A stretch of 64,000 nucleotides of DNA, taken from positions 20,424 to 84,423 of the forward strand of contig NIVC01002391.1 in assembly GCA_002269645.1 (NCBI GenBank), read 5' to 3'. A program made the translations under genes and the position numbers. The notes beneath the pieces were generated by a model. That model did not search any database. It saw only the letters and a list, made by a program, of their open reading frames with translations, and was not told where the DNA came from. The stretch's first letter is position 1. The number at the start of each line of letters is the position of its first letter. The DNA comes from Macrostomum lignano (taxonomy: Eukaryota). Below are positions 1-64,000 of this stretch, piece after piece.

Positions 1-419
1 CTTCGCGTTCAATTTTGGCGAATCGCTGCTCAACTGGTGTGAGTGACCTGCTGGCGAAGGCGACTGGTTAGCGAATGCCTTTTCCATCCACCCTGGCTGA
101 GAAGGGCGCCCAGGCCGACTGATGAGCAGGCGCGGCGGAGCCGGGGGCATGGTTGTTGGGGGGGGGGGCATTTCCTTCCCAATATTTCAATAACATCAAT
201 ATGATGTAGGCGCGTCCTGGGCCCCCGCTAATTTTTGTGCACCCATGCTCAAAGCTCATGACTCATTCAATTATCACCCGCGTCACTGCCCCGCGCACCA
301 GCCCCACCTCCTTTCTATATGTTTGAAATCATGCATGCGTGTGACAGCTAGCTTTATTACGAACCCCATCTAGCCCTCCTCTCCGCATCATCGAGGAGGC
401 GCGCATCCATCAGTCAAGT

Positions 420-690
420 CTTCATTGACTTCCCCCAAGGCTTTCGACTCGTTGGATCGCGGCGCGCTGCCTCTCTTGCTTCGCGCGTACAAATGTACGG
501 GAGCAATTGATTTCTGCCATTATGATTATAGTGATGTACCAGCAGGACACTACCGCTTTGGTGATGACGCCAGATGGTCGGACCAATTCAGCACGTCCAT
601 TAGGCGTGCTGCAGGGTGACATTCTGGCGCCTTTCCTGTTTGTGCTGGCATTGAATTAGGTGCTTAGGACTGACCTGCCCTGAGGCCGCT
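420..690 (+). mobile_element. Degenerate non-LTR retrotransposon reverse transcriptase fragment (RTE-like)
   Basis: Translates across frameshifts and a stop as FIDF-KAFDSLDRGALPLLLRAY ... GVLQGDILAPFLFVLALN*VLRTDLP. This resembles the RT of the element at 25971-28561 (GVLQGDTLALLFVLLLDWVLRTALP). Boundaries approximate. Confidence 0.75.
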
Positions 691-1299
691 GCACGAAGCT
701 GCAGGGACCGCGCAGGTGAGTCCAAGGGCGAAACGGTGAGATATCCTGACAGGCTTTTGACCGATGCCATGGCGCCCCTGGACCAAGCTGGGGGTGTGAC
801 TTCAATTTCTGAGGGCTATATGACCCAGAGACGCGCTCTCTGACTTCCCCCCTTTCTGGCCACTGCGTGGCTGGCGGGTGAATGACTTTTGTTGTTGTTG
901 ACCCCTATCTCCCCAAGCTTTTCGCCGCCTGTTACATATACCCCATCTTCAATCATTATCTCCGCTGCGCCTCACCCGAATTTACTGTCCAATCAAAGCG
1001 CGGCTGGCGGATGGCGTCATCAGGGTTGACAGGCTACGGCCTTTAATGTCATGCATGTACATCACGCTCACGTGATCGCGTATATAAATTAAAATAGGCA
1101 AACAGGCAAAACGAGTTTGCGCTCGTGTTTGCCCCCCCCCCTTCCCAAAAAAAAACATTTTCGCCGCGCCTGCTGGCGAGGCGCCCAATGAACTTCCATG
1201 GGAGATTCACGTCAAAGAGTTGTCCAGTACGCTCTCCTTGCAGATCGCTGCTTTCCAGATTCTTTGAGGCAGGCCCTCATTGGAATTACCACCGTAGCG

Positions 1300-1572
1300 A
1301 AGCGAAACGATCATTTAATTTAGTCCTAGAACTTAATTTTCTAAACAAAAAGCTTTATGATTTTCAATGAAAGTATAAGAAAGGCAATCGACATATCAAA
1401 AGATGAGCCACATCAAAAGAAGGTCTCCCTTCTATCAAAAGCAATGACGATCGATTTTTGTGCTGAATAAGTGAAAATCTTGTAGTTCTCCGTAATGTAT
1501 TTTTCGGTAAAAACCAACCTGGGTTTATCCATTTTTTCCAAGAAACATAGTTTTCCGTCCTTTTCGACCTTG
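1300..1572 (+). mobile_element. Diverged right arm of a hAT-like non-autonomous element (relative of 10628-11327)
   Basis: Colinear similarity to 11080-11327 (aattttct..aaaagctttat, atatcaaaagatgagc, atttttgtgctgaa, ctccgta.tgtatttt), ending in ccgtcctt...ccttg like that element's terminus. Left end not identified. Confidence 0.55.
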
Positions 1573-1641
1573 TGAGTTGCGTAACAACTCGGCGAAATCA
1601 TTTTGTTAAATGGAAGTGCGTATCCCCACGGTCCCGTGTCA

Positions 1642-2343
1642 ATAATTCCAATTTTATTCACACAGATCCGTGTCGATAATTTTCTGCTTATCCCCACGGC
1701 AGCTTATTGGAATAGAGAACCTTAAAATGAATCTGTTCAAAAACCGTCTATTTGTTTTCACTGTTTTACAAATCTTCCAAATAAATTACTGAATACTGAA
1801 TAGTATCGAGTACTTTGTTAAAACTTTTTGGGTCTTTAAAGGGTTAAATTTTAAATATTCACTTAGCTGCCGGCTTTGCTTAGAACGACCGAACGACCCT
1901 AAGATGGAGGCCTCGAATGGGACTTGCAAAATTCAAAATTCAAAATGTAATAATAATGATAATAATACTAAAGCCTCTTCACATTACTAATTCCAGAACT
2001 AGAATCGGTTCGGATCTTCCAAGAAAAACAGCAGTATAACTATTTAACTCTGTTATATTTGACTGCCTTTACAGCCTCACTTTGCACAATTTTTCACTTT
2101 CTTCTTGGTGATTTTCATTAAATAATTAAGAGTTTATAGCAAGTATATCCGTCTAGTTAAGGAGACAAAAAGTTATACTTTACAAATTGCTTCTGGTTCT
2201 AGAACCAGAACAAGCAATATGAAGAGCCTCAAATCGATTTAACGTCAGTACACAAAACTAAACACAAACAACTGCACAATCTTAGCCGTGGGAATAAGCT
2301 GAAAATTATCGACACAGATCCGTGTGGATAAAATTGGAATTAT
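1642..2343. repeat. Imperfect ~60-bp inverted repeat pair (MITE/foldback-like)
   Basis: 1642-1700 (ataattccaattttattcacacagatccgtgtcgataattttctgcttatccccacggc) is the approximate reverse complement of 2285-2343. Confidence 0.6.
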
Positions 2344-3019
2344 ATCACGTCTTGTCACCGAAATGTCCAGGGACCTTCCAAAAGTGTGTTCATTATTTGT
2401 TGCACCGTTGCTTCGAGCTTAGTTCTTTCTAGCTTTGTCATTCTTCACTAGGCCTAGCCTGGACTTTTCAGTGGGAGTTGTCGTCCTGTGACTTGCCAAT
2501 ATGGCATTGGCACATACATAGCCATATGGAAGGCAAATTTCAGTTAAAAGTAGGTTTTTTACAAATGCATAACTTTGCAATACAATTATATGAAATAAAA
2601 AGCAACAGGCCTATAGATAGGGCCTATAAACCAGAAAAGACAATAATTTGTCATATCCATAGACCCTATTCCTAATAGGCCTATAGAAAAAACTTTTTAA
2701 AAATATTAATTTGGCTTTCAATCTCTTTCATTAGGGTAATATTAATAGCAAACTAGGCCTGAATCATATTTGTCATAGAAATGTTTTTTGAATAAAGTGA
2801 CATAACAAAATGTGCTTTATTTTTACAATTAAAAATAAGTAAGTTTTGTAAGTAAGTAAGTAACTTACTTAGTAAGTTTGCCATAAATCTAGCATAAAAA
2901 TTCATTAGGAAACTAGCATAAAAATTAAAAATTCATAAAATGTTAAAATTGCTTTTTTTTATTAGAGGCGGGGGTTGTATGCACCCTGGCGCACTTTAAG
3001 TGACATTGGCACACAACTG

Positions 3020-3235
3020 GCAAGAGGCATTGCTGCCCATTCTGCCGACTCCCCTGAGCAGGCATACAAGCGTGCAGATACGTACGCAGGCACACACTCA
3101 CACAGGAGTATACAGCGGCCCTAACTTTATATTATTGTTAGGCATGTACACTTCACTGCACCTTGGGGGGTTGGCTCTCAAGGCCATTAATTGCACGAGC
3201 AGAGCCAAGCCGAGATTCCAATTCAGCCCCAAAAT
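3020..3235. repeat. Interspersed repeat of unknown class (other copies at ~19650-19860 direct and ~61270-61410 inverted)
   Basis: Colinear with 19650-19860 (gaggcatt.ctgcccatt...gttaggcatgtacacttcac...ccaagccgagattccaattcagccccaaa). A more diverged copy near 61270 contains gtgtacatgcctaac, the reverse complement of gttaggcatgtacac. Confidence 0.7.
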
Positions 3236-4756
3236 AATAAAATTGCTTAAAGTTAAATTATAAAATAGGCCTTTATTATTTTAAGGTGCAAAAGTTTTTT
3301 GACTTTTTTATCATATCAATTTTCTAAGTAAAATTTCAATTAGACTTATGTCCCCTTTAGGCCTCTTAATTTTTAAAATCTTTTCAATATCTAATTTAAT
3401 TAGGCTAGGCCTAGGCCTAGTTTATTTTTCATGTCATTTTTGGTTAGTAGAACTGGTCATTTTTTTCTAATAAAGGCCTATTTTGAAATATTTTTGTAAT
3501 TAAATATAGGTCATATGCCATATGCTGTGTAGGTATATCATAGCCTAAGTTATATTTAATTTAATTATGGCCCAGTCTGTATCAGCTTTTGCTCTAATAT
3601 ATTGTTTCATTTTATAGTCTAATAGGTATAGCCAATGCCAAAATTAGAGATTAGAGAAAGAGAATATCAAAAGATATTTTAGATAAAGTCTAGCTAGGCT
3701 AGGTCCAATTTAGATCTTAGTTAAACTTAATTTAGTTTGGTATTGAATTGAATAAAATTTCATATATATACAATATAAATTGCAAAATACAATTTAATCA
3801 TTCTAAGCCTATATGATTAATAATTCTAATAATAATTTTTTATCATTTTTGTCTTTATAGCCAATATAAGAGTGAATATAAATAGCTGCTAAAAACATTT
3901 TTAGGCCATAGTCAATATCAGCAAATAGTTTTTAAGCAAAAAAGCTATTATGTTTGTCATAACAAACAAAAGCTCTTATTTTGGTTATGGTTGCAATCTA
4001 AATATACTAAATCTCTAAGGTTTGTATGTTTGAATGAATTCTAAACTAAAATCAAGATCATATAGCAATGGTTGCAACATTATTTAATAGAGCAATGATT
4101 TATGCTATCCAAATAAGACAAGTTAGCAAGTAGTTGCACATGCATAAATGTCCATTTTGATTAAATAAACTAATTAGTAAATTAAATGAACTATAAAAAC
4201 TTTTTAAGTTCATGCACTTTGGGATTAAGTTTTTTTTCTTATATTTTTTATATATTTTCAAGAGTCTTTAGTAGTTAAATCCTTTGTGCTAAAACCTCTA
4301 ACAGTTAAAGCAGTTAACTCAAACTTTAAGGCAAGTCTGCAGGAATTGATAATAATGTGCCCTATCATGGCCTAGTTATCAAAGTCAAAAATACAATATA
4401 GTGCTCCAACAATATAATCTATAGTCGAATTTACCTATCTGACCCACTTAAAACAGATACATATAGTATAAGTATAAAGTATAAAGCTTAAGAAAAATTA
4501 AGTATACTTTTTGTGACACTATTGTATATGCAGTCATATATATACTTCAGTTTAACTGAAAGTAGATACCCAAACAGTTATTAGAAAGTCAACAGTAGGG
4601 TAAGTAGTTTCTGTTTCTAATGAAACTTTATCAGGTCCAACTTATGTGATGGCTGATTTATCTGAGAACACAAAAATCATGTAGTTAGTTATAGTAAATT
4701 TGAAACAGTGGATTCTAAAGCTTGAATTAGTACGCATATTGCAGCAGTCGTCAGTC

Positions 4757-7700
4757 ATGACTAGCCTAGACAACATGCTTAGCCGCGGCTCAGTGCGGGC
4801 ACTCAACAATGGCGAGGACTATCAGAACCCGGTGCTGAAGGTGCTCGGCCACCGCAAGGTTCCTGGCGGCGGGCAGGACCGCTACCGCCTACTCGTGACA
4901 GATGGCATCGATCAGCACTCTTACGTGATGCTGGGCACCCAGCTCAACTACCTGATCGAGGGCGACCAGCTGCCGCCTGGCACAGTTCTGCAGGTGACAA
5001 AGTACGTGCTCAACAATATGAAATCTGACAAGCCAATCCTGATTGTCATATCGCTAGACATTCTGGGCTCGGGCTCTGTGCCTGATCCTGCCAATAGCGA
5101 CGCCAATGGCACCGGAGCCCCCGCCGCGCAGCAGCAGCAGCAGCCGGTGAAGCCTCTCGCCGACAACAACCGGCCAGCCGCGTTCGCCGCTGTCCAGGAG
5201 ACACCGCCGCGTCCGACAGCCAGCAGCTACAGCAGCGGTGCGGGCGGCCGCGGGGGAGGCGGCGGTCAGCAGTTGGGGTTCGTGCCGCAGACGCCGCCGC
5301 ACTCTGGAAGGTCGTTCGGCGGAGGCAGCAGCGACCAATCGGCTGGCAGCGGCATTGACACCAGTCGGGTTCGTCCGATCTCATCGCTGAACCCGTATCA
5401 GAACAAGTGGACCATCTGCGGTCGGGTGACCCAGAAGAGTCAGGTGAGGCTGATTACATGGGTCATTGGGTCAGTCTGATCAATCAGCACCATTTAGTTC
5501 CTAACTGATAGTGCTACTTACATCAGTAGTGTCATTGACATTGCAGCATATCAGCCTACTTACATCAGTAGTGTCATTGACATTGCAGCATATCAGCCTA
5601 CTTACATCAGTAGTGTCATTGACATAGCAGCATATCAGCCTACTTACATCAGTAGTGTCATTGACATTGCAGCATATCAGCCTACTTACATCAGTAGTGT
5701 CATTGACATTGCAGCATATCAGCCTACTTTCATCAGTAGTGTCATTGACATTGCAGCATATCAGCCTACTTAAATCAGTAGCCAGTCACGAGCCCATCTG
5801 CAATATCCGCAGGTTCGCACCTGGTCAAACAGCCGAGGCGAGGGCAAGCTGTTCAGCTTCGTCCTGACCGACGACAGCAGCGAGATCCGCGTGACGGCCT
5901 TCAGAGACGAAGTGGACAAGTACTTCGACTTGGTGGAGCTGGGCCGCGCCATGTACATCAGCAGGGGCCAGTTGAAGGCGGCGAACAAGCAGTTCAACAA
6001 CACGCAGAACGAATACGAGATGGTGCTGAGCAGCGAGTCGCAGCTGCAGCAGTGCGACGATGCCGACGCTGCCGCGGTGCCCGAGATGAAGTTCAACTTC
6101 GTGCCGATCGCTCAGCTGGACACGGTGGAGCCGAACAAGTGGGTGGTTGTGGTAGCTGTGTGGCGCTTTGTCTTTGGCAAGTTCTTGGTGTTGCCGTGCA
6201 TATATAAGCTCTGTGAGCTTGTGGGACTCCGTTTGGGGGGCTCCCAAACGAAGGGTCTGTTGCAGTGTTTGGGCACTCCTTGTCTGTTGCAGTTTTTGGG
6301 CACTCCTTTGTTGCAGTGTTTAGGCACTCCTTTGTTGCAGTGTTTGGTGGCACTCAGTGTCTGTTGCAGTGTTTGGGCACTCCTTTGTTGCAGTGTTTGG
6401 GCACTCCGTGTCTGTTGCAGTGTTTAGGCACTCCTTTGTTGCAGTGTTTGGGCACTCCTTTGTTGCAGTGTTTGGGGCACTCCGTGTCTGTTGCAGTGTT
6501 TGGGGCACTCAGTGTCTGTTGCAGTGTTTGGGGCACTCCTTGTCTGTTGCAGTGTTTGGGCACTCCATATCTGTTGCAGTGTTTGGGCACTCCGTGTCTG
6601 TTGCAGTGTTTGGGCACTCCATGTCTGTTGCAGTGTTTGGTGGCACTCAGTGTCTGTTGCAGTGTTTGGTGGCACTCAGTGTCTGTTGCAGTGTTTGGTG
6701 GCACTCCAAATCTGTTGCAGTGTTTGGGCACTCCATGTCTGTTGCAGTGTTTGGTGGCACTCCATATCTGTTGCAGTGTTTGGGCACTCCATATCTGTTG
6801 CAGTGTTTGGGGCACTCCGTGTCTGTTGCAGTGTTTGGGCACTCCGTGTCTGTTGCAGTGTTTGGTGGCACTCCATATCTGTTGCAGTGTTTGGGCACTC
6901 CGTGTCTGTTGCAGTGTTTGGTGGCACTCCATATCTGTTGCAGTGTTTGGTGGCACTCCATATCTGTTGCAGTGTTTGGGCACTCCATATCTGTTGCAGT
7001 GTTTGGTGGCACTCCATATCTGTTGCAGTGTTTGGGCACTCCATATCTGTTGCAGTGTTTGGTGGCACTCCGTGTCTGTTGCAGTGTTTGGTGGCACTCC
7101 ATATCTGTTGCAGTGTTTGGTGGCACTCCAAATCTGTTGCAGTGTTTGGGCACTCCATGTCTGTTGCAGTGTTTGGGGCACTCCGTGTCTGTTGCAGTGT
7201 CTGTTGCAGTGTCTGTTGCAGTGTCTGTTGCAGTATTTGGAGCACTCCATATCTGTTGCAGTGTTTGGGCACTCCATATCTGTTGCAGTGTTTGGGCACT
7301 CCATATCTGTTGCAGTGTTTGGTGGCACTCCATATCTGTTGCAGTGTTTGGTGGCACTCCAAATCTGTTGCAGTGTTTGGGCACTCCATGTCTGTTGCAG
7401 TGTTTGGGCACTCCATGTCTGTTGCAGTGTTTGGGGCACTCCATGTCTGTTGCAGTGTTTGGTGGCACTCAGTGTCTGTTGCAGTGTTTGGGCACTCAGT
7501 GTCTGTTGCAGTGTTTGGGCACTCCATATCTGTTGCAGTGTTTGGGGCACTCCGTGTCTGTTGCAGTGTCTGTTGCAGTGCTGCAGTGACGCAACTAGGC
7601 AGAGCCCATGAGGATGCCCACACACGCACAACCCTTCCGCAGGTTCGTGGACGTCTGCGGCGTGGTGCACGAGACGCACGACGTGCAGACCATCGTGGGC

Positions 7701-8718
7701 AAGACCAGCAACCGGGAGATCGCAAAGCGGGACCTCACGCTGGTGGACAGCAGCGGCTGCTCCGTCCGCTGCACCCTGTGGGGTGACGAGGCGGTTAAGT
7801 TCAACGGCGAGAAGAAGCCGGTGGTGGCCGTCAAGGGCGCCAAGGTGTCGGACTTTGGCGGCAGGTCGCTGAGCTCCACCACCAACAGCTGCTTCCTGAT
7901 CAACCCGTCGATGCCCGAGGCAGACAGGCTTCGCGGCTGGTACCACATGGAGGGCCAGCAGATGCAGTTCGACACGTTCAGAGGCGACGGCGGAGCTGGC
8001 GGCGGTCCGGGCGGCGGAAGCGCCGTCTATCGCAACCTGAAGGACTGCAAGGCCGGCGGCTTCGGCACCGGGGACAAGTTCGAGTACTTCAGCTGCCTTG
8101 CCTGCATCATTCACATGAAGCGGGAGACGTGCCTGTACCAGGTGAGTGATAGGCTCTAATTGATTGCCTCTTGGTGCTCTGGCAGCCCCCCGCTGAGCCC
8201 CCGGCAACCGCCGCCTTGCAGGCCTGCCCGAAGCCCGACTGCAACAAGAAGGTGATCGAATTCAATGGCGAATACCGCTGCGAGAAATGCCAGTCCAGCT
8301 ACCCGAATTTCACCTGGCGATTCCTGCTGCAGGCGAATCTGGCTGATCACACCGACAACCAGTGGGTGACCTGCTTCCAGGTGAGCTGCTGTCGCCAGTT
8401 CTGTGAGCACTGAGTAGTTTATCTGAGTCAGCATTTCTTATCGCTGCCTCTGCTCATCATCAACAGGACACGGCCGAGAAGCTCCTGGGAGTGACCGCTC
8501 AGCAGCTCGGCCAGATGCGCTCGGACGGAGACGACAAGGGCCAGACAGGCGTGTTTGAGAAGGCCCTGTTCCAGCATCACCTGTTCACCATGCGGGCCAA
8601 GATGGAGAACTTCCAGGACGAGATGCGGCTGCGTGTTGTTGTGCAGGACGTGAAGCAGATGAACTTTGCTGAGGCCGGCCGCCTGTTGGTGAGCCAGATC
8701 GAGGCCATGGCCGTGTGA
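4757..8718 (+). CDS. RPA1: Replication protein A 70 kDa subunit, paralog a (5 exons, ~640 aa)
   Basis: Exons 4757-5443, 5813-6138, 7643-8141, 8222-8380, 8467-8718 all have GT-AG junctions and splice in frame (1923 nt). The product has RPA70N, DBD-A ([27 protein letters not shown]), DBD-B ([14 protein letters not shown]) and DBD-C with a C4 zinc ribbon ([10 protein letters not shown]...RCEKC). Confidence 0.97.
5497..5775. repeat. 42-bp minisatellite in RPA1a intron 1
   Basis: About 6 copies of cttacatcagtagtgtcattgacattgcagcatatcagccta. Confidence 0.95.
6256..7590. repeat. Variable ~25-30-bp minisatellite in RPA1a intron 2
   Basis: Repeated core ctgttgcagtgtttgg(g/tg)gcactcc(gt/at)gt; it produces spurious ORFs in all frames. 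Confidence 0.97.
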
Positions 8719-9235
8719 CTGATGCAGTCATAAGTTATCATTAAACTATCCCAGTAGCTCTGCTCTTCGTTTTAATGCCCTTCTCAAGTTGAACATGAAA
8801 CGATTTTTTACAAAACCAGTTTTCATAAGGCAAGCACTTGCCTATTTTTTGTAACTAACTTATTAACTTATTTGCAATTTTATTCAGTAAAATTTCAAGT
8901 GTATTGGGTTTGCATTTAAACGAATGGATTTCTTATTAATACTTAGGTTAATATTTTCTAACAATAGGAATCCGCATTTGAAATAGGCGACCAGTCTTGG
9001 CTACAAATGTCAATCTCATTAGTCAATAATAACTGGGTACTAAGGTACCAGTCAAATAAAATTGTATTTTCGCTAAAACAGCTGATTAAAATAATCGGGT
9101 TAACATGTCTGATCGAAATTATTTTTCTTAAATTTCTAATTGTCAGAACTTTTTGGTCTTGATTTATTTAGCATAGATTAGCCTGGCAGGTCCGCCTCTA
9201 TTACACGTACAGTCTCTTACCAGACTTGTTTTTAG

Positions 9236-9490
9236 CCGATGGGAAACACCGATGGGAAAACGCCGGAGGGAAACGCTGGAGGAGAAATCCTGCCGAGGGG
9301 AAACTCCGATGGGGGACGTCGGAAAGGAAACGCTGGAGGGGCTGGAGGGGAATCCCGCCGATGGGAAACGCTGGAGGGAAACGCTGTAGGGGAAATCCCG
9401 TCGAGGGGAATCGCCGGAGGGAAACGCTGGAAGGGAAACGCCGGAGGGAAACACTGGAAGGGAAACGCCGGAGGGGAACACCGAAGGAAA
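9236..9490. repeat. Degenerate GA-rich ~20-bp tandem repeat
   Basis: Repeated ggagggaaacgc(t/c)ggagg-like units. Confidence 0.8.
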
Positions 9491-9562
9491 ACTGCTTCTA
9501 TGGGACTGTTAAGTGTGCGGACTTCGGGGCGCACACGTGCATTAGGAAGTAAGGAACTCTAT

Positions 9563-10560
9563 TGTCAGATCAGTCACCGCAGCTAAAGTGGCGGAGGCCC
9601 CACTCGGACCAGTTGGTCTTCCCCGCCACATCCGACAGTCGGACTCTGGCCGGCACAGCTCTTTCTAGGCCGCGAGTTGCGGACTCACAAAGGCCTAATG
9701 CGCCTCTCGGTACGTGAGCAAGTTCTCCATTCTCAGACGAGCCAGAAGAAGCAAGTGCGTGACCGCAGGGCGAGGCATCCGGAGCAGCTTCTAAGGGTAT
9801 ACATCCGGACAGGACTCAACTTGCGTGCCCAGAACCTCTGCTTGCTGTTCAAACTTTAACGTCTGTAGATGTACATGTAGATGCAAATCACGCGCTTCTG
9901 GACCCTTGCCTTCTCTAAGGCAAAACCCTAGCGTCAGTTGCTAATAATAGCAATAGCGCCATGCAATCTGACGAAATCGGTCTCGCGCGTAATGGTGCAA
10001 TGTTTCCTGCCTATAAATGCGGACCCCTTCATGCCTCGTTCTGTCAAGGATTCTTTAAGCTCTGTTCTCTCCAGTAAACGCAGTTCTGCAATCGCCCTAT
10101 TTCTCCCATTGTCCTGACTCAGTTCTCATCCTAGCTAAGCCCAGACCTCTGAGTCTGCTCTGAGGCTAACACCGTCCTCCCAGCCGACTCACTGAGCCCG
10201 GCAGGATCTGCTGACTATTAGTGTCTGAAATCGCAAATCTGCCTGAAGTGCTGTGTTCGATCGTCTTTGTTATTGTATTTCGTTCCGACCTCTTGTTGAT
10301 CCTCACCTCAGTCCCTGAGACCCGAAGGGACTGGTGGCAGCAACTACCAACACTACTACTGATAAGTAGGCTCCTGGCATGGCAAGAGAGCCTGAGACAA
10401 CCCAAGAGCTTCTGTGCTAGCTCAACCTGAGAACCACAGGTACAACATTGGTGGCAGCGGTGGGATTTGAAGACCTGCCAGGCCACCTCAAGACAACCCC
10501 AAGCGAGAAGCTCATATACTTCAAGAAGAAAGAATTCGATGAGTAATGCAAGCACCATGG
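9563..10560 (+). mobile_element. LTR retrotransposon fragment: 5' LTR end plus tRNA-Leu primer-binding site
   Basis: ...TACAACA (LTR-like end at 10447) is followed by TGGTGGCAGCGGTGGGATT (10449-10467), complementary to the 3' end of eukaryotic tRNA-Leu(AAG/UAG). A TATA-like ctataaat lies at ~10011. The LTR left boundary is uncertain (TGT at 9563 or 9864). No gag/pol follows. Confidence 0.7.
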
Positions 10561-10627
10561 TTTTTTTCCAAGTGATTGAATCAGCGGATTAAATAATTGG
10601 ACTGTCTTTCTTTTATCTTGTAAACTA

Positions 10628-11327
10628 CAAGGACGACTTAAGTAGAAGGACGGGAAACCTCGTTTCTTAGAAAATTTTTGAAGGCACTTTTTCCCGAAAA
10701 AATACACTGCGGAGATAGGAAATTTTCATTTTTTCAGCACAAAAATTGCTATTACTTTTTATAGGAGGCAGATCCAGTGCTCATCTTTTGATACGTTGTG
10801 CCTTTTTTATTGCTCTCTATCGATATTTATAAAGCTTTTCGTTCAGAAAATTAGGATTCTATGTTAATTTTTTATTCTCCGTATATTTTCACGTGTCTTG
10901 TGCTTGAAATACATTAGAATGCCACGGCTCGGCTCTTTAGCTTCATGAGTCTTTTTTATCATTCTTACCCGACTGTGTAGCAAATATTTGTAACAGAGAT
11001 GATAAAATAGGTTCATAAAACCAAATATTGGAGCTGTGTCATGCATTTTTGTGATTTTTAAATACAGGAAATGTACGTAGAATAAAAAATTAACATAGAA
11101 TCCTAATTTTCTGAACCAAAAGCTTTATAAATATCGATAGAGCAATAAAAAAGGCACAATATATCAAAAGATGAGCACTGGATCTGCCTCCTATAAAAAG
11201 TAATAGCAATTTTTGTGCTGAAAAAATGAAAATTTCCTATCTCCGTAGTGTATTTTTTCGGGAAAAAGTGCCTTCAAAACTTTTCTAAGAAACGAGGTTT
11301 CCCGTCCTTCTACTTAAGTCGTCCTTG
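10628..11327. mobile_element. Non-autonomous hAT-like element (MITE) with ~245-bp TIRs
   Basis: 10628-10873 is the near-perfect reverse complement of 11083-11327. Termini CAAGG...CCTTG fit the hAT YARNG consensus. The flanks gtaaacta / gtaaactg form an 8-bp TSD with one mismatch. Confidence 0.88.
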
Positions 11328-12614
11328 GTAAACTGTACCATGCAGACACCACTTTGGGGATTATTTATTATTCATAATTCTGCAAAATTCACAAAGTAGG
11401 TTATTAATCTTCGGCTAAAGTGCCAGGCGCCGCAGGATGCATATTCCAGACTTCCTGTTACAAACAGTGCCTTTTCTGCCTACTCATATAGGCAGTAGGT
11501 TTTCTGCCTACTCATATTAGCTTAGCTTATTGCTCAGAGCTCGTATAACGCTAATTGGATGAAAGCTTGACTGAACTCATGGCCATTCATTATTAACTAT
11601 ACACCTCTGCTCAGAGGGAGAAGCAAGACTTGACGCTATTTATCTCGCGCTTGCAATCCTCGAGGCAGCCACCAATCTACCTGTTGAATCGGCTGACACA
11701 ACTACCACTTAGCGAGGCTGACTTGATCCGCACGTTGAGCCTTGCTTGAAAAACTGCTCAGCTGGGGCAAGGCAGTTGCATTGTTCTCATCAACTCGTGT
11801 TTGAACGTCTTTAGATATCTGAGCTGGCACCCCGAACTAGAAAAGTAACTGCGAACATAAACTTCTAACTCATTAGAACTTACCTTGACGAATTGAGTTC
11901 ACTCAATTGATCGCTACTTGAATTAAGCAACGAGTTCTTTGTAAATAAATGAATTGCATGAATTTTTGCTGCGAAAGATTGTTGCAGAAAAACTTCATTT
12001 ATCGCTTATTTTACGCTCGTATTTGAAAAGCTGATTTCAAGCTGAAAATTCCTTTAGTCTTGAAGTCGACTTTGCGTCAAATCAAGCGGAAATGTTCAGA
12101 TAGAGAGCAGCCGGAGATGCCAACCCCTGCCTTGATGCATTACAATGGGCAGCAAAATTATAGGTCAAAGAAACAAACACTTACGCTTGTCAAGTTAAGA
12201 AACTGATTCACTGCCAGCTATATTGCAAACTGGGCCAAATACATGGATAATATAGTTGAAACAAACAACCAAAACTACTGCCTCGCATGCAAGAAGATCC
12301 ACACTGAAAAATTTAAGAAATCATGGAATGCTACGCAGGATACTCAAGTAAAATTTGCGTAGCAAACACATAAAAGGTACGTAAAATATGCATATCGAAT
12401 CGTCAACTAACTAATTAGGAGGAAGCAATAAAAATGCACAGAAAACTACACAGTACGAGTTTGAAACTCGTAGTACGCTAACCTGCTTTTCTCCAGATTT
12501 CGTTAAAATACAAAAAATATTTAACACCAAGCCGTCAAATTATTTGTTTTTGAAATGCTACAAGTTGCAGTTCTGATTCAGCTACTCATCCAGTCCTCAT
12601 CGCGCTGGCGGGCC

Positions 12615-15600
12615 TCACACGGCCATGGCCTCGATCTGGCTCACCAACAGGCGGCCGGCCTCAGCAAAGTTCATCTGCTTCACGTCCTGCACAACAACAC
12701 GCAGCCGCATCTCGTCCTGGAAGTTCTCCATCTTGGCCCGCATGGTGAACAGGTGATGCTGGAACAGGGCCTTCTCAAACACGCCTGTCTGGCCCTTGTC
12801 GTCTCCGTCCGAGCGCATCTGGCCGAGCTGCTGAGCGGTCACTCCCAGGAGCTTCTCGGCCGTGTCCTGTTGATGATGAGCAGAGGCAGCGATAAAAAAT
12901 GCTGACTCAGATAAACTACTCAGTGCTCACAGAACTGGCGACAGCAGCTCACCTGGAAGCAGGTCACCCACTGGTTGTCGGTGTGATCAGCCAGATTCGC
13001 CTGCAGCAGGAATCGCCAGGTGAAATTCGGGTAGCTGGACTGGCATTTTTCGCAGCGGTATTCGCCATTGAATTCGATCACCTTCTTGTTGCAGTCGGGC
13101 TTCGGGCAGGCCTGCAAGGCGGCGGTTGCCGGGGGCTCAGCAGGGGGCTGCCAGAGCACCAAGAGGCAATCAATTAGAGCCTATCACTCACCTGGTACAG
13201 GCACGTCTCCCGCTTCATGTGGATGATGCAGGCGAGGCAGCTGAAGTACTCGAACTTGTCCCCGGTGCCGAAGCCGCCGGCCTTGCAGTCCTTCAGGTTG
13301 CGATAGACGGCGCTTCCGCCGCCCGGACCGCCGCCAGCTCCGCCGTCGCCTCTGAACGTGTCGAACTGCATCTGCTGGCCCTCCATGTGGTACCAGTCGC
13401 GAAGCCTGTCTGCCTCGGGCATCGACGGGTTGATCAGGAAGCAGCTGTTGGTGGTGGAGCTCAGCGACCTGCCGCCAAAGTCCGACACCTTGGCGCCCTT
13501 GACGGCCACCACCGGCTTCTTCTCGCCGTTGAACTTCACCGCCTCGTCGCCCCACAGGGTGCAGCGGACGGAGCAGCCGCTGCTGTCCACCAGCGTGAGG
13601 TCCCGCTTCGCGATCTCCCGGTTGCTGGTCTTGCCCACGATGGTCTGCACGTCGTGCGTCTCGTGCACCACGCCGCAGACGTCCACGAACCTGCGGAAGG
13701 GTTGTGCGTGTGTGGGCATCCTCATGGGCTCTGCCTGGTTGCGTCACTGCAGCACTGCAACAGACACTGCAACAGACACGGAGTGCTCCAAATACTGCAA
13801 CAGACACTGAGTGCCCCAAGCACTGCAACAGACACGGAGTGCCCAAACACTGCAACAGACACTGAGTGCCCAAACACTGCAACAGACACTGAGTGCCCAA
13901 ACACTGCAACAGACACGGAGTGCCCAAACACTGCAACAGACACGGAGTGCCCAAACACTGCAACAGACACGGAGTGCCCCCAACACTGCAACAGACACGG
14001 AGTGCCCAAACACTGCAACAGACACGGAGTGCCCCCAACACTGCAACAGACACTGAGTGCTCCAAACACTGCAACAGACACTGAGTGCCCAAACACTGCA
14101 ACAGACACGGAGTGCCACCAAACACTGCAACAGACAAGGAGTGCCCCAAACACTGCAACAGACACGGAGTGCTCCAAATACTGCAACAGACACGGAGTGC
14201 CCAAACACTGCAACAGACAAGGAGTGCCCAAACACTGCAACAGACACGGAGTGCCCCCAACACTGCAACAGACACGGAGTGCCCAAACACTGCAACAGAC
14301 ACGGAGTGCCCCCAACACTGCAACAGACACGGAGTGCCCAAACACTGCAACAGACACGGAGTGCCCCAAAAACTGCAACAAAGGAGTGCCCAAACACTGC
14401 AACAGACACGGAGTGCCCCCAACACTGCAACAGACACGGAGTGCCCAAACACTGCAACAGACACGGAGTGCCCAAACACTGCAACAGACACGGAGTGCCC
14501 CAAACACTGCAACAGACACGGAGTGCCCCAAACACTGCAACAGACACGGAATGCCCAAACACTGCAACAGACACGGAGTGCCACCAAACACTGCAACAGA
14601 CACTGAGTGCCACCAAACACTGCAACATACACGGAGTGCCCCAAAAACTGCAACAAAGGAGTGCCCAAACACTGCAACAGACACGGAGTGCCCCAAAAAC
14701 TGCAACAAAGGAGTGCCCAAACACTGCAACAGACACTGAGTGCCACCAAACACTGCAACAGACACGGAGTGCCTCAAAAACTGCAACAAAGGAGTGTCCA
14801 AACACTGCAACAGACACTGAGTGCCACCAAACACTGCAACAGACACGGAGTGCCCCGAAAACTGCAACAAAGGAGTGCCCAAACACTGCAACAGACACTG
14901 AGTGCCACCAAACACTGCAACAAAGGAGTGCCTAAACACTGCAACAAAGGAGTGCCCAAAAACTGCAACAGACAAGGAGTGCCCAAACACTGCAACAGAC
15001 CCTTCGTTTGGGAGCCCCCCAAACGGAGTCCCACAAGCTCACAGAGCTTATATATGCACGGCAACACCAAGAACTTGCCAAAGACAAAGCGCCACTCAGC
15101 TACCACAACTACCCACTTGTTCGGCTCCACCGTGTCCAGCTGAGCGATCGGCACGAAGTTGAACTTCATCTCGGGCACCGCGGCAGCGTCGGCATCGTCG
15201 CACTGCTGCAGCTGCGACTCGCTGCTCAGCACCATCTCGTATTCGTTCTGCGTGTTGTTGAACTGCTTGTTCGCCGCCTTCAACTGGCCCCTGCTGATGT
15301 ACATGGCGCGGCCCAGCTCCACCAAGTCGAAGTACTTGTCCACCTCGTCTCTGAAGGCAGTCACGCGGATCTCGCTGCTGTCGTCGGTCAGGACGAAGCT
15401 GAACAGCTTGCCCTCGCCTCGGCTGTTTGACCAGGTGCGAACCTGCGGATATTTCAGATGGGCTTGTGACTGGCTACTGATTTAAGTAGGCTGATATGCT
15501 GCAATGTCAATGACACTACTGATGTAAGTAGGCTGATTTGCTGCAATGTCAATGACACTACTGATGTAAGTAGGCTGATATGCTGCAATGTCAATGACAC

Positions 15601-18450
15601 TACTGATGTAAGTAGGCTGATATGCTGCTATGTCAATGACACTACTGATGAAAGTAGGCTGATATGCTGCTATGTCAATGACACTACTGATGTAAGTAGG
15701 CTGATATGCTGCAATGTCAATGACACTACTGATGAAAGTAGGCTGATATGCTGCTATGTCAATGACACTACTGATGTAAGTAGGCTGATATGCTGCAATG
15801 TCAATGACACTACTGATGTAAGTAGGCTGATATGCTGCAATGTCAATGACACTACTGATGTAAGTAGGCTGATATGCTGCAATGTCAATGACACTACTGA
15901 TGAAAGTAGGCTGATATGCTGCTATGTCAATGACACTACTGATGTAAGTAGGCTGATATGCTGCTATGTCAATGACACTACTGATGAAAGTAGGCTGATA
16001 TGCTGCTATGTCAATGACACTACTGATGTAAGTAGGCTGATATGCTGCAATGTCAATGACACTACTGATGTAAGTAGGCTGATATGCTGCAATGTCAATG
16101 ACACTACTGATGAAAGTAGGCTGATATGCTGCTATGTCAATGACACTACTGATGTAAGTAGGCTGATATGCTGCAATGTCAATGACACTACTGATGTAAG
16201 TAGGCTGATATGCTGCAATGTCAATGACACTACTGATGTAAGTAGGCTGATATGCTGCAATGTCAATGACACTACTGATGTAAGCAGCACTATCAGATAG
16301 GAACTGAATGACACTACTGATGTAAGCAGCACTATCAGATAGGAACTGAATGAAACTACTGATGTAAGTAGCACTATCAGTTAGGAACTGAATGACACTA
16401 CTGATGTAAGTAGCACTATCAGATAGGAACTGAATGACACTACTGATGTAAGCAGCACTATCAGATAGGAACTGAATGACACTACTGATGTAAGCAGCAC
16501 TATCAGATAGGAACTGAATGACACTACTGATGTAAGTAGCACTATCAGTTAGGAACTGAATGACACTACTGATGTAAGTAGCACTATCAGATAGGAACTG
16601 AATGACACTACTAATGTAAGCAGCACTATCAGATAGGAACTGAATGACACTACTGATGTAAGCAGCACTATCAGTTAGGAACTGAATGACACTACTGATG
16701 TAAGTAGCACTATCAGATAGGAACTGAATGACACTACTGATGTAAGCAGCACTATCAGTTAGGAACTGAATGACACTACTGATGTAAGTAGCACTATCAG
16801 ATAGGAACTGAATGACACTACTGATGTAAGCAGCACTATCAGTTAGGAACTGAATGACACTACTGATGTAAGCAGCACTATCAGTTAGGAACTGAATGAC
16901 ACTACTGATGTAAGCAGCACTATCAGATAGGAACTGAATGACACTACTGATGTAAGCAGCACTATCAGATAGGAACTGAATGACACTACTGATGTAAGTA
17001 GCACTATCAGTTAGGAACTGAATGACACTGTTGTTGTTAAACGGGGGTGGGAGGAGAAGCGCTGCCCGCGGATCAGCCCTAAGGGGGCTCTGCCGCATGG
17101 ATCTTGCTGTGGGCCATACTACCAGGGGCTTTAAGCCCGAGAGGCCACTATTGGAACCAGAGCTCAGGACTCTGGGGAGAGCATGGAGCATTGGAGCTAC
17201 TAACCCAAGCCTATGGACTAGACACCGGCAACCCAAAAGTGGAATCAGGGACGGTGCTAGGACCGAGTCCACCCAGGCCACCACCCAGCAGACAAGTCCC
17301 GGGAGTGCGCGAAAAAAGAATTGGAATGAAAAAATGTTTGGGTTACTACTGAAAGCGGTCCTAGAGCAGGGAATATCCTGAAGTCTACGGAAATGGCTTG
17401 ATAATTGGAGTGAGTCTAGAAGGCTTGTTTCCGAGGGCTGAATGACACTACTGATGTAAGCAGCAGTATCAGTTAGGAACTGAATAACACTACTGATGTA
17501 AGCAGCAGTATCAGTTAGGAACTGAATAACACTACTGATGTAAGCAGCAGTATCAGTTAGGAACTGAATGACACTACTGATGTAAGCAGCAGTATCAGTT
17601 AGGAACTGAATAACACTACTGATGTAAGCAGCACTATCAGTTAGGAACTGAATAACACTACTGATGTAAGTAGCACTATCAGTTAGGAACTGAATAACAC
17701 TACTGATGTAAGCAGCACTATCAGTTAGGAACTGAATAACACTACTGATGTAAGTAGCACTATCAGTTAGGAACTGAATGGTGCTGATTGATCAGACGGA
17801 TCCAATGAACCATGCAATCAGCCTACCTGACTCTTCTGGGTCACCCGGCCGCAGACGGTCCACTTGTTCTGATACGGGTTCAGCGAGGAGATCGGACGAA
17901 CCCGACTGGTGTCAATGCCGCTGCCAGCCGACTGGTCGCTGCTGCCTCCACCGAAGGACCTTCCAGAGTGCGGCGGCGTCTGCGATATGAAGTTAGCGCC
18001 ACTGCTGAAGCCACTGTGTGTCGGGCGCGGCGGAGTCTCCTGGAGGGTGGTGAACCCGGGCGGTCGGTTGCTGTCGGCGAGAGGCTTCTGCGTTGAGGCC
18101 TCTGGCTCTATCAGAGACTGGTTAGGCTCGGACCCCATGCCCAGGATTTCAAGCGATATGCCAATCAGGATCTGCTTGTCCGCCTTGGTCTTATTAATAA
18201 CGTACTTAGTCAGCCTCAGAACTGTGCCAGGCAATAACTCGCCATTTTCAATCAGGTAGTTGAGCTGGGTGCCCAGCAACATGTAAGAGTGCTGCTCAAC
18301 TCCGTCAGTTACAAACAGACGGTAGCGGTCCTGTCCGCCGCCAGGAACCTTGCGGTGGCCGAGCACCTTCAGCACTGGGTTCTGGTAGTCCTCGCCATTA
18401 CTGAGAGCCCGCACGGAGCCGCGGCTGAGCATGCTGTCTAGGTCAGACAT
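12615..18450 (-). CDS. RPA1: Replication protein A 70 kDa subunit, paralog b (5 exons, ~619 aa)
   Basis: Minus-strand exons 18450-17827, 15442-15117, 13690-13192, 13111-12953, 12866-12615 have GT-AG junctions and splice in frame (1860 nt). Intron positions match paralog a. Confidence 0.97.
13750..15000. repeat. Minisatellite in RPA1b intron 2 (same family as 6256-7590, inverted)
   Basis: Repeated aacactgcaacagacacggagtgccc units. Confidence 0.97.
15482..17778. repeat. Compound 42-bp minisatellite in RPA1b intron 1 (two related unit types)
   Basis: 15482-~16280 has unit aagtaggctgatatgctgcaatgtcaatgacactactgatgt; ~16280-17778 has unit aagcagcactatcagataggaactgaatgacactactgatgt. Both share aatgacactactgatgtaag. 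The array is interrupted at 17030-17437. Confidence 0.96.
17030..17437 (-). mobile_element. Short retroposed insertion (5'-truncated LINE or SINE) in the intronic array
   Basis: Flanked by the 12-bp direct repeat ctgaatgacact (17018-17029 and 17438-17449). The minus strand ends in a tttaacaacaac tail. There is weak similarity to ~19470-19540. Confidence 0.75.
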
Positions 18451-21039
18451 CAGTGCTTTGTTGACAGTAAGTGTTGGGTCAGCTTTAGCTGGTTATATCA
18501 CTTATTGTTCCGCCATAGCCTAAGATATGGCTATAAGAAGTTACAGATATGGAGACTTTAGGCAAAACATATGGATATGGTTAGGCCTATGCTATGGGAA
18601 TACATTTTCTATACCTAGTTCTTGTATTGAGCGATTATTAGTCCCTAAATAACTGAGACTTAAATTAAGACTTAAAAGACAATTGGCACCCTTGATTGCA
18701 TGGGTGGGCGTACAGCAGTAGGCCTAGTTTAAATGAATGAATATTGAAAATTTCAAAGCTTTTGTGAGGGGGAGCTTTTAAGTCCCTTGGGTTAGAGACT
18801 TAAACGATAGGGATTTTTTGCTATCATATACACATTGTGTGATTGGAATGGTAGGGGACTAAAGTTAAGATAAATCTTTAGGGCGAGTCTCCTATCAAGA
18901 GGTAAACTGAAAAACCCTCCTATAGGGCAGCAAGCCACAAGGGTATCACCTATCCAGTTTTAGATTGGAGGCTGGGCCAAGGGGTCGGGAAAGGGGCACA
19001 AGGCGCAAGAGGACCCGGACTCAGCCAGTATCCCCGATTTGGGACGAACTCATTCCCCGGGACGCCAATCCACTGTCAGGATGAGAGCCGAGACACAGAG
19101 GCAGGGAGCTTCCAGATGAGCCTAGCAGATGGAACCGAGGACAAAGCAAGATGGACCGGGCAGGGCAGAGCTCAAAATTCCAGGCTGGTTAGAGGTGGCT
19201 TTTAGCCAGTTGGAGTGGCAGGTGCTGCCAATGCGTACATTAATGGGAAAAAAAACAATAAAAACAATGGGAGGAGCACCTGAACCCTAAAAACCCGGGG
19301 CTCAGCCTCAGGGCTGGCATGCTACTGGGCTCTAACCATACACCTTTGTGAATGGTAATTCTTTCCTGCAGGGTGGGTACGACTGGGGGGCTCAAGTCCT
19401 ATTCTAGCCACACTGCAGTCCAGAGTACACACTCACAGCAGGTACACCCCCTAAACCAAGGCCAAGGGCCAAAAAGCTAATTAGAATGAAAAAGGGTTAT
19501 TTTTAGAATGGGCACAGCCCCTCCAGAGCAGACCCTTAGAAAATTGGGCTAGCCAGAGCTAGGTCAATCAGATTGCGCACAACCCTTAGACAAGCTACCA
19601 GAGAGGCAGCCAGGGTAAAAACAGTCAGAGACTGTCTTTACCGGCGAGAGGCATTACTGCCCATTCCACTGACTCCCCTGAGCAGGCATATAAGTACGCG
19701 GATATGTATGCAGGCACACACTCACACAGGAGAGTATAGCCGCCCTAACTTTATTTTATTGTTAGGCATGTACACTTCACTATGCCTTGGGGGGGGGTTG
19801 GCTCTCAAGGCCACTAATTGCACAAGTAGAGCCAAGCCGAGATTCCAATTCAGCCCCAAATTAATGTGACTGCACTTGAAATCAAGCTTGGGTTGCTAGC
19901 ACACCAGAGCCTGCACTAGACTGCTAGGCTATGGCCCCCCTTCATCATTCTATACTTTACTATGGCAGATTTAAGGGGGAGGCACATAGAATGCATGAGT
20001 TTGAATTTTTTATATGGAAAATATACATTATTGTATATTTATATATATGATATTATATATACATGTACCTTAGTAATCTGCACCCCTCTATATTGCATTG
20101 AATAATGGAAAAATTTCATATATGAAATTATTGCATTTTAAAAAAATATATTTTGAACTTTTTGAAATTCTATATAGGCCTATACTCATATCTTTAGAAT
20201 AGGTGGCAATGCCTCCTTGCTAGGGCTTATATCTAAATAGGCTTACTTGGAACCACTTATTAGGCCCTATATTATTAATTAGGAAGATAGAATTTAATAT
20301 TCTTAGCCAAATAGCTTTTTATCAATTTATCAATAGACTTTTATCTATTATTTTCATCTCATGCAATAAATATTTAGTTAGCTATCAAAATTTATCATTA
20401 CTTACAAATATAAATGCACTATAATTATTGCTTAATGCTTACAATAAAATTTGTTCAATTATATCAATGATTTCTAAAAATCATAAATGTGCAACTGCTG
20501 CAGCACTGGCAAACTTGGCCAATCTAGCCAACATAAATTGTAGTAGACCAGAGATAAGTCACAAACAAAAATGCCCATCTAAAAAGAATATAGAAGTATG
20601 CGTAGTACAAATTAGATGATGAGGCATTTAGCCTTAATAAAACAGTTGTAATTAGGCCTATTCCCACCATTTACCTAGTTACATATACACACAAGTAACT
20701 TAACTCTTTAGTCTTACATATGAGTATCCAAGCCACTTATTCAAATAGGGCTATACAGGCATGGCCCTTTGAAGTATCCCTGTATAGCATATGCAGGTTT
20801 TAGTAATTCTATTCCAATAGGACTACAGAATGCAAATCTTGTTGCAAAGGCTTTGCCTATGCTTTGGCTATGCCATTATTCTAGTTATATTAAATTCAAT
20901 CTTCTAAAGTGAATTTCAAAGAGTAGACCCTATTATTGAAATAGGATTGCCCTAGAGAACTCCTTTAGTTATTGCTAGATTTAGGCATATGTGCTAGTTT
21001 CATCAATTTTTAAGAGAAAGCAGCTATTTTGCTCTTATA

Positions 21040-22172
21040 GAATTGTTCATTAAATTCATTGTATGCAAATTTTTTAGCTAGGTCTATTGATATAAAACTT
21101 TCCAAAAATGAATATTTTCATTATGCCAGCATTTAAGAAGTTTAAAATTAGAATTAACTGTAAGATATGTGAATAACTTATGCCGCATATTATTCCATAC
21201 GTTATTCCGTACATTATTCCACATGTTATTCCACATGTTACTAGGCATTTTCCACAATGTTCTGTATAAAATTTAAAAGTAATTTCTCAATATTTGATAC
21301 ATTTTAAATGTAAAGCAAAAGTCTATATGTATATGAGCTTGTTATACTTGCATATTTTCCTGGATTGCAACTACTACATGCCATTTGTAAAATTATAATT
21401 GACTGCAACAGCGTACTGTAGTTGCAGAGTTGTAAGTTGGGTTACAGAGTTGCATGCATAGAGGTGGGGTTATGGAAAGGTTAGAGAAAAAGAAGAGAAG
21501 AGTACTTATTAACATGGATGTATTAATGAAAGAAACACATCATACATGTACAAGGTCACTAGTAGTATTAACGTACAAAATTGTACTATACAATACAATA
21601 TTATTAAGTCCTAACACCAAATAAAAAACTAATGTATCATGTATGGTTAAAATTTTGAACAAAACATACTATAATTTTTGAAAAACCCACTTTGGTTAAA
21701 TTTACTGGCAAAAAATGAAAACCAAAACATTACTATGTATAATCCGTAGGAAGTAGTGTGATGCAGTTAGAATATTGGAAATAAATGGTTAAAGCCCAAT
21801 TTCTTGACTTACTTAGGGGCCTAGTATTTCAGTACTTTATTTCTTACGAATCTGTTGTGCTTTTTTATTTCGCGGCATTTTTGGCCACCTGGTCTTTGCC
21901 ACAATGCCAACATAGTTTGGCTGAATTTTGTGCAAAATTTAGTAGATTACACCAGATGACAAGGCAGTACTGCAAAACAGCTTGTGCAGAATAACATGCG
22001 GAATAATGTGCGGAATAACGTGTGGAATAACTTGCAGAAAATTGTGCAGAATAACGTGCGGAATACTGTGCGGAACAACATGCGGAACATGCAGAATAAC
22101 GTGCAGAATAACATGCCAAATAACATGCGTAATAACATGCGGTGTATGTTACACTCATCTGCAGGATAGCCA
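21040..22172. repeat. Degenerate foldback / Harbinger-like MITE with internal ~12-bp repeats in opposite orientations
   Basis: 21040-21120 resembles the left end of the 52411 element, and ctgcaggatagcc at ~22160 resembles its right end. ttattcc(a/g)ca repeats at 21180-21240 are mirrored by gcggaataa repeats at 21985-22140. Confidence 0.5.
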
Positions 22173-23264
22173 AGAAAGCATACATGCATGTAATACGTTT
22201 TCTATTAATTTCACTGTCTTTCCATTGACTTTTTGGATAGCCATCATATTATGCCACATTGTTTGTTCCCAACTGAAATTCAAAAGCCTTTTTAATAGTC
22301 AACAAATCCTATGTGTATAGGTTCTTTGTTACTAGAAGGAAGGAAGGCCATTATTTATATAATGTATAAGTTGTATAAGTTAAAACATTGATCTATAGTG
22401 CTATAATTAGGTTAGACTCTTAGAGCCATACTGGTATTTTGAGATAAGGTTGTTTGCATATGCGAACTCAACTTTTCGATTAAGAATCGACATTGCCTAT
22501 TAGAATTTGCATAAGATCGATAAAATAATTATAAATAATTATATAAAATTTTACTATAAATTAAATTTTCGCCAGAGAGGCACTACTATAAACAACTTTT
22601 AAGTGCAATAAAATACCTTTGTCTAAACAATGTCAAAAAAAAATAATTTGCGTTTCAACTCTGCATTTTCATGGTGTTTGTTTTGTTAAGACGGTATTAC
22701 TGGGTGTTGGACATTTCTTCTGAACATTTACATTTCGTCCGGGTGTGAAGTAAAAGTGAAAACCAAGACTTAATTTGTCCGGTGCTTTTTCTGCTTTCTA
22801 ATTAAAGTAGCGTTACGACAATCTACCGAAGTTAAAGTTCAGCTATTAGCGTGCAAAATGAGCACATGATGATGTACATTTGGGGCCTATAATTTTGTTG
22901 TGATTTTAAAGCGAGAAGATTGCGACGCTAATCGAAACGACTTTACGAATATGTATAATAATTGTATGAATATTCGTATGTCGGATTTCGTTTACCTCCG
23001 GGAGGTGATAGTACATTACGCCGGCAAACACTTTCACATGACATACTGTATAACCAAGGACTACTGGACTAGAAGGACGCAATAACACTTGCAAATGGTG
23101 CAAAATAGTTGAAGGCCAATTATTCTAGCTGTATCTCCGAATCGATTTGCATGTAGAAGGTTACTTTTTTCATTAGATTGTTAAGAAATTTGTCCCCTAT
23201 CGAGTAAGTCATTTAGTTCAGCTCCCACTAGATTTAGATGCAAGAAAATGATCCTATACAATGT

Positions 23265-25480
23265 CCCAGTGAAAAAAATGATATGGATTCCATGTAGATT
23301 TTTCATATGAAATCCATATGTGCATTTGTCTCCGTCCATCCATGTGGAATCAAGATATGGATTCCACATCGAAGATCCACATGGAAGTAATTATGTATTT
23401 CACATAGAATCCACATTGTCATTGATTAGCAGCCATTATACTGGTTGCCATAATAAATTGTTGCATCTTAAATCTCAAAATATTACCAGATCTTAAAATT
23501 TCATACGAACCCCAGATCTCAATACCATATAAAAAAACTGAAACACAGAAAAACACTAAAGCCAAAAAGTATTTCTGCACAAAAATATATTCAAAAAGGA
23601 TGCCTCAATAAGTAAGGTGTATTTATGTACAGTAGTAAGTCACTGGCACACAAAGAATAAACACACTGATGTAGATATTGATACCTTTAGAGTTGCGCAT
23701 ATGATATAATATATAATTTGAAACTGACATTGTCATTTGTCAATAGCATTAATTAACAATATTATTTTATAATGCACCAGAATTAGAACACTCAGAAACA
23801 AGCTGCTGCTAATTGCCAGAATGCTGCTTCTTCAGGTCAGGTGAGAAACCTTAGAAAAGAAATGAGTTAAATTACAGAATTTTATTAAGTATCTGTGGAT
23901 AACAGATAAATGTACATTTTGATGACAGAAAAAAATCAGTTTGTAACTAAAACTTACCACTGCTTCACAAAAGGTAGCATTCTGGATATTAAATTCAAAT
24001 TCCAAGTAGCTTTGCTTGCCTCTTGAAAGGCAAGACTAAGGTGATACTCAAGTTTCAGGATAAGCCACGTGATGTTAGGCATAAATAAAACAAAAAAATA
24101 GTTCTTGCCAATTGATAAATTCTTAAAGATTGATAAATTATATTAGTATACTTTTAAGGATGAATACTTAATAAAGACTATTTCAAAAGTAACAAGGCCT
24201 AAGTCAATAAATAGAAATACCAATAAAATAATGAGTACAGACATTATTATTATATATGTTTATAGATTTAATTTTTTTATTTTAAAATTGGTTCTAGACC
24301 ATATAGTTTTTAGGCAAAACAATGCAAGTTCCATTTATTTGCTAGTATGATAAAACATTAGGCCTAAGTCTAAATAGGCATTATGCCCCATGGCTATTAA
24401 ATTCTAGACTTGGCCTAGCCCTACATCTGATCAAATTTACAATAATCATTATTTATTCATAATAACAACCTTAGCTGCTAGGCTAGTTATGCCAAAAGCA
24501 AGTTGCAAGTATAATATAATTGCAAAGAATTTATTTATTAGATCTAAAAACATTGTTTTTAAAAATGCAACAAGTCCAAAAGATGCTAACAGGCTTTCTT
24601 GCAGAAAATCATAATTTAATAGATTTAACTGAATAGCTAGATTAACTACTCAATTCACAAAGTCAAGCTACCTAACCTTAATTAAAATAGAAAGACATAA
24701 CTTGATAGATATGGCTTAAAATAGGCCTAATAACCATACATATAAACAGATAGGTAGGACTAAGAGGAAATTATGAGCTTCTGTAGGCCTATTGAAGTTA
24801 AAAATGAGTATCTAAACTATGGGCATGGCCATGGGATTCCTAGAAATTGGATAAATAATTTTATCATGAATTTTACTAAAAGTAGCCTATCTATGAAAAA
24901 ATACCGATTTATCTAATTTTGAATCCCATGGAGGCCATGGCCTTATAAGTGTTGCCTATAGGTTAGGCCTACTAAAATTTATAAGGTGCTTAAATAGCCA
25001 TAAACAAGGCAATTTATCTTTCAAGGCCTTGAACCAAGACATTGACGAATAAAAATGAAATAAATTTAATTTTAAAAAGCACGAAACATTTTTTACTGTC
25101 CACTTCTATTTTGTCTATTTTAACAAACAGCGTCTAATTTTTCGAATATAATTCAGCTTAAAGTTATTAAGTTTTACTTAAAAGCACATAAATATAATAA
25201 TTAATTAAATTAATTTTATAAAAACATCTGAATGTAGTATATCTCAGTTTTTTATCGAAGTGGATTCCATGTTGAATCAATATACGCGTATTTCTGATGA
25301 ATTCCTTGTAAAATCCACATCTACATTAGGATAGTAAAAATAGAAAATTAATGCATAAAAAATACTTTGCATACCATTATGTAATCTTTAATTCATTAAT
25401 TTGCAAAAATAAAAGAAACGTTTAAATTCCACATGGCCACGTGGAACCCACGTGGAATCCATGAATCATTTTTCACTGGG
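23265..25480. mobile_element. Non-autonomous DNA transposon, CMC/EnSpm-like (~2.2 kb)
   Basis: TIRs cccagtgaaaaaaatga-tatggattcc and ggaatccatgaatcatttttcactggg, with subterminal tggattcca/tggaatcca repeats. Both flanks give GT (2-bp TSD). The superfamily call rests on the CCCAG ends plus the 2-bp TSD. Confidence 0.7.
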
Positions 25481-25970
25481 GTAGAACACCCGGCCTATAT
25501 TTTGGGGCGTTTGAATCTTCAAGCAACAATTAATTAGTAGCTATAACCAATAGTCTGGTGCAATTTTTTGTGAATTTACGCTCGTTGTAAAAGCTAATAA
25601 CTGTAATAACCTAATAATACGACTAAACCACAACATTAGCTAAGTGTTTATGGTTACATACCGCAATTTTTTGGAAGAAATAAGAAACAAATGACTGCAA
25701 ATATCAAACATCATGTTAAAAATCATCGAATAATTTTTCTTGGTAGCTATAAAATTTATACGACAACAAAAATCGGCCTTCAACTTTTTTTACACAAATC
25801 GAGAGTGTAACGTCCTATAACGAAGTGTTCATATACATGTAGTGGTCCTTGCACATAACCTGTAGGATGTAAACAGCTAACGGCCCTGAATTTAACATGA
25901 GGCCCTGAGGCAAACATGTACACACCTCAACTGAGAAGTGAATAGACTTCAGGTATCCATATGCTTAAGT

Positions 25971-28561
25971 CGGCAGACGACCGCGGCCGGGGCGGTGTCG
26001 GCGTACTGATCCGACCGCGCCTTCGGCAGAGCGTGCACTGCGCTTCGTTGTCGACGCGACTGATGCGGGTCGACCCTGTGCCTGCACGCCTGCTGCACCC
26101 GGCTTTTCTGCGCGTATGCACCCACAGCTGCTCACCCCGAGGAGGCGATCGTGCCTTCTTCGACTTCCTGGCTGGGCAGCTGGAAGAGGTGCCAAACCGC
26201 GACACGCTGGCGGTGCTCGGAGACCTGAACGCAGTTCCACGGAGGTCCGAGCGCTCGCCCTTTGTCGCGGGACGCGAGAACGCCAACACCGATGCACTGG
26301 AGGACCTGCTTGACAGGCTGGATCTGGTGTCCGCAAACACCCAGTTCCCTGCCCGCCTGGTTACCTTTGCGTGCTGCTAGAGAAGGCGACAAAACGCACG
26401 CGGGCGGAACGCCACGAGGAGACTGGCGCAATTCGATCATGCGCTGGTTCGCACTCGCGAGCGCCGCCGCGTCACCAACTGCGACACCATGGCTTCGCTG
26501 GCTCTCCGGTCAGACCATCAACTTCTGCTCTGCGACTTGCGGCTCCAAGACCAGCTCTATCGACAGATAAAGCACTGGCTCTGTCGAACACCCGCGTGAA
26601 GCGTCAATCGCGGGCGCCTTCGTCGGCGCGCTTGGAGAGCAGCGCGAGGCGGAGTATTCCGACATCAGCACCGCAGTTAGAGCCGCTGCGGAGCAGACAG
26701 TCCCGCAGATGCGGCCAGCACAAAAATCGCTGCCTGTCTGGCAGAGCGACCCGACCATCAAGCAGGCGCGGCTCAACATCGAGCAACTCCGCAGAAACCG
26801 TCCCACGGGCGACGCTGCAGACGCGTTTGAGCACCTTCTAGACGAGCGGCAGCAGGCCGCTGTCGACGACGCCATTAGGTCCATTACTGCAGCCGGCCCC
26901 GACGTGAAGAGCCGCGCAGTGTGGACGGCCGTCCGGACTCTGACGGGGCGCAGAAAGCGCGTGGCGCTGAACCTGGCCGGCGACACCCCAGAGGAGCGCA
27001 GGAATGAATTGCGCGACTTCTTCGCCGGCATCGTGAACGCGCCTGCGTCGCCGCTGCCCGCCAGCTTTGCGCTCCTACTGGACACGCTGCTCCCAGCTGA
27101 GGAGGACTTCTGCACCAGACCATTCACCACGGAGGACGTTGTGCTGTTCGCTCGGAAAACATCAGGCGGCAAGGCGCTCGGCCCTGACGGCTCCGCTGTG
27201 TGGCCTCTCAGGTCACAGGCGTCATAAACCGCGTGCTGGCCGGCGCTCCTGTGCCCTCCGAGTCGACCGTCGCGCACATTGTGCCGATCCTGAAGAAGGC
27301 AGGGACAACGTGGAAGGAAGACCACCACGGGATCTCGATGATGTCCTGCACAGCGTAGCTCTTTAACCGGCTGCTGCTCGATCGTCTGCAGCCGGTGCTG
27401 AACCCGTACCTGCAGAACGAATTCCGGCCGCAACGCGGTACAGTGACACAGATCCTCGCACTCCGCCGTGTCATCGAGGTCATCGCCGTGTCCCCTTCGT
27501 CCTTCGAGCCTACCGGGTCCCGCAGCAGCTAATCGACGCGATACTCGAGCTGCTGTGGTGACGGCGGACGGCCTGTCTAACCTGTTCGACACTTCGTCAG
27601 GAGTTCTGCAGGGCGACACACTAGCGCTCCTCTTCGTGCTGCTGCTTGACTGGGTGCTTCGGACCGCACTTCCCTCGGCTGACGACGGCTTCCTGCTGCG
27701 CAGACACATCGGTCGCAGTCACGGCGAAAAGCGCCTGAGTGTGCTTGGATACGCCGACAACCTCGCCCTCCTGTCCTCGTCCGTTGAAGGCGCCCAGCGC
27801 CAGATCGACAGGCTGGTCGAGATGGCATCGAGAGTCGGTCTGGTTGTCAACACGCTGAAGACCCAGGTGCTGACTGTGCCGGCCGACATCACAGCGGACC
27901 TGACATGCCACGGTGCAGACGGGCAGACGACCAAGCTCGCACGCTGCCAGCGGTTCACCTACCTCGGCGGTCTGGTGTCCCACGTGGAGGAAGACCTCCG
28001 GCGGCGCAGAGGACTTGCCTGGGCTTCCTTCCGTTCGATCCGGGCCGTCATCCAGTCTAAAGCGCTGCCCGACCGCCAGAGGGCTCGGCTGTGGCAGGCG
28101 GTGGTCGAAACCGTCCTGCTATATAATGCTAAGACATGGACGCTGACGACTACGCTGGAGCGGCAGTTGGACTCGGTGTATTCAGGGCTGCTCCGTGCAG
28201 CCTTTCGAGCTGACGAGGGCGTCGGGACCGAGGCCCTGTACGATCGGGCCTAGCTACAACGCCCGTCCACCATCCTGCGTCGGCGGCGACTTCAACTGGC
28301 GGGCTACGTGATCCTGGCCGAGGGCTACTGCGCCCAACCCGTTCAAGATGTCCTGCTGCTCACCTTGCAGGGCCCGTTCAGGCGGGGTCAGGCCCAAACC
28401 CGTCGATACGTGGACTGCCTGCTGTGCGACGCTGGGGCGCCCGACACTGCCAACGGGGCGGACTTCGTCCGCTCTCAGGCTCAGCGGCGTGCCCTCTGAC
28501 GCAGCCTGCTCTAACTGCGGCCTTGCATGCGGGGCTGCGTAATTTGTTGTTGTTGTTGTTG
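25971..28561 (+). mobile_element. 5'-truncated, degenerate RTE-like LINE (APE endonuclease + RT)
   Basis: APE motifs (GRGGVGVLI, VLGDLNA, LDHALV) and RT motifs (GVLQGDTLA, GYADNLALL, FTYLGG) are split by frameshifts and stops. The element ends in a (TTG)n tail and has an 11-bp TSD tatgcttaagt at 25960-25970 and 28562-28572. Confidence 0.92.
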
Positions 28562-29091
28562 TATGCTTAAGTGCTTGTATTTGGCCTTTATGGGCCGTAC
28601 AATGAATCACACTAAGCCATCAGTAGGCCAATGTGGCAGGAACCCATATGTAACACGCGGGATTGAACTCAGGGACATTGGTACTCGAGAGAATTACACT
28701 TGTGGAAGCGCCTAATCCCCAGCGCTATAGTCTGCAACTTATTCCATTTATATGTAGTACATCAACTGATATTTCGGCGCATATATGCATTGATACAGAC
28801 ACAATAGAAGTGAAGTTTTTCAAGGTTATCAACTCCTTAATGTCATTGTACCTCGTATATCTATTTCTGCATTGGTTTAGATGATGTTTATATACGAGCG
28901 TATACTCACAGGGAGCAGTAGCAGTTGGATTCCAGATCAAGAAAGGCACATTTTTACTTGGTCTTCAACTGATTAACAGTGTGTTATCTCGTACATTTAC
29001 TATGACCCGCACCACAATAAGGTTAATATCGGTGGATTTATTATATTAGATTAGTCTTTGGTAATTTCAGTTCGGACGTCACGTCAAACAA

Positions 29092-30554
29092 TTAGCCTAC
29101 TTTAGTCTGCTCGAATCGCACGTTGAGATACTTTGTGATCTCCTCACGCAGGTAGTACTGACGTCTATCTTGCTTGTCGGCCTTGTCAGGATGGTAGTGC
29201 GATAGGGCCACCATCAGGCGCTTTCTAAGCGGAAGATCCGCATCTGGCAGCTTGTTGTCTCCAATGGAGTACACCTTATAGATGTGCTCAAGAAAGTGTT
29301 CAATGCCGCGATCGTAATTGGTCTTGATGTCGGCCAGAGTACCGTCTGACTCCAGAACTTTGCGCAGCTCAGCGTCGTGACGCTTGGCCCCGCGCTCCTG
29401 AAGGATGCGCAGTCCCCGCTCCGCTGCGGCGAACCAGTTCTCAGAGCGACAGCCGATTTCGTGTTCACCCGTCAGGTGGCAAAGTATCAGCTGAATGCAG
29501 CGCTTGAAAAACTTTTCGGCTGAATTTTCAGCGTTGAAAACATTCAAGTAGAGACTGCCGATGTCGGAACAGATCTCCGCCTCTAGAACAATGTCTATGC
29601 CATCTTCCGAGATTAGGTTGAGGGCAGCCTGTGTTTCCAGAGAAAAATGTTTTTGGTTATGCTTTAGAACAATGAATTAGCTATGAGTGTATAAGACCTC
29701 AAATTCGATGTTAACCCTACCCTCAGGTGGTCCATGGCAAGCAGAGCTTCGTCCGTCATTTGCGTCGCGCTGTTCTCGCCCAGATTCTGACAGAATGCCT
29801 TGCCTCGCTCCAGTTCAACCCTGCTGTGGAACACGGCCTCCTGGATGCGCTGATCTTCGCGCAGAGTCTCGAGCTCGCTGTGCAAACAATCAAAGGCATC
29901 GTCGGTTGCATTCCGACTAAGAACTCGTTCGGCCTCCTGTATGGGAAAAGGCATCTTAGCAATGTAGCTGTACGCAAGGCCGTAGTTGAGCTTCTTGTCC
30001 AGAGAAACCGACAGGTGCAATAGCCGATTGGCGTAGTCAATAAAGACACCGGCGACCACTTCAAGGTACTCAATGTTGCTAAAGCTGTAGCGACCAATCA
30101 CGTTGCACACGCGGGCAAGATTGTCCACCAGAGCCTGGTCAGTCTCAAGATTAAGTGTCAGACTGTACATGTCCAGCAGGTCTTCCGGGAACTGCTGGAC
30201 GAATCGCTGGCGCCAGCGCTCGCCCTCGCTGCCAGCCGACTTCGTCCACAGAGTAGCCTGGCGCCACGCCTCCGAGAAGTAGGCCAGGCTGGAGTGCAGG
30301 TGGTCCCAGGCTCGACTCCGCTGCTGATTGGTCCACTCAGCCAGACAGAGCTCCTTGTGCGCCACGCCGCAGTTCTTTCTGCACAGGCCCCGATCCCTGG
30401 CCGACGTGGCCGTCTCCAGGCCGAGTTTGTAGCAGTCCAGAGCCGACCACAGGTGGCGCCGCTTGTCGGCAACGCGGCTAGAAGCTTTCGCGCTCTTGAA
30501 ATGAGCGTTGCCACTCTGTCGGTGCTGCTCGCTGGTGCTGCTTGCTTTGGACAT
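29092..30554 (-). CDS. TPR-like helical protein with C-terminal HPD-motif (J-domain-like) region, paralog A (~456 aa)
   Basis: Exons 30554-29721 and 29628-29092 join in frame via a 92-bp GT-AG intron. The N-terminus RQSGNAHFKSA is TPR-like; the C-terminus reads LRKRLMVALSHYHPDKADKQDRRQYYLREEITKYLN. A clear paralog lies at 43314-47539. Confidence 0.85.
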
Positions 30555-32523
30555 GTCTCTGGGTATCCTAGGCTAGAGATTATAGGGCGCAGAAGTGTGT
30601 ATTTTTTAACATACGCTTGAATTCGCGTCTTTTTAAGCTTGTCAAGAATCCAGGAGATAAATTCCAGTTTGTATTTCCTGCACCATTTAATATCCAACTA
30701 AAAATGTACAGATGCCTTCCAGGGTTGAGCAGTGGCACAGGAAATTTTGGTACCTTGTTTAGGCATTCTAATCGTTCTAACCATACTTAACTTTATCGAC
30801 CAATTATTATACTGTACTTTTTTAAATACATGACTGTACTGCTGAGTTCGCTTCGTTTTTTGTCAGGTATGCTCAAATGAGTTTGCTGTACTGCTTTTTG
30901 CGTACTGCAACTCGATGCCAATTATCAGCACACAAAGCGCGTCTCTCTAATAAGGCTTCTATTTTTAGACATGAATCTATCGGGGCATTAAGACTTTTTC
31001 TATTTCTCCATTGCCAAGAGAAGTGTCTGGATGGCGTGAATGGGTCTCACCAATTCACACTGGCTGTAGATTGAGTTTGGAAGAGTTCCCATAAGGTAAT
31101 TAAAAACTATTTCGGCGAATAGGATATATTTTAGATTTTGTATATGGATTGGCAAATGTCATTTCGACAAAACAATTTGTTTTTTACGGCAATTAAGCCC
31201 TGTCCTGATTACAAATGGTTTTATACATACTGTATATCGCTAAAAGAAAGTTAGCGGTAATCAAGGCTTTTTTATTGGAAATGGAAAAGCTGAAATTTTT
31301 TCATCCTTCTTGACTTCGCGGATAGAACTGGAACCAGCAGTTGCTATGGCAAACTTAGCGTGACACGTTTATTTGCCACATCCTCTTTTTCTTAGTCTTA
31401 CTTCTCTTAATAACTAAAAAATAGAATGCCAAATAAATTCTAAGCTACCTGTACATAGTAAAATAAATTTACACGTGCTGCTGTGTGCACTGCAGTAATT
31501 CTTTAGGCCCCTATAAAAAAGTTTTTCCAAACATCAAGCATTTCTCCGAAAGTGGTCAGCTTGCTTAAAGTCAACCCTCTCCAAATTTTAAAATTAAAGT
31601 CTTCTTAACTGATGTCCCCCTCTGCTATCTTCCAAAAGATGTGAAACGCAAAAGACCTCAGAGCAGAGACAGCAATTGTTGCCATTGACAGTTGGTATAG
31701 TTCACTAGAAATAAATAATAGAAACGTAACGCAATTTAGACTTTAGGCTGAGAAAACCGAATTTCTACTAAATAAAAAATGTGTAACTTGATAGCGACTT
31801 TATTTACTGCGCAAAATGGCATGCTAAAACAATATAGTAAGGGGTGCAGTCAGCTCAAGCTCTGGAGAGCAGTCCAGCCCCTTGGACCAAAAGGCCCAAA
31901 GGATATCTTAAGGAGAGGTCTCAGAAAAGTGAAGCTGAGCGGTTTATTTAATGAAAAATGTGTTAAAGTACATGTAGACACCATGGTGTGGCTTGGACTC
32001 TTCTTACGAATGAAACTACATGTATAAATACATTGCCTGCAGGGCCTCATGCGTCGTAGACTGCATCCGGATCCCTGGACCAACTATAGAATTCACCCTT
32101 GTATCATACAACGTCTATATTTAAAACAGTATAGATCGAGTTTTAAACGATTGTTGCAAGGTAACTACATAAATACTTAAATTACATGCATGTAGATTTT
32201 GCAGGTTAAAGCCTTAAAAGCGATTTGCAATATAGTCGAGTGTTACATCCTGATCCAACGGTAACTTCTAGTTTGTCCTTGGGGTATATGTAATTACCTT
32301 CTGTCTTGTCAGCAAACACAGTATAAGTAAAGGTTAATAGCTATTAAGGTTTCATAAACAGTCGTAGTGCTATTGATTATAATTACTAGATCTAAAATTT
32401 ATGGTATTCTAGATCTGAATAAATAGTAGGAAATATATGAGATGTATATTGCATGGATACATGTGCCTACTGAGTAGTAGAAGTACGAGTAGTCTTGATC
32501 ATTTTATCCCGCAGTGCTGCTGC

Positions 32524-35500
32524 CTACTCTCGTTCAACCGCTGAGCCGGCCGGAGCCATGGCCTTGACCTCCTGGGCGTCCTGCATCAGGGCGCAGAGCG
32601 GACAGCACAGGTGCGCCAGCAGGTCGCTGACGAAGCGGCCGGGGATGCCCTGCTTCTCGCGGATCTTGCCGCGCACAATGGCGCCGAGGCAGGGCGACAC
32701 GAACAGGTAGCCGATGCCGCAGAGCAGGCAGCTCTCCTGCACAGCCTCCGCATTCTTGCCGAAGGTGTAGCAGGGAACCAGATAGGTGACGATGCACAGG
32801 CCTGCGACAGGGGAGGGTCAATAATTTGATTTGTTATAATAGCTGCATTCATTTTGACTTGGGCATCTTCCATAGTGGTTATAGAGCGTCGGACTCACGA
32901 CTGAAAAGTCGGAGGTTCGATTCTTGATCCACTTAGCTCTTCATTGCTTCAGTTCACCCAGTTGTAAACTTGGTAGCGGCATTAGCTGGGCTAATGTAAT
33001 TAGTTAGAAATCGTTTCGTTGATATTACATGTACAAGTTTTGTACTGTAAGACAATACATTCCAATATGTTCCAATAAGACAATATGTTCCATCGTATAG
33101 CGTTCGCTGCTTGAGCCAAGTCATTAAGTAAAAACGGGACATTTTATTTTCTTCCGATTAAAACCTGCGATTTTTTTGTGTTTGAAAAATATACCGTCTA
33201 CTTATTTCGCTTTTGAAATTTTTTAGCGTAAAGCGAACCTTAAATGTTTTTCCGAGAAATACCATTTTATTTAATTAGATACTTAAAAAGATTTATGAAG
33301 TCGTTTTAGAGCTTTTTTATTTAAAACGTTAAACAGCAGCTTCTCCTGACGTATTTGTCAGTTCACTGCTTTTCAACCATTTTCAACCAGCCATTTAAAC
33401 AAAGTACAAGACTCGGATCTGAAGTGTTATTTGGTTTAGATTGATTTCTTCATTTTTTTTTAATTTTGAAAAAATCCCTTCCCTAGCTGGCTTTTTGCTT
33501 CAAAAGTCCAACAATTTTTCATTGTAAATGTTGTGTAGCCAAGGCTTAAAGTTTTCCAGTTGAGTTGAAAAGTAAAGTGCTAGGTGCGCACAGTTGCTTT
33601 ATTTATATTTTTTTATTGAAGAAAAACTACATAATCGATATTTTAACTACACTAGAAAAACTGCACGATCGATAAATTCAAGAGCTAGCGATATCACGTG
33701 ATTAATAATACATTATACGGATAATTTATCAACTACTCTACTTAAAGTGGTAGTATAAGTAATAGACAATAATAATAATATAGGTAGCATTTACGTTATA
33801 GTAGAAATATTCGTAAAATATTCTCTATCATTAAGTTGGTCTGTCAGGTTACACGACACAACAGTCAATATAGACCATCCATATCGCTGCAATTGCCAAA
33901 CCAACTAACAAACAGCTTGTTGATAACGTAGCTCATATTTAAAATTAACCGGAAGCCGGAAATGAAGTATATTAGTCGGATCGCAGGTGCATAATTTATA
34001 CCTTTTTGCGACCTAGTTTGCCAAAAAATTCAATCAATTTTGCCCAAGAAGAATGCTCATATATTCATAAGTTCAGGAGTGCATGTGTACGCACAGAGAC
34101 ATTTAGCCACTGAAATGAAGAAAGAGGTCAGTTGGTTGTCATGCAGTCAAAGATGTCTACCAATTGGTAGACATACCACTACCAGCTCTAGACACGTTTG
34201 AATATTGGTTCACCCACGGAATGCACTTCTGCTGGGTGATGACATGCATTCATCAAGGCCTCTACCTCTCGTTTGAGCACTGGCATGCGATGCTGTTCCA
34301 TCGTATAGCGTTCGCTGCTTGAGCCAAGCTTCAGTTGGATTGGACTTCACGTTGAATGGCTGTATCCTTCGTAAAAACCCACCACCACCACCCAGTTGTA
34401 AGGTCCACACTGGGCCATTTTTGCTCTTTTCATGTCTATTGTCTCTGGTGCTTAGTTTTTCTATGGGCAAACTATAGGTCGCAGTTTTGGCAAAATTCAA
34501 TGTAGTTTTCGGACATATTATAGTCTATATGGCTCAAGCTGGGGTCGTAATGGACATCGGATATGGTCCTTGGGTACGAGTTTCCGCGGGCCGAATGATC
34601 GGTATAGCATGCTCTCCAGAAGTCGGAATTTCCTCGTATTGCGTTCTTGAGAGCATGCTAAATGCACTTGCGATACGGCAAATATACGAGCGTAAGTTCC
34701 TTACTGGCAATCAGGGGCGTCGCCACCGGGGGGGGGGGACAGGAGGGACATGCCAATGCTTTGTCCCCCCACTCCACTTTTGTTGACCTGTGATGGAATC
34801 AATAACTTTGCTTCAGGGCGACAAAAAAGGTGCCTGCGGCGCTTGACTTACTTGACTTAGCTGCAGGGCTGTCCCGGAGGGGACACAGCGGGAAGGCGCG
34901 GGCGCCCATTCCGCTAGTCCCTGAACGGCCGACGCGTCGCTATGGACGGAGGGTTGGCGCCGCCCAGGGAGGTCCCCCAGTGTCGCCAGCAGCTATGGTG
35001 CTCTCTGGAAAGGAGAGTTCAGCCCTGCGGGTGGCCCGAAGGTAGCGCATGAGCTGATTAAAGTTTTCGGGTTTGCACGCTTCAGTAATAGATGTGTGTG
35101 GCCCGAGGTAAGTGAGTCTGGCCCGCGTGAAGGCGGGACAGATGCTGACGAAATGCTCAGCGGTTTCGTCACCTGAGTTGCAGAAACTGCAGGTGGCGTT
35201 GGTGGCGTTGCCCTGCAGGTACTGGTGCCTGGAGAAGCAGCCGTGACCAGAGAGGGTCATGGTGGCAGCCCGGATGTCTCTGCGCGAGAGGCGCAAGAGG
35301 AGCTTCCGGAGCTGGTGAGAGGGCTGAGGGACAGCGCCTCTGGATTGCCTGCAGTTCGTGCGGTTCGCCCAAGTCGAGCGGTGCTGAGTCCTGATCCACG
35401 CTTTGATGCGCGAGTCGATGACACAGCCAGGAATCGGGACAAGAGGTTCGGGGCCGAGAGAGGAGCCGGAGGCACCAACTTTTGCAAGGGTGTCAGCCAA

Positions 35501-38500
35501 CTCATTTCCTCGGATCCCCACATGCCCCGGAACCCACTTAAGGGTAATTTTGTTGGCGGAACCCAACACATTGAGGAGTTTGATACAGTCAAGGACTGTA
35601 GCAGAGTTGGTGCTGCAGCCACTGATGGCGTGCAAGGCAGCTTGGCTGTCCGAATGGAAAATGATGTTCTTACCAGTAACGCCAGTGGCGAGAAGCTCTG
35701 CAGTGCAGGAGCTGATGGCCAGAACTTCATTTTGGAAAACACTGGAGTTGACCCCAGTGTATTGAGCGTGGGTAGCGATGACCCTCCCGTTCAGAAAGAT
35801 TCCAACACCAAAGCCGGTGTTGGCTGACTGCTTAGAACTCACCTAAGCAATGAAGCTCACCAGGGTTCCAATGGTCATTGATGTTACCGCGCGAGTCGAT
35901 AGCTACGGAGTAGCGCTGTCTCAGGTTGAGCGTTGAGGCAATGCCATCGGTGAAGACGCGATTGGCCTGACACTCGTTGAGAAAGTTGAGGCACAGATCG
36001 CTATGCGGGACAAGGTTCCGCTTAGCAGGTGCTCTCATGTAAATGAATTTGACGCCGGCATCAATTAGACGCCGCGTCGTTCTAGCCGCCTCACCCCTGA
36101 TGAAGAGGTCAAGAGGGAAGATTAAGAAAGGCCCCCATGCCAGCAAAGGGCGTGGACCTGGTGGCGTTGCAGATGAGCCTACACGCTCTGCCTTGGATCG
36201 TGTTGAGCAGGTCTGCATGGCTTTTGACCTGGGTAGCGCTAACCCAGACAACAGAGGCGTACGTAATGGCAGGTCTAACTACGGAAGTATAGATCCACCA
36301 AAGCCGCTTTGGGGATAGACCCCAAGAAGTGCCAAGTGCTCGTCGGAGCTGGGCCAGGATGGCTGAGGCACGCTTAGCTTTTGCTTTCACGTGGAAGGAC
36401 CAGTTGAGCCGGTGGTCAAGTGTGACCCCGAGACATCTGGTCTGGTGCGCGAAGGCAATATCTCTGCCGTAGAGCTGCAGAGGACGTATGTTCCAGCGTA
36501 GTCTGCTGGTAAACATAATGGCAACGGTTTTGGGCTCAGAGAGTTCCAAACCATTGTCATTGGCCCAGGATTCTGCTTTGCGGATAAAGCTCTGCATCAG
36601 ATCCCTGAGCGTGCTGGGAGACGGTCCTGCCACAATGGCCGTGACGTCATCAGCATACCCGACTTTGAAGACGGGGTCAGGTCGGGAGTCACTCAGAAGA
36701 GCGTCCATGACCAGGTTCCAGAGCGTCGGGGTGAGGACTCCGCCTTGGGGTCCACCCTTACAGACTCTGGTGGAGGCAGTTTGCCCAAGAAGTTGGGCAG
36801 TGACCGTACGGTTGGAGATCATGTACATGATCCACCGTATGAGGGTAGCATGAGCTTTGCGATTTTGAAGGGCCCTCTGAAACGCTTCAAAGATAACGTT
36901 GTCGAAGGCGCCAACAATGTCAAGAAAGAGAGCCAGGGCGTAACCGTCACCCAGTACCGCCCGTTCAATCTTTTCGACAATCGCATGCAGGGCGCTGTCA
37001 GTCGACCTCCCGGTACGGAAGGCGTGCTGATTATTGCTGAGGGGCATCGCTGTCAGCTCGCAGGAGAGCAGCCGCCAGAGAATAAGCCTCTCAGTGAGCT
37101 TAAGCATTGCTGACGTTAAGCTAATTGGCCGGAAGGCCTTGACGCTTTGGTAGTCACCCTTCCCAGGTTTGGGAATAAAGACTACTCGAGCTTCAGTCCA
37201 GCTTTTGGGAACGTATCCCAGCTGGATAGAGGCCCGCATAAGATTGCGGGTGAGTCTCAGGAACGAGGGTATCTTGGCTGCTTCACGAAGGAGAACAGGG
37301 TAGATACCATCAGGTCCAGGAGATTTGAAGGGTTTGAAGGTTCTGACCGCACGAGCGATTAGGTCTTCAGTGACAATGCCCGCCGCTAGGGTGGCTCCAT
37401 CCATCGAATGGTTGGGCTCCGGTCTAGCAGTAGGTACCCTCGGGAAGAATGTGCTAAGCATATGCTGAAGCACTTCTTCAGGGTCTTTAGTAAGAGAGCC
37501 ATCATCTTTTTTGATCATGGCTAATTTGGACATTTTGTCCATTGTAAGGGCCTTGACAAGCCTAGAAGTAGGTCTGTCTTGATCCAATTCATTGCAGAAT
37601 TGGCGCCACTTACATTCCTTGGCCTTGCGCACTTCAGATTTGAAATTGCGGGAGGCTTGCCGGAAAAGCTCCATGTCCTCCGGGTTTCCGGTCTTCATGG
37701 CACGGCGATGAAGGCTTTTGGCCTTCCGCCTGAGTTTCCCCAGCTCCGGGTTCCACCACGGCGCCGAGGTCTTGCCTCTGTAGGCGCGAGCAGGACAAGC
37801 CGCTTCGTAGGCTGCAATAATGCAACCTGTCAGCGTCTCAGCCATATGATCCACATCCTCGCAGGTCTCAATCGGACGTAAGTCCGTGAGTTCCTGCAGG
37901 TGCAGATCAAGGGTAGCCTTGTAGGCCGCCCAATCAGTGTTGCGGATATTGCGTCTCCAAGTGATCGGAGACTGGGTTTTAGTGTCCGCGATATTAAAGG
38001 CGATAAAGCAGTGGTCAGACAGGGAGGGCTCCTCAGACCAGACTCTCCACTCCTTGACTCTGTCAAAGAGTCTTGGGGTAACGAGTGTGGCGTCGAGGAC
38101 CTCGGTCCATCTGCCATTATTAAAGGTAGGAGTGCTGCCGCGGTTGCAGAGCATGAGGTTTGTGTTAGAGATGAGGGCCAGAAGCTCCTCTCCTCTAGTG
38201 TTGGTATCTTTGCTGCCCCAGTGCTTGTGGTGCGCGTTGAGGTCGCCCCCTAAGCACAGCTCAGCGTTCTGGGACTCGCAGTACTGCGCAAGGCGCAGTA
38301 AACTCTCGGGAGCAGGGTCTCTGTCGCCTGGGATATAAACCGAGGCAACAAGACACGTACGCGGAGAGAAATGATTAGATTGGATGACGCAAAGGTCTCC
38401 ATCAGAGAATCAGTCCTCAGCCAAGCCTGGAGATGGCTAGCAGCGAGGATAGCCGCTCTAGGGCGGCTGTTCCCCGGGCCACACACATAAAAATCAGAGT

Positions 38501-41160
38501 AGCCAGAGGGAATGTTGGGCAACTTACCGTTGCGCATCCAGGGTTCCTGGATCAGGATGAGGCCTGGCCTGTACAGCTCAGCAATCTTCATCAGATTTAC
38601 TGACGCAGATACGCAATGCTGTAAATTTATTTGCAGACAGAATGTCGCTCCTTTGGCAGCGTGGAGCTTAGTCATACTGTATTAAATGCAATATCTGGCT
38701 AGAGCCCAGGGCCATCAAGGAGACTTGGACAACAGATCGTCCTCGTCCCAGGCCGCTGGGGCTTGACTGGGAGATGGGAGTTGGTCGACGTCCATGGCCT
38801 CCTCACCCCCACCGGCCCCCCAGCAGAGTCCTCAGGCTCCGATGACAGGATGGAGGAAGCTTCCTCACCTGCATCTTTACCTTCAGACCCCACCAAGGTG
38901 GCCGAGGAGAGCTCGGATTCCGAAGACCCGGCCTCGTCCTCAACTCCTTCTCCGACTGGCAGGTTTGGTTCCCGGGGCTTGGCCGGAGCCGTTACCGCGG
39001 TCGCCGAACTGCTGCTAGCAGAGGGGCGAGATGCAGCTTTGGCTTTGGGATCGGCTTGCGCCTTTCCTTGGGCCTTAGACTGCGCCCCGCTCTTGCCGGA
39101 GATGCCGGGGTTGGCAGTAGCCTTCCCTTTGGCCGACTTTCCTCGGCGCAACTTGAGCTTGAGGGCACCCAGCTGGAAAGAGGATCCATTAGGGTACCGA
39201 CTCGCCCAAGTGCTGGAAAGGCCGAGGACAATTGAGTTGCCCGTCTCCCCCCTGCGGACTTTACGGTGATACACCAGTCCACTAGCAGGGAGGTCGGGGT
39301 TCAGACGCAGTAGGACCCGGCGAATAACGTCTGGTCCAGCTGCGGTGCTCTTAGCAGGGACGAAAACCACATAGGGTATCGTCTTTGGACGCTGGCCCTC
39401 GCGAAGAAAAAGAGCTCCGCCAAGGTCAGCATCCAAGGAGACCGTCGGTAGCCGCTGGAGCAGCCGCCGAGCGTCCTCCTCGCTGCTAGGAGCAATAAGA
39501 ACGAATGTGCTTCGCAGCACCATCCGCTCAACGCCGATGGAGATTCCCTCCTCGACAGTCAGCTCAATCAGATAGGAGTCAACAGCACTCCACACTTTTT
39601 GAAGCTGATCAGTGGTCCAGTCCTGGTCGCGACCTTGGATGATCACTCCCGGGATTTTGGCCTTGGCCTTCGCCGCAAAGGTAGCTCCCGAAGGAACCTC
39701 CTTGTTGGCAGTGGCCATTTGTTGCGCCGTGGTTTCGGCCTCAGCAGCCGCGGCAGCAGCTCCAGGGAGCGCCGCCGCTGAACTACTGGAGCTTCCACCG
39801 GCCGGCCCGCCTGGTTGCCTTGGGACTCCAGTCGCTTCAGCATCCATGGTGGACGCCGCCGCTTTGGCCCCCGCAGCTCCCTTCTTGGCCTGCCTTTTGG
39901 CGCGTTGTTTAGCGCGTTTGCGCTCAAGCCGAGCCCGCTGAGCTTCATCGGATCTGCCAGATTTGGCCGGTCCTTTAGGCTCAGAGCTCGCGGTTCCCTT
40001 AGATCCACCAGCGGAGCTGGCAGGTCTTAGGGTATTTTGAGTTTGGTAGCTCTGGTCGGATCTGCCAGCAGAGCCAGCCGGTCCTTCCTTTGCCACAGTT
40101 GAATCAGTCGGTTGGGATCTGCCAGCAGGGCCGGCCGGTCCTTCGGACTGAGGTTGGGGTTTAGAAGGGTCCCCGTCCCTAGAAATAGCTTGTTTATCCA
40201 TAGTCGGCTCGAAGGCCATGATAAAAGGTTGGTGGGCTACCCTCAAAGGGGCGCGGTACCCACCCGGCCGCTCCACCTGACCGGGCAGTAGGCCAATAGC
40301 ACCCTCAAGGCTGGCCCGACACCAGGAGGGGGACCGCTTGCGACCGGACTACTCCCCGGCCTTCCAGCCCATCGGCACGGTCAACACCTTAGGCATTAGA
40401 GAGTACGTTGAGCAGTACCACGGCCTGCAGGTTGGCGAGCCAGACCCGCATACCCAAATTCGGCCGAAGCCACTGGATAGGGTCGCCAGCGCCGGAGCCC
40501 AGTCTGTCCAGCAGCCCTAGGGACTGCCTTGAACACACGCGGGGACGAGTACCCTGGGTCGACTTGCGAGACAGCGTGGGGGGGGGGGTCTGCGGCTGCC
40601 AGAGGCAAATAGAGGGTGCAGACCTCCCACCAGCCTTGACCTGCTGAAGATAGGGGCAGGCGTGAAGCATCGCAGACCTTAGCCCATGGGCCTAGTCTGT
40701 CTCATACTTCACTGGCATGCTGAATACGCCTTCGCGTGCTGCCTGCGGCGCTAAAATGAGTGCCTGCGGCGCTAAAATGAGTGCCTGCGGCGCGAAAATG
40801 GTGCATGCGGCGCTAAAATGAGGGCCTACTACAGCGCTAAAATGAGTGCCTGCGGCGCTAAAATGAGTGCCTGCGGCGCTAAAATGAGTGCCTGTGGCGC
40901 TAAATTAATCGCTGACAAATACGATTCTGAAAATAATGTACATGTAGTCATGTACATGTAGAAGTCTTGTCCCCCCACCATAAAATCCATGGTGGCGCCC
41001 CTGCTATGGCAATACACGCATCGAGCAAGATGTACGAAATCTCCCAATACTGCTGGGTTGCTTCAGCAAGATGACACTCTGAAACGTTTAAAAAGAACAT
41101 GCCAGCCTTACCGAAATCGTCAAAGCAGCCGCACAATCCATGCTTGAACTGGTTGGACAT
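32524..41160 (-). CDS. PLAC8: PLAC8/cornifelin-family cysteine-rich protein (2 coding exons, ~108 aa)
   Basis: Exon 41160-41112 (MSNQFKHGLCGCFDDF, donor gtaagg) joins exon 32801-32524 (GLCIVTYLVPCYTFGKNAE...LLAHLCCPLCALMQDAQE) in frame across an 8.3-kb intron. The symbol denotes the family, not proven orthology. Confidence 0.88.
32862..32990 (+). mobile_element. tRNA-derived SINE (not a functional tRNA)
   Basis: A-box-like tagtggttatagagcg and B-box ggttcgattc (32914-32923) are followed by a SINE-body-like tgcttcagttcacccagttgtaaa. The acceptor and anticodon stems do not pair properly. Confidence 0.65.
34844..40739 (-). mobile_element. Full-length LOA-clade-like non-LTR retrotransposon (ORF1; ORF2 APE-RT-RNase H)
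   Basis: 13-bp TSD tgcctgcggcgct (34831-34843, 40740-40752) and a taagtcaagtaagtca 3' tail. ORF1 starts at ATG 40219 and runs to ~38700 (DUF4780-like, no Zn knuckle). ORF2 runs 38675 to ~34940 with APE (QINLQHC, LIQEPW, GGDLNAHH), RT (LDIVGAFDNV, PQGGVLTPTLW, YADDV) and RNase H (VFQNEVLAI, SDSQAAL, WVPGHVGIRGNELAD). There are at least 3 small indels (~38410, ~36115, ~35840). Confidence 0.93.
40495..40739 (-). ncRNA. HDV-like self-cleaving ribozyme (predicted) at the 5' end of the LOA element
   Basis: Minus strand: P1 GCACGCG (40739-40733) pairs with CGCGUGU (40541-40535) including the G1-U wobble. P3 GGG/CCC flanks L3 UACUCGU. P1.1 is AC/GU. P2 is CCCA/UGGG (plus GA/UC after a bulge). P4 is GGCAGUCC-CUA-GGGCUGCU. 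J4/2 is CAGAC. J1/2 is a ~170-nt structured insert. G1 is the TSD-defined first base of the element. Confidence 0.78.
40741..40905. repeat. 21-bp tandem repeat (target of the LOA insertion)
   Basis: Several copies of gagtgcctgcggcgctaaaat. Confidence 0.9.
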
Positions 41161-41999
41161 TTCCTCAGGTATAAACCGCAGTTGAAGTGCCAAATACCTT
41201 CAAAAGATGCTCACTGTAGGATGTGCCTGGATCGCATTAAGAAACGCCCGTGAGCGCCAGTCTGCAGACTATAAATATTCAGCAAAGTGTGGAGGAGAAA
41301 TAGGGGGAAGCTGATGAAAGCTGCAGGGCACAGGGTTAGACCAAGGCCGGTGGGTTGGTCGAAAGCTGGCGTTAAAAGTTATTATTGATCGGCAACCATG
41401 CAGCAACTCTCTCCCAACACGACCAAGCACTGATCATCCCTACCGTGCGTAGTTAAGGATCGGACCATGCATCCGAACGGCGAAGCTTCAACTTCTTCAA
41501 GGTCGTTGCGTTCTGCCATCGCTGCGCATGCGCAGTTAATACATGAATATTACCATACACCAGCATTATCGCTGTACGCGAAGGTGGGAAAGAAATCATT
41601 GCCAGGTGTTAACCCCCAGCTGCACAGGCGCCTCTCTGCTGTCTATCATATCATTTGCCTGCAGTTATTTTTCTTCTTTCGCACCATGTTAGCTTTTGCT
41701 GCCCTAGCTTGCTCTGCAGATTTTTATGCTGCGAGTAAAAGATCGTGTTTAACCATCTTGAAGTCAGATACTTCAAATATTTTTCATCTCTCCGATGCAA
41801 TTCACAATGTGTTTACAGCGTTGAGTAAAATTAGGATTAGTTTATCAGTAGAAATCAGCAGTCAGGCCAGAAATGTCTGACTCTGGCGTCAGTGTATGAA
41901 TACCTGCGTTCGGTTCCGAGCGCGGCAACATTAATTCAGAGGGATCGAATGCGCAAAAATTGGTCTGGAGCTTGTCGTATAATTTGGGGTCAAGCCCTA

Positions 42000-42174
42000 T
42001 CTAACTGACTGACCGACTAAAACTGTCTAGCTAACTAACTAATTACCTAACTAACTAACAATTCAACTAACTAATTACCTAACTAACTAACAATTCAACT
42101 AACTAATTACCTAACTAACTAACAATTCAACTAACTAATTACCTAACTAACTAACAATTCAACTAACTAACTAT

Positions 42175-42238
<64 letters not shown>

Positions 42239-42287
42239 CTAACTGACTAAATGACTAACTATCTAGCTAACTAACTAACTAAGTACC

Positions 42288-42358
<71 letters not shown>

Positions 42359-42480
42359 CTAACTAACTAACTAACTAAGTAACTAACTAAGTAACTAACT
42401 AACTATCTAACTAACTAACTGACTAACTGACTAAACTATCTAATTAACTAGCTAACCAACTATCTAACTTCCTACCTAAC
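42000..42480. repeat. (CTAA)n/(GTAA)n compound microsatellite
   Basis: Long runs of ctaa and gtaa, preceded by a few longer composite units. Confidence 0.95.
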
Positions 42481-43313
42481 TAAATGGGTAAACTCGATCA
42501 GCCATTAAAGCAATGTAGCTCTTAGCTGAACGCCGCATTGCCAAAAATGTATTGCATAATTTTGTTATATAGTTATCATTACTATACTAAAAGTAGTATG
42601 TTGACAACTTCCAAATAAAGCAGCACTGTTTGGAGTGCATTGATTGCATGAATTGAGAAGAACAAACTAACTAAACAAAACAGATAGTTTTAAACAATAA
42701 CTGCTGAAAAACATAACAAGAAAAATGCCAGCAGACAGCGGCAGGAGATCAAAGGGCAACAGGTCTTATATTGTTTCAACTTGTAATATTCTTGGTGCTT
42801 GAAGTTTTTCCATAAATGCTAAAAGAAGTTCAGATTACTTGACATTTTTCGTCATACGTAGGAAAAAGAAAATACTAACGCTGACAGCAAAAGTAAATAA
42901 AAAAATAAAAAAGTTATTTATTAAAAAAGTTTGCACTAGTGTAGCGGAATAGCAAGGGAATAAGAGTAATAATAACTACTTTTTTTAAATACCCTTTCAA
43001 TATCTTCAACGTTTCAGAAATTTTTGATAATATTTTCTGTGACAATTCACCGACATTCTGTATGACACATTCCCCTGTCATGTCTACAAACAAGTGTTTA
43101 CCAATTTTATAACAACTTTGACTATTCCCCAACTAGTGAAATACCTCCTAAGCAATTTCTGCAAAAAAGTATTGTTTTCTGAATTACGTCTCTAGACCTT
43201 GGAGAACTCCTTTAATGACTACTTGACTTCGTATAATTGACTACTAAACACACATAAATGAACGATAAACTTTAAAGAAAGTCGGAATAATTCCACCCAG
43301 TCAGCCCGGTCAA

Positions 43314-44611
43314 TCAGCCCTTGGTGACCTCAAAGAAACTATTCAAGTACTTAGTGATTTCTTCGCAGGTATAGTACCAGCGCCGATCGCTTCTGTCCAC
43401 TTTGTCTGGGTGGTAATGCGTGAGAGCGATCATCAGCTGCTTCTTTAGCGGTTTGCTGGCATCCGGAGGCGTCCTGTGAGAGGCAAAAAAAGCAGAGGGA
43501 GCCGGTCTGTTGCTATACTGAGGCGTTATGGCGCTTAAATTGCTATTCCGAGGAGAGAGAAAGGATGCTGAGAAGGGAGAGGGGATGTTGAGAAGGGGCA
43601 GGCGATGTTGAGAAGGGACAGGCGATGTTGAGAAGGGGGAGGGGATGTTGAGAAGGGGGAGGGGATGTTGAGAAGGGGGAGGGGATGTTGAGAAGGGGGA
43701 GGGGATGTTGAGAAGGGGGAGGGGATGTTGAGAAGGGGCAGGCGATGTTGAGAAGGGACAGGGGATGTTGAGAAGGGGGAGGGGATGTTGAGAAGGGACA
43801 GGGGATGTTGAGAAGGGAGAGGGGATGTTGAGAAGGGAGAGGGGATGCTGAGAAGGGAGAGAGGATGTTGAGAAGGAAAAGGCGATGCTAAGAAGGGACA
43901 GGCAATGCTAAGAAGGGAGAGAGGATACTAAGAAGGGAAGGGGGATGTTGAGAAGGGACAGGCGATGCTAAGAAGGGAGAGGGGGTGTTGAGAAGGGATA
44001 GGCGATGCTAAGAAGGGACAGGCGATGCTAAGAAGGGACAGGGGATGTTGTGAACGGAGATGGGTTGCTGAGAAGGGACAGGCAATGCTAAGAAGGTAGA
44101 GGGGATGTTGAGAAGGGACAGGAGATGTTGAGAAGGGAGATGGATTGCTGAGAAGATAGAGGGGAAGTTGAGAAGGGAGAGGGGATGCTGAGAAGGGAGA
44201 GAGGATGTTGAGAAGGGAGAGAGGATGTTGAGAAGGGAGAGGGGCTGTTGAGAAGGGAGAGGGGATGCTGAGAAGGGAGAGAGGATGTTGAGAAGGGAGA
44301 GGGGATGCTGAGAAGGGAGAGGGGATGCTGAGAAGGGAGAGGGGATGCTGAGGAGGTAGTGATTCTGCGAGGTAAGAAGGACAGCAGTTTTACCTGGCCG
44401 GCTGGCCCTCCACAGGCCTGGGTGGATATTTCTCGTAAATGTGACGCAGGAAATGCTCGCTGCCACGTTCCCAGTTGGCCTTCACGTCGGCCAGAACACC
44501 GGCCGCCTCCAGCTCGGCCAGGCGCTCTTCATCCCGGCGCTTCGCTCGGCGCTCCTGGAATGAGAAATAATTGCAGTATTGACAGACAGACAGACAGACA
44601 GACAGACATAC

Positions 44612-44691
<80 letters not shown>

Positions 44692-47539
44692 TGGCTCACC
44701 TGCAGCTCTCGCAGGCCACGCTCAGCGGCGGCGAACCAGGGCATGCAGCGGGAGCCGGTCAGGTCATTGGACAGGTAGCACAGCACCAGCTCGACGCAAC
44801 GCTTCAGGTGCCTCTCAGCTGAGCTCTCGGCGTTGAAAAAGTTTAAATACAGATTGCCGATTGTGGAGCAGATCTCCGCCTCCAGCACAATATCAAGACC
44901 ATCGTCAGAAACGAGACTCAGAGCAACCTGTGGATTTGGCGATAGACAAGCTACAGGATTATCCATGAAAAAGGAAGAGTTATGCAATGTTTTTTAGAAT
45001 GGCGACCCAACCTGACGATCTGGGATCAGCCGGAGGATCTGGGACAAGATTGAGGATCTGGAACTAGATTGAGGATCTGGGACTAGATTGAGAATCTGGG
45101 ATCAGCCTGAGGATCTAGGATCAGCCTGAGGATATGGGATCAGCTTGAGGATCTAGAATCAGCCTGAGGATCTAGAATCAGCCTGAGGATCTAGAATCAG
45201 CCTGAGGATCTAGGATCAGCCTGAGGATCTAGAATCAGCCTGAGGATCTAGAATCAGCCTGAGGCTCTAGGATCAGCCTGAGGATCTGGGGTCAGCCTGA
45301 GGATCTGGGGTCAGCCTGAGGATCTGGGATCAGCCTGGGGATCTGGGATCAGCCTGAGGATCTGGGATCAGCCTGGGGATCTGGGATCAGCCTGAGGATC
45401 TGGGATCAGCCTGAGGATCTATCAGCCTGAGAATATGGGATCAGCCTGAGGATCTGGGGTCAGCCTGAGGATCTGGGGTCAGCCTGAGGATCTGGGATCA
45501 GCCTGAGGATCTATCAGCCTGAGAATATGGGATCAGCCTGAGGATCTGGGGTCAGCCTGAGGATCTGGGGTCAGCCTGAGGATCTGGGATCAGCCTGAGG
45601 ATCTGGGATCAGCCTGAGGATCTGGGATCAGCCTGAGGATCTGGGATCAGCCTGAGAATCCGGGATCAGCCTGAGGATCTAGAATCAGCCTGAGGATCTA
45701 GAATCAGCCTGAGGACTTGGAAATTAAAACACGAGTAGCGCAGACCTTTAGAAAGTCCATCGCCTGCAGGGCTTCGTCCACCATCTTCTCGGCGCCATCC
45801 TCGCACAGATTCTGCAGGAAGCCCTTGCCCTGGGCCAGGTCGTGCCGGCTGCGCAGAATGGCCGCCTGCAGTCGCTGGTCCTCGCGCAGAGTGGCCAGCT
45901 CCGACTCCATGCAGGCTAGCAGATTGACATTGCGAAACAGCAGCTTCTCAGCCTCCTGGATGGGGAACGTCATCTCGGCGATGAAGCCGACTGCGCGTGA
46001 ATAATGCACAGATTTGTCCAGGGAAATCGACAGGCGCAACAGCCGGCCAGCGTAGTCCATGAAAATGTTAGCGGCCGCCTCCAGGTAGCTGGGCTCATTG
46101 AAGTCGTACCTTTAGATAGGGGCATGAGAAAGTGATGTATAACCTCACTATTGCTCTCATCACTTCTCAATCATAAATATTTATCACAATGGATCTAAGC
46201 TCGGGAGTCTGCATTCTTCATCACAATAGATCTAAGCTCGGGCATCTGCATTCTTCATCACAATCTACCAGTAGCTAAGCTGCTGAATCAGCATTCTTCA
46301 TCACAGTAGATCTAAACTCGGGAATCTGCATTCTTCATCACAGTAGATCTAAGCTCGGGAATCTGCATTCTTTATCACAATAGATCTAAGCTAGATAATC
46401 TGCATTCTTAATCACAATAGATCTAAGCTCGGGAATCTGCATTCTTCATCACAATAGATCTAAGCTAGATAATCTGCATTCTTCATCACAATAGATCTAA
46501 GCTAGATAATCTGCATTCTTCATCACAATAGATCTAAGCTAGATAATCTGCATTCTTCATCACAATAGATCTAAGCTAGATAATCTGCATTCTTCATCAC
46601 AATAGATCTAAGCTAGATAATCTGCATTCTTCATCACAATAGATCTAAGCTAGATAATCTGCATTCTTCATCACAATAGATCTAAGCTAGATAATCTGCA
46701 TTCTTCATCACAATAGATCTAAGCTAGATAATCTGCATTCTTCATCACAATAGATCTAAGCTAGATAATCTGCATTCTTCATCACAATAGATCTAAGCTA
46801 GATAATCTGCATTCTTCATCACAATAGATCTAAGCTAGATAATCTGCATTCTTCATCACAATAGATCTAAGCTAGATAATCTGCATTCTTCATCACAATA
46901 GATCTGAGCTCGGGAATCTGCATTCTTCATCACAATAGATCTAAGCTAGATAATCTGCATTCTTCATCACAATAGATCTGAGCTCGGGAATCTGCATTCT
47001 TCATCACAATAGATCTAAGCTAGATAATCTGCATTCTTCATCACAATAAGACCAAATCAAGATACGCACTTGTGAAGGAGTAGACAGATAAGTGACAGAC
47101 TTTTGACAGTGGTCTCGTCAGAATCCCTATGCAGAGTCAGGGTGAACATGGCCCGCATATCGCTAGCCAGCTGCATTACAAATTTATCACCCCAAAGCTT
47201 GTCAGCCTCATCCGTAGAATTCTTCAGCCAATAAGTGGCATTCAACCAAGAGTCTGCGTAGCCCTGCAGACAGTAGCGAAAGTGGCTCCAGGCCCTGGTG
47301 TAGTGCGCTTCGCTCCATTCCAGGATGCACAGGTCTTTGTGCGCTACGGCGCTGTTCTTTAAACACAAGCTGCGGTCCTTGGGTACTCTAGCGGCGGTTA
47401 AACCGGCTTTGTAAAAATCCAACGCAGTCCACAACTTCTTGCGCTTGTGCTCCGGTCGGGACAGGCGTTTCGAGATAAAAAACAACCCGTTGCCTTCTTT
47501 GCGAAGGCGGTCGCTTTCCAAATCGCAAGTTGACATCAT
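43314..47539 (-). CDS. TPR-like protein with C-terminal HPD-motif region, paralog B (5 exons, ~460 aa)
   Basis: Exons 47539-47070, 46109-45746, 44927-44700, 44554-44394, 43473-43314 have GT-AG junctions and splice in frame (1383 nt). The C-terminus reads KKQLMIALTHYHPDKVDRSDRRWYYTCEEITKYLNSFFEVTKG*. Confidence 0.87.
43560..44350. repeat. 20-bp purine-rich minisatellite (paralog B intron 4)
   Basis: Repeated ggggatgttgagaaggg(a/g/ca)ga units. Confidence 0.95.
44581..44688. repeat. (GACA)n microsatellite (paralog B intron 3)
   Basis: Direct observation. Confidence 0.97.
45015..45715. repeat. 20-bp minisatellite (paralog B intron 2)
   Basis: Repeated gatcagcctgaggatctgg(g) units. Confidence 0.96.
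46195..47047. repeat. 37-bp minisatellite (paralog B intron 1)
   Basis: Repeated tcttcatcacaatagatctaagctagataatctgcat units. Confidence 0.97.
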
Positions 47540-47829
47540 TTTTCTTTAACTGCTGATTGATTGTTTCAATTGGCTTTTTTCTGGTAAAATTTAGCCAAAC
47601 TAAAAACCTATGCAGCAATACGAAATGCATGGTGCACCAGTCTTGGTAGAACTAAGTATTCCGTTAAATTTTCTTAATCCCTAATGATACATTGTTATGA
47701 CCTTACTGTGTATTATGTGCATGCCGGTGAATATCGATCACTACTGAGTTCAGAGAATTTACATGCTCTGAATAACTTTTGTGTAAAAATCCATTACTAT
47801 GCTGAATCAAGAATGGAGGTACTGGTGAC

Positions 47830-48585
47830 AGTGGCCTGTAATATTGGTGGTGGTCTGAAATATTGGTGGTGGTCTAAAATAATGGTGGCAGTGGCCTGAA
47901 ATATTGGTGGCAGTGGCCTGAAATATTGGTGGTGGCCTGAAATAATGGTGGTGGCCTGAAATAATGGTGGTGGCCTGAAATAATGGTGGCAGTGGCCTAA
48001 ATTATGGTGGCAGTAGACTGAGACTGGTGGTGGTGGCCTAAAGGATTGGTGGCGGTGGCCTGAAAGATTGGTGGCGGTGGCCTAAAGGATTGGTGGCGGT
48101 GGCCAAAGGATTGGTGGCAGTGGCCTGAAAGATTGGTGGCGGTGGCCTAAAGGATTGGTGGCGGTGGCCAAAGGATTGGTGGCAGTGGCCTGAAAGATTG
48201 GTGGCGGTGGCCTAAAGGATTGGTGGCGGTGGCCTGAAAGATTGGTGGCGGTGGCCTAAAGGATTGGTGGCGGTGGCCTGAAAGATTGGTGGCGGTGGCC
48301 TAAAGGATTGGTGGCGGTGGCCTGAAAGATTGGTGGCGGTGGCCTAAAGGATTGGTGGCGGTGGCCTAAAGGATTGGTGGCGGTGGCCAAAGGATTGGTG
48401 GCAGTGGCCTAAAGGATTGGTGGCGGTGGCCTAAAGGATTGGTGGCGGTGGCCAAAGGATTGGTGGCAGTGGCCAAAGGATTGGTGGCAGTGGCCTAAAG
48501 GATTGGTGGCGGTGGCCTAAAGGATTGGTGGCGGTGGCCAAAGGATTGGTGGCAGTGGCCAAAGGATTGGTGGCAGTGGCCTGAC
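47830..48585. repeat. ~22-bp minisatellite
   Basis: Repeated ggattggtggcggtggcctaaa-like units. Confidence 0.95.
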
Positions 48586-49357
48586 TGTTGGAAGTGTCCT
48601 AAAACGCGGAATTAGTCCGACTCGTGATCCCCATTACTTATATAATACTAATATAAAAATACTAATTAATAAATTTAGAAAGGCAGAACACAAACAAACA
48701 ATACAGAGTGGATTGTGAACAAGTTTTAAGTTTGCTTGAGACACAATTAAGCGGACACCGAGCTGTGTTTTATTATATTAGTTATTAGTTTACTGATAAA
48801 TTAACTACGAGCATAAACTAAAATAGAAAATGCGTTAAGGTAACCAAAAGCGGACAGAATATTAATGAGACACGATTGCTTAAGCATTAATTACACAAAT
48901 ATAGGAAACGCACAATAAACAAACGTAGTGATAGTTGAATTAATTATAGCACACGCACAACACAGACACGGCACTAGTTGATAAAATAGTAAATGAATTA
49001 GAGAGCCATTAGAAGACAGAATGAGACTAATCAGGGAGGATAGTAAAATTTAACCCAGCAGGACGCCCTTGATTTGTTACTCATCGAACGGAAAATGGTT
49101 TTCAGTAGACTAAAAAATGCAGAGGTACCGGTAAAATTTATAACATAGCTGGGAAACTTAACACCAACCCACCTACTAAAGAATGCAAAACTCCTGAAAG
49201 CAGACATCAAACGCCGCAAGCTACAGAAGGAGCATGCAAGAAGACTTTATACAAAAGAATTTTATTGTCCTACCTACGCTCCTACAATTTAACACAAAAT
49301 AAAATAAAGAAAAAGCGTCCTGGGGACCCGCGCGCTGTTAAAAATATTGCGCTTAAA

Positions 49358-50014
49358 TCACTTATTCTCGGCATTGTCGTGCGTGTGCCAGGTCAGACGC
49401 TCCTCGTAGAACCGAATGACCACCTGGGGACACTTGATATTGGCTTGGCGGGCCGGCACCAGGTCGGCCTCGTCATGATCCACCCACTTCATGAGGAACA
49501 TCAGCTCGCCGCTCGAGTCCGTGGCGCCAACAATTCTGTCAGCCTGCAGGCCGCGCTCGAATCCGCGCAGTTTAGTAGCGCCGCTCCCCGCTGGCCCGTC
49601 GGACTCGGCCAGCTTCGCCTCCTTGGACTTTTTGGCGGCCTTCTCGCCTGTCGGCTTCCTGGTGCCGCTGCCAGAGGCCGAGTCGGCGTCACCGCCGCCG
49701 CTGGCCCCGACGCGGCGCTTCTTCTCCGACGGGCCGTGCTTTTTCCTCTCGGCCCGGGTGGACTCGAATTCCGCTACAATTTCCGGACAGTCGCAGTTCT
49801 CCTCCGGCTCCCAGGTGTTGTCTGAATGCGGATAGTTCTTCCACTTGATGAGGTACTCCTTCTTGCCGTTGCGAATCCGGCTGTCCATGATCTTCTCCAC
49901 CTGGTATTCGTCGGCGTCCTCTTCCTCTTCAATTTCGGGTTGGACGTTGACAGCGGCAGCTGGCGGCTCCTCATCGGCGTCGCGGGCCTCGTCGGATTTG
50001 CGTTTTTCAGGCAT
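49358..50014 (-). CDS. HP1: Heterochromatin protein 1 (chromobox; chromo + chromo shadow domains), 218 aa
   Basis: Chromodomain [37 protein letters not shown], a basic hinge, and chromo shadow domain [28 protein letters not shown]...[18 protein letters not shown] at 50014 is preceded by an acceptor-like tctagccag at 50022. AATAAA lies on the minus strand near 49261. Confidence 0.96.
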
Positions 50015-51094
50015 TTCAGAGCTGGCTAGAGAAACGAGAGGAACTGAAATTGAATTCATTAAAGGACTACCTAAATGCTCTGCTAAGAAAAAAGCTGCAA
50101 CGACTCAAAATTGAAAGGTAAAAGCTCGTGAAATTGGCAAACAAGTCTAAGCAGCAGAGGCAGCAACTAAATTAGTTTCTTTCGACATCATTTCAGCCAT
50201 CTGCAGCTATGGAACAGCTAGATTCAAGTGATCTGGCTGTTAATCAACCTGAAACTAGTGCTAAAATCAGCACAATTAGAACGTCCATCTCTTTAGGCAG
50301 AAAGAGACTTAGGCCATCTGGCATGGCTGATATACTATCCAAAGGTGCCATTTAATTGGCCAATCAAATGTATCAACAGAAGAGCTTTGTGGTGCTCAGG
50401 TCAGGTGAGATCATTTAAAATGAATAAGCTAATTGATTGATAGAAAAAAGAACCATTCCAACTAACTAGGCCTATCAAAAATACAATCTTACAAATGACC
50501 TAACTGTGACCAAATTATTAAGGCTAAATGCCTCATCATCTAATTATGTCTGTATTTTTTAGATTGGCCCTAGGCATTTCTGCAACTTAGGCCTACTTTG
50601 TCCTTGGCTAGGCCTGGCCCCTTGCTAGCCAACTAGATTGGCTAGTTTAGCCAGGTATTGTACATGTATGTTCTATGGTATATAGCCTAGTCCTATCATA
50701 GGCCTATTGGTTTCCATGCTTTTTGGTGCCTAGTTTCTGGTATCCCAAATTAGGTGCCTTAGTTTATGATGCCTAATTATTAAAATAATTTTATAATATA
50801 ATAATTGTTCTACAAACTGTATTTTTTTCTTAATAAAAGCTTGTCCTTTTTGTTAAACTGGTACATACATGCCCAACACCCATCCAACCTGTCCAAACTG
50901 GATGGGTGAAATGGCCACTGGCCAAGGTAAGTTGCAAAATCAAAAATGCAAAAAACAAAAAATTGGGGGAAGATAAAAAAAGAAGAGGAAGAGAAAGGGA
51001 AAAGAAAAGAGGGAGAAGAGAGAGAGGGGAAAGAGAGAGAAGAAAAGAGAAAAAGGCAAGAAAAGTCGTATACAAAGTGAAAATTAAATTGCAA

Positions 51095-51178
51095 TCAGGG
51101 GAACTAAGTTGCAATCAGGGGAACTAAGTTGCAACCAGGGGAACTAAGTTGCAATTGGGAGGAACTAAGTTGCAATTG
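51095..51178. repeat. Short ~21-bp tandem repeat
   Basis: About 4 copies of caggggaactaagttgcaat. Confidence 0.85.
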
Positions 51179-52410
51179 CACATAGGTAAGTCGCAAATCT
51201 GGACAAAACAAAGCTGCACTGGATGGTTGAAATTTTGAGGTTAGGCATATATGAACTGGTATGTTTTTGAAATTTTGAAAAATCTATTTATTTTAATTGC
51301 ATGGACTGTATATCCATATTGTATATACAAGGCTGCACTTAAAATGTGTGCTAAGAAGATTTAGTTAAGTAACAATGATATCCATCAACAATGCTACATA
51401 TACAGTAGTTTTGATTAAAATTATTAACTGATACCTCTTTTAGTACTAATTGATTTCTTGAATAACATACAATTATATTTAGATTTCTTGACAAATTAGG
51501 ACAAAAAATTAAAATGAAACAAGTAGTGTTCTGCCAAAAAGAGGGTCTATGTGCCATAGCCATAGCCATAAGCAAAACTATGGCTTATTCCAAGTCTCTA
51601 TATTCCATAGCCATAGGGACCCCAATATTACCATATTCCTATAGTTCATATAGCTGTAGCTGTAGTTTTAACAAAAAGTCTAGGAAACAAAATATTTTGG
51701 AATAGGAAGATAACCTGGTGCTTACATATTTGCAAAAATAAGGTAAAAATAAAACAAACATTCAATTGCCTTTGTAAGATTATATTTCATCTTTTTACAA
51801 AGAGTAATGATATTTAATCACTAATGAAAGTACTACTGCTGAAATTTTTTCACATTAAAAAAGTTAGGAGTTTTGCTGATGTTTTGTTGTACTTTATTAT
51901 GAGTGTAGATATAATTTTTAAGTTTTTAAGTCTATAATACAGTTTACCAAAGTATCTTTGTTTTACCTATTTATAATTTTAATTTTTTTTTAAATTAATA
52001 ACTATGGCTATAGGAATCTAATTTTTAGTATATTGGATGGAATATGACAGCAACTACCATATTTTTGTAGTCATAGCCATAAGAGTAGCTATTTACTATA
52101 GGCATATCTGTAGTTGCCATAGGCACCTATTTTACCATATTTTCTATAGGATCTTATAGCCATAGCTATAGCTATAATGGAACACTAGAAACAATACTTT
52201 TTCAAAAAATGAAAAAGCTTAACAAAATAAATTTAATACCTATAGGCTTTTTTAGTTCTTTAAAATAAAGTTATATACTGCAAAGCATTTATTATTAAAT
52301 TGATTAGGGCTCAATTTCTATTTTTGTTTCTAATTCTAATTTTTAATTTATGTCCTAAAGAGCTAGGCACCAAAAAGCACAAGCATGAAAAATGCAGACA
52401 CTAGCCTATT

Positions 52411-53630
52411 GGGCTATCTTGTAGAATTGTTCATTAAATTCACTATATGCACACTTTTTTAGCTATTGACATGAAACTTTCCAAAAATGAATGTTTTCAT
52501 TTGTGACAATGTGATTTGTAGAATTGTGTACTGTATTTCTTTATTTTCATATGTATACAGTACTACTACTGTATTCTTTCATTTATTTTGACAATATTCG
52601 TACATATTATTATTGTGCTATTTTTTACTGTTAATTGCTTTGTTTTTGTAGCCTCATATGTATTTATTTTATTATTTGTATTTTATTCATATCATTATTA
52701 TTTTTCGTAAAGTAGTTCTACCTATATATATGTACTGACTATGTTATTCTTGCATGATATATTTTGATTACTTTGTACATGTACATTGCGCACTGCATGG
52801 GGGGTTGTTTGTCTGGGATTTGGATTAAGGGTGTTGTTGTTATCTGTTTACCTTTAAATATATGCTTACACTATAGTCAACAGCTGCTCTTGCCTTTCTC
52901 CTTGCTTTGCTTTTCGACCTAGGCTTGCTAACCCTTAGCTATGACGCTATCTGGCTTCCTAAAACCAACTTTTCTGCTGTCTACTTTGGCCTACCATTTA
53001 ATTAGTTAATCAACTGATCCAGCAATTTTAAGTAGCAATAGTAAAAGTCTAAGGGTAGAAATGGCTTGCCGATCTGCTAACATCATGAACTATCTAAATT
53101 AACCACTACACAAAACTGTCTTATTTGCTTTATTTGTCACACATTATGGCAACATTTTAAAAGTGTTTAAAAGTGTCCATATTTGTTAGTTCAAGGGCTA
53201 GGCAAACTTTTGGAGGTGGCACAATCTATGTTAAGGCAGAAAGTTATCTACTAGCTATTTTTAAGTGGAAAGTACTTTATTTGTAGTATTTGCACCTTAG
53301 CAATGCCTATCTCCTTAAACCCCTAGAGTTAGTAACTAATTTTGGCCATAGATACATTTTTTGCTAGTGACATTAGTGCACAAATTCAAAATTGCATAAT
53401 TGTTAATAGTTGTTAAATTTTGGAAAAATCTGGAAAAACCTGAAATTACAATAGGGCCTAAAAGTTAACTTACAAGTTACAACCCCCATAAATTGAATTT
53501 TAATGCCAAAACAAACACTTTTAAACTGTTAGCATAGGCCCTAATGAAAGTATTTTTTTGGCAAGGTTAATGTCAATAACTAAAAAATGTGTATACAGTG
53601 AATTTAACAAACAATTCTGCAGGATAGCCC
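52411..53630. mobile_element. PIF/Harbinger-like non-autonomous element
   Basis: ~44-bp imperfect TIRs starting gggctatc(t/c)tg(t/c)agaattgtt, GGG...CCC ends, and a 3-bp TSD att on both sides. Confidence 0.75.
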
Positions 53631-56600
53631 ATTTATATATAGCAATTTAACTAGACAAATAACAAAATGGCTATTTGTCTAATAATTGGATAAATAACCA
53701 TATGGCTATTTAACTGGTCACCAGACAAATAACAACTTACTTAATAAGTATACAATACAACTAGGCCTATAGGCCCCCTAATAGCCCTTATCCTTGGCAA
53801 CAAATATTAGCATCAGTCTATTAGGCCCTATATATTTTTTCTAGGCCTAGGCCTATTAAAGATTAGAATAAAGGTCAAATACTTTGAATATTTCAATTCA
53901 CTAAAGTCCATCCTACAGGCTTTAGAACTGCAGACTAGGACTTCAGAACTGGGACTAGGACCTGTATCCTATTATAAACAAAAAAGTTGTTTCATCTGCC
54001 AGCAGACAAAAAGGCAACAGAAATTTGATAAAACTACTGCACACCATGTGTTGTTAGCCTGTGACACGACACCTAGACCCAGGTCACTCACCCCTCACCT
54101 CACGGTCCTCATCAGGTCCAGGTGGGGCTAAGAAAGCTTAGGCCTATGCCTACGTCTAGTCTATGCCTACCCAGCATGAGCAGTGGGAGCTTGCGGCACC
54201 GGGGGCACGTGCCCCCCCCCCCCCCCCCGAAAATGAGTCCACGACTCCACGTCCACGTGGTAATTTGTAGTGCTTTTTCTGATTTTAGGCGCCAATTAGC
54301 AGCTTATAAAGGTACCTGTGCCTCCTTGCCCTGTGTCTGGTGCCCCCCCCCCTAAAATATTGCCCCTGCTACCCAGCCCACCTATCTAGGCCTATTGTCG
54401 TATTGAAGTAGGGAGTAAGGGTCCAAAAGCCTATTCTAATTTCATGAAGTTTAAAAATTGAAGTCAAGTCAGATTATCATCAATGAAGTATAAAAATTGA
54501 AAGCAAATCAGATTACCAATAGAGCTGTAATGTGAGTGTCGATTGTCGACCGGTCTGGATCAAATAATATCAAATATAAAATCAATTAAAGGAGATTTTG
54601 AAAATACATGCTAAGACTTACATAAATTATGAAATATTCTCAAGATTTTTTTAATACGTCTTATAACTAGTATTTGACATTTGATAATAACTTATAAGCT
54701 CATTTAATACAGCTTTTAGGCTTCTTTTGTTTTAACACGCAAAAACGATAATTTAGATCTGACCGCTTTTTTCCACGAATTGACATAACCTTACTGCAGA
54801 GAATAATGTATTTTTATCTTACTTAATGACTCACGACCAAGACATAATGTAAGTTCTAGCCTTTCTATTATGTCTTAAGATTAATCGAAATTCATTAAAG
54901 ACGTGACACAAGCTAGATCATCAGCTGGCCCTGAGACTTCAATGTATCTAAATAATAAGCTTTTATTAATAATCATGTTTGCGGCTTAGATTTAAAGTCC
55001 CTGTTACCTGTTTCGTCAGAAATTTTTATTCACCAGGTTCTTGTAATCTTTTATTTTGTTTTAGCAATGTAGATCAAATAATTCAAACAATCATACGAGC
55101 TTTTTAAAAAAATCAGCACCCTCTCGGGCGTGCGCATTTAATAATAATCCGTGGCTTTAAAATTACATTAAAATGCTTCAGTTTAACTAACTACTGAGCT
55201 AAAATTAGCTTACACGCAAATGTGCTGAGTGGCCCATCTAGAATAATTACTAATGATAATATTACGAGCGTAATTGTGTATTCCTATACTTTAAATTAAA
55301 AAAAGCATAACAAAATCATTTATAAGATTATGACTATGCAAAATAAAATCATGTCACAAAAGGGTTTTTAACTAAACATACAATAAAAGAAGGAGGGGAT
55401 CGGTGTAAAAGGCAGGAATTATAATTAACTCGTGGGCGGCGAAAATTGTTTCCAGACTGGACAGCTGCTCCTAGTCGGTGGAAGATACGCACCCGGGTCC
55501 CTCGCTCCAAATTAACAAGGCCTCAAGAGCGACAACTTAGCTGGCTCCAGGGCATGGAGGCCCCCAGAGTCTCCATACCGACCGGGCGGAAATCGTTGTG
55601 GTCGCCAGGTCAGTGTATTTGGCTGATTTGCCGGCCTCGGCCGTCGAGGTGGTAGCTGCGCGGGGACGACGGCAGGTGCAGGTGACTTGGGGCGCAGGTG
55701 TGCGTGATAGTCCCGTCCCAACTAAGCCAACGGCAGCCCGTGCTCGAAAGCTGCCTCAGTGGCGCCATCGAAGCGGCGAGAGTCTCGCGCCGACGTCGCC
55801 AACTTTGACCCAGCTGTGGACAGAGCGGGCGAGTGCGCCATCATGGCGTGGCCTGCGGCAATCATGTCCCGCCCTAAGGCGATCAGCGCCAATACGCTCG
55901 GTGGTGGCGAGGAGCCGCCGCTTGGGCCAGGTGAGCAGCTCTGTCCAGGCCACACCATGATGGCGCACTCGCCCGCTCTGTCCGCAGCCGGGTCAACGTT
56001 GTTGACGTCCGTGGCGCTACCCGAGTGGTCATCAACGACAGCAAGCTGCAGGTGGAGCCCGACAACGTAGCAGCTGACGCCTTGCGGGCCAAACACCTAG
56101 TCGAGCCCGACCCGCCACCCCCCCCCCGCCGGAGAGCTGTCACCGCCCCTCCGACTGCCTGGCCCAGTAGACGGTTTGCGACCAAGGACTACTTAACAAC
56201 AAGTTACAATTGTTGTTAATTAGTCCTTGTTTGTCACAAGGCAAGGTCGACGGGTCGCAGAGTCTGGTTTGTTGCAAACCTCATGCAGAGCTTGAGTCAG
56301 AGTACGCAGTGCTAGGGGCGAAGGCGGCCGGAATGCAGCGCACAGTGGAGCCAGGCCAGTAGGTGTGACCTGTGTCACAGCTGGGGCCGGCAGTCGGCGG
56401 GCCACTGCACTCTGGTCCTGGCTGAGTTGCCATGGGTGCATCAGGTTACACTCTGCCGGGGGCTGGTTGGACCCAGGGCATGGCGCATCGAGGGGCCCAT
56501 GTCGCATGATGTGCAGTGCACTAGGCCTGCTGAAGAAGAGGTGGCGCAGTTGCACCGGCAGACTGGGCAGATTCCACGAGACCGTCCCTTGCCCATGCAT

Positions 56601-57319
56601 GCATGAGACCGTCGATGCGGCTGATTACAACAGTATTAATAATAATAATAACGATAAAATAATGACTAAACTAAAAAATCTCTATCGACAGAACCAAACC
56701 ATGTCAATTAGTTCCTACGTGTACTATTAAATCGTATAAAAACAAGGAGAATAGCAATAATACTGTTTTCAGCTAATTTTTCCCCCAACTCAATGGAGCT
56801 TACAACTAATCCTGAGCCTCGGAAAACAAAGCAGATTAGCCATGGTTAGCTAGTCAACAGTGGGTCTGGCGGGGAAAATCCACTCATGCCGAACGACGGT
56901 CAATAATCCCTCGGGCACACGACCAGGTGTGTAAAGTTGAGCTATATGTGCGGCAGGTGTCCCTGCACCTTCACACCAGCTTACCATGCCCCGGCCCATT
57001 CACTCTGCTAATAAAGAAACCATGAAGTTATGCATTCGGCCTAGAATATTATGTTAATTTTGGCGTATCGTTAAAACAGGCCAGAGTAATAAAGAAAGTG
57101 GTAAAAATATACATGGTAGTGCAAATTAACGGTGTCAAGAATAGCGTCTGATGTTCAGTTTTGAGGCAGATTCAAAAAGAATACTTGTTTTTTCCTAAGG
57201 GAAAATTCACAGAAAATGTTTATAAAAACACGTCAGAAATTACCGCTGTACGCTCGTATGTACTTTTGTTGAACCACCCACATTTCTTCAAAATGAATTA
57301 CCTAACGCACGCATTTAGA

Positions 57320-57658
57320 TTAGCATAGCTCAGGTCTTTAGCATAGCTCAGATATTTAGCATAGCTCAGATCTTTAGCATAGCTCAGATATTTAGCATAG
57401 CTCAGATCTTTAGCATAGCTCAGATCTTTAGCATAGCTCAGATATTTAGCATAGCTCAGATCTTTAGCATAGCTCAGATCTTTAGCATAGCTCAGATATT
57501 TAGCATAGCTCAGATATTTAGCATAGCTCAGATATTTAGCATAGCTCAGATCTTTAGCATAGCTCAGATATTTAGCATAGCTCAGATCTTTAGCATAGCT
57601 CAGATCTTTAGCATAGCTCAGATATTTAGCATAGCTCAAGATCTTTAGCATTGCTCAG
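57320..57658. repeat. 18-bp minisatellite
   Basis: Repeated ttagcatagctcagat(a/c)t units. Confidence 0.97.
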
Positions 57659-58460
57659 GTTAAAAAAACTTTCACTCGAACTCAACAACGATGGGAAAGC
57701 TTGGTGCTTGCAAGCCCCCCCCCCTGCACCCAGCCAGCAATTCCTGTCTCCGTATTTTGAGTTGGAATTCTCTCAGCATTAAAGCGGAAACTTGAGAACA
57801 GTTATTTTCTATAGTTTCAGTGAGACGGCAGCTGCTTCTCACTGCCTCTCACAGATCGTTGCTGCAAAAGTAGCAGATTTTATTTCTGTTCCAATTTCTC
57901 TGGTCAACGCAGCTGTTATTTTTATAATTTGTTTAAAAAGTGCAACAAAATTAGAATCAAAATATGCTCGTATTAAAAAACTTATAACTGACAGTTGTAA
58001 AATCTGCGTATATTAACATTTTTATTGATGAAATTAGTGACAAAATTAAGCTATAATTATCTTAGGAATTATTTTGGCTTTTATAACCAACAAAGCCAGG
58101 TACAATACCCAATCATGGAATCATAATCATTGAATGTGCTTAACGCAATGATGACAGTCATTTTCTATTCTATTTTCGAATACAAATGCAAAATATTAAA
58201 TTCTAAGGCAAGAAGGGCTTGTTGGTAGCAGGGTTTTGAACGCTTTCAATAAGGCCAATAGTTAAACTGGTGATTTAGCTACAGTTCAACTGACGAGAGA
58301 GATTATTTTGTCCATTGCACAGGCCATCTGTCCGTCATTTTTGTGGGCATGCAGCTGCAGTCATGGAATAATGGAATTATTTAACGAATATAGCAAACTG
58401 CCTGCAAAACATACGAACACCATCTGATAAAATGGTACTTATATTATAATTATAGACTAT

Positions 58461-58653
58461 GGGCCGTATGCAGAAAGCTCTGTCTAGGGTAGTCCGGTCT
58501 TGAAAAGCTAGTCTGGACTTGGATTTGGTATGCAGAAACACAGAGTTAGACCGGTCTACTATAGCAGAACTAAGGTAGCTAGACCATAGACTATAGACTG
58601 AACTACCCAAGTCCGGACTAGCTAGTCTGGACTAGGCTTTCTGCATACGGCCC
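58461..58653. mobile_element. Harbinger-like MITE
   Basis: Perfect 18-bp TIR gggccgtatgcagaaagc / gctttctgcatacggccc, with tat on both flanks. Confidence 0.78.
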
Positions 58654-58688
58654 TATGGATCTTTCGCTGCATTGGGACGGACAGTCAG

Positions 58689-60124
58689 CTAAATATGCTT
58701 TTTAACAAATTGGAATTTCGTGTAGAAATGCAGCGGAATCTCTTGCGTCTTCGCCAGCCCCGGCACCCGGTAGTCTGCCAGGGTGTTGTTCCAGAACCGC
58801 TCGACCATGCACTGCAGTGCCAGCCGCTGGAAGTTGTAGTAAAACTTGTTGACAAAGAACTCCGGCCTCTTATTCATAGCCGGCAGGTCTTTGATGCCCC
58901 AGATGCAGATCTGGCGCACAGCTTTGCCGGAGAGGCAGGGATAGCCGAACACGCCGAACAGCCAGTTCTTGTAGCGATTAAGAAACGGCTGCTTTACGTT
59001 GTCCGTCTTTAGGCCGGTTAGGTCTGCGCCAGGCACTTTGAGCACGTCCGGGTTGTGATTCAGCGAGGCAAATAAGGTCTCATCCGGGCACGGCCAGCCG
59101 CCGTGTTTTCTCAGGTGCTCAATGATCTGCCGCCCAACGCTCGAGAATACGTACTCTACGAATCCTCTGGTGGCGGTGATGTGCACCGAGCCTTTGTACC
59201 ACTGGATCTCTTTCTTACTGCCGTCGGGCAGTTGAACCGAAAGCTGCGGCGTTCCTCTGTGCGTGCCGGCGTTCTCCAGGTTGTTTGCTCCGTTTAACGA
59301 TTTGAGAATTCTAACGAGTTCGCGCATAGTGCGCAGCGGGTACTCCTGGCCTACCAGGTTGATGAAGTAACGCCATTTTTTGCTCATCTCCAGCAGCCGC
59401 TTCATGCAGTGCAGGTCGGCCTCTAGCACTGTGAACGTTCCCCAGTTCACGTTGCTCCGGCTCTCGGAGACAATAACGTTTGGAAAGCAGCTAGCGTATT
59501 TTGTGACCGCTTGAAAGAATGCGTTGCTTGACTTATTATCGACGTGGAAACAATAAAAGTGCTCCGGCCTGTACACCGCTCTGAAAAGCTTCTCAACTTG
59601 GTAGAAGTCTTTGAAAACAACGAGTGAAAATGCTAGCGGAAAGTCCGCTTCTTCTTGGCTCATGGTTTCAGTCACGTAGGTTTGACGGATTTCGGTACAG
59701 CTATCGGCCGCCATGCGTTCATCCAGGCGATAGTCACTGGGCACGTCGCAGTGCTCCATCAGCTGCTGGGCCTTCTTTTGCTCTGCCGGGTCTCCAGCAA
59801 GCAGACGATCGCAGGCCACCTCCGCCTGTCTGTGCGTTCGGCCCAGCCTGGCCTGAAGGCGCAGGGCTCGACCAGCCGATTGGCTCTCCAGGATTTGATG
59901 GCCGTCGCCTATGCCTATCCATTCGTCAGTGTTGCTGCTTCCGCTGCCACTGCCCTACCGTTGCTGCCGCCGACCACGCCGTCATCTAGGTTGAGCTTTC
60001 GAGTTGCTGGCGGCGCAAAGGTCCCTGATGGGCGCATCGAAGTAGTCATCAGGTAGCCTATTAATGCACCAGCATTGAACAGCAACAGGCCTAGGAGTAT
60101 CGTCTTCACTTGGACTTGTAGCAT
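58689..60124 (-). CDS. GCNT: Core-2/I-branching beta-1,6-N-acetylglucosaminyltransferase (GT14), single coding exon with one frameshift at ~59955
   Basis: ATG 60124 starts a type II membrane anchor (LLGLLLFNAGALIGYLM). Restoring one base at ~59955 joins it to the catalytic ORF with FPLAFSLVVFKD, VYRPEHFYCFHVDNKS, WRYFINLVGQEYPL, CPDE, CIWGIKDL and FVNKF. The symbol denotes the family. Confidence 0.9.
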
Positions 60125-60561
60125 TGTTGATGACGGAATTTCGCCCTTATGTTGGCACCTGCGATGCAAGGTGAAATTTATTTTCAAGCTTTGAAGCAGT
60201 AAGCAAAACTCTCCTAACCCTCAGTTTTAACGTTTTAACCACTTCTGCCCCTCGAGTCTCTGCACTCACTCAGCGACTTCTGCAATAGAAATTTACCATA
60301 GACTCTTTCTATGGTAAACTTATTGTATATCGCAGAAGTAGTCCCTGACTCAGTCTTACAAAACCCACTGACTGCAGAGCAGCCATAGACATCTGCGTCT
60401 GCCCACAAGCAGTCACAGCACTCACTCTTAGAAAACCATGGATGACTACTCCTTCATCCATGTAGAAAACCCGCTAGCTGCAAGAGTAGCTTTTACACGC
60501 AGAGAGCTACGAGTATGGGTTCAAAATCATAAAGAAGAGGGCAGGCGTCGCCATGCATATA

Positions 60562-60827
60562 CACTCAGCAACATTGAAAAGTCGCCACTCTATGCGCCAG
60601 TAAGCGATTTCTCTTAAACTATTCTGAAATAAAAGATGCGAGAAAACTGATCGGGGTAGCTTTAATCCGTCCAACCCTCGCACACCGCTCCCCCCATTTC
60701 ATTCCTCAACTCGTCTGCCGCGGCGTAGCAAGTTGCGTCACTCGCAAAGATTGAGAGACTTTACCTGCACTCGTGGCGACTACAGACGTAACCCGCTGTG
60801 ATGGCGACTTTTCAATGTTGCTGAGTG
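60562..60827. mobile_element. Tc1/mariner-like MITE
   Basis: Perfect 26-bp TIR cactcagcaacattgaaaagtcgcca, flanked by TA on both sides. Confidence 0.85.
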
Positions 60828-60835
60828 TATTTCAA

Positions 60836-61092
60836 AGCATCAAGCTCTGAGAATCAAGCTCTGAGTATCAAGCTCTGAGTATCAAGCTCTGAGTATCAAG
60901 CTCTGAGTATCAAGCTCTGAGTATCAGGCTCTGAGTATCAAGCTCTGAGTATCAAGCTCTGAGTATCAAGCTCTGAGTATCAAGCTCTGAGTATCAAGCT
61001 CTGAGTATCAAGCTCTGAGTATCAAGCTCTGAGTATCAAGCTCTGAGTATCAAGCTCTGAGCATCAAGCTCTGAGTATCAAGCTCTGAGCTC
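60836..61092. repeat. 14-bp minisatellite
   Basis: Repeated tcaagctctgagta units. Confidence 0.97.
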
Positions 61093-62603
61093 TGATCAAA
61101 CAACGTTTTCTATCCTTTGTCGCCAGAGGCTGAGAAGCTCAGCGGTAAGCGCGTCTGGCTCTCGCGCCACGACCCCTGGTGCGATTCCGTGCGCAAGCAC
61201 TATTCATTGGGGCTTGAGCACTAAATTTCACTCCAAATGATTAAATGTTAAAGGTGCGATTCACACCTATGAGGGCCAACCCCATTGTTTAGAGAGTGTA
61301 CATGCCTAACGACTATAGAAGGTCTAGGTCTGATGCACACACTGCTGTGTACAGTATTGGCGCTTGTAAGTGCTAAGAAGTCCGCGGAATGGGGCAGAAT
61401 TACCTCAGCGCTGGTTGCGCAAGTGTAGAATAAGGAGGGACAACAGAATTGTCAGGCAAATTACAAAAAAATCTATAGATACTCACACAGTTGCGACGGT
61501 GTCAGGTGTGTCGGTACAGAGCTGGTGGTTGGAATTCTATACTGCTATAGTAAAGCCTGAAGTCCAATATTAGCAGCGGCAGCAGCAATTTATGAATGCC
61601 AAGGTGCTGTGGGCTCGTACTGTGTAACAAATAGAATTACTTAGCAGAGGCAACGAATCGAAAAGCATTTAGGCACAATTTATTTAAGCTCGTATGTTGC
61701 AAATCTGCTTTTGTGTTTGCCAGAAAAGAAATAGCCATGTGAGTGAGAGAGAACCGGTCTAAAATATGCAGCACCAACCCCACCTTTATGCCTCAGACTT
61801 CTGGCTAATAAGGACCCCCCCCCCAATGCCAGGTGTCCCCGTATAGCCCTCCCTCTCGTGTCACACCCAACCGACACTCTGCCCGTACAGAGTTTCAATA
61901 TATATCGCAGAGATTGCAGCAAGACTTACAAATTCGAAACCCCCCCCAGCAGTTGTGAAGCCTACCCGCCCTCTCTGCCCGGCCTGCTGCTCGAGGCTTT
62001 CTGTACGCTTAATAGCTTCACACAGAAGCTTATAGAATGCCATCAGCCAATTACTGTCCTGGTGCGCAGTGTACAGCACTGGGCGTCTGTCCGCACTGTC
62101 GTCTTCTGTTGGCCCACTCAAGCGTGGCCTTTTTTCTTCTGTAATTCGATATGTACTTCCAACTAACACGCGCTTCCATCGCACTGAGATGACCCCGAGA
62201 CGAGTTGCGTACATATCATGACTATGAAGGTGATGATAGCAACTTGATAGCTGCATTTTTATACACAAATAGGAATAAGTCCCTACGTTGTTCGGCAAGG
62301 GGTCTTCAAAGACTCTCTTATTTACCTTAGTCGTCCATGAGTCTCTTAACGATCTGATACCTGATAGCAGCTGGTAAAATGAATTGAAAGAAGGCAAGAT
62401 TTTGTCCCAGATTAGTAAAAATGAAGCTTCATACCAGGGACAACTTAAACTTAAAGTTAAAGTTGCCCCTGCTCCATACAGGAAGACAGGACAGCGGCAA
62501 AACATTTATCTATGTTGGATAGATTACTAGACTAGAGGATTGCTGTGAGGGATGCGTCTACAGTCTTTAAAACCCAATCCGCACTGCTTGATCCCTGCTT
62601 CCG

Positions 62604-62760
62604 TTAGGCTTTTTTCTCGGTTAAGCCCTGAAAATATCTGCCTGAATAAATTCTCTCAATGGATTCGCTGGGCGCTGACTGACTGATTGCATTTTTCGGT
62701 AGGTTTTTTACCAGACGTATCCAGGGAACTCCAGAGACATTGAAAAGACACTCTACCATA
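62604..62760 (-). pseudogene. Possible relic of a hAT transposase C-terminal dimerisation domain
   Basis: PWIRLVKNLPKNAISQSAPSESIERIYS...LTEKK loosely resembles the hAT (PF05699) motif LAIPASSASxERxFS. Judged by eye only. Confidence 0.3.
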
Positions 62761-63009
62761 AAAAACTCTAAATTCGTTTCCATATCTTTAGCGTTCCCCC
62801 GACGTAGCATTTGAGTAACTATTTACAGGAGCAATAGGAGTGAGTTTCTGGATTTGTCCTCTTATTTCAATTCTGTTGGGAGCCCAAGGGAAAATTAGCA
62901 GCGTGTTAAAACAATTTTTTTAAAAAATATATTAGAGAATAACGCTTTGAAATTGCGTTAGGAGCCGGCCATTCTGGTGGACTCCGTAAGAGTCGGATGT
63001 CAAAAGAAA

Positions 63010-63475
63010 GCAACTAGATGTCAGCGGTGAGAAATTGGATGTCAGATGCGAGAATGTGGGTGTCAGAGGCGAGAAATTGATGTCAGAGGCGAGAAATTGA
63101 TGTCAGAGGCGAGAAATTGGTGTCAGAGGCGAGAAATTAGATGTCAGAGGCGAGAAATTGATGTCAGAGGCGAGAAATTGATGTCAGAGGCGAGAAATTG
63201 ATGTCAGAGGCGAGAAATTGATGTCAGAGGCGAGAAATTAGATTTCAGAGGCAAGAAATTGATGTCAAGCAAGAAATTAGATTTCAGAGGCAAGAAATTG
63301 ATGTCAGGCAAGAAATTAGATTTCAGAGGCAAGAAATTGATGTCAGGCAAGAAATTAGATGTCAGAGGCAAGAAATTAGATGTCAGGCAAGAAATTAGAT
63401 GTCAGAGGCAAGAAATTGATGTCAGAGGCGAGAAATTGATGTCAGGCAAGAAATTAGATGTCAGAGGCGACTTAA
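63010..63475. repeat. ~20-bp minisatellite
   Basis: Repeated gatgtcagaggc(g/a)agaaatt units. Confidence 0.95.
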
Positions 63476-64000
63476 CTCACTTGACATAGCTGCAGGGTGG
63501 TCCGAGAACTCAGTCAGAGACAGTTAATGAGGTCCCGGTGGGCCTGCCTGCAGCGTGATCTAGAGAAGAGAGACTTATCTGGTTGCGTTGGTGTCTGGAC
63601 GTTTGTTTTTTTCCTGTTTGATTTGTTTTACTGATATCAAAGTGTCAATTCCAGTTAGTGTGCCATCTATTGGTAGACGTTTCAGCAAATGTCTTCAATG
63701 TCTGCACAAGAAGGATATACTGTGGAGAGTACAGAATGTGCAGATGTCATTCCCGCACTCGTGACTGTGAAGGAATACCATTGTTGGATGAGTCATCGTG
63801 CTGGAATGCACAAAACCGTGCAGGAATGCATTTCTTTGCCTAATGCTTTTTCAGTGAGATTTTACCATAGACATCCATTCCTGCACGCAAGCGTACAAGA
63901 ATACCATTCCTTCGCGGAGAATCAGCCAACAATTATTACGCGCACGAATTCTTAAATTGGTTGCCCACAGACCCCCCCTTTTGGGCCATAGACGATTTAA

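Follow-up and report, generated by a model that had tools for sequence, protein, structure and literature searches.

Two neighbouring RPA70 (RPA1) genes of Macrostomum lignano very probably represent an old inverted duplicate that has been homogenised by repeated, non-reciprocal gene conversion between its arms, and comparison of the sequences shows that conversion also went on after the genome triplication. The pair, RPA1-A and RPA1-B, lies in the window (the whole 64,000-nucleotide stretch of contig NIVC01002391.1 analysed here), and we compared it with its relatives on contigs L001 and L003. An earlier note on this DNA had favoured an old duplication with ongoing arm-to-arm conversion, and this proposal is supported by a step in dS, by the absence of fixed A/B differences in the homogenised block, and by alleles specific to one genome copy that are shared by both of its arms. 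The pair is a new example of a known process, concerted evolution, and a clear though ordinary one.

Two convergent RPA70 genes

The window carries two intact five-exon genes in convergent (tail-to-tail) orientation. Gene models, six in all from the window and the two related contigs, were assembled manually with GT..AG introns. The genes had been described as converging over a 3.9-kb spacer, and the models bear this out:

4757..8718, + strand: RPA1-A gene (RPA70, 640 aa); spliced model free of stop codons, every intron GT..AG
4757-5443, 5813-6138, 7643-8141, 8222-8380, 8467-8718, + strand: RPA1-A exons; TGA stop at 8716-8718
12615..18450, - strand: RPA1-B gene (RPA70, 619 aa); intact spliced model
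18450-17827, 15442-15117, 13690-13192, 13111-12953, 12866-12615, - strand: RPA1-B exons; stop codon is the complement of 12615-12617
8719..12614, no strand: unique spacer between the two stop codons, 3896 bp, holding both 3' UTRs; no inverted homology between its halves

The RPA1-A protein equals NCBI PAA58298.1 as well as a UniRef entry, the RPA1-B protein is identical to UniRef A0A1I8JBH3, and all six gene models (window, L001, L003) match database proteins exactly. Pfam domains in RPA1-A were Rep-A_N (8-104), tRNA_anti-codon (218-302), REPA_OB_2 (328-424) and Rep_fac-A_C (486-629), and RPA1-B has the same four; in both proteins PF04057, PF01336, PF16900 and PF08646 occur above curated cut-offs in the RPA70 order (DBD-F, DBD-A, DBD-B, DBD-C). 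Nearly all flatworm, mollusc and vertebrate RPA70 matches listed aligned at 40-48% identity over 98-100% of the query, with E down to 1e-189. Both genes are thus assigned to RPA70/RPA1 by the order of the four OB folds and by full-length similarity. The DBD-A/B/C core is the predicted DNA-binding and trimerisation core (with RPA32 and RPA14) of both proteins. The N-domains matched human RPA70N structures with E = 7e-17 (A) and 2e-13 (B), and both retain the arginines that align with human 'IRP' and 'RYRLL'.

Divergence along the pair and edges of the block

Along its length the pair falls into an N-terminal part, a transition zone and a homogenised core:

4757..5287, + strand: unconverted part of A; codons 1-177, N-terminal OB fold (DBD-F, 70N) and most of the linker
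17983..18450, - strand: unconverted part of B, on the same basis; codons 1-156
5288..5513, + strand: transition zone of A; last 52 codons of exon 1 (from QTPPHSG) and first 70 nt of intron 1
17757..17982, - strand: transition zone of B, on the same basis
5514..8718, + strand: homogenised core, arm A; intron 1 array, exon 2, intron 2 and exons 3-5 to the stop
12615..15741, - strand: homogenised core, arm B

In the N-terminal part 105 of 468 aligned bases differ (22%) and there are three indels of 10, 20 and 33 nt, versus 25 differences in 1812 bases over the rest of the pair (Fisher p = 9e-53). A check for uniform dS, named in the earlier note, showed a non-uniform profile: over codons 1-177 dS was 0.59-0.64, and from QTPPHSG onward it stayed at 0.010-0.044 as far as the stop, i.e., 15- to 60-fold lower in the block, and the step was present in all three genome copies. 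The exon 1 alignment holds 532 matches, 83 mismatches and 81 gap columns. Near-identity had been claimed from the end of exon 1 through exons 2-5 and introns 3-4, and the counts agree: matching bases were 324/326 in exon 2, 493/499 in exon 3, 158/159 in exon 4 and 252/252 in exon 5 (9 differences in 1236 bases), and 79/80 in intron 3 and 85/86 in intron 4 (2 differences in 166; 98.8% identity combined). Unique parts of intron 2 were 98-99% identical between the arms. From exon 2 to the stop there were 14 differences in 1587 aligned bases outside the minisatellites. A single BLAST alignment pairs 5514-8718 with 15741-12615, with gap-free stretches of 99% identity between 5514-6401 and 14854-15741 and between 7514-8718 and 12615-13819. 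After QTPPHSG (A 5288, B 17982) the proteins differ at two residues: I/V in KWTI/VCG (A 5414, B 17856), in the last part of exon 1, and G/D in RLRG/DWYH (A 7936, B 13397), the latter being, as had been seen before, the single amino-acid difference in exons 2-5.

One could propose that no conversion took place, and that extreme purifying selection and codon bias keep the block identical, leaving the N-terminal part free to vary. The RPA70 DNA-binding core is indeed highly conserved, and GC3 in the block is very high (0.89). However, dS collapses in the block, the similarity seen in the exons extends equally to introns 3-4 and to unique intron 2 sequence although the flanks are unalignable, and the N-terminal part is itself constrained (dN/dS 0.2-0.3) yet has a dS of 0.6. 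Purifying selection cannot account for the intron identity, which refutes this explanation and leaves it with practically no probability. The higher GC3 of the block (0.88-0.89 versus 0.72-0.79 in the N-terminal part) is what GC-biased conversion would give. In the N-terminal part dN/dS was 0.29, with 0.21 for DBD-F and 0.2-0.4 for the divergent part overall; values below 1 are read as constraint on both versions of the N-domain, not as positive selection, and both N-domains look functional and under purifying selection.

At the 3' edge likeness stops at the first base past the TGA, which is followed by CTGATGCAG in A and by GGCCCGCC in B, as sharply as the earlier note had described. Its further description of the 3' UTRs, 5' flanks and most of exon 1 as unrelated or much diverged also stands: A and B gave no alignment over the 1 kb of 5' flank and 1 kb of 3' flank tested. 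The 3' flank of A is conserved across the three genome copies, and so is that of B, but the two are mutually unrelated; the spacer is oriented alike in every copy. At the outer boundary, identity declines by degrees, from 99% through 95% and 78% to nothing. In the transition zone A and B differ by 4.9% in the window, 4.4% in L003 and 1.3% in L001, and one fixed A/B site (5414) is retained there.

A sharp step inside exon 1 would likewise arise if the whole gene had been duplicated recently and a third, divergent RPA1 had overwritten exon 1 in one of the copies. Our protein search returned A-type and B-type RPA70 as the only ones in M. lignano, the next matches being at most 48% identical and belonging to other phyla, and showed no third M. 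lignano RPA1 locus with an exon 1 matching A or B. Furthermore, the 5' and 3' flanks are unrelated, contrary to recent duplication, and A-type and B-type N-terminal parts each occur in three of three genome copies. We consider such an overwrite exceedingly unlikely.

Introns 1 and 2 are long and contain minisatellites (42-bp and 27/55-bp units) of unequal length in the two arms, and because of these length differences the raw identity of the block is only 94%:

5514..5781, + strand: A intron 1 minisatellite; 42-bp unit, 6.4 copies, all type 1 (TRF and unit typing)
15474..17779, - strand: B intron 1 minisatellites (TRF and unit typing); TRF arrays of type 1 (15474-16284), type 2 mixed with type 3 (16265-17029) and type 3 (17438-17779)
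6255..7569, + strand: A intron 2 minisatellite; 27/55-56-bp unit (TRF)
13764..15000, - strand: B intron 2 minisatellite (TRF)

About 400-460 bp between the last two B intron 1 arrays fall outside the TRF arrays. Unit typing found no type 1 units in intron 1 of the L001 and L003 B genes, and therefore the type 1 array beside exon 2 in the window B gene looks copied from A. In intron 2 the 24-mer Jaccard index was 0.34 between the window A and B arrays, versus 0.14 and 0.21 between window B and the other B arrays; the arrays were most similar within L001 (0.46).

Three genome copies and the age of conversion

Previously, the assembly was described as holding three paralogous genome copies, with a genome-wide coding divergence among them of 1.1% (PMC10733133). 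The three contigs fit these copies: orthologues across them have dS of 0.01-0.06, in agreement with the published value. The A/B split is estimated to be about 10-60 times older than the separation of the three copies, and the presence of the same convergent pair, with the same two main boundaries, on three separately assembled contigs shows that the duplication predates the triplication.

The same observation makes a collapse or chimera on the window contig unlikely. A block produced by collapse, chimerism or in-silico homogenisation of two more divergent genes might nevertheless be suspected in a triplicated, repeat-rich genome polished with multi-mapping short reads that included RNA-seq. 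However, the three contigs share one architecture and all six genes have private variants and minisatellite lengths of their own; identity is just as high in the introns, where RNA reads do not reach, as in the exons; and the arms, at 3-6 kb, are below typical PacBio read length. Each of the six proteins, with the G->D and A->V changes that occur in one copy only, is also present among the M. lignano entries of UniRef, which are listed apart from the NCBI Mlig_3_7 models. Polishing would also be expected to propagate the commonest alleles; it would not produce variants confined to a single copy yet present in both of its arms. We accordingly regard an artefact of assembly or polishing as a very improbable source of the block. 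At the level of single bases, polishing used short DNA and RNA reads (PMC5730564) and 93% of read pairs map to multiple loci (PMC10733133), which could partly blur patterns among near-identical copies; a single inbred line and a single PacBio data set underlie all three contigs.

Across the six genes, fixed A/B differences make up 97 of the 110 variable sites in the N-terminal part and none of the 34 in the block, which here begins with exon 2 and ends at the stop (Fisher p = 1e-22). These differences are unpolarised: A and B are compared within M. lignano, and the lineages are the three genome copies, not species. Five substitutions and one 5-bp insertion are common to both arms of a single genome copy only. 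In L001, both arms carry the insertion (GTGTT) and L001-only alleles in exon 2 (positions 291 and 321), exon 3 (position 409) and intron 2 (position 17); in the window, both arms carry a window-only allele in exon 5 (position 33). At positions 457 and 469 of exon 3 the window reads T/C, L001 reads C/C and L003 reads T/T.

The A-type/B-type mosaic edge in exon 1 and intron 1 is placed differently in the three genome copies. In L001, gene A carries B-type alleles in its exon 1 tail and opens intron 1 with type 3 repeats, and intron 1 of gene B begins with A-type sequence; the B-gene intron 1 donor is GTAGGC in the window and L003 and GTGAGG in L001-B. The comparison shows conversion in both directions, A to B and B to A, with differing end points.

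The arms differ at 6 sites in L001, 14 in the window (block) and 16 in L003, as compared with 11-20 between genome copies. The similarity of the last two arm counts to the between-copy range, and the fact that both main boundaries are common to the three copies, would suit a single event, i.e., one large conversion or segmental replacement of the 3' three quarters of one paralogue shortly before triplication, with the arms independent since. However, this would require parallel mutation at at least five sites plus an identical 5-bp insertion in both L001 arms, and it leaves unexplained the absence of fixed A/B differences in the block across copies, the copy-specific mosaics of exon 1 and intron 1, and the greatest intron 2 array likeness being found within L001. 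We regard a single event as improbable. Because the window arms differ about as much as the genome copies do, the case for recent conversion is strong in L001 but in the window confined to exon 5 and the intron 1 array. When run lengths at polymorphic sites were permuted, p was 1e-4 for L001, 0.017 for L003 and 0.08 for the window; tests of this GENECONV type are known to be weak when conversion spans most of the region (PMC3924837).

A model for the pair and its meaning

In the repeated-conversion model, an RPA70 gene would have been duplicated in inverted, tail-to-tail orientation long before the recent triplication, and the copies would then have repeatedly repaired or copied each other by non-reciprocal conversion between the arms of the inverted repeat. 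Conversion would have ranged, introns included, from a point 52 codons before the end of exon 1 as far as the stop, erasing differences within this range and leaving the first 177 codons, the promoters and the 3' UTRs untouched. The predicted outcome is two expressed-looking proteins with a near-identical DBD-A/DBD-B/DBD-C core and distinct N-terminal interaction domains and linkers. At the 5' end, tracts probably stop where the linker just upstream is 22% diverged, with a 33-nt indel 13 nt from the edge; at the 3' end they probably stop where homology ends, at the stop codon, a limit that could mark the inner junction of the initial inverted duplication or stem from later replacement of one 3' UTR. 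Selection for two N-domains, and possibly two UTRs, may help to keep the edges in place.

A stronger proposal, possible but rather doubtful, is a selected modular arrangement in which the worm needs two RPA70 isoforms with distinct N-domains, linkers and 5'/3' regulation, conversion keeps the core matched, and selection holds the edges. One isoform may serve stem-cell replication, for example, and the other the germline or repair. Conversion may be tolerated or favoured, keeping both cores identical and matched to the same RPA32 and RPA14, and selection against tracts entering the N-domain or UTRs may fix both edges, including that at the stop codon.

The Hsp70 pair of Drosophila consists of inverted duplicate genes that evolve in concert by gene conversion. 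The Drosophila Amy pair likewise shows long-term concerted evolution (PMC2588116). Like these, the RPA1 pair is an old two-copy duplicate with near-identical gene bodies, diverged flanks and divergence increasing toward the block edges. Unlike these, it is homogenised over part of the coding sequence, the whole N-terminal domain and linker being paralogue-specific; its tract contains long minisatellite introns, and three genome copies in one animal give replicate outcomes. Primate sex-chromosome palindromes combine inverted arms, a unique spacer and arm-to-arm conversion; the RPA1 pair resembles them in its razor-sharp inner arm/spacer boundary and in conversion that keeps the genes intact. 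A large palindrome of that type was rejected: the arms (~3.4-6 kb) comprise one gene body and hold no intergenic sequence, identity is ~99% rather than >99.9%, and the outer edge is graded.

Reviewed dispersed paralogue pairs also have no detectable homology beyond the coding sequence and converted regions that end at coding limits, and purifying selection is said in that review to keep similarity sufficient for conversion. Those pairs are dispersed and mostly intron-less, whereas the RPA1 genes are adjacent and inverted, 2-4 kb of intron is co-converted, and the 5' limit lies within the coding sequence. Plants have multiple RPA70 paralogues with divided roles that have diverged over their full length; M. 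lignano likewise has more than one large RPA subunit per genome, but here only 70N and the linker differ. Divergence islands held by selection against conversion were described for RHD/RHCE, opsins and colobine RNases (PMC3924837) and for the GOT1 paralogues of Tigriopus (PMC3728101). As in these cases, a paralogue-distinguishing segment persists beside homogenised sequence; in contrast to them, dN/dS in the divergent RPA1 part (0.2-0.4) indicates constraint, and selection at the boundary is putative.

The locus is a compact case for the study of tract length, of tract stops (an indel-rich linker and the end of homology) and of possible seeding of exchange by intronic minisatellites, one genome offering three replicate outcomes of one conversion process with shared boundaries and differing tracts, direction and minisatellite content. 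For dating, it cautions that whole-gene Ks of the pair would greatly underestimate the age of the duplication, and for annotation, that short reads and RNAi probes from exons 2-5 cannot separate the paralogues. Altogether, the two predicted RPA70 isoforms of M. lignano are alike except for the 70N domain and linker, and they would be distinguishable, or could be separately knocked down, only via exon 1 or the UTRs.

The convergent RPA70 pair and its three copies

The window, part of contig NIVC01002391.1 in assembly GCA_002269645.1 (Mlig_3_7), carries two genes for RPA70 (RPA1, the replication protein A large subunit), designated A and B, that converge tail to tail. Locus L002, which was reached via the annotated protein P0005 (the NCBI model of gene B), lies wholly within the reverse complement of the window.

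Exons of the two RPA70 genes in the window
4757-5443, 5813-6138, 7643-8141, 8222-8380, 8467-8718; + strand; gene A, 640 aa
18450-17827, 15442-15117, 13690-13192, 13111-12953, 12866-12615; - strand; gene B, 619 aa

Every intron of both genes follows GT..AG, both reading frames are intact, and both proteins show the complete RPA70 domain order (Rep-A_N, DBD-A, DBD-B, Rep_fac-A_C). The stop codons are 3896 bp apart, confirming the convergent pair across a spacer of ~3.9 kb described in the earlier note. Segment counts also bore out the claimed near-identity of exons 2-5 and introns 3-4, since A and B in the window were identical at 324/326 positions of exon 2, 493/499 of exon 3, 158/159 of exon 4, 252/252 of exon 5, 79/80 of intron 3 and 85/86 of intron 4. 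The near-identical stretch starts at QTPPHSG (A 5288, B 17982) and, as had been claimed, ends abruptly at the stop codon: likeness stops at the first base past TGA, and neither the 5' nor the 3' flanks of A and B could be aligned. Two amino-acid differences were found downstream of QTPPHSG, namely the G/D difference in exon 3 (A 7936, B 13397), which is the single difference previously read in exons 2-5, and an additional I/V difference in the exon 1 tail (A 5414, B 17856). The divergence ascribed to exon 1 resides in the N-part (the first 177 codons of A and 156 of B, comprising the N-terminal OB fold, DBD-F, and most of the linker), where 105/468 aligned bases differ and indels of 10, 20 and 33 nt occur. 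The step between the N-part and the rest (105/468 vs 25/1812) was highly significant (Fisher p = 9e-53).

The same convergent A/B pair was found on contigs NIVC01000240.1 (locus L001) and NIVC01000670.1 (locus L003), on which spacer and flanks align collinearly with those of the window (~86-98% identity across aligned segments, with indels). Previous work showed that ~85% of this assembly is present in three paralogous copies, diverging by 2.2% overall and 1.1% in coding sequence (PMC10733133), and the three loci fit this published triplication. All six genes are intact, and each encodes a protein identical to an NCBI or UniRef entry. In all three copies the 3' boundary falls at the stop codon and the dense run of A/B differences stops at the identical exon 1 column; each type of 3' flank, A and B, is conserved from copy to copy, with no relation between the two types. 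Because these boundaries are common to the three copies, the inverted duplication and both main boundaries are older than the triplication. Collapse or chimerism of a single contig is very unlikely, because three contigs carry the same pair and boundaries; the copies represent one inbred line and one PacBio data set. In a protein search for orthologues from other species, all matches above 50% identity were from M. lignano, with no other Macrostomum among them, and the three subgenome copies stood in for cross-species trees.

Exchange between the arms after the copies separated

Substitution rates were estimated by the Nei-Gojobori method. Over codons 1-177, A vs B gave dS of 0.59-0.64 and dN/dS of 0.29 (0.21 for DBD-F alone, 0.44 for the linker), compared with dS from QTPPHSG to the stop of 0.044 in the window, 0.010 in L001 and 0.027 in L003. 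Thus dS is far from uniform along the gene (0.59-0.64 vs 0.010-0.044), and the uniform dS that the earlier note had set against its own reading was not found. The introns match as closely as the exons do, so protein-level selection cannot account for the identity. GC3 was higher in the block, i.e. the homogenised stretch from exon 2 to the stop codon, than in the N-part (0.88-0.89 vs 0.72-0.79; p = 5e-4 and 1e-6), which is consistent with GC-biased conversion without proving a GC bias. G+C alternates sharply over the whole window, with gene bodies and transposon frames at 50-64% and intergenic sequence at 30-34%.

Site classes were counted over the six genes, leaving out minisatellites from the block (1609 columns). 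The N-part contained 110 variable sites, of which 97 were fixed A/B differences and none was a variant shared across paralogues, while the block contained 34 variable sites and no fixed A/B difference (Fisher p = 1e-22 for the fixed-difference contrast). Five block sites showed an allele in both arms of a single copy only, either L001 (exon 2 positions 291 and 321, exon 3 position 409, intron 2 position 17) or the window (exon 5 position 33), and a GTGTT insertion in intron 2 is common to both L001 arms. The two L001 genes differed at 6 sites; genes from different copies differed at 11-20. The window shows T/C at exon 3 positions 457 and 469, L001 shows C/C and L003 shows T/T, a pattern like that of an old A/B difference resolved in opposite directions. 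Across the transition zone, which runs from QTPPHSG through 70 nt into intron 1, A/B divergence was 4.9% (window), 4.4% (L003) and 1.3% (L001). In L001 the exon 1 tail of gene A has B-type alleles and intron 1 of gene B has an A-type start. These 5'-edge mosaics record distinct events that ran both ways and ended at different points.

A run-length permutation on polymorphic sites only gave p = 0.08 for the window pair, for which its power was low; the site-class counts and Fisher tests were more informative. Polishing of the assembly used short DNA and RNA reads that map to multiple loci (PMC10733133, PMC5730564), so single-base patterns could be blurred, but this would spread majority alleles rather than produce alleles confined to the two arms of one copy. 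Altogether, the dS step, the absence of fixed differences in the block, and the copy-specific shared alleles support the earlier proposal of an old duplication with ongoing arm-to-arm conversion.

Introns 1 and 2 are long and packed with minisatellites, which the earlier note did not mention.

Intron minisatellites in the window
5514-5781 (A), 15474-17779 (B); intron 1, 42-bp unit
6255-7569 (A), 13764-15000 (B); intron 2, 27/55-bp unit

The arms carry unequal copy numbers (in the window, A and B measure 369 and 2384 bp for intron 1 and 1504 and 1426 bp for intron 2), and copy number varies across all six genes (intron 1, 285-2384 bp; intron 2, 1091-1993 bp). The intron 1 repeats comprise three unit types that mark A-type vs B-type ancestry: intron 1 of L001 gene A opens with 42-bp repeats of the B type (type 3), and window gene B has an A-type (type 1) array adjoining exon 2, which the L001 and L003 B genes lack. 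Likeness among intron 2 arrays was highest within L001 (Jaccard 0.46), and the window B array scored 0.34 against the window A array but only 0.14 and 0.21 against the remaining B arrays.

Mechanism and edges of the block

These results show an old inverted duplicate with recurrent non-reciprocal exchange confined to one block. One arm would be repaired from the other, presumably without crossover because spacer orientation is the same in all three copies; their spacers are collinear, with no inversion between copies of the kind that would signal crossover between the arms. The 5' limit would be set by heterology; the 33-nt indel sits 13 nt upstream of the 5' edge, inside 22%-diverged sequence. 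The 3' limit would be set by the end of homology. That end could mark an inner junction, left either by the original inverted duplication or by a later 3' UTR replacement. A second possibility is that UTR divergence preceded the onset of conversion, as was proposed for yeast duplicates in which concerted evolution is confined to coding sequence (PMC3924837). A repeat search of the spacer for displaced homology (9-nt seed) turned up nothing beyond a local foldback and 20-27-nt matches at chance level, neither flank gave an inverted match when compared with the entire window by BLAST, and no repeat-element signature was found at either stop-codon junction; the data are therefore compatible with either explanation.

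A transposable element directly after one stop was rejected as the cause of the sharp edge, as both 3' flanks are unique within the window. A 226-bp repeat (3016-3238 and 19640-19865, 87.6% identity), 1.2-1.5 kb upstream of both genes, is direct rather than inverted, which rules it out as an arm remnant; it is probably a dispersed repeat.

Other features of the window
10628-11327; near-perfect mid-spacer foldback, ~700 bp, made up of nested inverted repeats with arms of 189 nt (98%) and then 74 nt (96%)
1327-1513; weaker relative of this foldback
9241-9492; degenerate G-rich tandem repeat in the spacer, 0.5 kb downstream of gene A (13/27-nt unit, ~18 copies, 65-67% matches)
36109-38154; - strand; reverse transcriptase frame (Pfam)
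34940-35842; - strand; RNase H frame (Pfam)
27468-28253; + strand; reverse-transcriptase fragment (Pfam)
49358-50059; - strand; HP1-like ORF with chromo and chromo-shadow domains
58689-59819; - strand; Core-2/I-branching glycosyltransferase ORF

The spacer foldback, probably a small foldback or MITE-like element, is apparently also present in L001, where the alignment spans it, and is absent from L003, which has no counterpart of window 10373-11332. The retrotransposon frames are probably non-LTR, because Pfam gave no integrase or protease match in 34940-38154 or 27468-28253. tRNA and Rfam scans of the window gave no matches.

Concerted evolution and the two N-terminal modules

The pair is a case of concerted evolution of an inverted gene pair, a known process to which this locus adds a case. 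The same process operates in the Drosophila Amy genes (PMC2588116) and in yeast duplicate pairs (PMC3924837), and the arm-to-arm conversion resembles that of palindromes. Unlike those systems, the RPA1 pair is homogenised in only part of its coding sequence and keeps one whole domain distinct, has long minisatellite-bearing introns inside the converted tract, and offers three replicate histories through the triplicated genome. Literature searches, including by the four gene identifiers, found nothing on this locus, and papers naming both Macrostomum lignano and gene conversion did not treat it, judging by their titles and abstracts.

Annotated A-type proteins start with QSSVM right after TTGCAG (window 4734-4756), which suggests a putative spliced-leader acceptor 12 nt upstream of the gene A ATG. 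B-type models start with (N)KALM and have no preceding AG (window 18451-18465); 5'-end formation may differ between A and B. P0005 (615 aa) lacks DTVEPNK at the exon 2/3 junction (window 15117-15140), a peptide present in the UniRef gene B entry A0A1I8JBH3 (P0126) and in every other copy; the omission could reflect a different donor site used in the transcript or a model error.

Both N-domains match human RPA70N structures, and in both the arginines that align with human 'IRP' and 'RYRLL', residues lining the basic partner-binding cleft, are conserved. Both are under purifying selection. The annotation of this assembly is transcript-based (PMC5730564), and A-type and B-type gene models exist in all three copies. 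Judged from sequence, the pair most likely represents two working RPA70 isoforms that share the DNA-binding and trimerisation core and differ in their N-terminal modules.

Follow-up and report, generated by a model that had tools for sequence, protein, structure and literature searches.

HDV-like ribozymes have been known at the 5' ends of LINEs since 2010-2011. Those of R2, L1Tc and other LINEs free the exact 5' end of the element from a host co-transcript (PMC3774820, PMC3185411). In the case of R2, an element of arthropods and other hosts with a single ORF and a restriction-like endonuclease, insertion is site-specific in the 28S rDNA, transcription is by polymerase I and cleavage often occurs in the upstream 28S sequence; the J1/2 of tested R2 ribozymes from silkmoths measures 216-498 nt, and the distance between P1 and P1' can reach more than 700 nt (PMC3774820). 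In the L1Tc/ingi elements of trypanosomatids, LINEs that encode endonuclease, reverse transcriptase and RNase H, the HDV-like motif (L1TcRz, Pr77) occupies the first nucleotides; this ribozyme is a compact 77 nt, operates in a host with polycistronic transcription, cleaves at +1 (PMC3185411), and coexists with a promoter (PMC3383444). In the flatworm Schistosoma mansoni, the 5' end of the LINE Perere-3 likewise encodes a self-cleaving ribozyme, and the element is co-transcribed with upstream sequence (PMC8501958), although the ribozyme belongs to the twister class and one strand of its P1 is supplied by the target-site duplication (TSD). Twister variants of Perere-3 are the only flatworm LINE ribozymes in the literature that we searched. 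A structured J1/2 insert is also found in drz-Agam-2, a large, retrotransposon-associated HDV-like ribozyme of Anopheles gambiae (PMC4908430), where a single helix, the P1.2 peripheral domain, closes J1/2 and speeds catalysis. Finally, the mammalian CPEB3 ribozyme, which is HDV-like, has a short J1/2 and is conserved as part of the host sequence, lies in an intron of a protein-coding gene, so that its cleavage could compete with splicing (PMC10919898).

The locus described here lies in a stretch of 64,000 nt of the Macrostomum lignano genome (contig NIVC01002391.1), referred to below as the window. We consider it probable, at roughly 70%, that a LINE recently inserted in sense orientation into the intron of a PLAC8 gene encodes an HDV-like ribozyme in its first 242 nt, with the predicted cut falling at the element's first base. 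As in R2, the motif would be an HDV-like double pseudoknot with a long J1/2 that opens a non-LTR element, and the R2 role of trimming a host co-transcript can be proposed here by analogy; unlike R2, the LINE combines an endonuclease of AP type with RNase H, shows no evident target specificity and sits in a polymerase II intron. Its domain content and the placement of the motif recall L1Tc/ingi, although there is no sequence similarity to L1TcRz. With Perere-3 it shares a flatworm host, a (predicted) 5'-end ribozyme and a TSD beside the predicted cleavage site, but the window gave no match to twister, and the P1 here is entirely internal to the element. The intronic position recalls CPEB3; however, the motif is borne by a transposon and is missing at a sister locus of the same genome, and it is not known to be conserved in, or used by, the host. 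The locus would add a free-living flatworm LINE lineage with a predicted long-J1/2 HDV-like ribozyme. It also offers a clean natural comparison in an animal used as a laboratory model, between near-identical PLAC8 loci of which one has the insertion and the other does not; with it, two questions of long standing become testable, namely whether such LINEs rely on host-gene transcription and whether an intronic self-cleaving RNA is costly to the host gene.

The PLAC8 gene and the LINE insertion

The coding part of PLAC8 exon 1 (41112..41160, minus strand) starts with an ATG at 41160, consists of MSNQFKHGLCGCFDDF plus 1 nt, and is followed by a donor GT at 41111-41110. The sole intron of the gene (32802..41111, minus strand, 8,310 nt) ends with an acceptor AG at 32803-32802, and the coding part of exon 2, including the stop codon, occupies 32524..32801 on the same strand. 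The spliced product, of 108 aa, is letter-identical to M. lignano PAA58301.1 and PAA87266.1 at NCBI, and the Pfam match to PF04749 (PLAC8; model positions 1-101 of 101, E 1.6e-22) spans the exon junction, which is identical in the NCBI and UniProt models. The gene coordinates proposed in the sequence-only reading all held when exon ends, donor and acceptor were read again, and the NCBI gene span on record, corresponding to 41160..32524 of the window, agrees with them. ARAGORN called no tRNA in a tRNA-like stretch of the intron at 32870-32967.

The assembly contains another PLAC8 locus (L088) that is near-identical to the first but lacks the LINE, and it provides a clean empty site; its intron measures 2,061 nt, versus 8,310 nt with the LINE. 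Comparison of the two loci fixes G40739 as the first inserted base and AGCGCCGCAGGCA as the TSD. This duplication is perfect over its 13 bp, with a 5' copy at 40740..40752 and a 3' copy at 34831..34843 (both minus strand), and the first two bases of the 3' copy could equally be the end of the LINE tail. The LINE, absent from L088, extends over 34844..40739 (minus strand, 5,896 bp, 57% GC) and has a 3' tail ending in CTAAGTCAAGTAAGTCAAG. It is nested in a small inverted-repeat element, itself within the PLAC8 intron. The 5' part of this host transposon (40740..41003, minus strand), also found at L088, begins with a terminal repeat, CAGGGGCGCCACC, at 41003-40991 and contains a 21-bp tandem repeat at 40904-40740, in which the 5' TSD copy falls; the 3' part (34712..34843, minus strand) ends in GGTGGCGACGCCCCTG, and the whole is flanked by ATTGCCA, repeated at 41013-41007 and 34711-34705.

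LINE and PLAC8 lie on the same (minus) strand, and the boundaries together with the empty site place the element wholly within the intron, in agreement with the earlier proposal that a full PLAC8 pre-mRNA contains all of it. The distance from the donor to the predicted cleavage site, given before as about 370 nt, is 372 nt when G40739 is placed by the 13-bp TSD and the empty site.

The domain order of the element, with ORF1 upstream of endonuclease, reverse transcriptase and RNase H, is that of a LINE, and it is collinear with full-length relatives of 1,170-1,190 aa. Pfam matches were obtained for RVT_1 (E 3.3e-28) and RNase_H (E 2.1e-8), while the match to Exo_endo_phos_2 is weak (E 0.0016, below the cut-off). 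ORF1 (38699..40276, minus strand, first ATG at 40219) has no Pfam match, and in relatives it carries DUF4780; it is 99% identical to fragments within M. lignano UniRef gene models. ORF2 (34940..38675, minus strand) is spread over four frame segments (38675-38250, 38154-36109, 36251-35832 and 35842-34940). With no fewer than three frame breaks in ORF2, the copy as assembled cannot be autonomous, and for the same reason an RNA released from it could not encode its own machinery. The insertion is nevertheless recent, as seen from its perfect TSD, from flanks that share 98% identity with the empty locus and from an ORF1 that is 99% identical to that of other copies. No other copy of the family was found in the 64-kb window, and searches with ORF1 either found nothing or gave just three UniRef models, all chimeric.

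A predicted HDV-like ribozyme at the element's 5' end

The sequence-only reading had taken a ribozyme at this position for granted. We were able to reconstruct in silico, independently, an HDV-like fold whose P1 starts from G40739; it covers 40498..40739 (minus strand, 242 nt), with predicted cleavage 5' of G40739, and in this model the cleavage site coincides with the first inserted base. The fold is a nested double pseudoknot with P1, P1.1, P2, P3 and P4 in canonical order, and all of the proposed pairs, checked one by one, are standard pairs. P1 has 7 bp, formed by GCACGCG (40733..40739, minus strand) and CGCGUGU (40535..40541, minus strand), and lies wholly inside the LINE; the cleavage-site purine, G40739, is in a G·U wobble with U40535, as in the published descriptor. 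A 174-nt insert in J1/2 (40559..40732, minus strand), with several predicted hairpins, separates P1 from the 5' strand of P2, CCCA (40555..40558, minus strand). P2 consists of 4 contiguous pairs, or of 6 (GACCCA) if a single A·C mismatch, at the fifth, is allowed. P3 (three G-C pairs, GGG with CCC) and its loop L3, UACUCGU, occupy 40542..40554 (minus strand), and P1.1 is made of 2 bp, A-U and C-G, between A40550 and C40549 and, respectively, U40533 and G40534. J1/4, GU, is followed by the P4 hairpin (together 40507..40534, minus strand), in which 2 bp, an internal loop and 8 bp are capped by a CUA loop. The last segment (40498..40506, minus strand) comprises J4/2, CAGAC, and the 3' strand of P2, UGGG; J4/2 opens with C40506, the predicted catalytic cytosine, and conforms to CNRA. 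Compared to the consensus TYYHCG(N)Y, L3 fits at 6 of 7 positions, the exception being an A instead of a pyrimidine at position 2; this A pairs with U40533, so P1.1 is kept, and the GU of J1/4 fits RN.

We searched for the motif using the descriptor published by the Luptak laboratory (PMC4870747, supplement), in which the length limits on J1/2 and P2 and one position of L3 were relaxed. Over both strands of the window (128 kb) the relaxed descriptor gave a single match, at 40739 on the minus strand, and no match in the window when the catalytic C was replaced by A, G or U. In its unrelaxed form it did not match the motif, which lies outside two of its limits (J1/2 of 174 nt versus at most 50; P2 of 4 contiguous bp versus at least 6); tested R2 ribozymes also go beyond the limit on J1/2 (PMC3774820).

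It could be argued, on the other hand, that there is no ribozyme at all, that the fold arose by chance, that transcription starts from an internal promoter at the first base of the LINE, as in many insect LINEs, and that the intronic position has no mechanistic meaning. The relaxations were chosen after the candidate had been seen, loose HDV-like descriptors match 6-7% of all positions, and the folding energy of the 5' UTR is ordinary (z of -1.6 and -0.1 in minimum-free-energy folding). Furthermore, Rfam reported no ribozyme family at gathering score over the whole window, no family, HDV clan included, at E up to 10 for 40000-41400 and for the ribozyme core alone, and no match to twister, hammerhead or other ribozyme classes. 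This silence is uninformative for ribozymes with a long J1/2, however, because in a control Rfam also missed the long-J1/2 relatives L008 and L025 and scored only the compact L021, below threshold. We find this explanation very unlikely, given that the single match in 128 kb falls exactly at the base fixed by the empty site, that controls with a substituted catalytic C gave one match per ~2.9 Mb-equivalents, a false-positive rate of about 1 per 3 Mb, and that the one L3 position of seven that departs from the consensus is compensated in P1.1. The same descriptor gave 0 antisense matches over 484 kb of related loci, and an independent, structure-only descriptor matched the anchor in 1 of 20,000 shuffles.

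Relatives of the element carry canonical ribozyme motifs at the same place, which also argues against a chance fold. Three independent related LINEs have an HDV-like motif in their 5' UTR; two of them (L008/L043 and L025) match the sequence constraints as published when nothing but J1/2 is relaxed, and the third (L021) does so once a P2 of at least 4 bp is allowed as well. All these matches lie in sense orientation, at 270-700 nt upstream of ORF1, and the scan of the relatives gave 0 antisense and 0 control matches. L021 has a 4-bp P2 and a CAGAC J4/2, as does the LINE of the window, and the HDV-family models of Rfam align to it over their full length, although below threshold, from the same start base as the descriptor match. 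Several metagenomic relatives carry the canonical motif, which points to a broader clade of ribozyme-bearing elements among the LINEs that have endonuclease, reverse transcriptase and RNase H domains. The relatives L001-L006 gave no strict descriptor match. Two of these, L005 and L006, have a conserved 5' UTR block in common, for which no HDV-like fold was found.

Several other candidates were set aside in the course of the searches. An initial descriptor, with J1/2 of at most 30 nt, proved too loose, as it found nothing at the 5' end of the LINE and many matches elsewhere; a loose anchored descriptor did find the candidate, but it was dropped as evidence since 7-15% of shuffles matched too. 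Other strict matches on the plus strand (20758 and 53344) and relaxed ones (13453, 51407 and 51664, plus strand; 5026, minus strand) are AT-rich or lack P1.1 and were judged to be chance, and so was an alternative 7-bp P1 at 41021, which needs G·U pairs at three positions and falls outside the LINE.

Predicted cleavage and its possible effect on PLAC8

If the ribozyme reading is correct, RNA polymerase II would read into the LINE from upstream, by analogy with the known elements, and the upstream promoter would here be that of PLAC8; an internal promoter may also feed the element, as L1Tc has one alongside its ribozyme (PMC3383444). The ribozyme could fold once position 40498 has been transcribed, 613 nt past the donor and with 7.7 kb still to go to the acceptor, and a cut 5' of G40739 would then give the LINE RNA an exact end with a 5'-OH. 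Catalytic activity, a reliance on host transcription and any cost to the splicing of PLAC8 are at the level of inference, from the analogy with characterized systems.

A ribozyme that is genuine for the family might still be inert in this copy, with slow or no cleavage and no measurable effect on PLAC8, and we regard this as a serious contender, even if we lean against it. ORF2 is broken in at least three places, P2 stops at 4 contiguous pairs with the A·C mismatch at the fifth, and P1 competes with a local hairpin, its probability in the nested ensemble being only ~7%. In addition, several branches are predicted within the 174-nt J1/2, where we found no clear helix that would close it as in drz-Agam-2, and HDV-like ribozymes become slower by orders of magnitude when J1/2 is long and poorly closed (PMC4908430). 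Conversely, the insertion is young by its TSD, flanks and ORF1, some of the ORF2 frame breaks adjoin homopolymer runs and could be assembly errors, and L021 likewise combines a 4-bp P2 with a CAGAC J4/2.

In its strong form, the earlier proposal is that co-transcriptional cleavage 372 nt past the donor measurably reduces splicing and output of this PLAC8 copy, which we believe to be unlikely; inhibition experiments point to such an effect of the CPEB3 ribozyme. The ribozyme would be complete 7.7 kb before the acceptor, and for CPEB3 the ribozyme half-life matches the transit time of the polymerase to the next exon (PMC10919898). The sequence, however, says nothing on rate or expression, and a second intact PLAC8 copy would buffer any effect. 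In reporter studies, moreover, introns cut by slow ribozymes are reportedly still spliced, with the exons staying tethered to the polymerase. It seems similarly doubtful that a freshly inserted LINE ribozyme cuts the intron of one PLAC8 copy co-transcriptionally and in this way both starts off LINE RNA from the host promoter and reduces the output of that copy; if this were true, the emergence of an intronic ribozyme of the CPEB3 kind could be tested directly, with the sister locus as a built-in control. The ribozyme motif, as part of the inserted LINE, is missing from L088, and this LINE-free sister locus in the same genome is a natural control for effects of the LINE on PLAC8.

The PLAC8 gene, its intron and the empty site

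The 108-aa product obtained by joining the two exons of the minus-strand PLAC8 gene is letter-for-letter that of NCBI PAA58301.1 and PAA87266.1 (BOX15_Mlig001673g3 and g1, GCA_002269645.1), and the gene on NIVC01002391.1 corresponds exactly to window positions 41160..32524. Exon 1 (minus strand) runs from the ATG at 41160 to 41112 and is followed by GTAAGG, while exon 2 (minus strand) starts at 32801, preceded by a pyrimidine-rich tract and CAG. Because the database gene span, these splice signals, the coverage of the whole Pfam PLAC8 model by the joined protein, and the same exon junction in a UniProt model whose translation begins further upstream all agree, the intron at 41111-32802 (8,310 nt) is real; the PLAC8 coding region has no other.

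The same protein is encoded at NIVC01000240.1 (L088), a near-identical PLAC8 locus of the same assembly with a gene span of 2,388 bp vs 8,637 bp in the window. The two loci align up to 40740 and resume at 34843, and L088 10495-10530 reads ...CTCATTTTAGCGCCGCAGGCA|CCTTTTTTGTCGCCC, joining both window flanks exactly via one duplication copy. L088 is hence an exact empty site, which sets the insert at 40739..34844 (5,896 bp, 57% GC); its first base, G40739, lies 372 nt past the PLAC8 donor, its 3' terminus reads ...CTAAGTCAAGTAAGTCAAG, and both flanks carry AGCGCCGCAGGCA. The LINE was inserted within the 21-bp tandem repeat (CTCATTTTAGCGCCGCAGGCA) of a small terminal-inverted-repeat element of ~400 bp (minus strand, 40740-41003 and 34712-34843), with terminal repeats CAGGGGCGCCACC (41003-40991) and its partner GGTGGCGACGCCCCTG (ending at 34712), and flanked by a repeated ATTGCCA. 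Both PLAC8 loci carry this host element (about 10150-10640 in L088), and the number of its tandem repeats differs between them. The insertion-adjacent flanks are 98% identical between the two loci, and the LINE insertion postdates their divergence. The geometry proposed in the sequence-only reading, namely a LINE lying sense-wise in the minus-strand PLAC8 intron with its 5' end at G40739, was thus confirmed, gene model included.

All the LINE coding segments are on the minus strand. ORF1 (40276-38699) is 87-99% identical to fragments of M. lignano UniRef proteins, and is followed by the start of the endonuclease (38675-38250), the end of the endonuclease with the reverse transcriptase (38154-36109; Pfam RVT_1, E 3e-28), and RNase H (35842-34940). 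Compared with full-length relatives of 1,170-1,190 aa, ORF2 changes reading frame at least three times and is therefore not intact as assembled, even though a G5 run beside one of the breaks makes an assembly error possible there. A single sense-orientation AATAAA is found within the LINE, at 38631. In public M. lignano gene models from UniRef and MetaClust (P0001, P0002, P0007 and P0053), ORF1, reverse transcriptase and RNase H fragments from this LINE family are joined to host domains, UBC9, a G-protein-coupled receptor and annexin among them, which reflects either frequent co-transcription of LINEs with host genes or annotation artefacts.

A candidate ribozyme at the 5' end of the LINE

When a long J1/2 was allowed, one HDV-like fold beginning at G40739 was obtained on the minus strand. 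In it, P1 is a 7-bp helix with a G1·U pair (GCACGCG/CGCGUGU, 40739-40733/40541-40535), separated by a J1/2 of 174 nt (40732-40559) from P2 (CCCA/UGGG, 40558-40555/40501-40498), and P3 (GGG/CCC, 40554-40552/40544-40542) is closed by L3 (UACUCGU, 40551-40545). P1.1 would pair A40550 with U40533 and C40549 with G40534, J1/4 is GU (40534-40533), P4 consists of 2 bp, an internal loop and 8 bp (40532-40507), and J4/2 is CAGAC (40506-40502), with C40506 first. Forcing P1 and P3 costs ~3 kcal/mol and the probability of P1 is ~7%, as calculated without pseudoknot terms; the predicted fold is, in such a model, thermodynamically allowed, not favoured.

No ribozyme family was matched by Rfam searches of the window and of the ribozyme region, and a compact HDV-like descriptor found nothing at the LINE 5' end. 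A loose descriptor matches 6-7% of all positions, as well as 7-15% of anchors after shuffling, and was rejected as evidence for a ribozyme on the latter ground. A structure-only descriptor with canonical constraints, in turn, matched the anchor in 1 of 20,000 shuffles; its two other starts in 128 kb were dismissed, both being AT-rich junk. As a reference we used the published Luptak-lab descriptors (PMC4870747 supplement), which call for P1 G....:....Y, three Watson-Crick pairs in P3, L3 TYYHCG(N)Y, J1/4 RN and J4/2 CNRA. The candidate departs from these only in J1/2 (174 nt vs 50), in P2 (4 bp vs 6) and at L3 position 2, an A compensated by U in J1/4. With these three relaxations the window yields one match, at 40739 (minus strand), and none once the catalytic C is swapped for A, G or U; applied to 484 kb of related loci, this relaxed descriptor yields four sense and no antisense matches, with a single match across the six control sets. 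The ribozyme premise of the sequence-only reading, which gives no description of the structure, is well supported in silico, the HDV-like motif starting at G40739 being the sole relaxed-descriptor match in the window. A weak HDV-like descriptor match that lacks P1.1 is seen at 13453 on the plus strand.

Related LINEs and the functional reading

Searching with the reverse transcriptase recovered, from metagenome and Logan contigs, LINEs of this architecture that are 30-51% identical. Scanning them with the published sequence constraints retained and J1/2 alone relaxed gave matches on the sense strand alone, and none when a base other than C was set at the catalytic position. Canonical HDV-like motifs lie in the 5' UTR, 270-700 nt upstream of ORF1, of three independent metagenomic LINEs with intact ORF1 and ORF2: L008 (2666-2880, the same locus as L043 135-350; P1 GGGGGGG, 141 nt from P1 to P3, P2 of 12 bp), L025 (45-300; GGTGATC, 166 nt, 6 bp) and L021 (848-968; GGCCCTC, 14 nt, 4 bp), the last needing a P2 setting of at least 4 bp. 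The L008 motif start coincides with a sharp switch from AT-rich flank to GC-rich element, and L021 shares the J4/2 CAGAC with the window candidate. Rfam HDV-family models give full-length, sub-threshold matches from base 848 of L021 and nothing on L008 and L025; Rfam thus does not see ribozymes with a long J1/2, and the lack of a match in the window weighs little. A long J1/2 such as the 174 nt seen here has a precedent in tested R2 ribozymes, where these loops measure 216-498 nt and P1-P1' separations reach >700 nt (PMC3774820). Catalysis can be accelerated by a structured J1/2 and is slowed by a long, floppy J1/2 (PMC4908430).

The functional reading, in which self-cleavage, host-driven transcription and an effect on splicing would go together, is plausible by analogy, being consistent with known systems; cleavage of the intronic CPEB3 ribozyme, for example, competes with splicing in the current view (PMC10919898). 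It is also possible that the LINE is transcribed from an internal promoter; L1Tc combines promoter and ribozyme (PMC3383444). For host-driven transcription with intronic self-cleavage, the insertion-free sister locus makes the window LINE a useful case.

Two further relatives, L005 and L006, whose reverse transcriptases are ~50% identical to that of the window LINE, share a 5' UTR block (80-247 and 72-235) that is 78% identical vs 66-68% in coding regions, with hairpins bearing compensatory changes and homology beginning at GGGG; attempts at folding this block in an HDV-like manner found no such fold. Another relative, L001, has in its 5' UTR a compact fold of HDV-like appearance (186-290, plus strand; P1 CGUGGGG, J1/2 of 23 nt, P2 of 6 bp). 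Its first base is not G, and given how often that descriptor matches, it is plausibly a chance match.

Other repeats in the intron and the window

The PLAC8 intron holds an exact 35-nt repeat (33086-33120/34294-34328) and an exact 13-nt repeat (32955-32967/34389-34401), the two pairs being in opposite relative order. The segment 32870-32967, which adjoins one of these repeats and is tRNA-like by eye, was rejected as a tRNA, ARAGORN calling none; repeats and segment together may be SINE debris. Because ~350 bp of AT-rich sequence at 33518-33866 have no aligned counterpart in L088, the two introns differ beyond the LINE. Upstream of the PLAC8 start codon, at a distance of ~870 nt, lies a (CTAA)n microsatellite of ~114 units (42027-42483). 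The upstream 460-aa gene and its surroundings contain long arrays of short tandem repeats (45011-48584, minus strand, vs L088 1003-5258), which align as offset ladders and whose lengths differ between the paralogous loci.

A second LINE-like 3' end, CCCTGCAGCTATGTCAAGTGAGTTAAG (63470-63503, minus strand), resembles the tail of the studied LINE (76% identity over 59 nt) and abuts another tandem repeat with a unit of ~22 bp (array at about 63300-63470), so that two LINE-type tails in the window sit in short tandem repeats. Lastly, an identical 20-aa translated stretch occurs at 7575-7634 (minus strand) and 13699-13758 (plus strand), inverted and ~6 kb apart within GC-rich blocks, which suggests an inverted duplication or both ends of another transposon.

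Follow-up and report, generated by a model that had tools for sequence, protein, structure and literature searches.

A probable HDV-like self-cleaving ribozyme at the exact 5′ end of a LINE in Macrostomum lignano

The minus strand of the Macrostomum lignano DNA analysed here (64,000 nucleotides of contig NIVC01002391.1, hereafter the window) carries a LINE of ~5.9 kb, and its 5′ end raises the question of whether the element encodes the ribozyme that would free its RNA from a longer transcript. An earlier note on this DNA had proposed a nested double pseudoknot of the hepatitis delta virus (HDV) type, with the putative cleavage site at the first base of the LINE, and every sequence test that we ran agrees with that proposal. 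Judging from these tests, the first 242 nucleotides of the element probably encode an HDV-like self-cleaving ribozyme. The case is persuasive, in our view, but an unremarkable addition to the examples of a mechanism known from other LINEs.

Element boundaries and coding parts

The placement of the first base, G1, at a boundary defined by a target-site duplication (TSD) was borne out. Identical copies of the 12-mer GCGCCGCAGGCA adjoin both ends of the element (Table 1), and outside the neighboring minisatellite the only other occurrence of this 12-mer in the window is the one at the 3′ end of the LINE. The 5′ flank consists of a 21-nt minisatellite, whose unit, GCGCCGCAGGCACTCATTTTA, includes the duplicated target. 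A reading of these 21-nt repeats as 5′ monomers of the element was ruled out, as they lie upstream of the cleavage site and contain the TSD; the 3′ flank carries on as a degenerate 21-nt repeat unit, which also speaks against it.

Both ORF1 and an ORF2 region for endonuclease (APE), reverse transcriptase (RT), and RNase H lie downstream of the candidate ribozyme. No Pfam domain that would point to a clade was found in ORF1 (DUF4780 occurs in relatives only), pieces of which are 98–99% identical to the Macrostomum lignano models P0121 and P0123. ORF2 gives Pfam matches to Exo_endo_phos_2, RVT_1, and RNase_H and is broken by frameshifts in this copy, so that there is no current requirement for the ribozyme to function here. 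Pieces 98–100% identical to the element are found elsewhere in M. lignano; the family is young, so the fold belonged to an active element until recently. The best matches in an RT search were unnamed or chimeric M. lignano gene models; as the chimeric models join the element to unrelated host genes, they suggest that its copies are dispersed. The combination of APE, RT, and a C-terminal RNase H in ORF2 is a trait of the LOA clade that several clades fit equally well. The same layout is common to the I, Tad1, and ingi groups and does not single out the LOA clade, to which the earlier note had assigned the element.

Table 1 Coordinates of the LINE, its flanks, and the parts of the candidate ribozyme. 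Positions are those of the window; ribozyme nucleotides are counted along the minus strand from G40739 (nt 1)
Feature	Ribozyme nt	Window position	Strand	Remarks
Minisatellite, 21-nt unit GCGCCGCAGGCACTCATTTTA		40740–40904	minus	5′ flank, outside the element
5′ TSD, GCGCCGCAGGCA		40740–40751	minus	Identical 12-mer also flanks the 3′ end
LINE element		40739 to 34843	minus	5,897 nt, bounded by a 12-bp TSD
P1 5′ strand, GCACGCG	1–7	40733–40739	minus	First 7 nt of the element
J1/2	8–181	40559–40732	minus	174-nt insert with several predicted hairpins
P2 5′ strand, CCCA	182–185	40555–40558	minus	Four Watson–Crick pairs with UGGG
P3 5′ strand, GGG	186–188	40552–40554	minus	Pairs with CCC at 40544–40542
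L3, UACUCGU	189–195	40545–40551	minus	Fits the U.C.CG. consensus
P3 3′ strand, CCC	196–198	40542–40544	minus	Directly precedes P1′
P1 3′ strand, CGCGUGU	199–205	40535–40541	minus	Seven pairs with GCACGCG, G1-U205 wobble
P1.1 3′ strand, GU	206–207	40533–40534	minus	G206-C191 (C40549) and U207-A190 (A40550)
P4 hairpin	208–233	40507–40532	minus	2 + 8 bp and a CUA loop in the constrained fold
J4/2, CAGAC	234–238	40502–40506	minus	Candidate catalytic C234 (C40506)
P2 3′ strand, UGGG	239–242	40498–40501	minus	3′ end of the candidate ribozyme
ORF1		38699–40276	minus	Open frame of 525 codons
ORF2 region		34940–38675	minus	APE, RT, and RNase H, split over three reading frames
3′ tail		34843–34860	minus	Two copies of TAAGTCAAG, the second without its last G; the element ends at 34843
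3′ TSD, GCGCCGCAGGCA		34831–34842	minus	Directly after the 3′ tail

The predicted fold and its rarity by chance

All the helices listed by the earlier note are present on the minus strand, at the positions it gave and in the order that defines HDV-like ribozymes, and the two stems that it had drawn within J1/2 both appear in the predicted fold. P1 has the ~7 bp typical of the class, closed by a G1-U wobble at the nucleotide that would follow the cleavage site, and its 3′ strand is the sole complement of the 5′ strand within 300 nt. The 3-bp P3 and an L3 within the usual 7–8 nt stand immediately 5′ of P1′. L3 reads UACUCGU, compared with UCCuCGu in the Rfam drz-agam-1 consensus. P1.1, a helix of 1–2 bp in this class, joins positions 2 and 3 of L3 to the two nucleotides after P1′, here with a non-GC composition that falls inside the range on record (PMC13635239). 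The P2 pseudoknot, which ties the segment next to P3 to the 3′ end, is present at its minimal length. The P4 hairpin is followed by a J4/2 that starts with the putative catalytic C40506 and has the C-N-R-A pattern of the Rfam consensus and of L159 (CuaA), a second LINE-associated ribozyme described below. Cleavage is predicted between A40740 and G40739. The A at position −1 is unable to extend P1 against G206, so P1.1 would not be blocked, following the rationale of PMC3185411.

The HDV fold is also competitive in energy: constrained folding gave −94.1 kcal/mol before P2 was counted (P2 adds about −4 kcal/mol), against −99.4 kcal/mol for the unconstrained nested optimum, in which the 3′ part pairs differently from the HDV scheme. 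The J1/2 insert, which includes a run of 11 C at 40588–40578, folds on its own at −67.5 kcal/mol (z = −1.85), with a predicted closing helix of 3 + 4 bp that possibly brings P1 and P2 together.

As the earlier note had proposed, the window was searched with an HDV descriptor. It was built from the general HDV consensus: a 3-bp P3, an L3 of the form U.C.CG., a 2-bp P1.1, a 7-bp P1 starting from G, a P2 no shorter than 4 bp, a stem for P4, and a C within J4/2. Over the two strands of the window together it matches one site only, the 5′ end of the LINE. Among 1000 shuffled windows, with dinucleotide content kept in 2-kb blocks, 10 had any match, an expectation of 0.01 per window that leaves aside the extra condition that P1 start at an element boundary. 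P1 in fact starts at the first base after the 12-bp TSD, a coincidence to the exact base that random 5′ truncation or a chance P1 would produce about once in hundreds to thousands of cases. From the sequence, the joint chance of a descriptor match and this coincidence is estimated at ~1e-4 or less. A descriptor limited to structure, with a free L3, gave ~11 matches in the window and was dropped as unspecific.

The same descriptor approach recovered a compact HDV-like ribozyme at the exact 5′ end of another LINE (L159, positions 6079–6152), whose RT is 24% identical to that of the window element. It scores 26–32 bits with RF00094 (HDV_ribozyme), RF01787 (drz-agam-1), and RF02682 (HDV-F-prausnitzii), with E-values of 7e-5 to 1e-4 and a start exactly at base 6079.

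The other search proposed earlier, with the HDV covariance models of Rfam 15, returned no match at the gathering score or at E ≤ 1 in the whole window, and none even at E ≤ 10 in positions 40400–40800. We judge this null result uninformative, because the gathering score also misses the textbook ribozyme of L159, whose scores are all sub-threshold, and because the candidate carries a 174-nt insert inside P1. The missing match is probably due to this insert together with the short P2. As the L159 control does score with these models, the candidate is placed in the structural class only and in none of the Rfam sequence families.

Relatives and known HDV-like ribozymes

No second copy of the element was found in the window. 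Protein queries with ORF1, the RT, and the 5′ UTR translated in three frames recovered only M. lignano UniRef/metaclust models, with no contigs on record, and an exact look-up of the ORFs gave no match in contig collections that do not include the host genome. One other family member, P0124, reaches the ribozyme; its overlap is confined to the 3′ half of P4, J4/2, and P2′, over which it is identical to the window at the protein level. In metagenome DNA, a 19-base pattern of the core plus P2 had no match. The 15-base core had more than 120, and 6 of the 120 listed pass the full descriptor, no more often than cores that occur by chance in viral contigs, of which 2 of 31 pass; over viral and metagenome contigs, 5–6% of such chance cores pass for P1, P2, and P4 with a J1/2 of up to 500 nt. 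Two of the six metagenome passes were inspected (L091 and L130); both are high in GC, with no sign of a LINE.

Among relatives at 35–50% RT identity (L001–L006, L158, a second element in L159, L160, L161 from Euphydryas, and L162 from Trichogramma), strict and relaxed descriptors found no HDV-like core upstream of ORF1, a result whose meaning is limited by contigs that may stop short of the true 5′ end. Likewise, no HDV core was found at E ≤ 1 with Rfam models upstream of ORF1 in L001, L003, L004, L006, L158, L161, and L162.

The earlier note had overrated the novelty of the candidate, as previous work has described LINEs that begin with HDV-like ribozymes, J1/2 segments of great length, and non-GC P1.1 helices (PMC6765202, PMC3774820, PMC4908430). 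R2, R4/Dong, baggins, RTE, and L1Tc elements carry such ribozymes at their 5′ ends (PMC3774820, PMC6765202, PMC3185411). J1/2 spans 216–498 nt in silkmoth R2 (PMC3774820), and a structured J1/2 activates large HDV-like ribozymes (PMC4908430). The R2, R4, and Dong ribozymes lie in the 5′ UTR, release the element RNA from a co-transcript, and share a highly conserved P3/L3/P1.1 core; R4 and Dong cleave at the first base of the element (PMC3774820).

As in LINEs of the R4/Dong, baggins, RTE, and L1Tc type, G1 of the window element is the first base defined by the TSD, with RT-encoding ORFs downstream. Many R2 elements instead cleave upstream, within 28S sequence. R2, R4, and Dong use a restriction-like endonuclease, whereas the window element is of the APE type with RNase H. 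They also insert site-specifically (28S rDNA, TAA repeats), in contrast to the dispersed copies suggested here, and differ from the window element in P1.1, which here consists of C-G plus A-U. In general layout, baggins (LOA clade) and RTE are comparable: as Ruminski et al. 2011 are summarized in PMC6765202, these are APE-type LINEs with a ribozyme at the 5′ terminus, thought to have no promoter of their own and to be cut out of read-through transcripts.

The drz-Agam-1 type (RF01787, with L159) shares with the window the element order, the G1-U wobble, the 3-bp P3, the 7-nt L3 (UUCACGU in L159), and a J4/2 of C-N-R-A followed by C, and in L159 also the position at the exact 5′ end of a LINE. 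Unlike the window candidate, these ribozymes are compact, with a J1/2 of a few nucleotides, a P1.1 3′ strand of GG, and a longer P2 (9 bp in the Rfam drz-Agam-1 consensus and 5 bp, CCUCA/UGAGG, in L159).

The composition of P1.1 had been taken as a compensated change that argues for selection on the fold. This argument is weak: a compensated change shows only in comparison with an ancestor or another copy, and active ribozymes vary naturally at the second pair, which in some is a mismatch (PMC13635239, PMC3185411; also the Rfam consensus for F. prausnitzii). P1.1 consists of U:A plus C:U in the fast ribozyme of C. briggsae and of U:A plus U:U in the equally fast one of Ackermannviridae phage, and its second pair is non-Watson–Crick in mammalian CPEB3 (PMC13635239). 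L1Tc has a single pair (PMC3185411), and the Rfam consensus for F. prausnitzii reads as U-A plus C-G. Compared with the C. briggsae, phage, CPEB3, and L1Tc ribozymes, the window has Watson–Crick pairs at both positions; among the published sequences that we surveyed, we found no description of the exact C-G plus A-U combination.

Proposed mechanism and alternative readings

Taken with the known cases, the 5′ end of this LINE very probably harbors a genuine HDV-like 5′-processing ribozyme, for which we propose the following pathway. The element would be co-transcribed with upstream DNA, nt 1–7 would pair with nt 199–205 to form P1, and the pair of coaxial stacks that marks the HDV fold would be assembled from P2/P3 and P1.1/P4. 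In ribozymes of this class, cleavage depends on divalent ions, leaves a 5′-OH and a 2′,3′-cyclic phosphate, and is abolished by mutation of the catalytic C. With C234 and a bound divalent metal ion, the 2′-OH of A40740 would then attack the phosphate 5′ of G40739. The released element RNA would start exactly at G1 with a 5′-OH, and target-primed reverse transcription to the end of this RNA would yield new copies that begin at G1 and are flanked by a TSD, as is observed. The fold may in addition aid translation of the uncapped RNA, as in the analogous R2 and L1Tc cases.

A more far-reaching view, to which we give only a small chance, is that the element is the first known member of a lineage of LINE ribozymes peculiar to flatworms, in which the HDV-like core with its C-G/A-U P1.1 was acquired or re-invented independently of R2, RTE, and baggins and the 174-nt, multi-hairpin J1/2 forms a second functional module. 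The independent origin is suggested by the nearest sampled relatives, in which no such core was found. In such a lineage, the J1/2 module may serve as an internal promoter, offer proteins a binding platform, or act as a regulated "pinch" that controls cleavage.

It is unlikely that the fold, though inherited from genuine HDV-like ribozymes, has lost all or most of its catalytic activity in this lineage or copy because P2 is short, P1.1 includes an A-U pair, and J1/2 is long, with the 5′ end set otherwise, for example by an internal promoter that starts at nt 1. The 4-bp P2 and the 5-nt J4/2 do lie at the weak extreme of what is known for this class, one pair of P1.1 is A-U, and ORF2 is frame-shifted in the window copy. 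A long unstructured J1/2 slows HDV-like ribozymes (PMC4908430), and the slow cleavage of CPEB3 has been linked to its weak P1.1 (PMC13635239). However, the core shows no departure from the consensus that is known to abolish activity, the C. briggsae and phage ribozymes are fast despite mismatches in P1.1 (PMC13635239), and the J1/2 of the window is predicted to be highly structured and able to close on itself. The youth of the family also argues against this reading.

Less probable still is that the fold has been maintained chiefly for some other function, such as a translation entry site for ORF1 or a binding platform for an element protein, with cleavage incidental or absent. Additional roles have been proposed for the R2 and L1Tc ribozymes (PMC6765202), and the large J1/2 domain has no assigned role, but in the known cases such roles accompany cleavage and do not replace it, and cleavage accounts for the fact that the element boundary falls exactly at G1, which neither translation nor protein binding would do. 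Finally, an accidental HDV-like pairing in a 5′ UTR that is simply GC-rich and structured is very improbable: the matches to the free-L3 descriptor, the chance cores that pass in viral and metagenome contigs, and the missing Rfam match would suit it, but the expectation drops to 0.01 per window once the L3 consensus is required, and P1 sits on the very first base of a TSD-bounded LINE, a known seat of such ribozymes.

The self-cleaving ribozyme that we favor opens no new question, as its mechanism, its association with LINEs, and both of its "unusual" features are already established. It would help to annotate the exact 5′ termini of Macrostomum LINEs and would add a data point on what the HDV core tolerates. 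If confirmed, it would provide a natural case of a Watson–Crick, AU-containing P1.1 combined with a large structured J1/2, and the users of HDV-like ribozymes at the 5′ end would come to include a free-living flatworm and a LINE family of the APE type with RNase H.

The 5′ end of the LINE and its fold

Reading 40300-40900 on the minus strand, with every element of the candidate indexed by script, we found all the helices that the earlier note had proposed, and its observation proved right in every detail; the elements follow one another exactly as in the HDV nested double pseudoknot. The J1/2 segment forms a 174-nt insert inside P1, and the two stems that had been named within it are seen in predicted folds. 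It also carries a run of 11 C, the length of which likely varies between copies.

The 12-mer GCGCCGCAGGCA lies immediately ahead of G40739 and is repeated directly after the 3′ tail, a short repeat of TAAGTCAAG-type units with its last base at 34843, as the target-site duplication (TSD); elsewhere in the window it occurs only inside the 5′ minisatellite. As the minisatellite unit includes the 12-bp TSD and the 3′ flank (34800-34842) carries on as a degenerate unit, the element was inserted into the 21-nt array. Downstream of the candidate ribozyme, ORF1 (525 codons) lacks the DUF4780 present in relatives, and the ORF2 region, broken over three reading frames, encodes endonuclease (APE), reverse transcriptase (RT), and RNase H domains, an architecture that fits clades besides LOA too.

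Table. Elements of the candidate (nt counted from G40739) and other features (window coordinates unless a locus is named)
Feature	Position	Strand	Detail
P1 GCACGCG	nt 1-7	minus	pairs with CGCGUGU, nt 199-205: 6 Watson-Crick pairs and G1-U205 wobble
P2 CCCA	nt 182-185	minus	pairs with UGGG, nt 239-242
P3 GGG	nt 186-188	minus	pairs with CCC, nt 196-198; closes L3
L3 UACUCGU	nt 189-195	minus	
P1.1	G206 and U207	minus	two bases 3′ of P1′; pair with C191 and A190 of L3
P4	nt 208-233	minus	2+8 bp hairpin
J4/2 CAGAC		minus	first C is window base 40506
C run in J1/2	40578-40588	minus	predicted partner, G-rich stretch GGUGGGAGG
LINE	40739 to 34843	minus	5,897 nt
TSD copies	40751-40740; 34842-34831		
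5′ minisatellite	40740-40904		21-nt unit GCGCCGCAGGCACTCATTTTA, 7.8 copies
ORF2	34940-38675	minus	N-terminus frame one; APE-RT frame two; short piece back in frame one; RNase H frame three
HP1-like protein gene	49358-50059	minus	chromo and chromo-shadow
Core-2/I-branching enzyme gene	58689-59819	minus	
RPA1 N-terminal domain gene	17818-18450	minus	
(CTAA)n microsatellite	42027-42483		~114 units; ~1.3 kb upstream of LINE on minus strand
Inverted pair	~7844-8190; ~13140-13489	plus; minus	~5 kb apart
Conserved 5′ UTR block	L001:80-250; L158:80-260		two hairpins
L159 ribozyme	L159:6079-6152	plus	P1 GCCUGAC/GUCGGGU; L3 UUCACGU; P1.1 3′ strand GG; P4 loop GAAA; J4/2 CUAA

Chance, folding energy, and Rfam models

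Our HDV descriptor, drawn from the general HDV-like consensus, combined a P3 of three Watson-Crick pairs, an L3 of the form U.C.CG., a 2-bp P1.1, a 7-bp P1 starting from G at most 300 nt upstream, a P2 of 4 bp or more, a P4 stem, and a C 3-6 nt ahead of P2′. The candidate was its only match in the window, both strands included. Shuffled windows (dinucleotide content kept, 2-kb blocks) held any match in 10 cases out of 1000, and this rate of 0.01 per window leaves out the coincidence that P1 begins precisely where the TSD-bounded LINE begins. With the L3 consensus dropped, a structure-only descriptor gave ~11 matches per window and was set aside as unspecific; the L3 sequence therefore bears much of the weight. 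This relaxed descriptor caught both copies of one sequence present in inverted orientation, which are probably two arms or copies of another repeat.

The nested part of the HDV fold (P1, P3, P4, and the J1/2 hairpins) has a predicted energy of -94.1 kcal/mol, to which P2 adds about -4 kcal/mol, and the unconstrained nested optimum, with the 3′ part paired differently, reaches -99.4 kcal/mol. In a nested-only predictor the HDV fold thus appears competitive without being uniquely preferred, which is usual for the HDV-like class, whose P1.1 is not predicted by folding (PMC4908430). Folded alone, J1/2 gives -67.5 kcal/mol (z = -1.85), and in its predicted fold a 3+4 bp closing helix is possible that would join P1 and P2 spatially; this is an arrangement with a demonstrated activating effect on large HDV-like ribozymes (PMC4908430).

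No Rfam HDV family matched the candidate at the gathering score or at E ≤ 10. As a positive control, we used a compact HDV-like ribozyme that the descriptor picked in L159 (ENA contig ctg27714_25x_l). It precedes by ~590 nt the ORFs in a short LINE with an RT only 24% identical to that of the window, and it too was missed at the gathering score. Below this threshold, it scored 26-32 bits (drz-agam-1, E = 7e-5; HDV-F-prausnitzii, E = 1e-4; HDV_ribozyme, E = 0.035), the first two alignments beginning at exactly 6079 and the third at 6077. Rfam models therefore see compact HDV-like examples weakly, and the silence on the candidate is best explained by the 174-nt insert inside P1 and the 4-bp P2. 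The candidate is placed in the HDV-like structural class only, in no Rfam sequence family.

More distant relatives and other matches

Among fetched loci of relatives at 35-50% RT identity, neither strict nor relaxed descriptors found an HDV-like core upstream of ORF1, in contigs that may stop short of the true 5′ end; Rfam at E ≤ 1, run for seven of these loci, gave none either. At the clade level, the ribozyme is not a general feature. The closest retrievable relatives, L001 and L158 (~50% RT identity; JGI samples 3300040778 and 3300040779), have a conserved block of 5′ UTR in common, with hairpins that keep their pairing by compensatory changes (e.g., CUGCACG/CGUGUAG versus CUGCAUG/CAUGCAG); HDV topology is absent from this block. 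In L003, L004, and L006, related LINEs with DUF4780 in ORF1, a motif U(A/U)CUCGUGGGA is conserved (L003:794-806, L004:845-857, L006:418-430); it is located within a small stem, in the loop and 3′ arm, and directly precedes the ORF1 AUG in L003 and L006. It has the heptamer UACUCGU in common with the candidate L3, in a different context.

The IMG/VR viral contigs L037 (1031-1200), L025, and L010 have GGGTACTCGTCCC as a common core, after which come CGAAGTC and GT. L037 and L025 have a 7-nt P1 complement 64 nt upstream, and L037 also passed the P2, P4, and C tests; Rfam at E ≤ 10 found nothing at this site. Chance 15-base core matches in viral and metagenome contigs, used as an empirical control for the candidate, pass the remaining tests in 5-6% of cases (J1/2 up to 500 nt). 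The viral core could be a chance match or an unrecognised phage HDV-like ribozyme.

The LINE family and its place among known ribozymes

Pieces of ORF1 are 98-99% identical to the M. lignano UniRef models P0121 and P0123, and pieces of ORF2 match P0004 and P0050 at 88-100% identity, models from other copies that change frame at the same ORF2 places; these frame changes may be common to the family, or may have been bypassed by splicing in the gene prediction. A fifth model, P0124, includes the translation beginning with the 3′ half of P4, with identity across 38 residues. These identities place the window in M. lignano or a very close relative, and the LINE family is therefore young and multi-copy. 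In the models, the element is joined to unrelated host genes (UBC9, a GPCR, annexin, and a PGA_cap domain protein), a pattern that hints at dispersed insertions and not at a single specific target.

For R2, R4/Dong, baggins, RTE, and L1Tc, an HDV-like ribozyme at the 5′ end is established; elements that lack a promoter are believed to be released by it from co-transcripts, and translation may also benefit (PMC3774820, PMC6765202, PMC3185411). In the window, host genes for an HP1-like protein, a core-2/I-branching enzyme, and an RPA1 N-terminal domain lie on the LINE strand, and minus-strand genes upstream could provide the co-transcript by read-through. A J1/2 of 216-498 nt is known from silkmoth R2 (PMC3774820). 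P1.1 is known to vary: it consists of U:A and C:U in C. briggsae and of U:A and U:U in a phage, both fast, has a non-Watson-Crick second pair in CPEB3 (PMC13635239), and is reduced to one pair in L1Tc (PMC3185411); in F. prausnitzii we read U-A and C-G from the Rfam consensus. The C-G/A-U P1.1 of the candidate is thus one more detail in a range already known, and from the single copy read, the change that the earlier note had taken as compensated cannot be called a compensatory event.

Finally, we infer catalysis, co-transcription, and any role in translation for this sequence, which is very probably a genuine HDV-like 5′-processing ribozyme belonging to a young LINE family in Macrostomum. As 5′-terminal HDV-like ribozymes in LINEs and variable P1.1 are already known, it adds another case.
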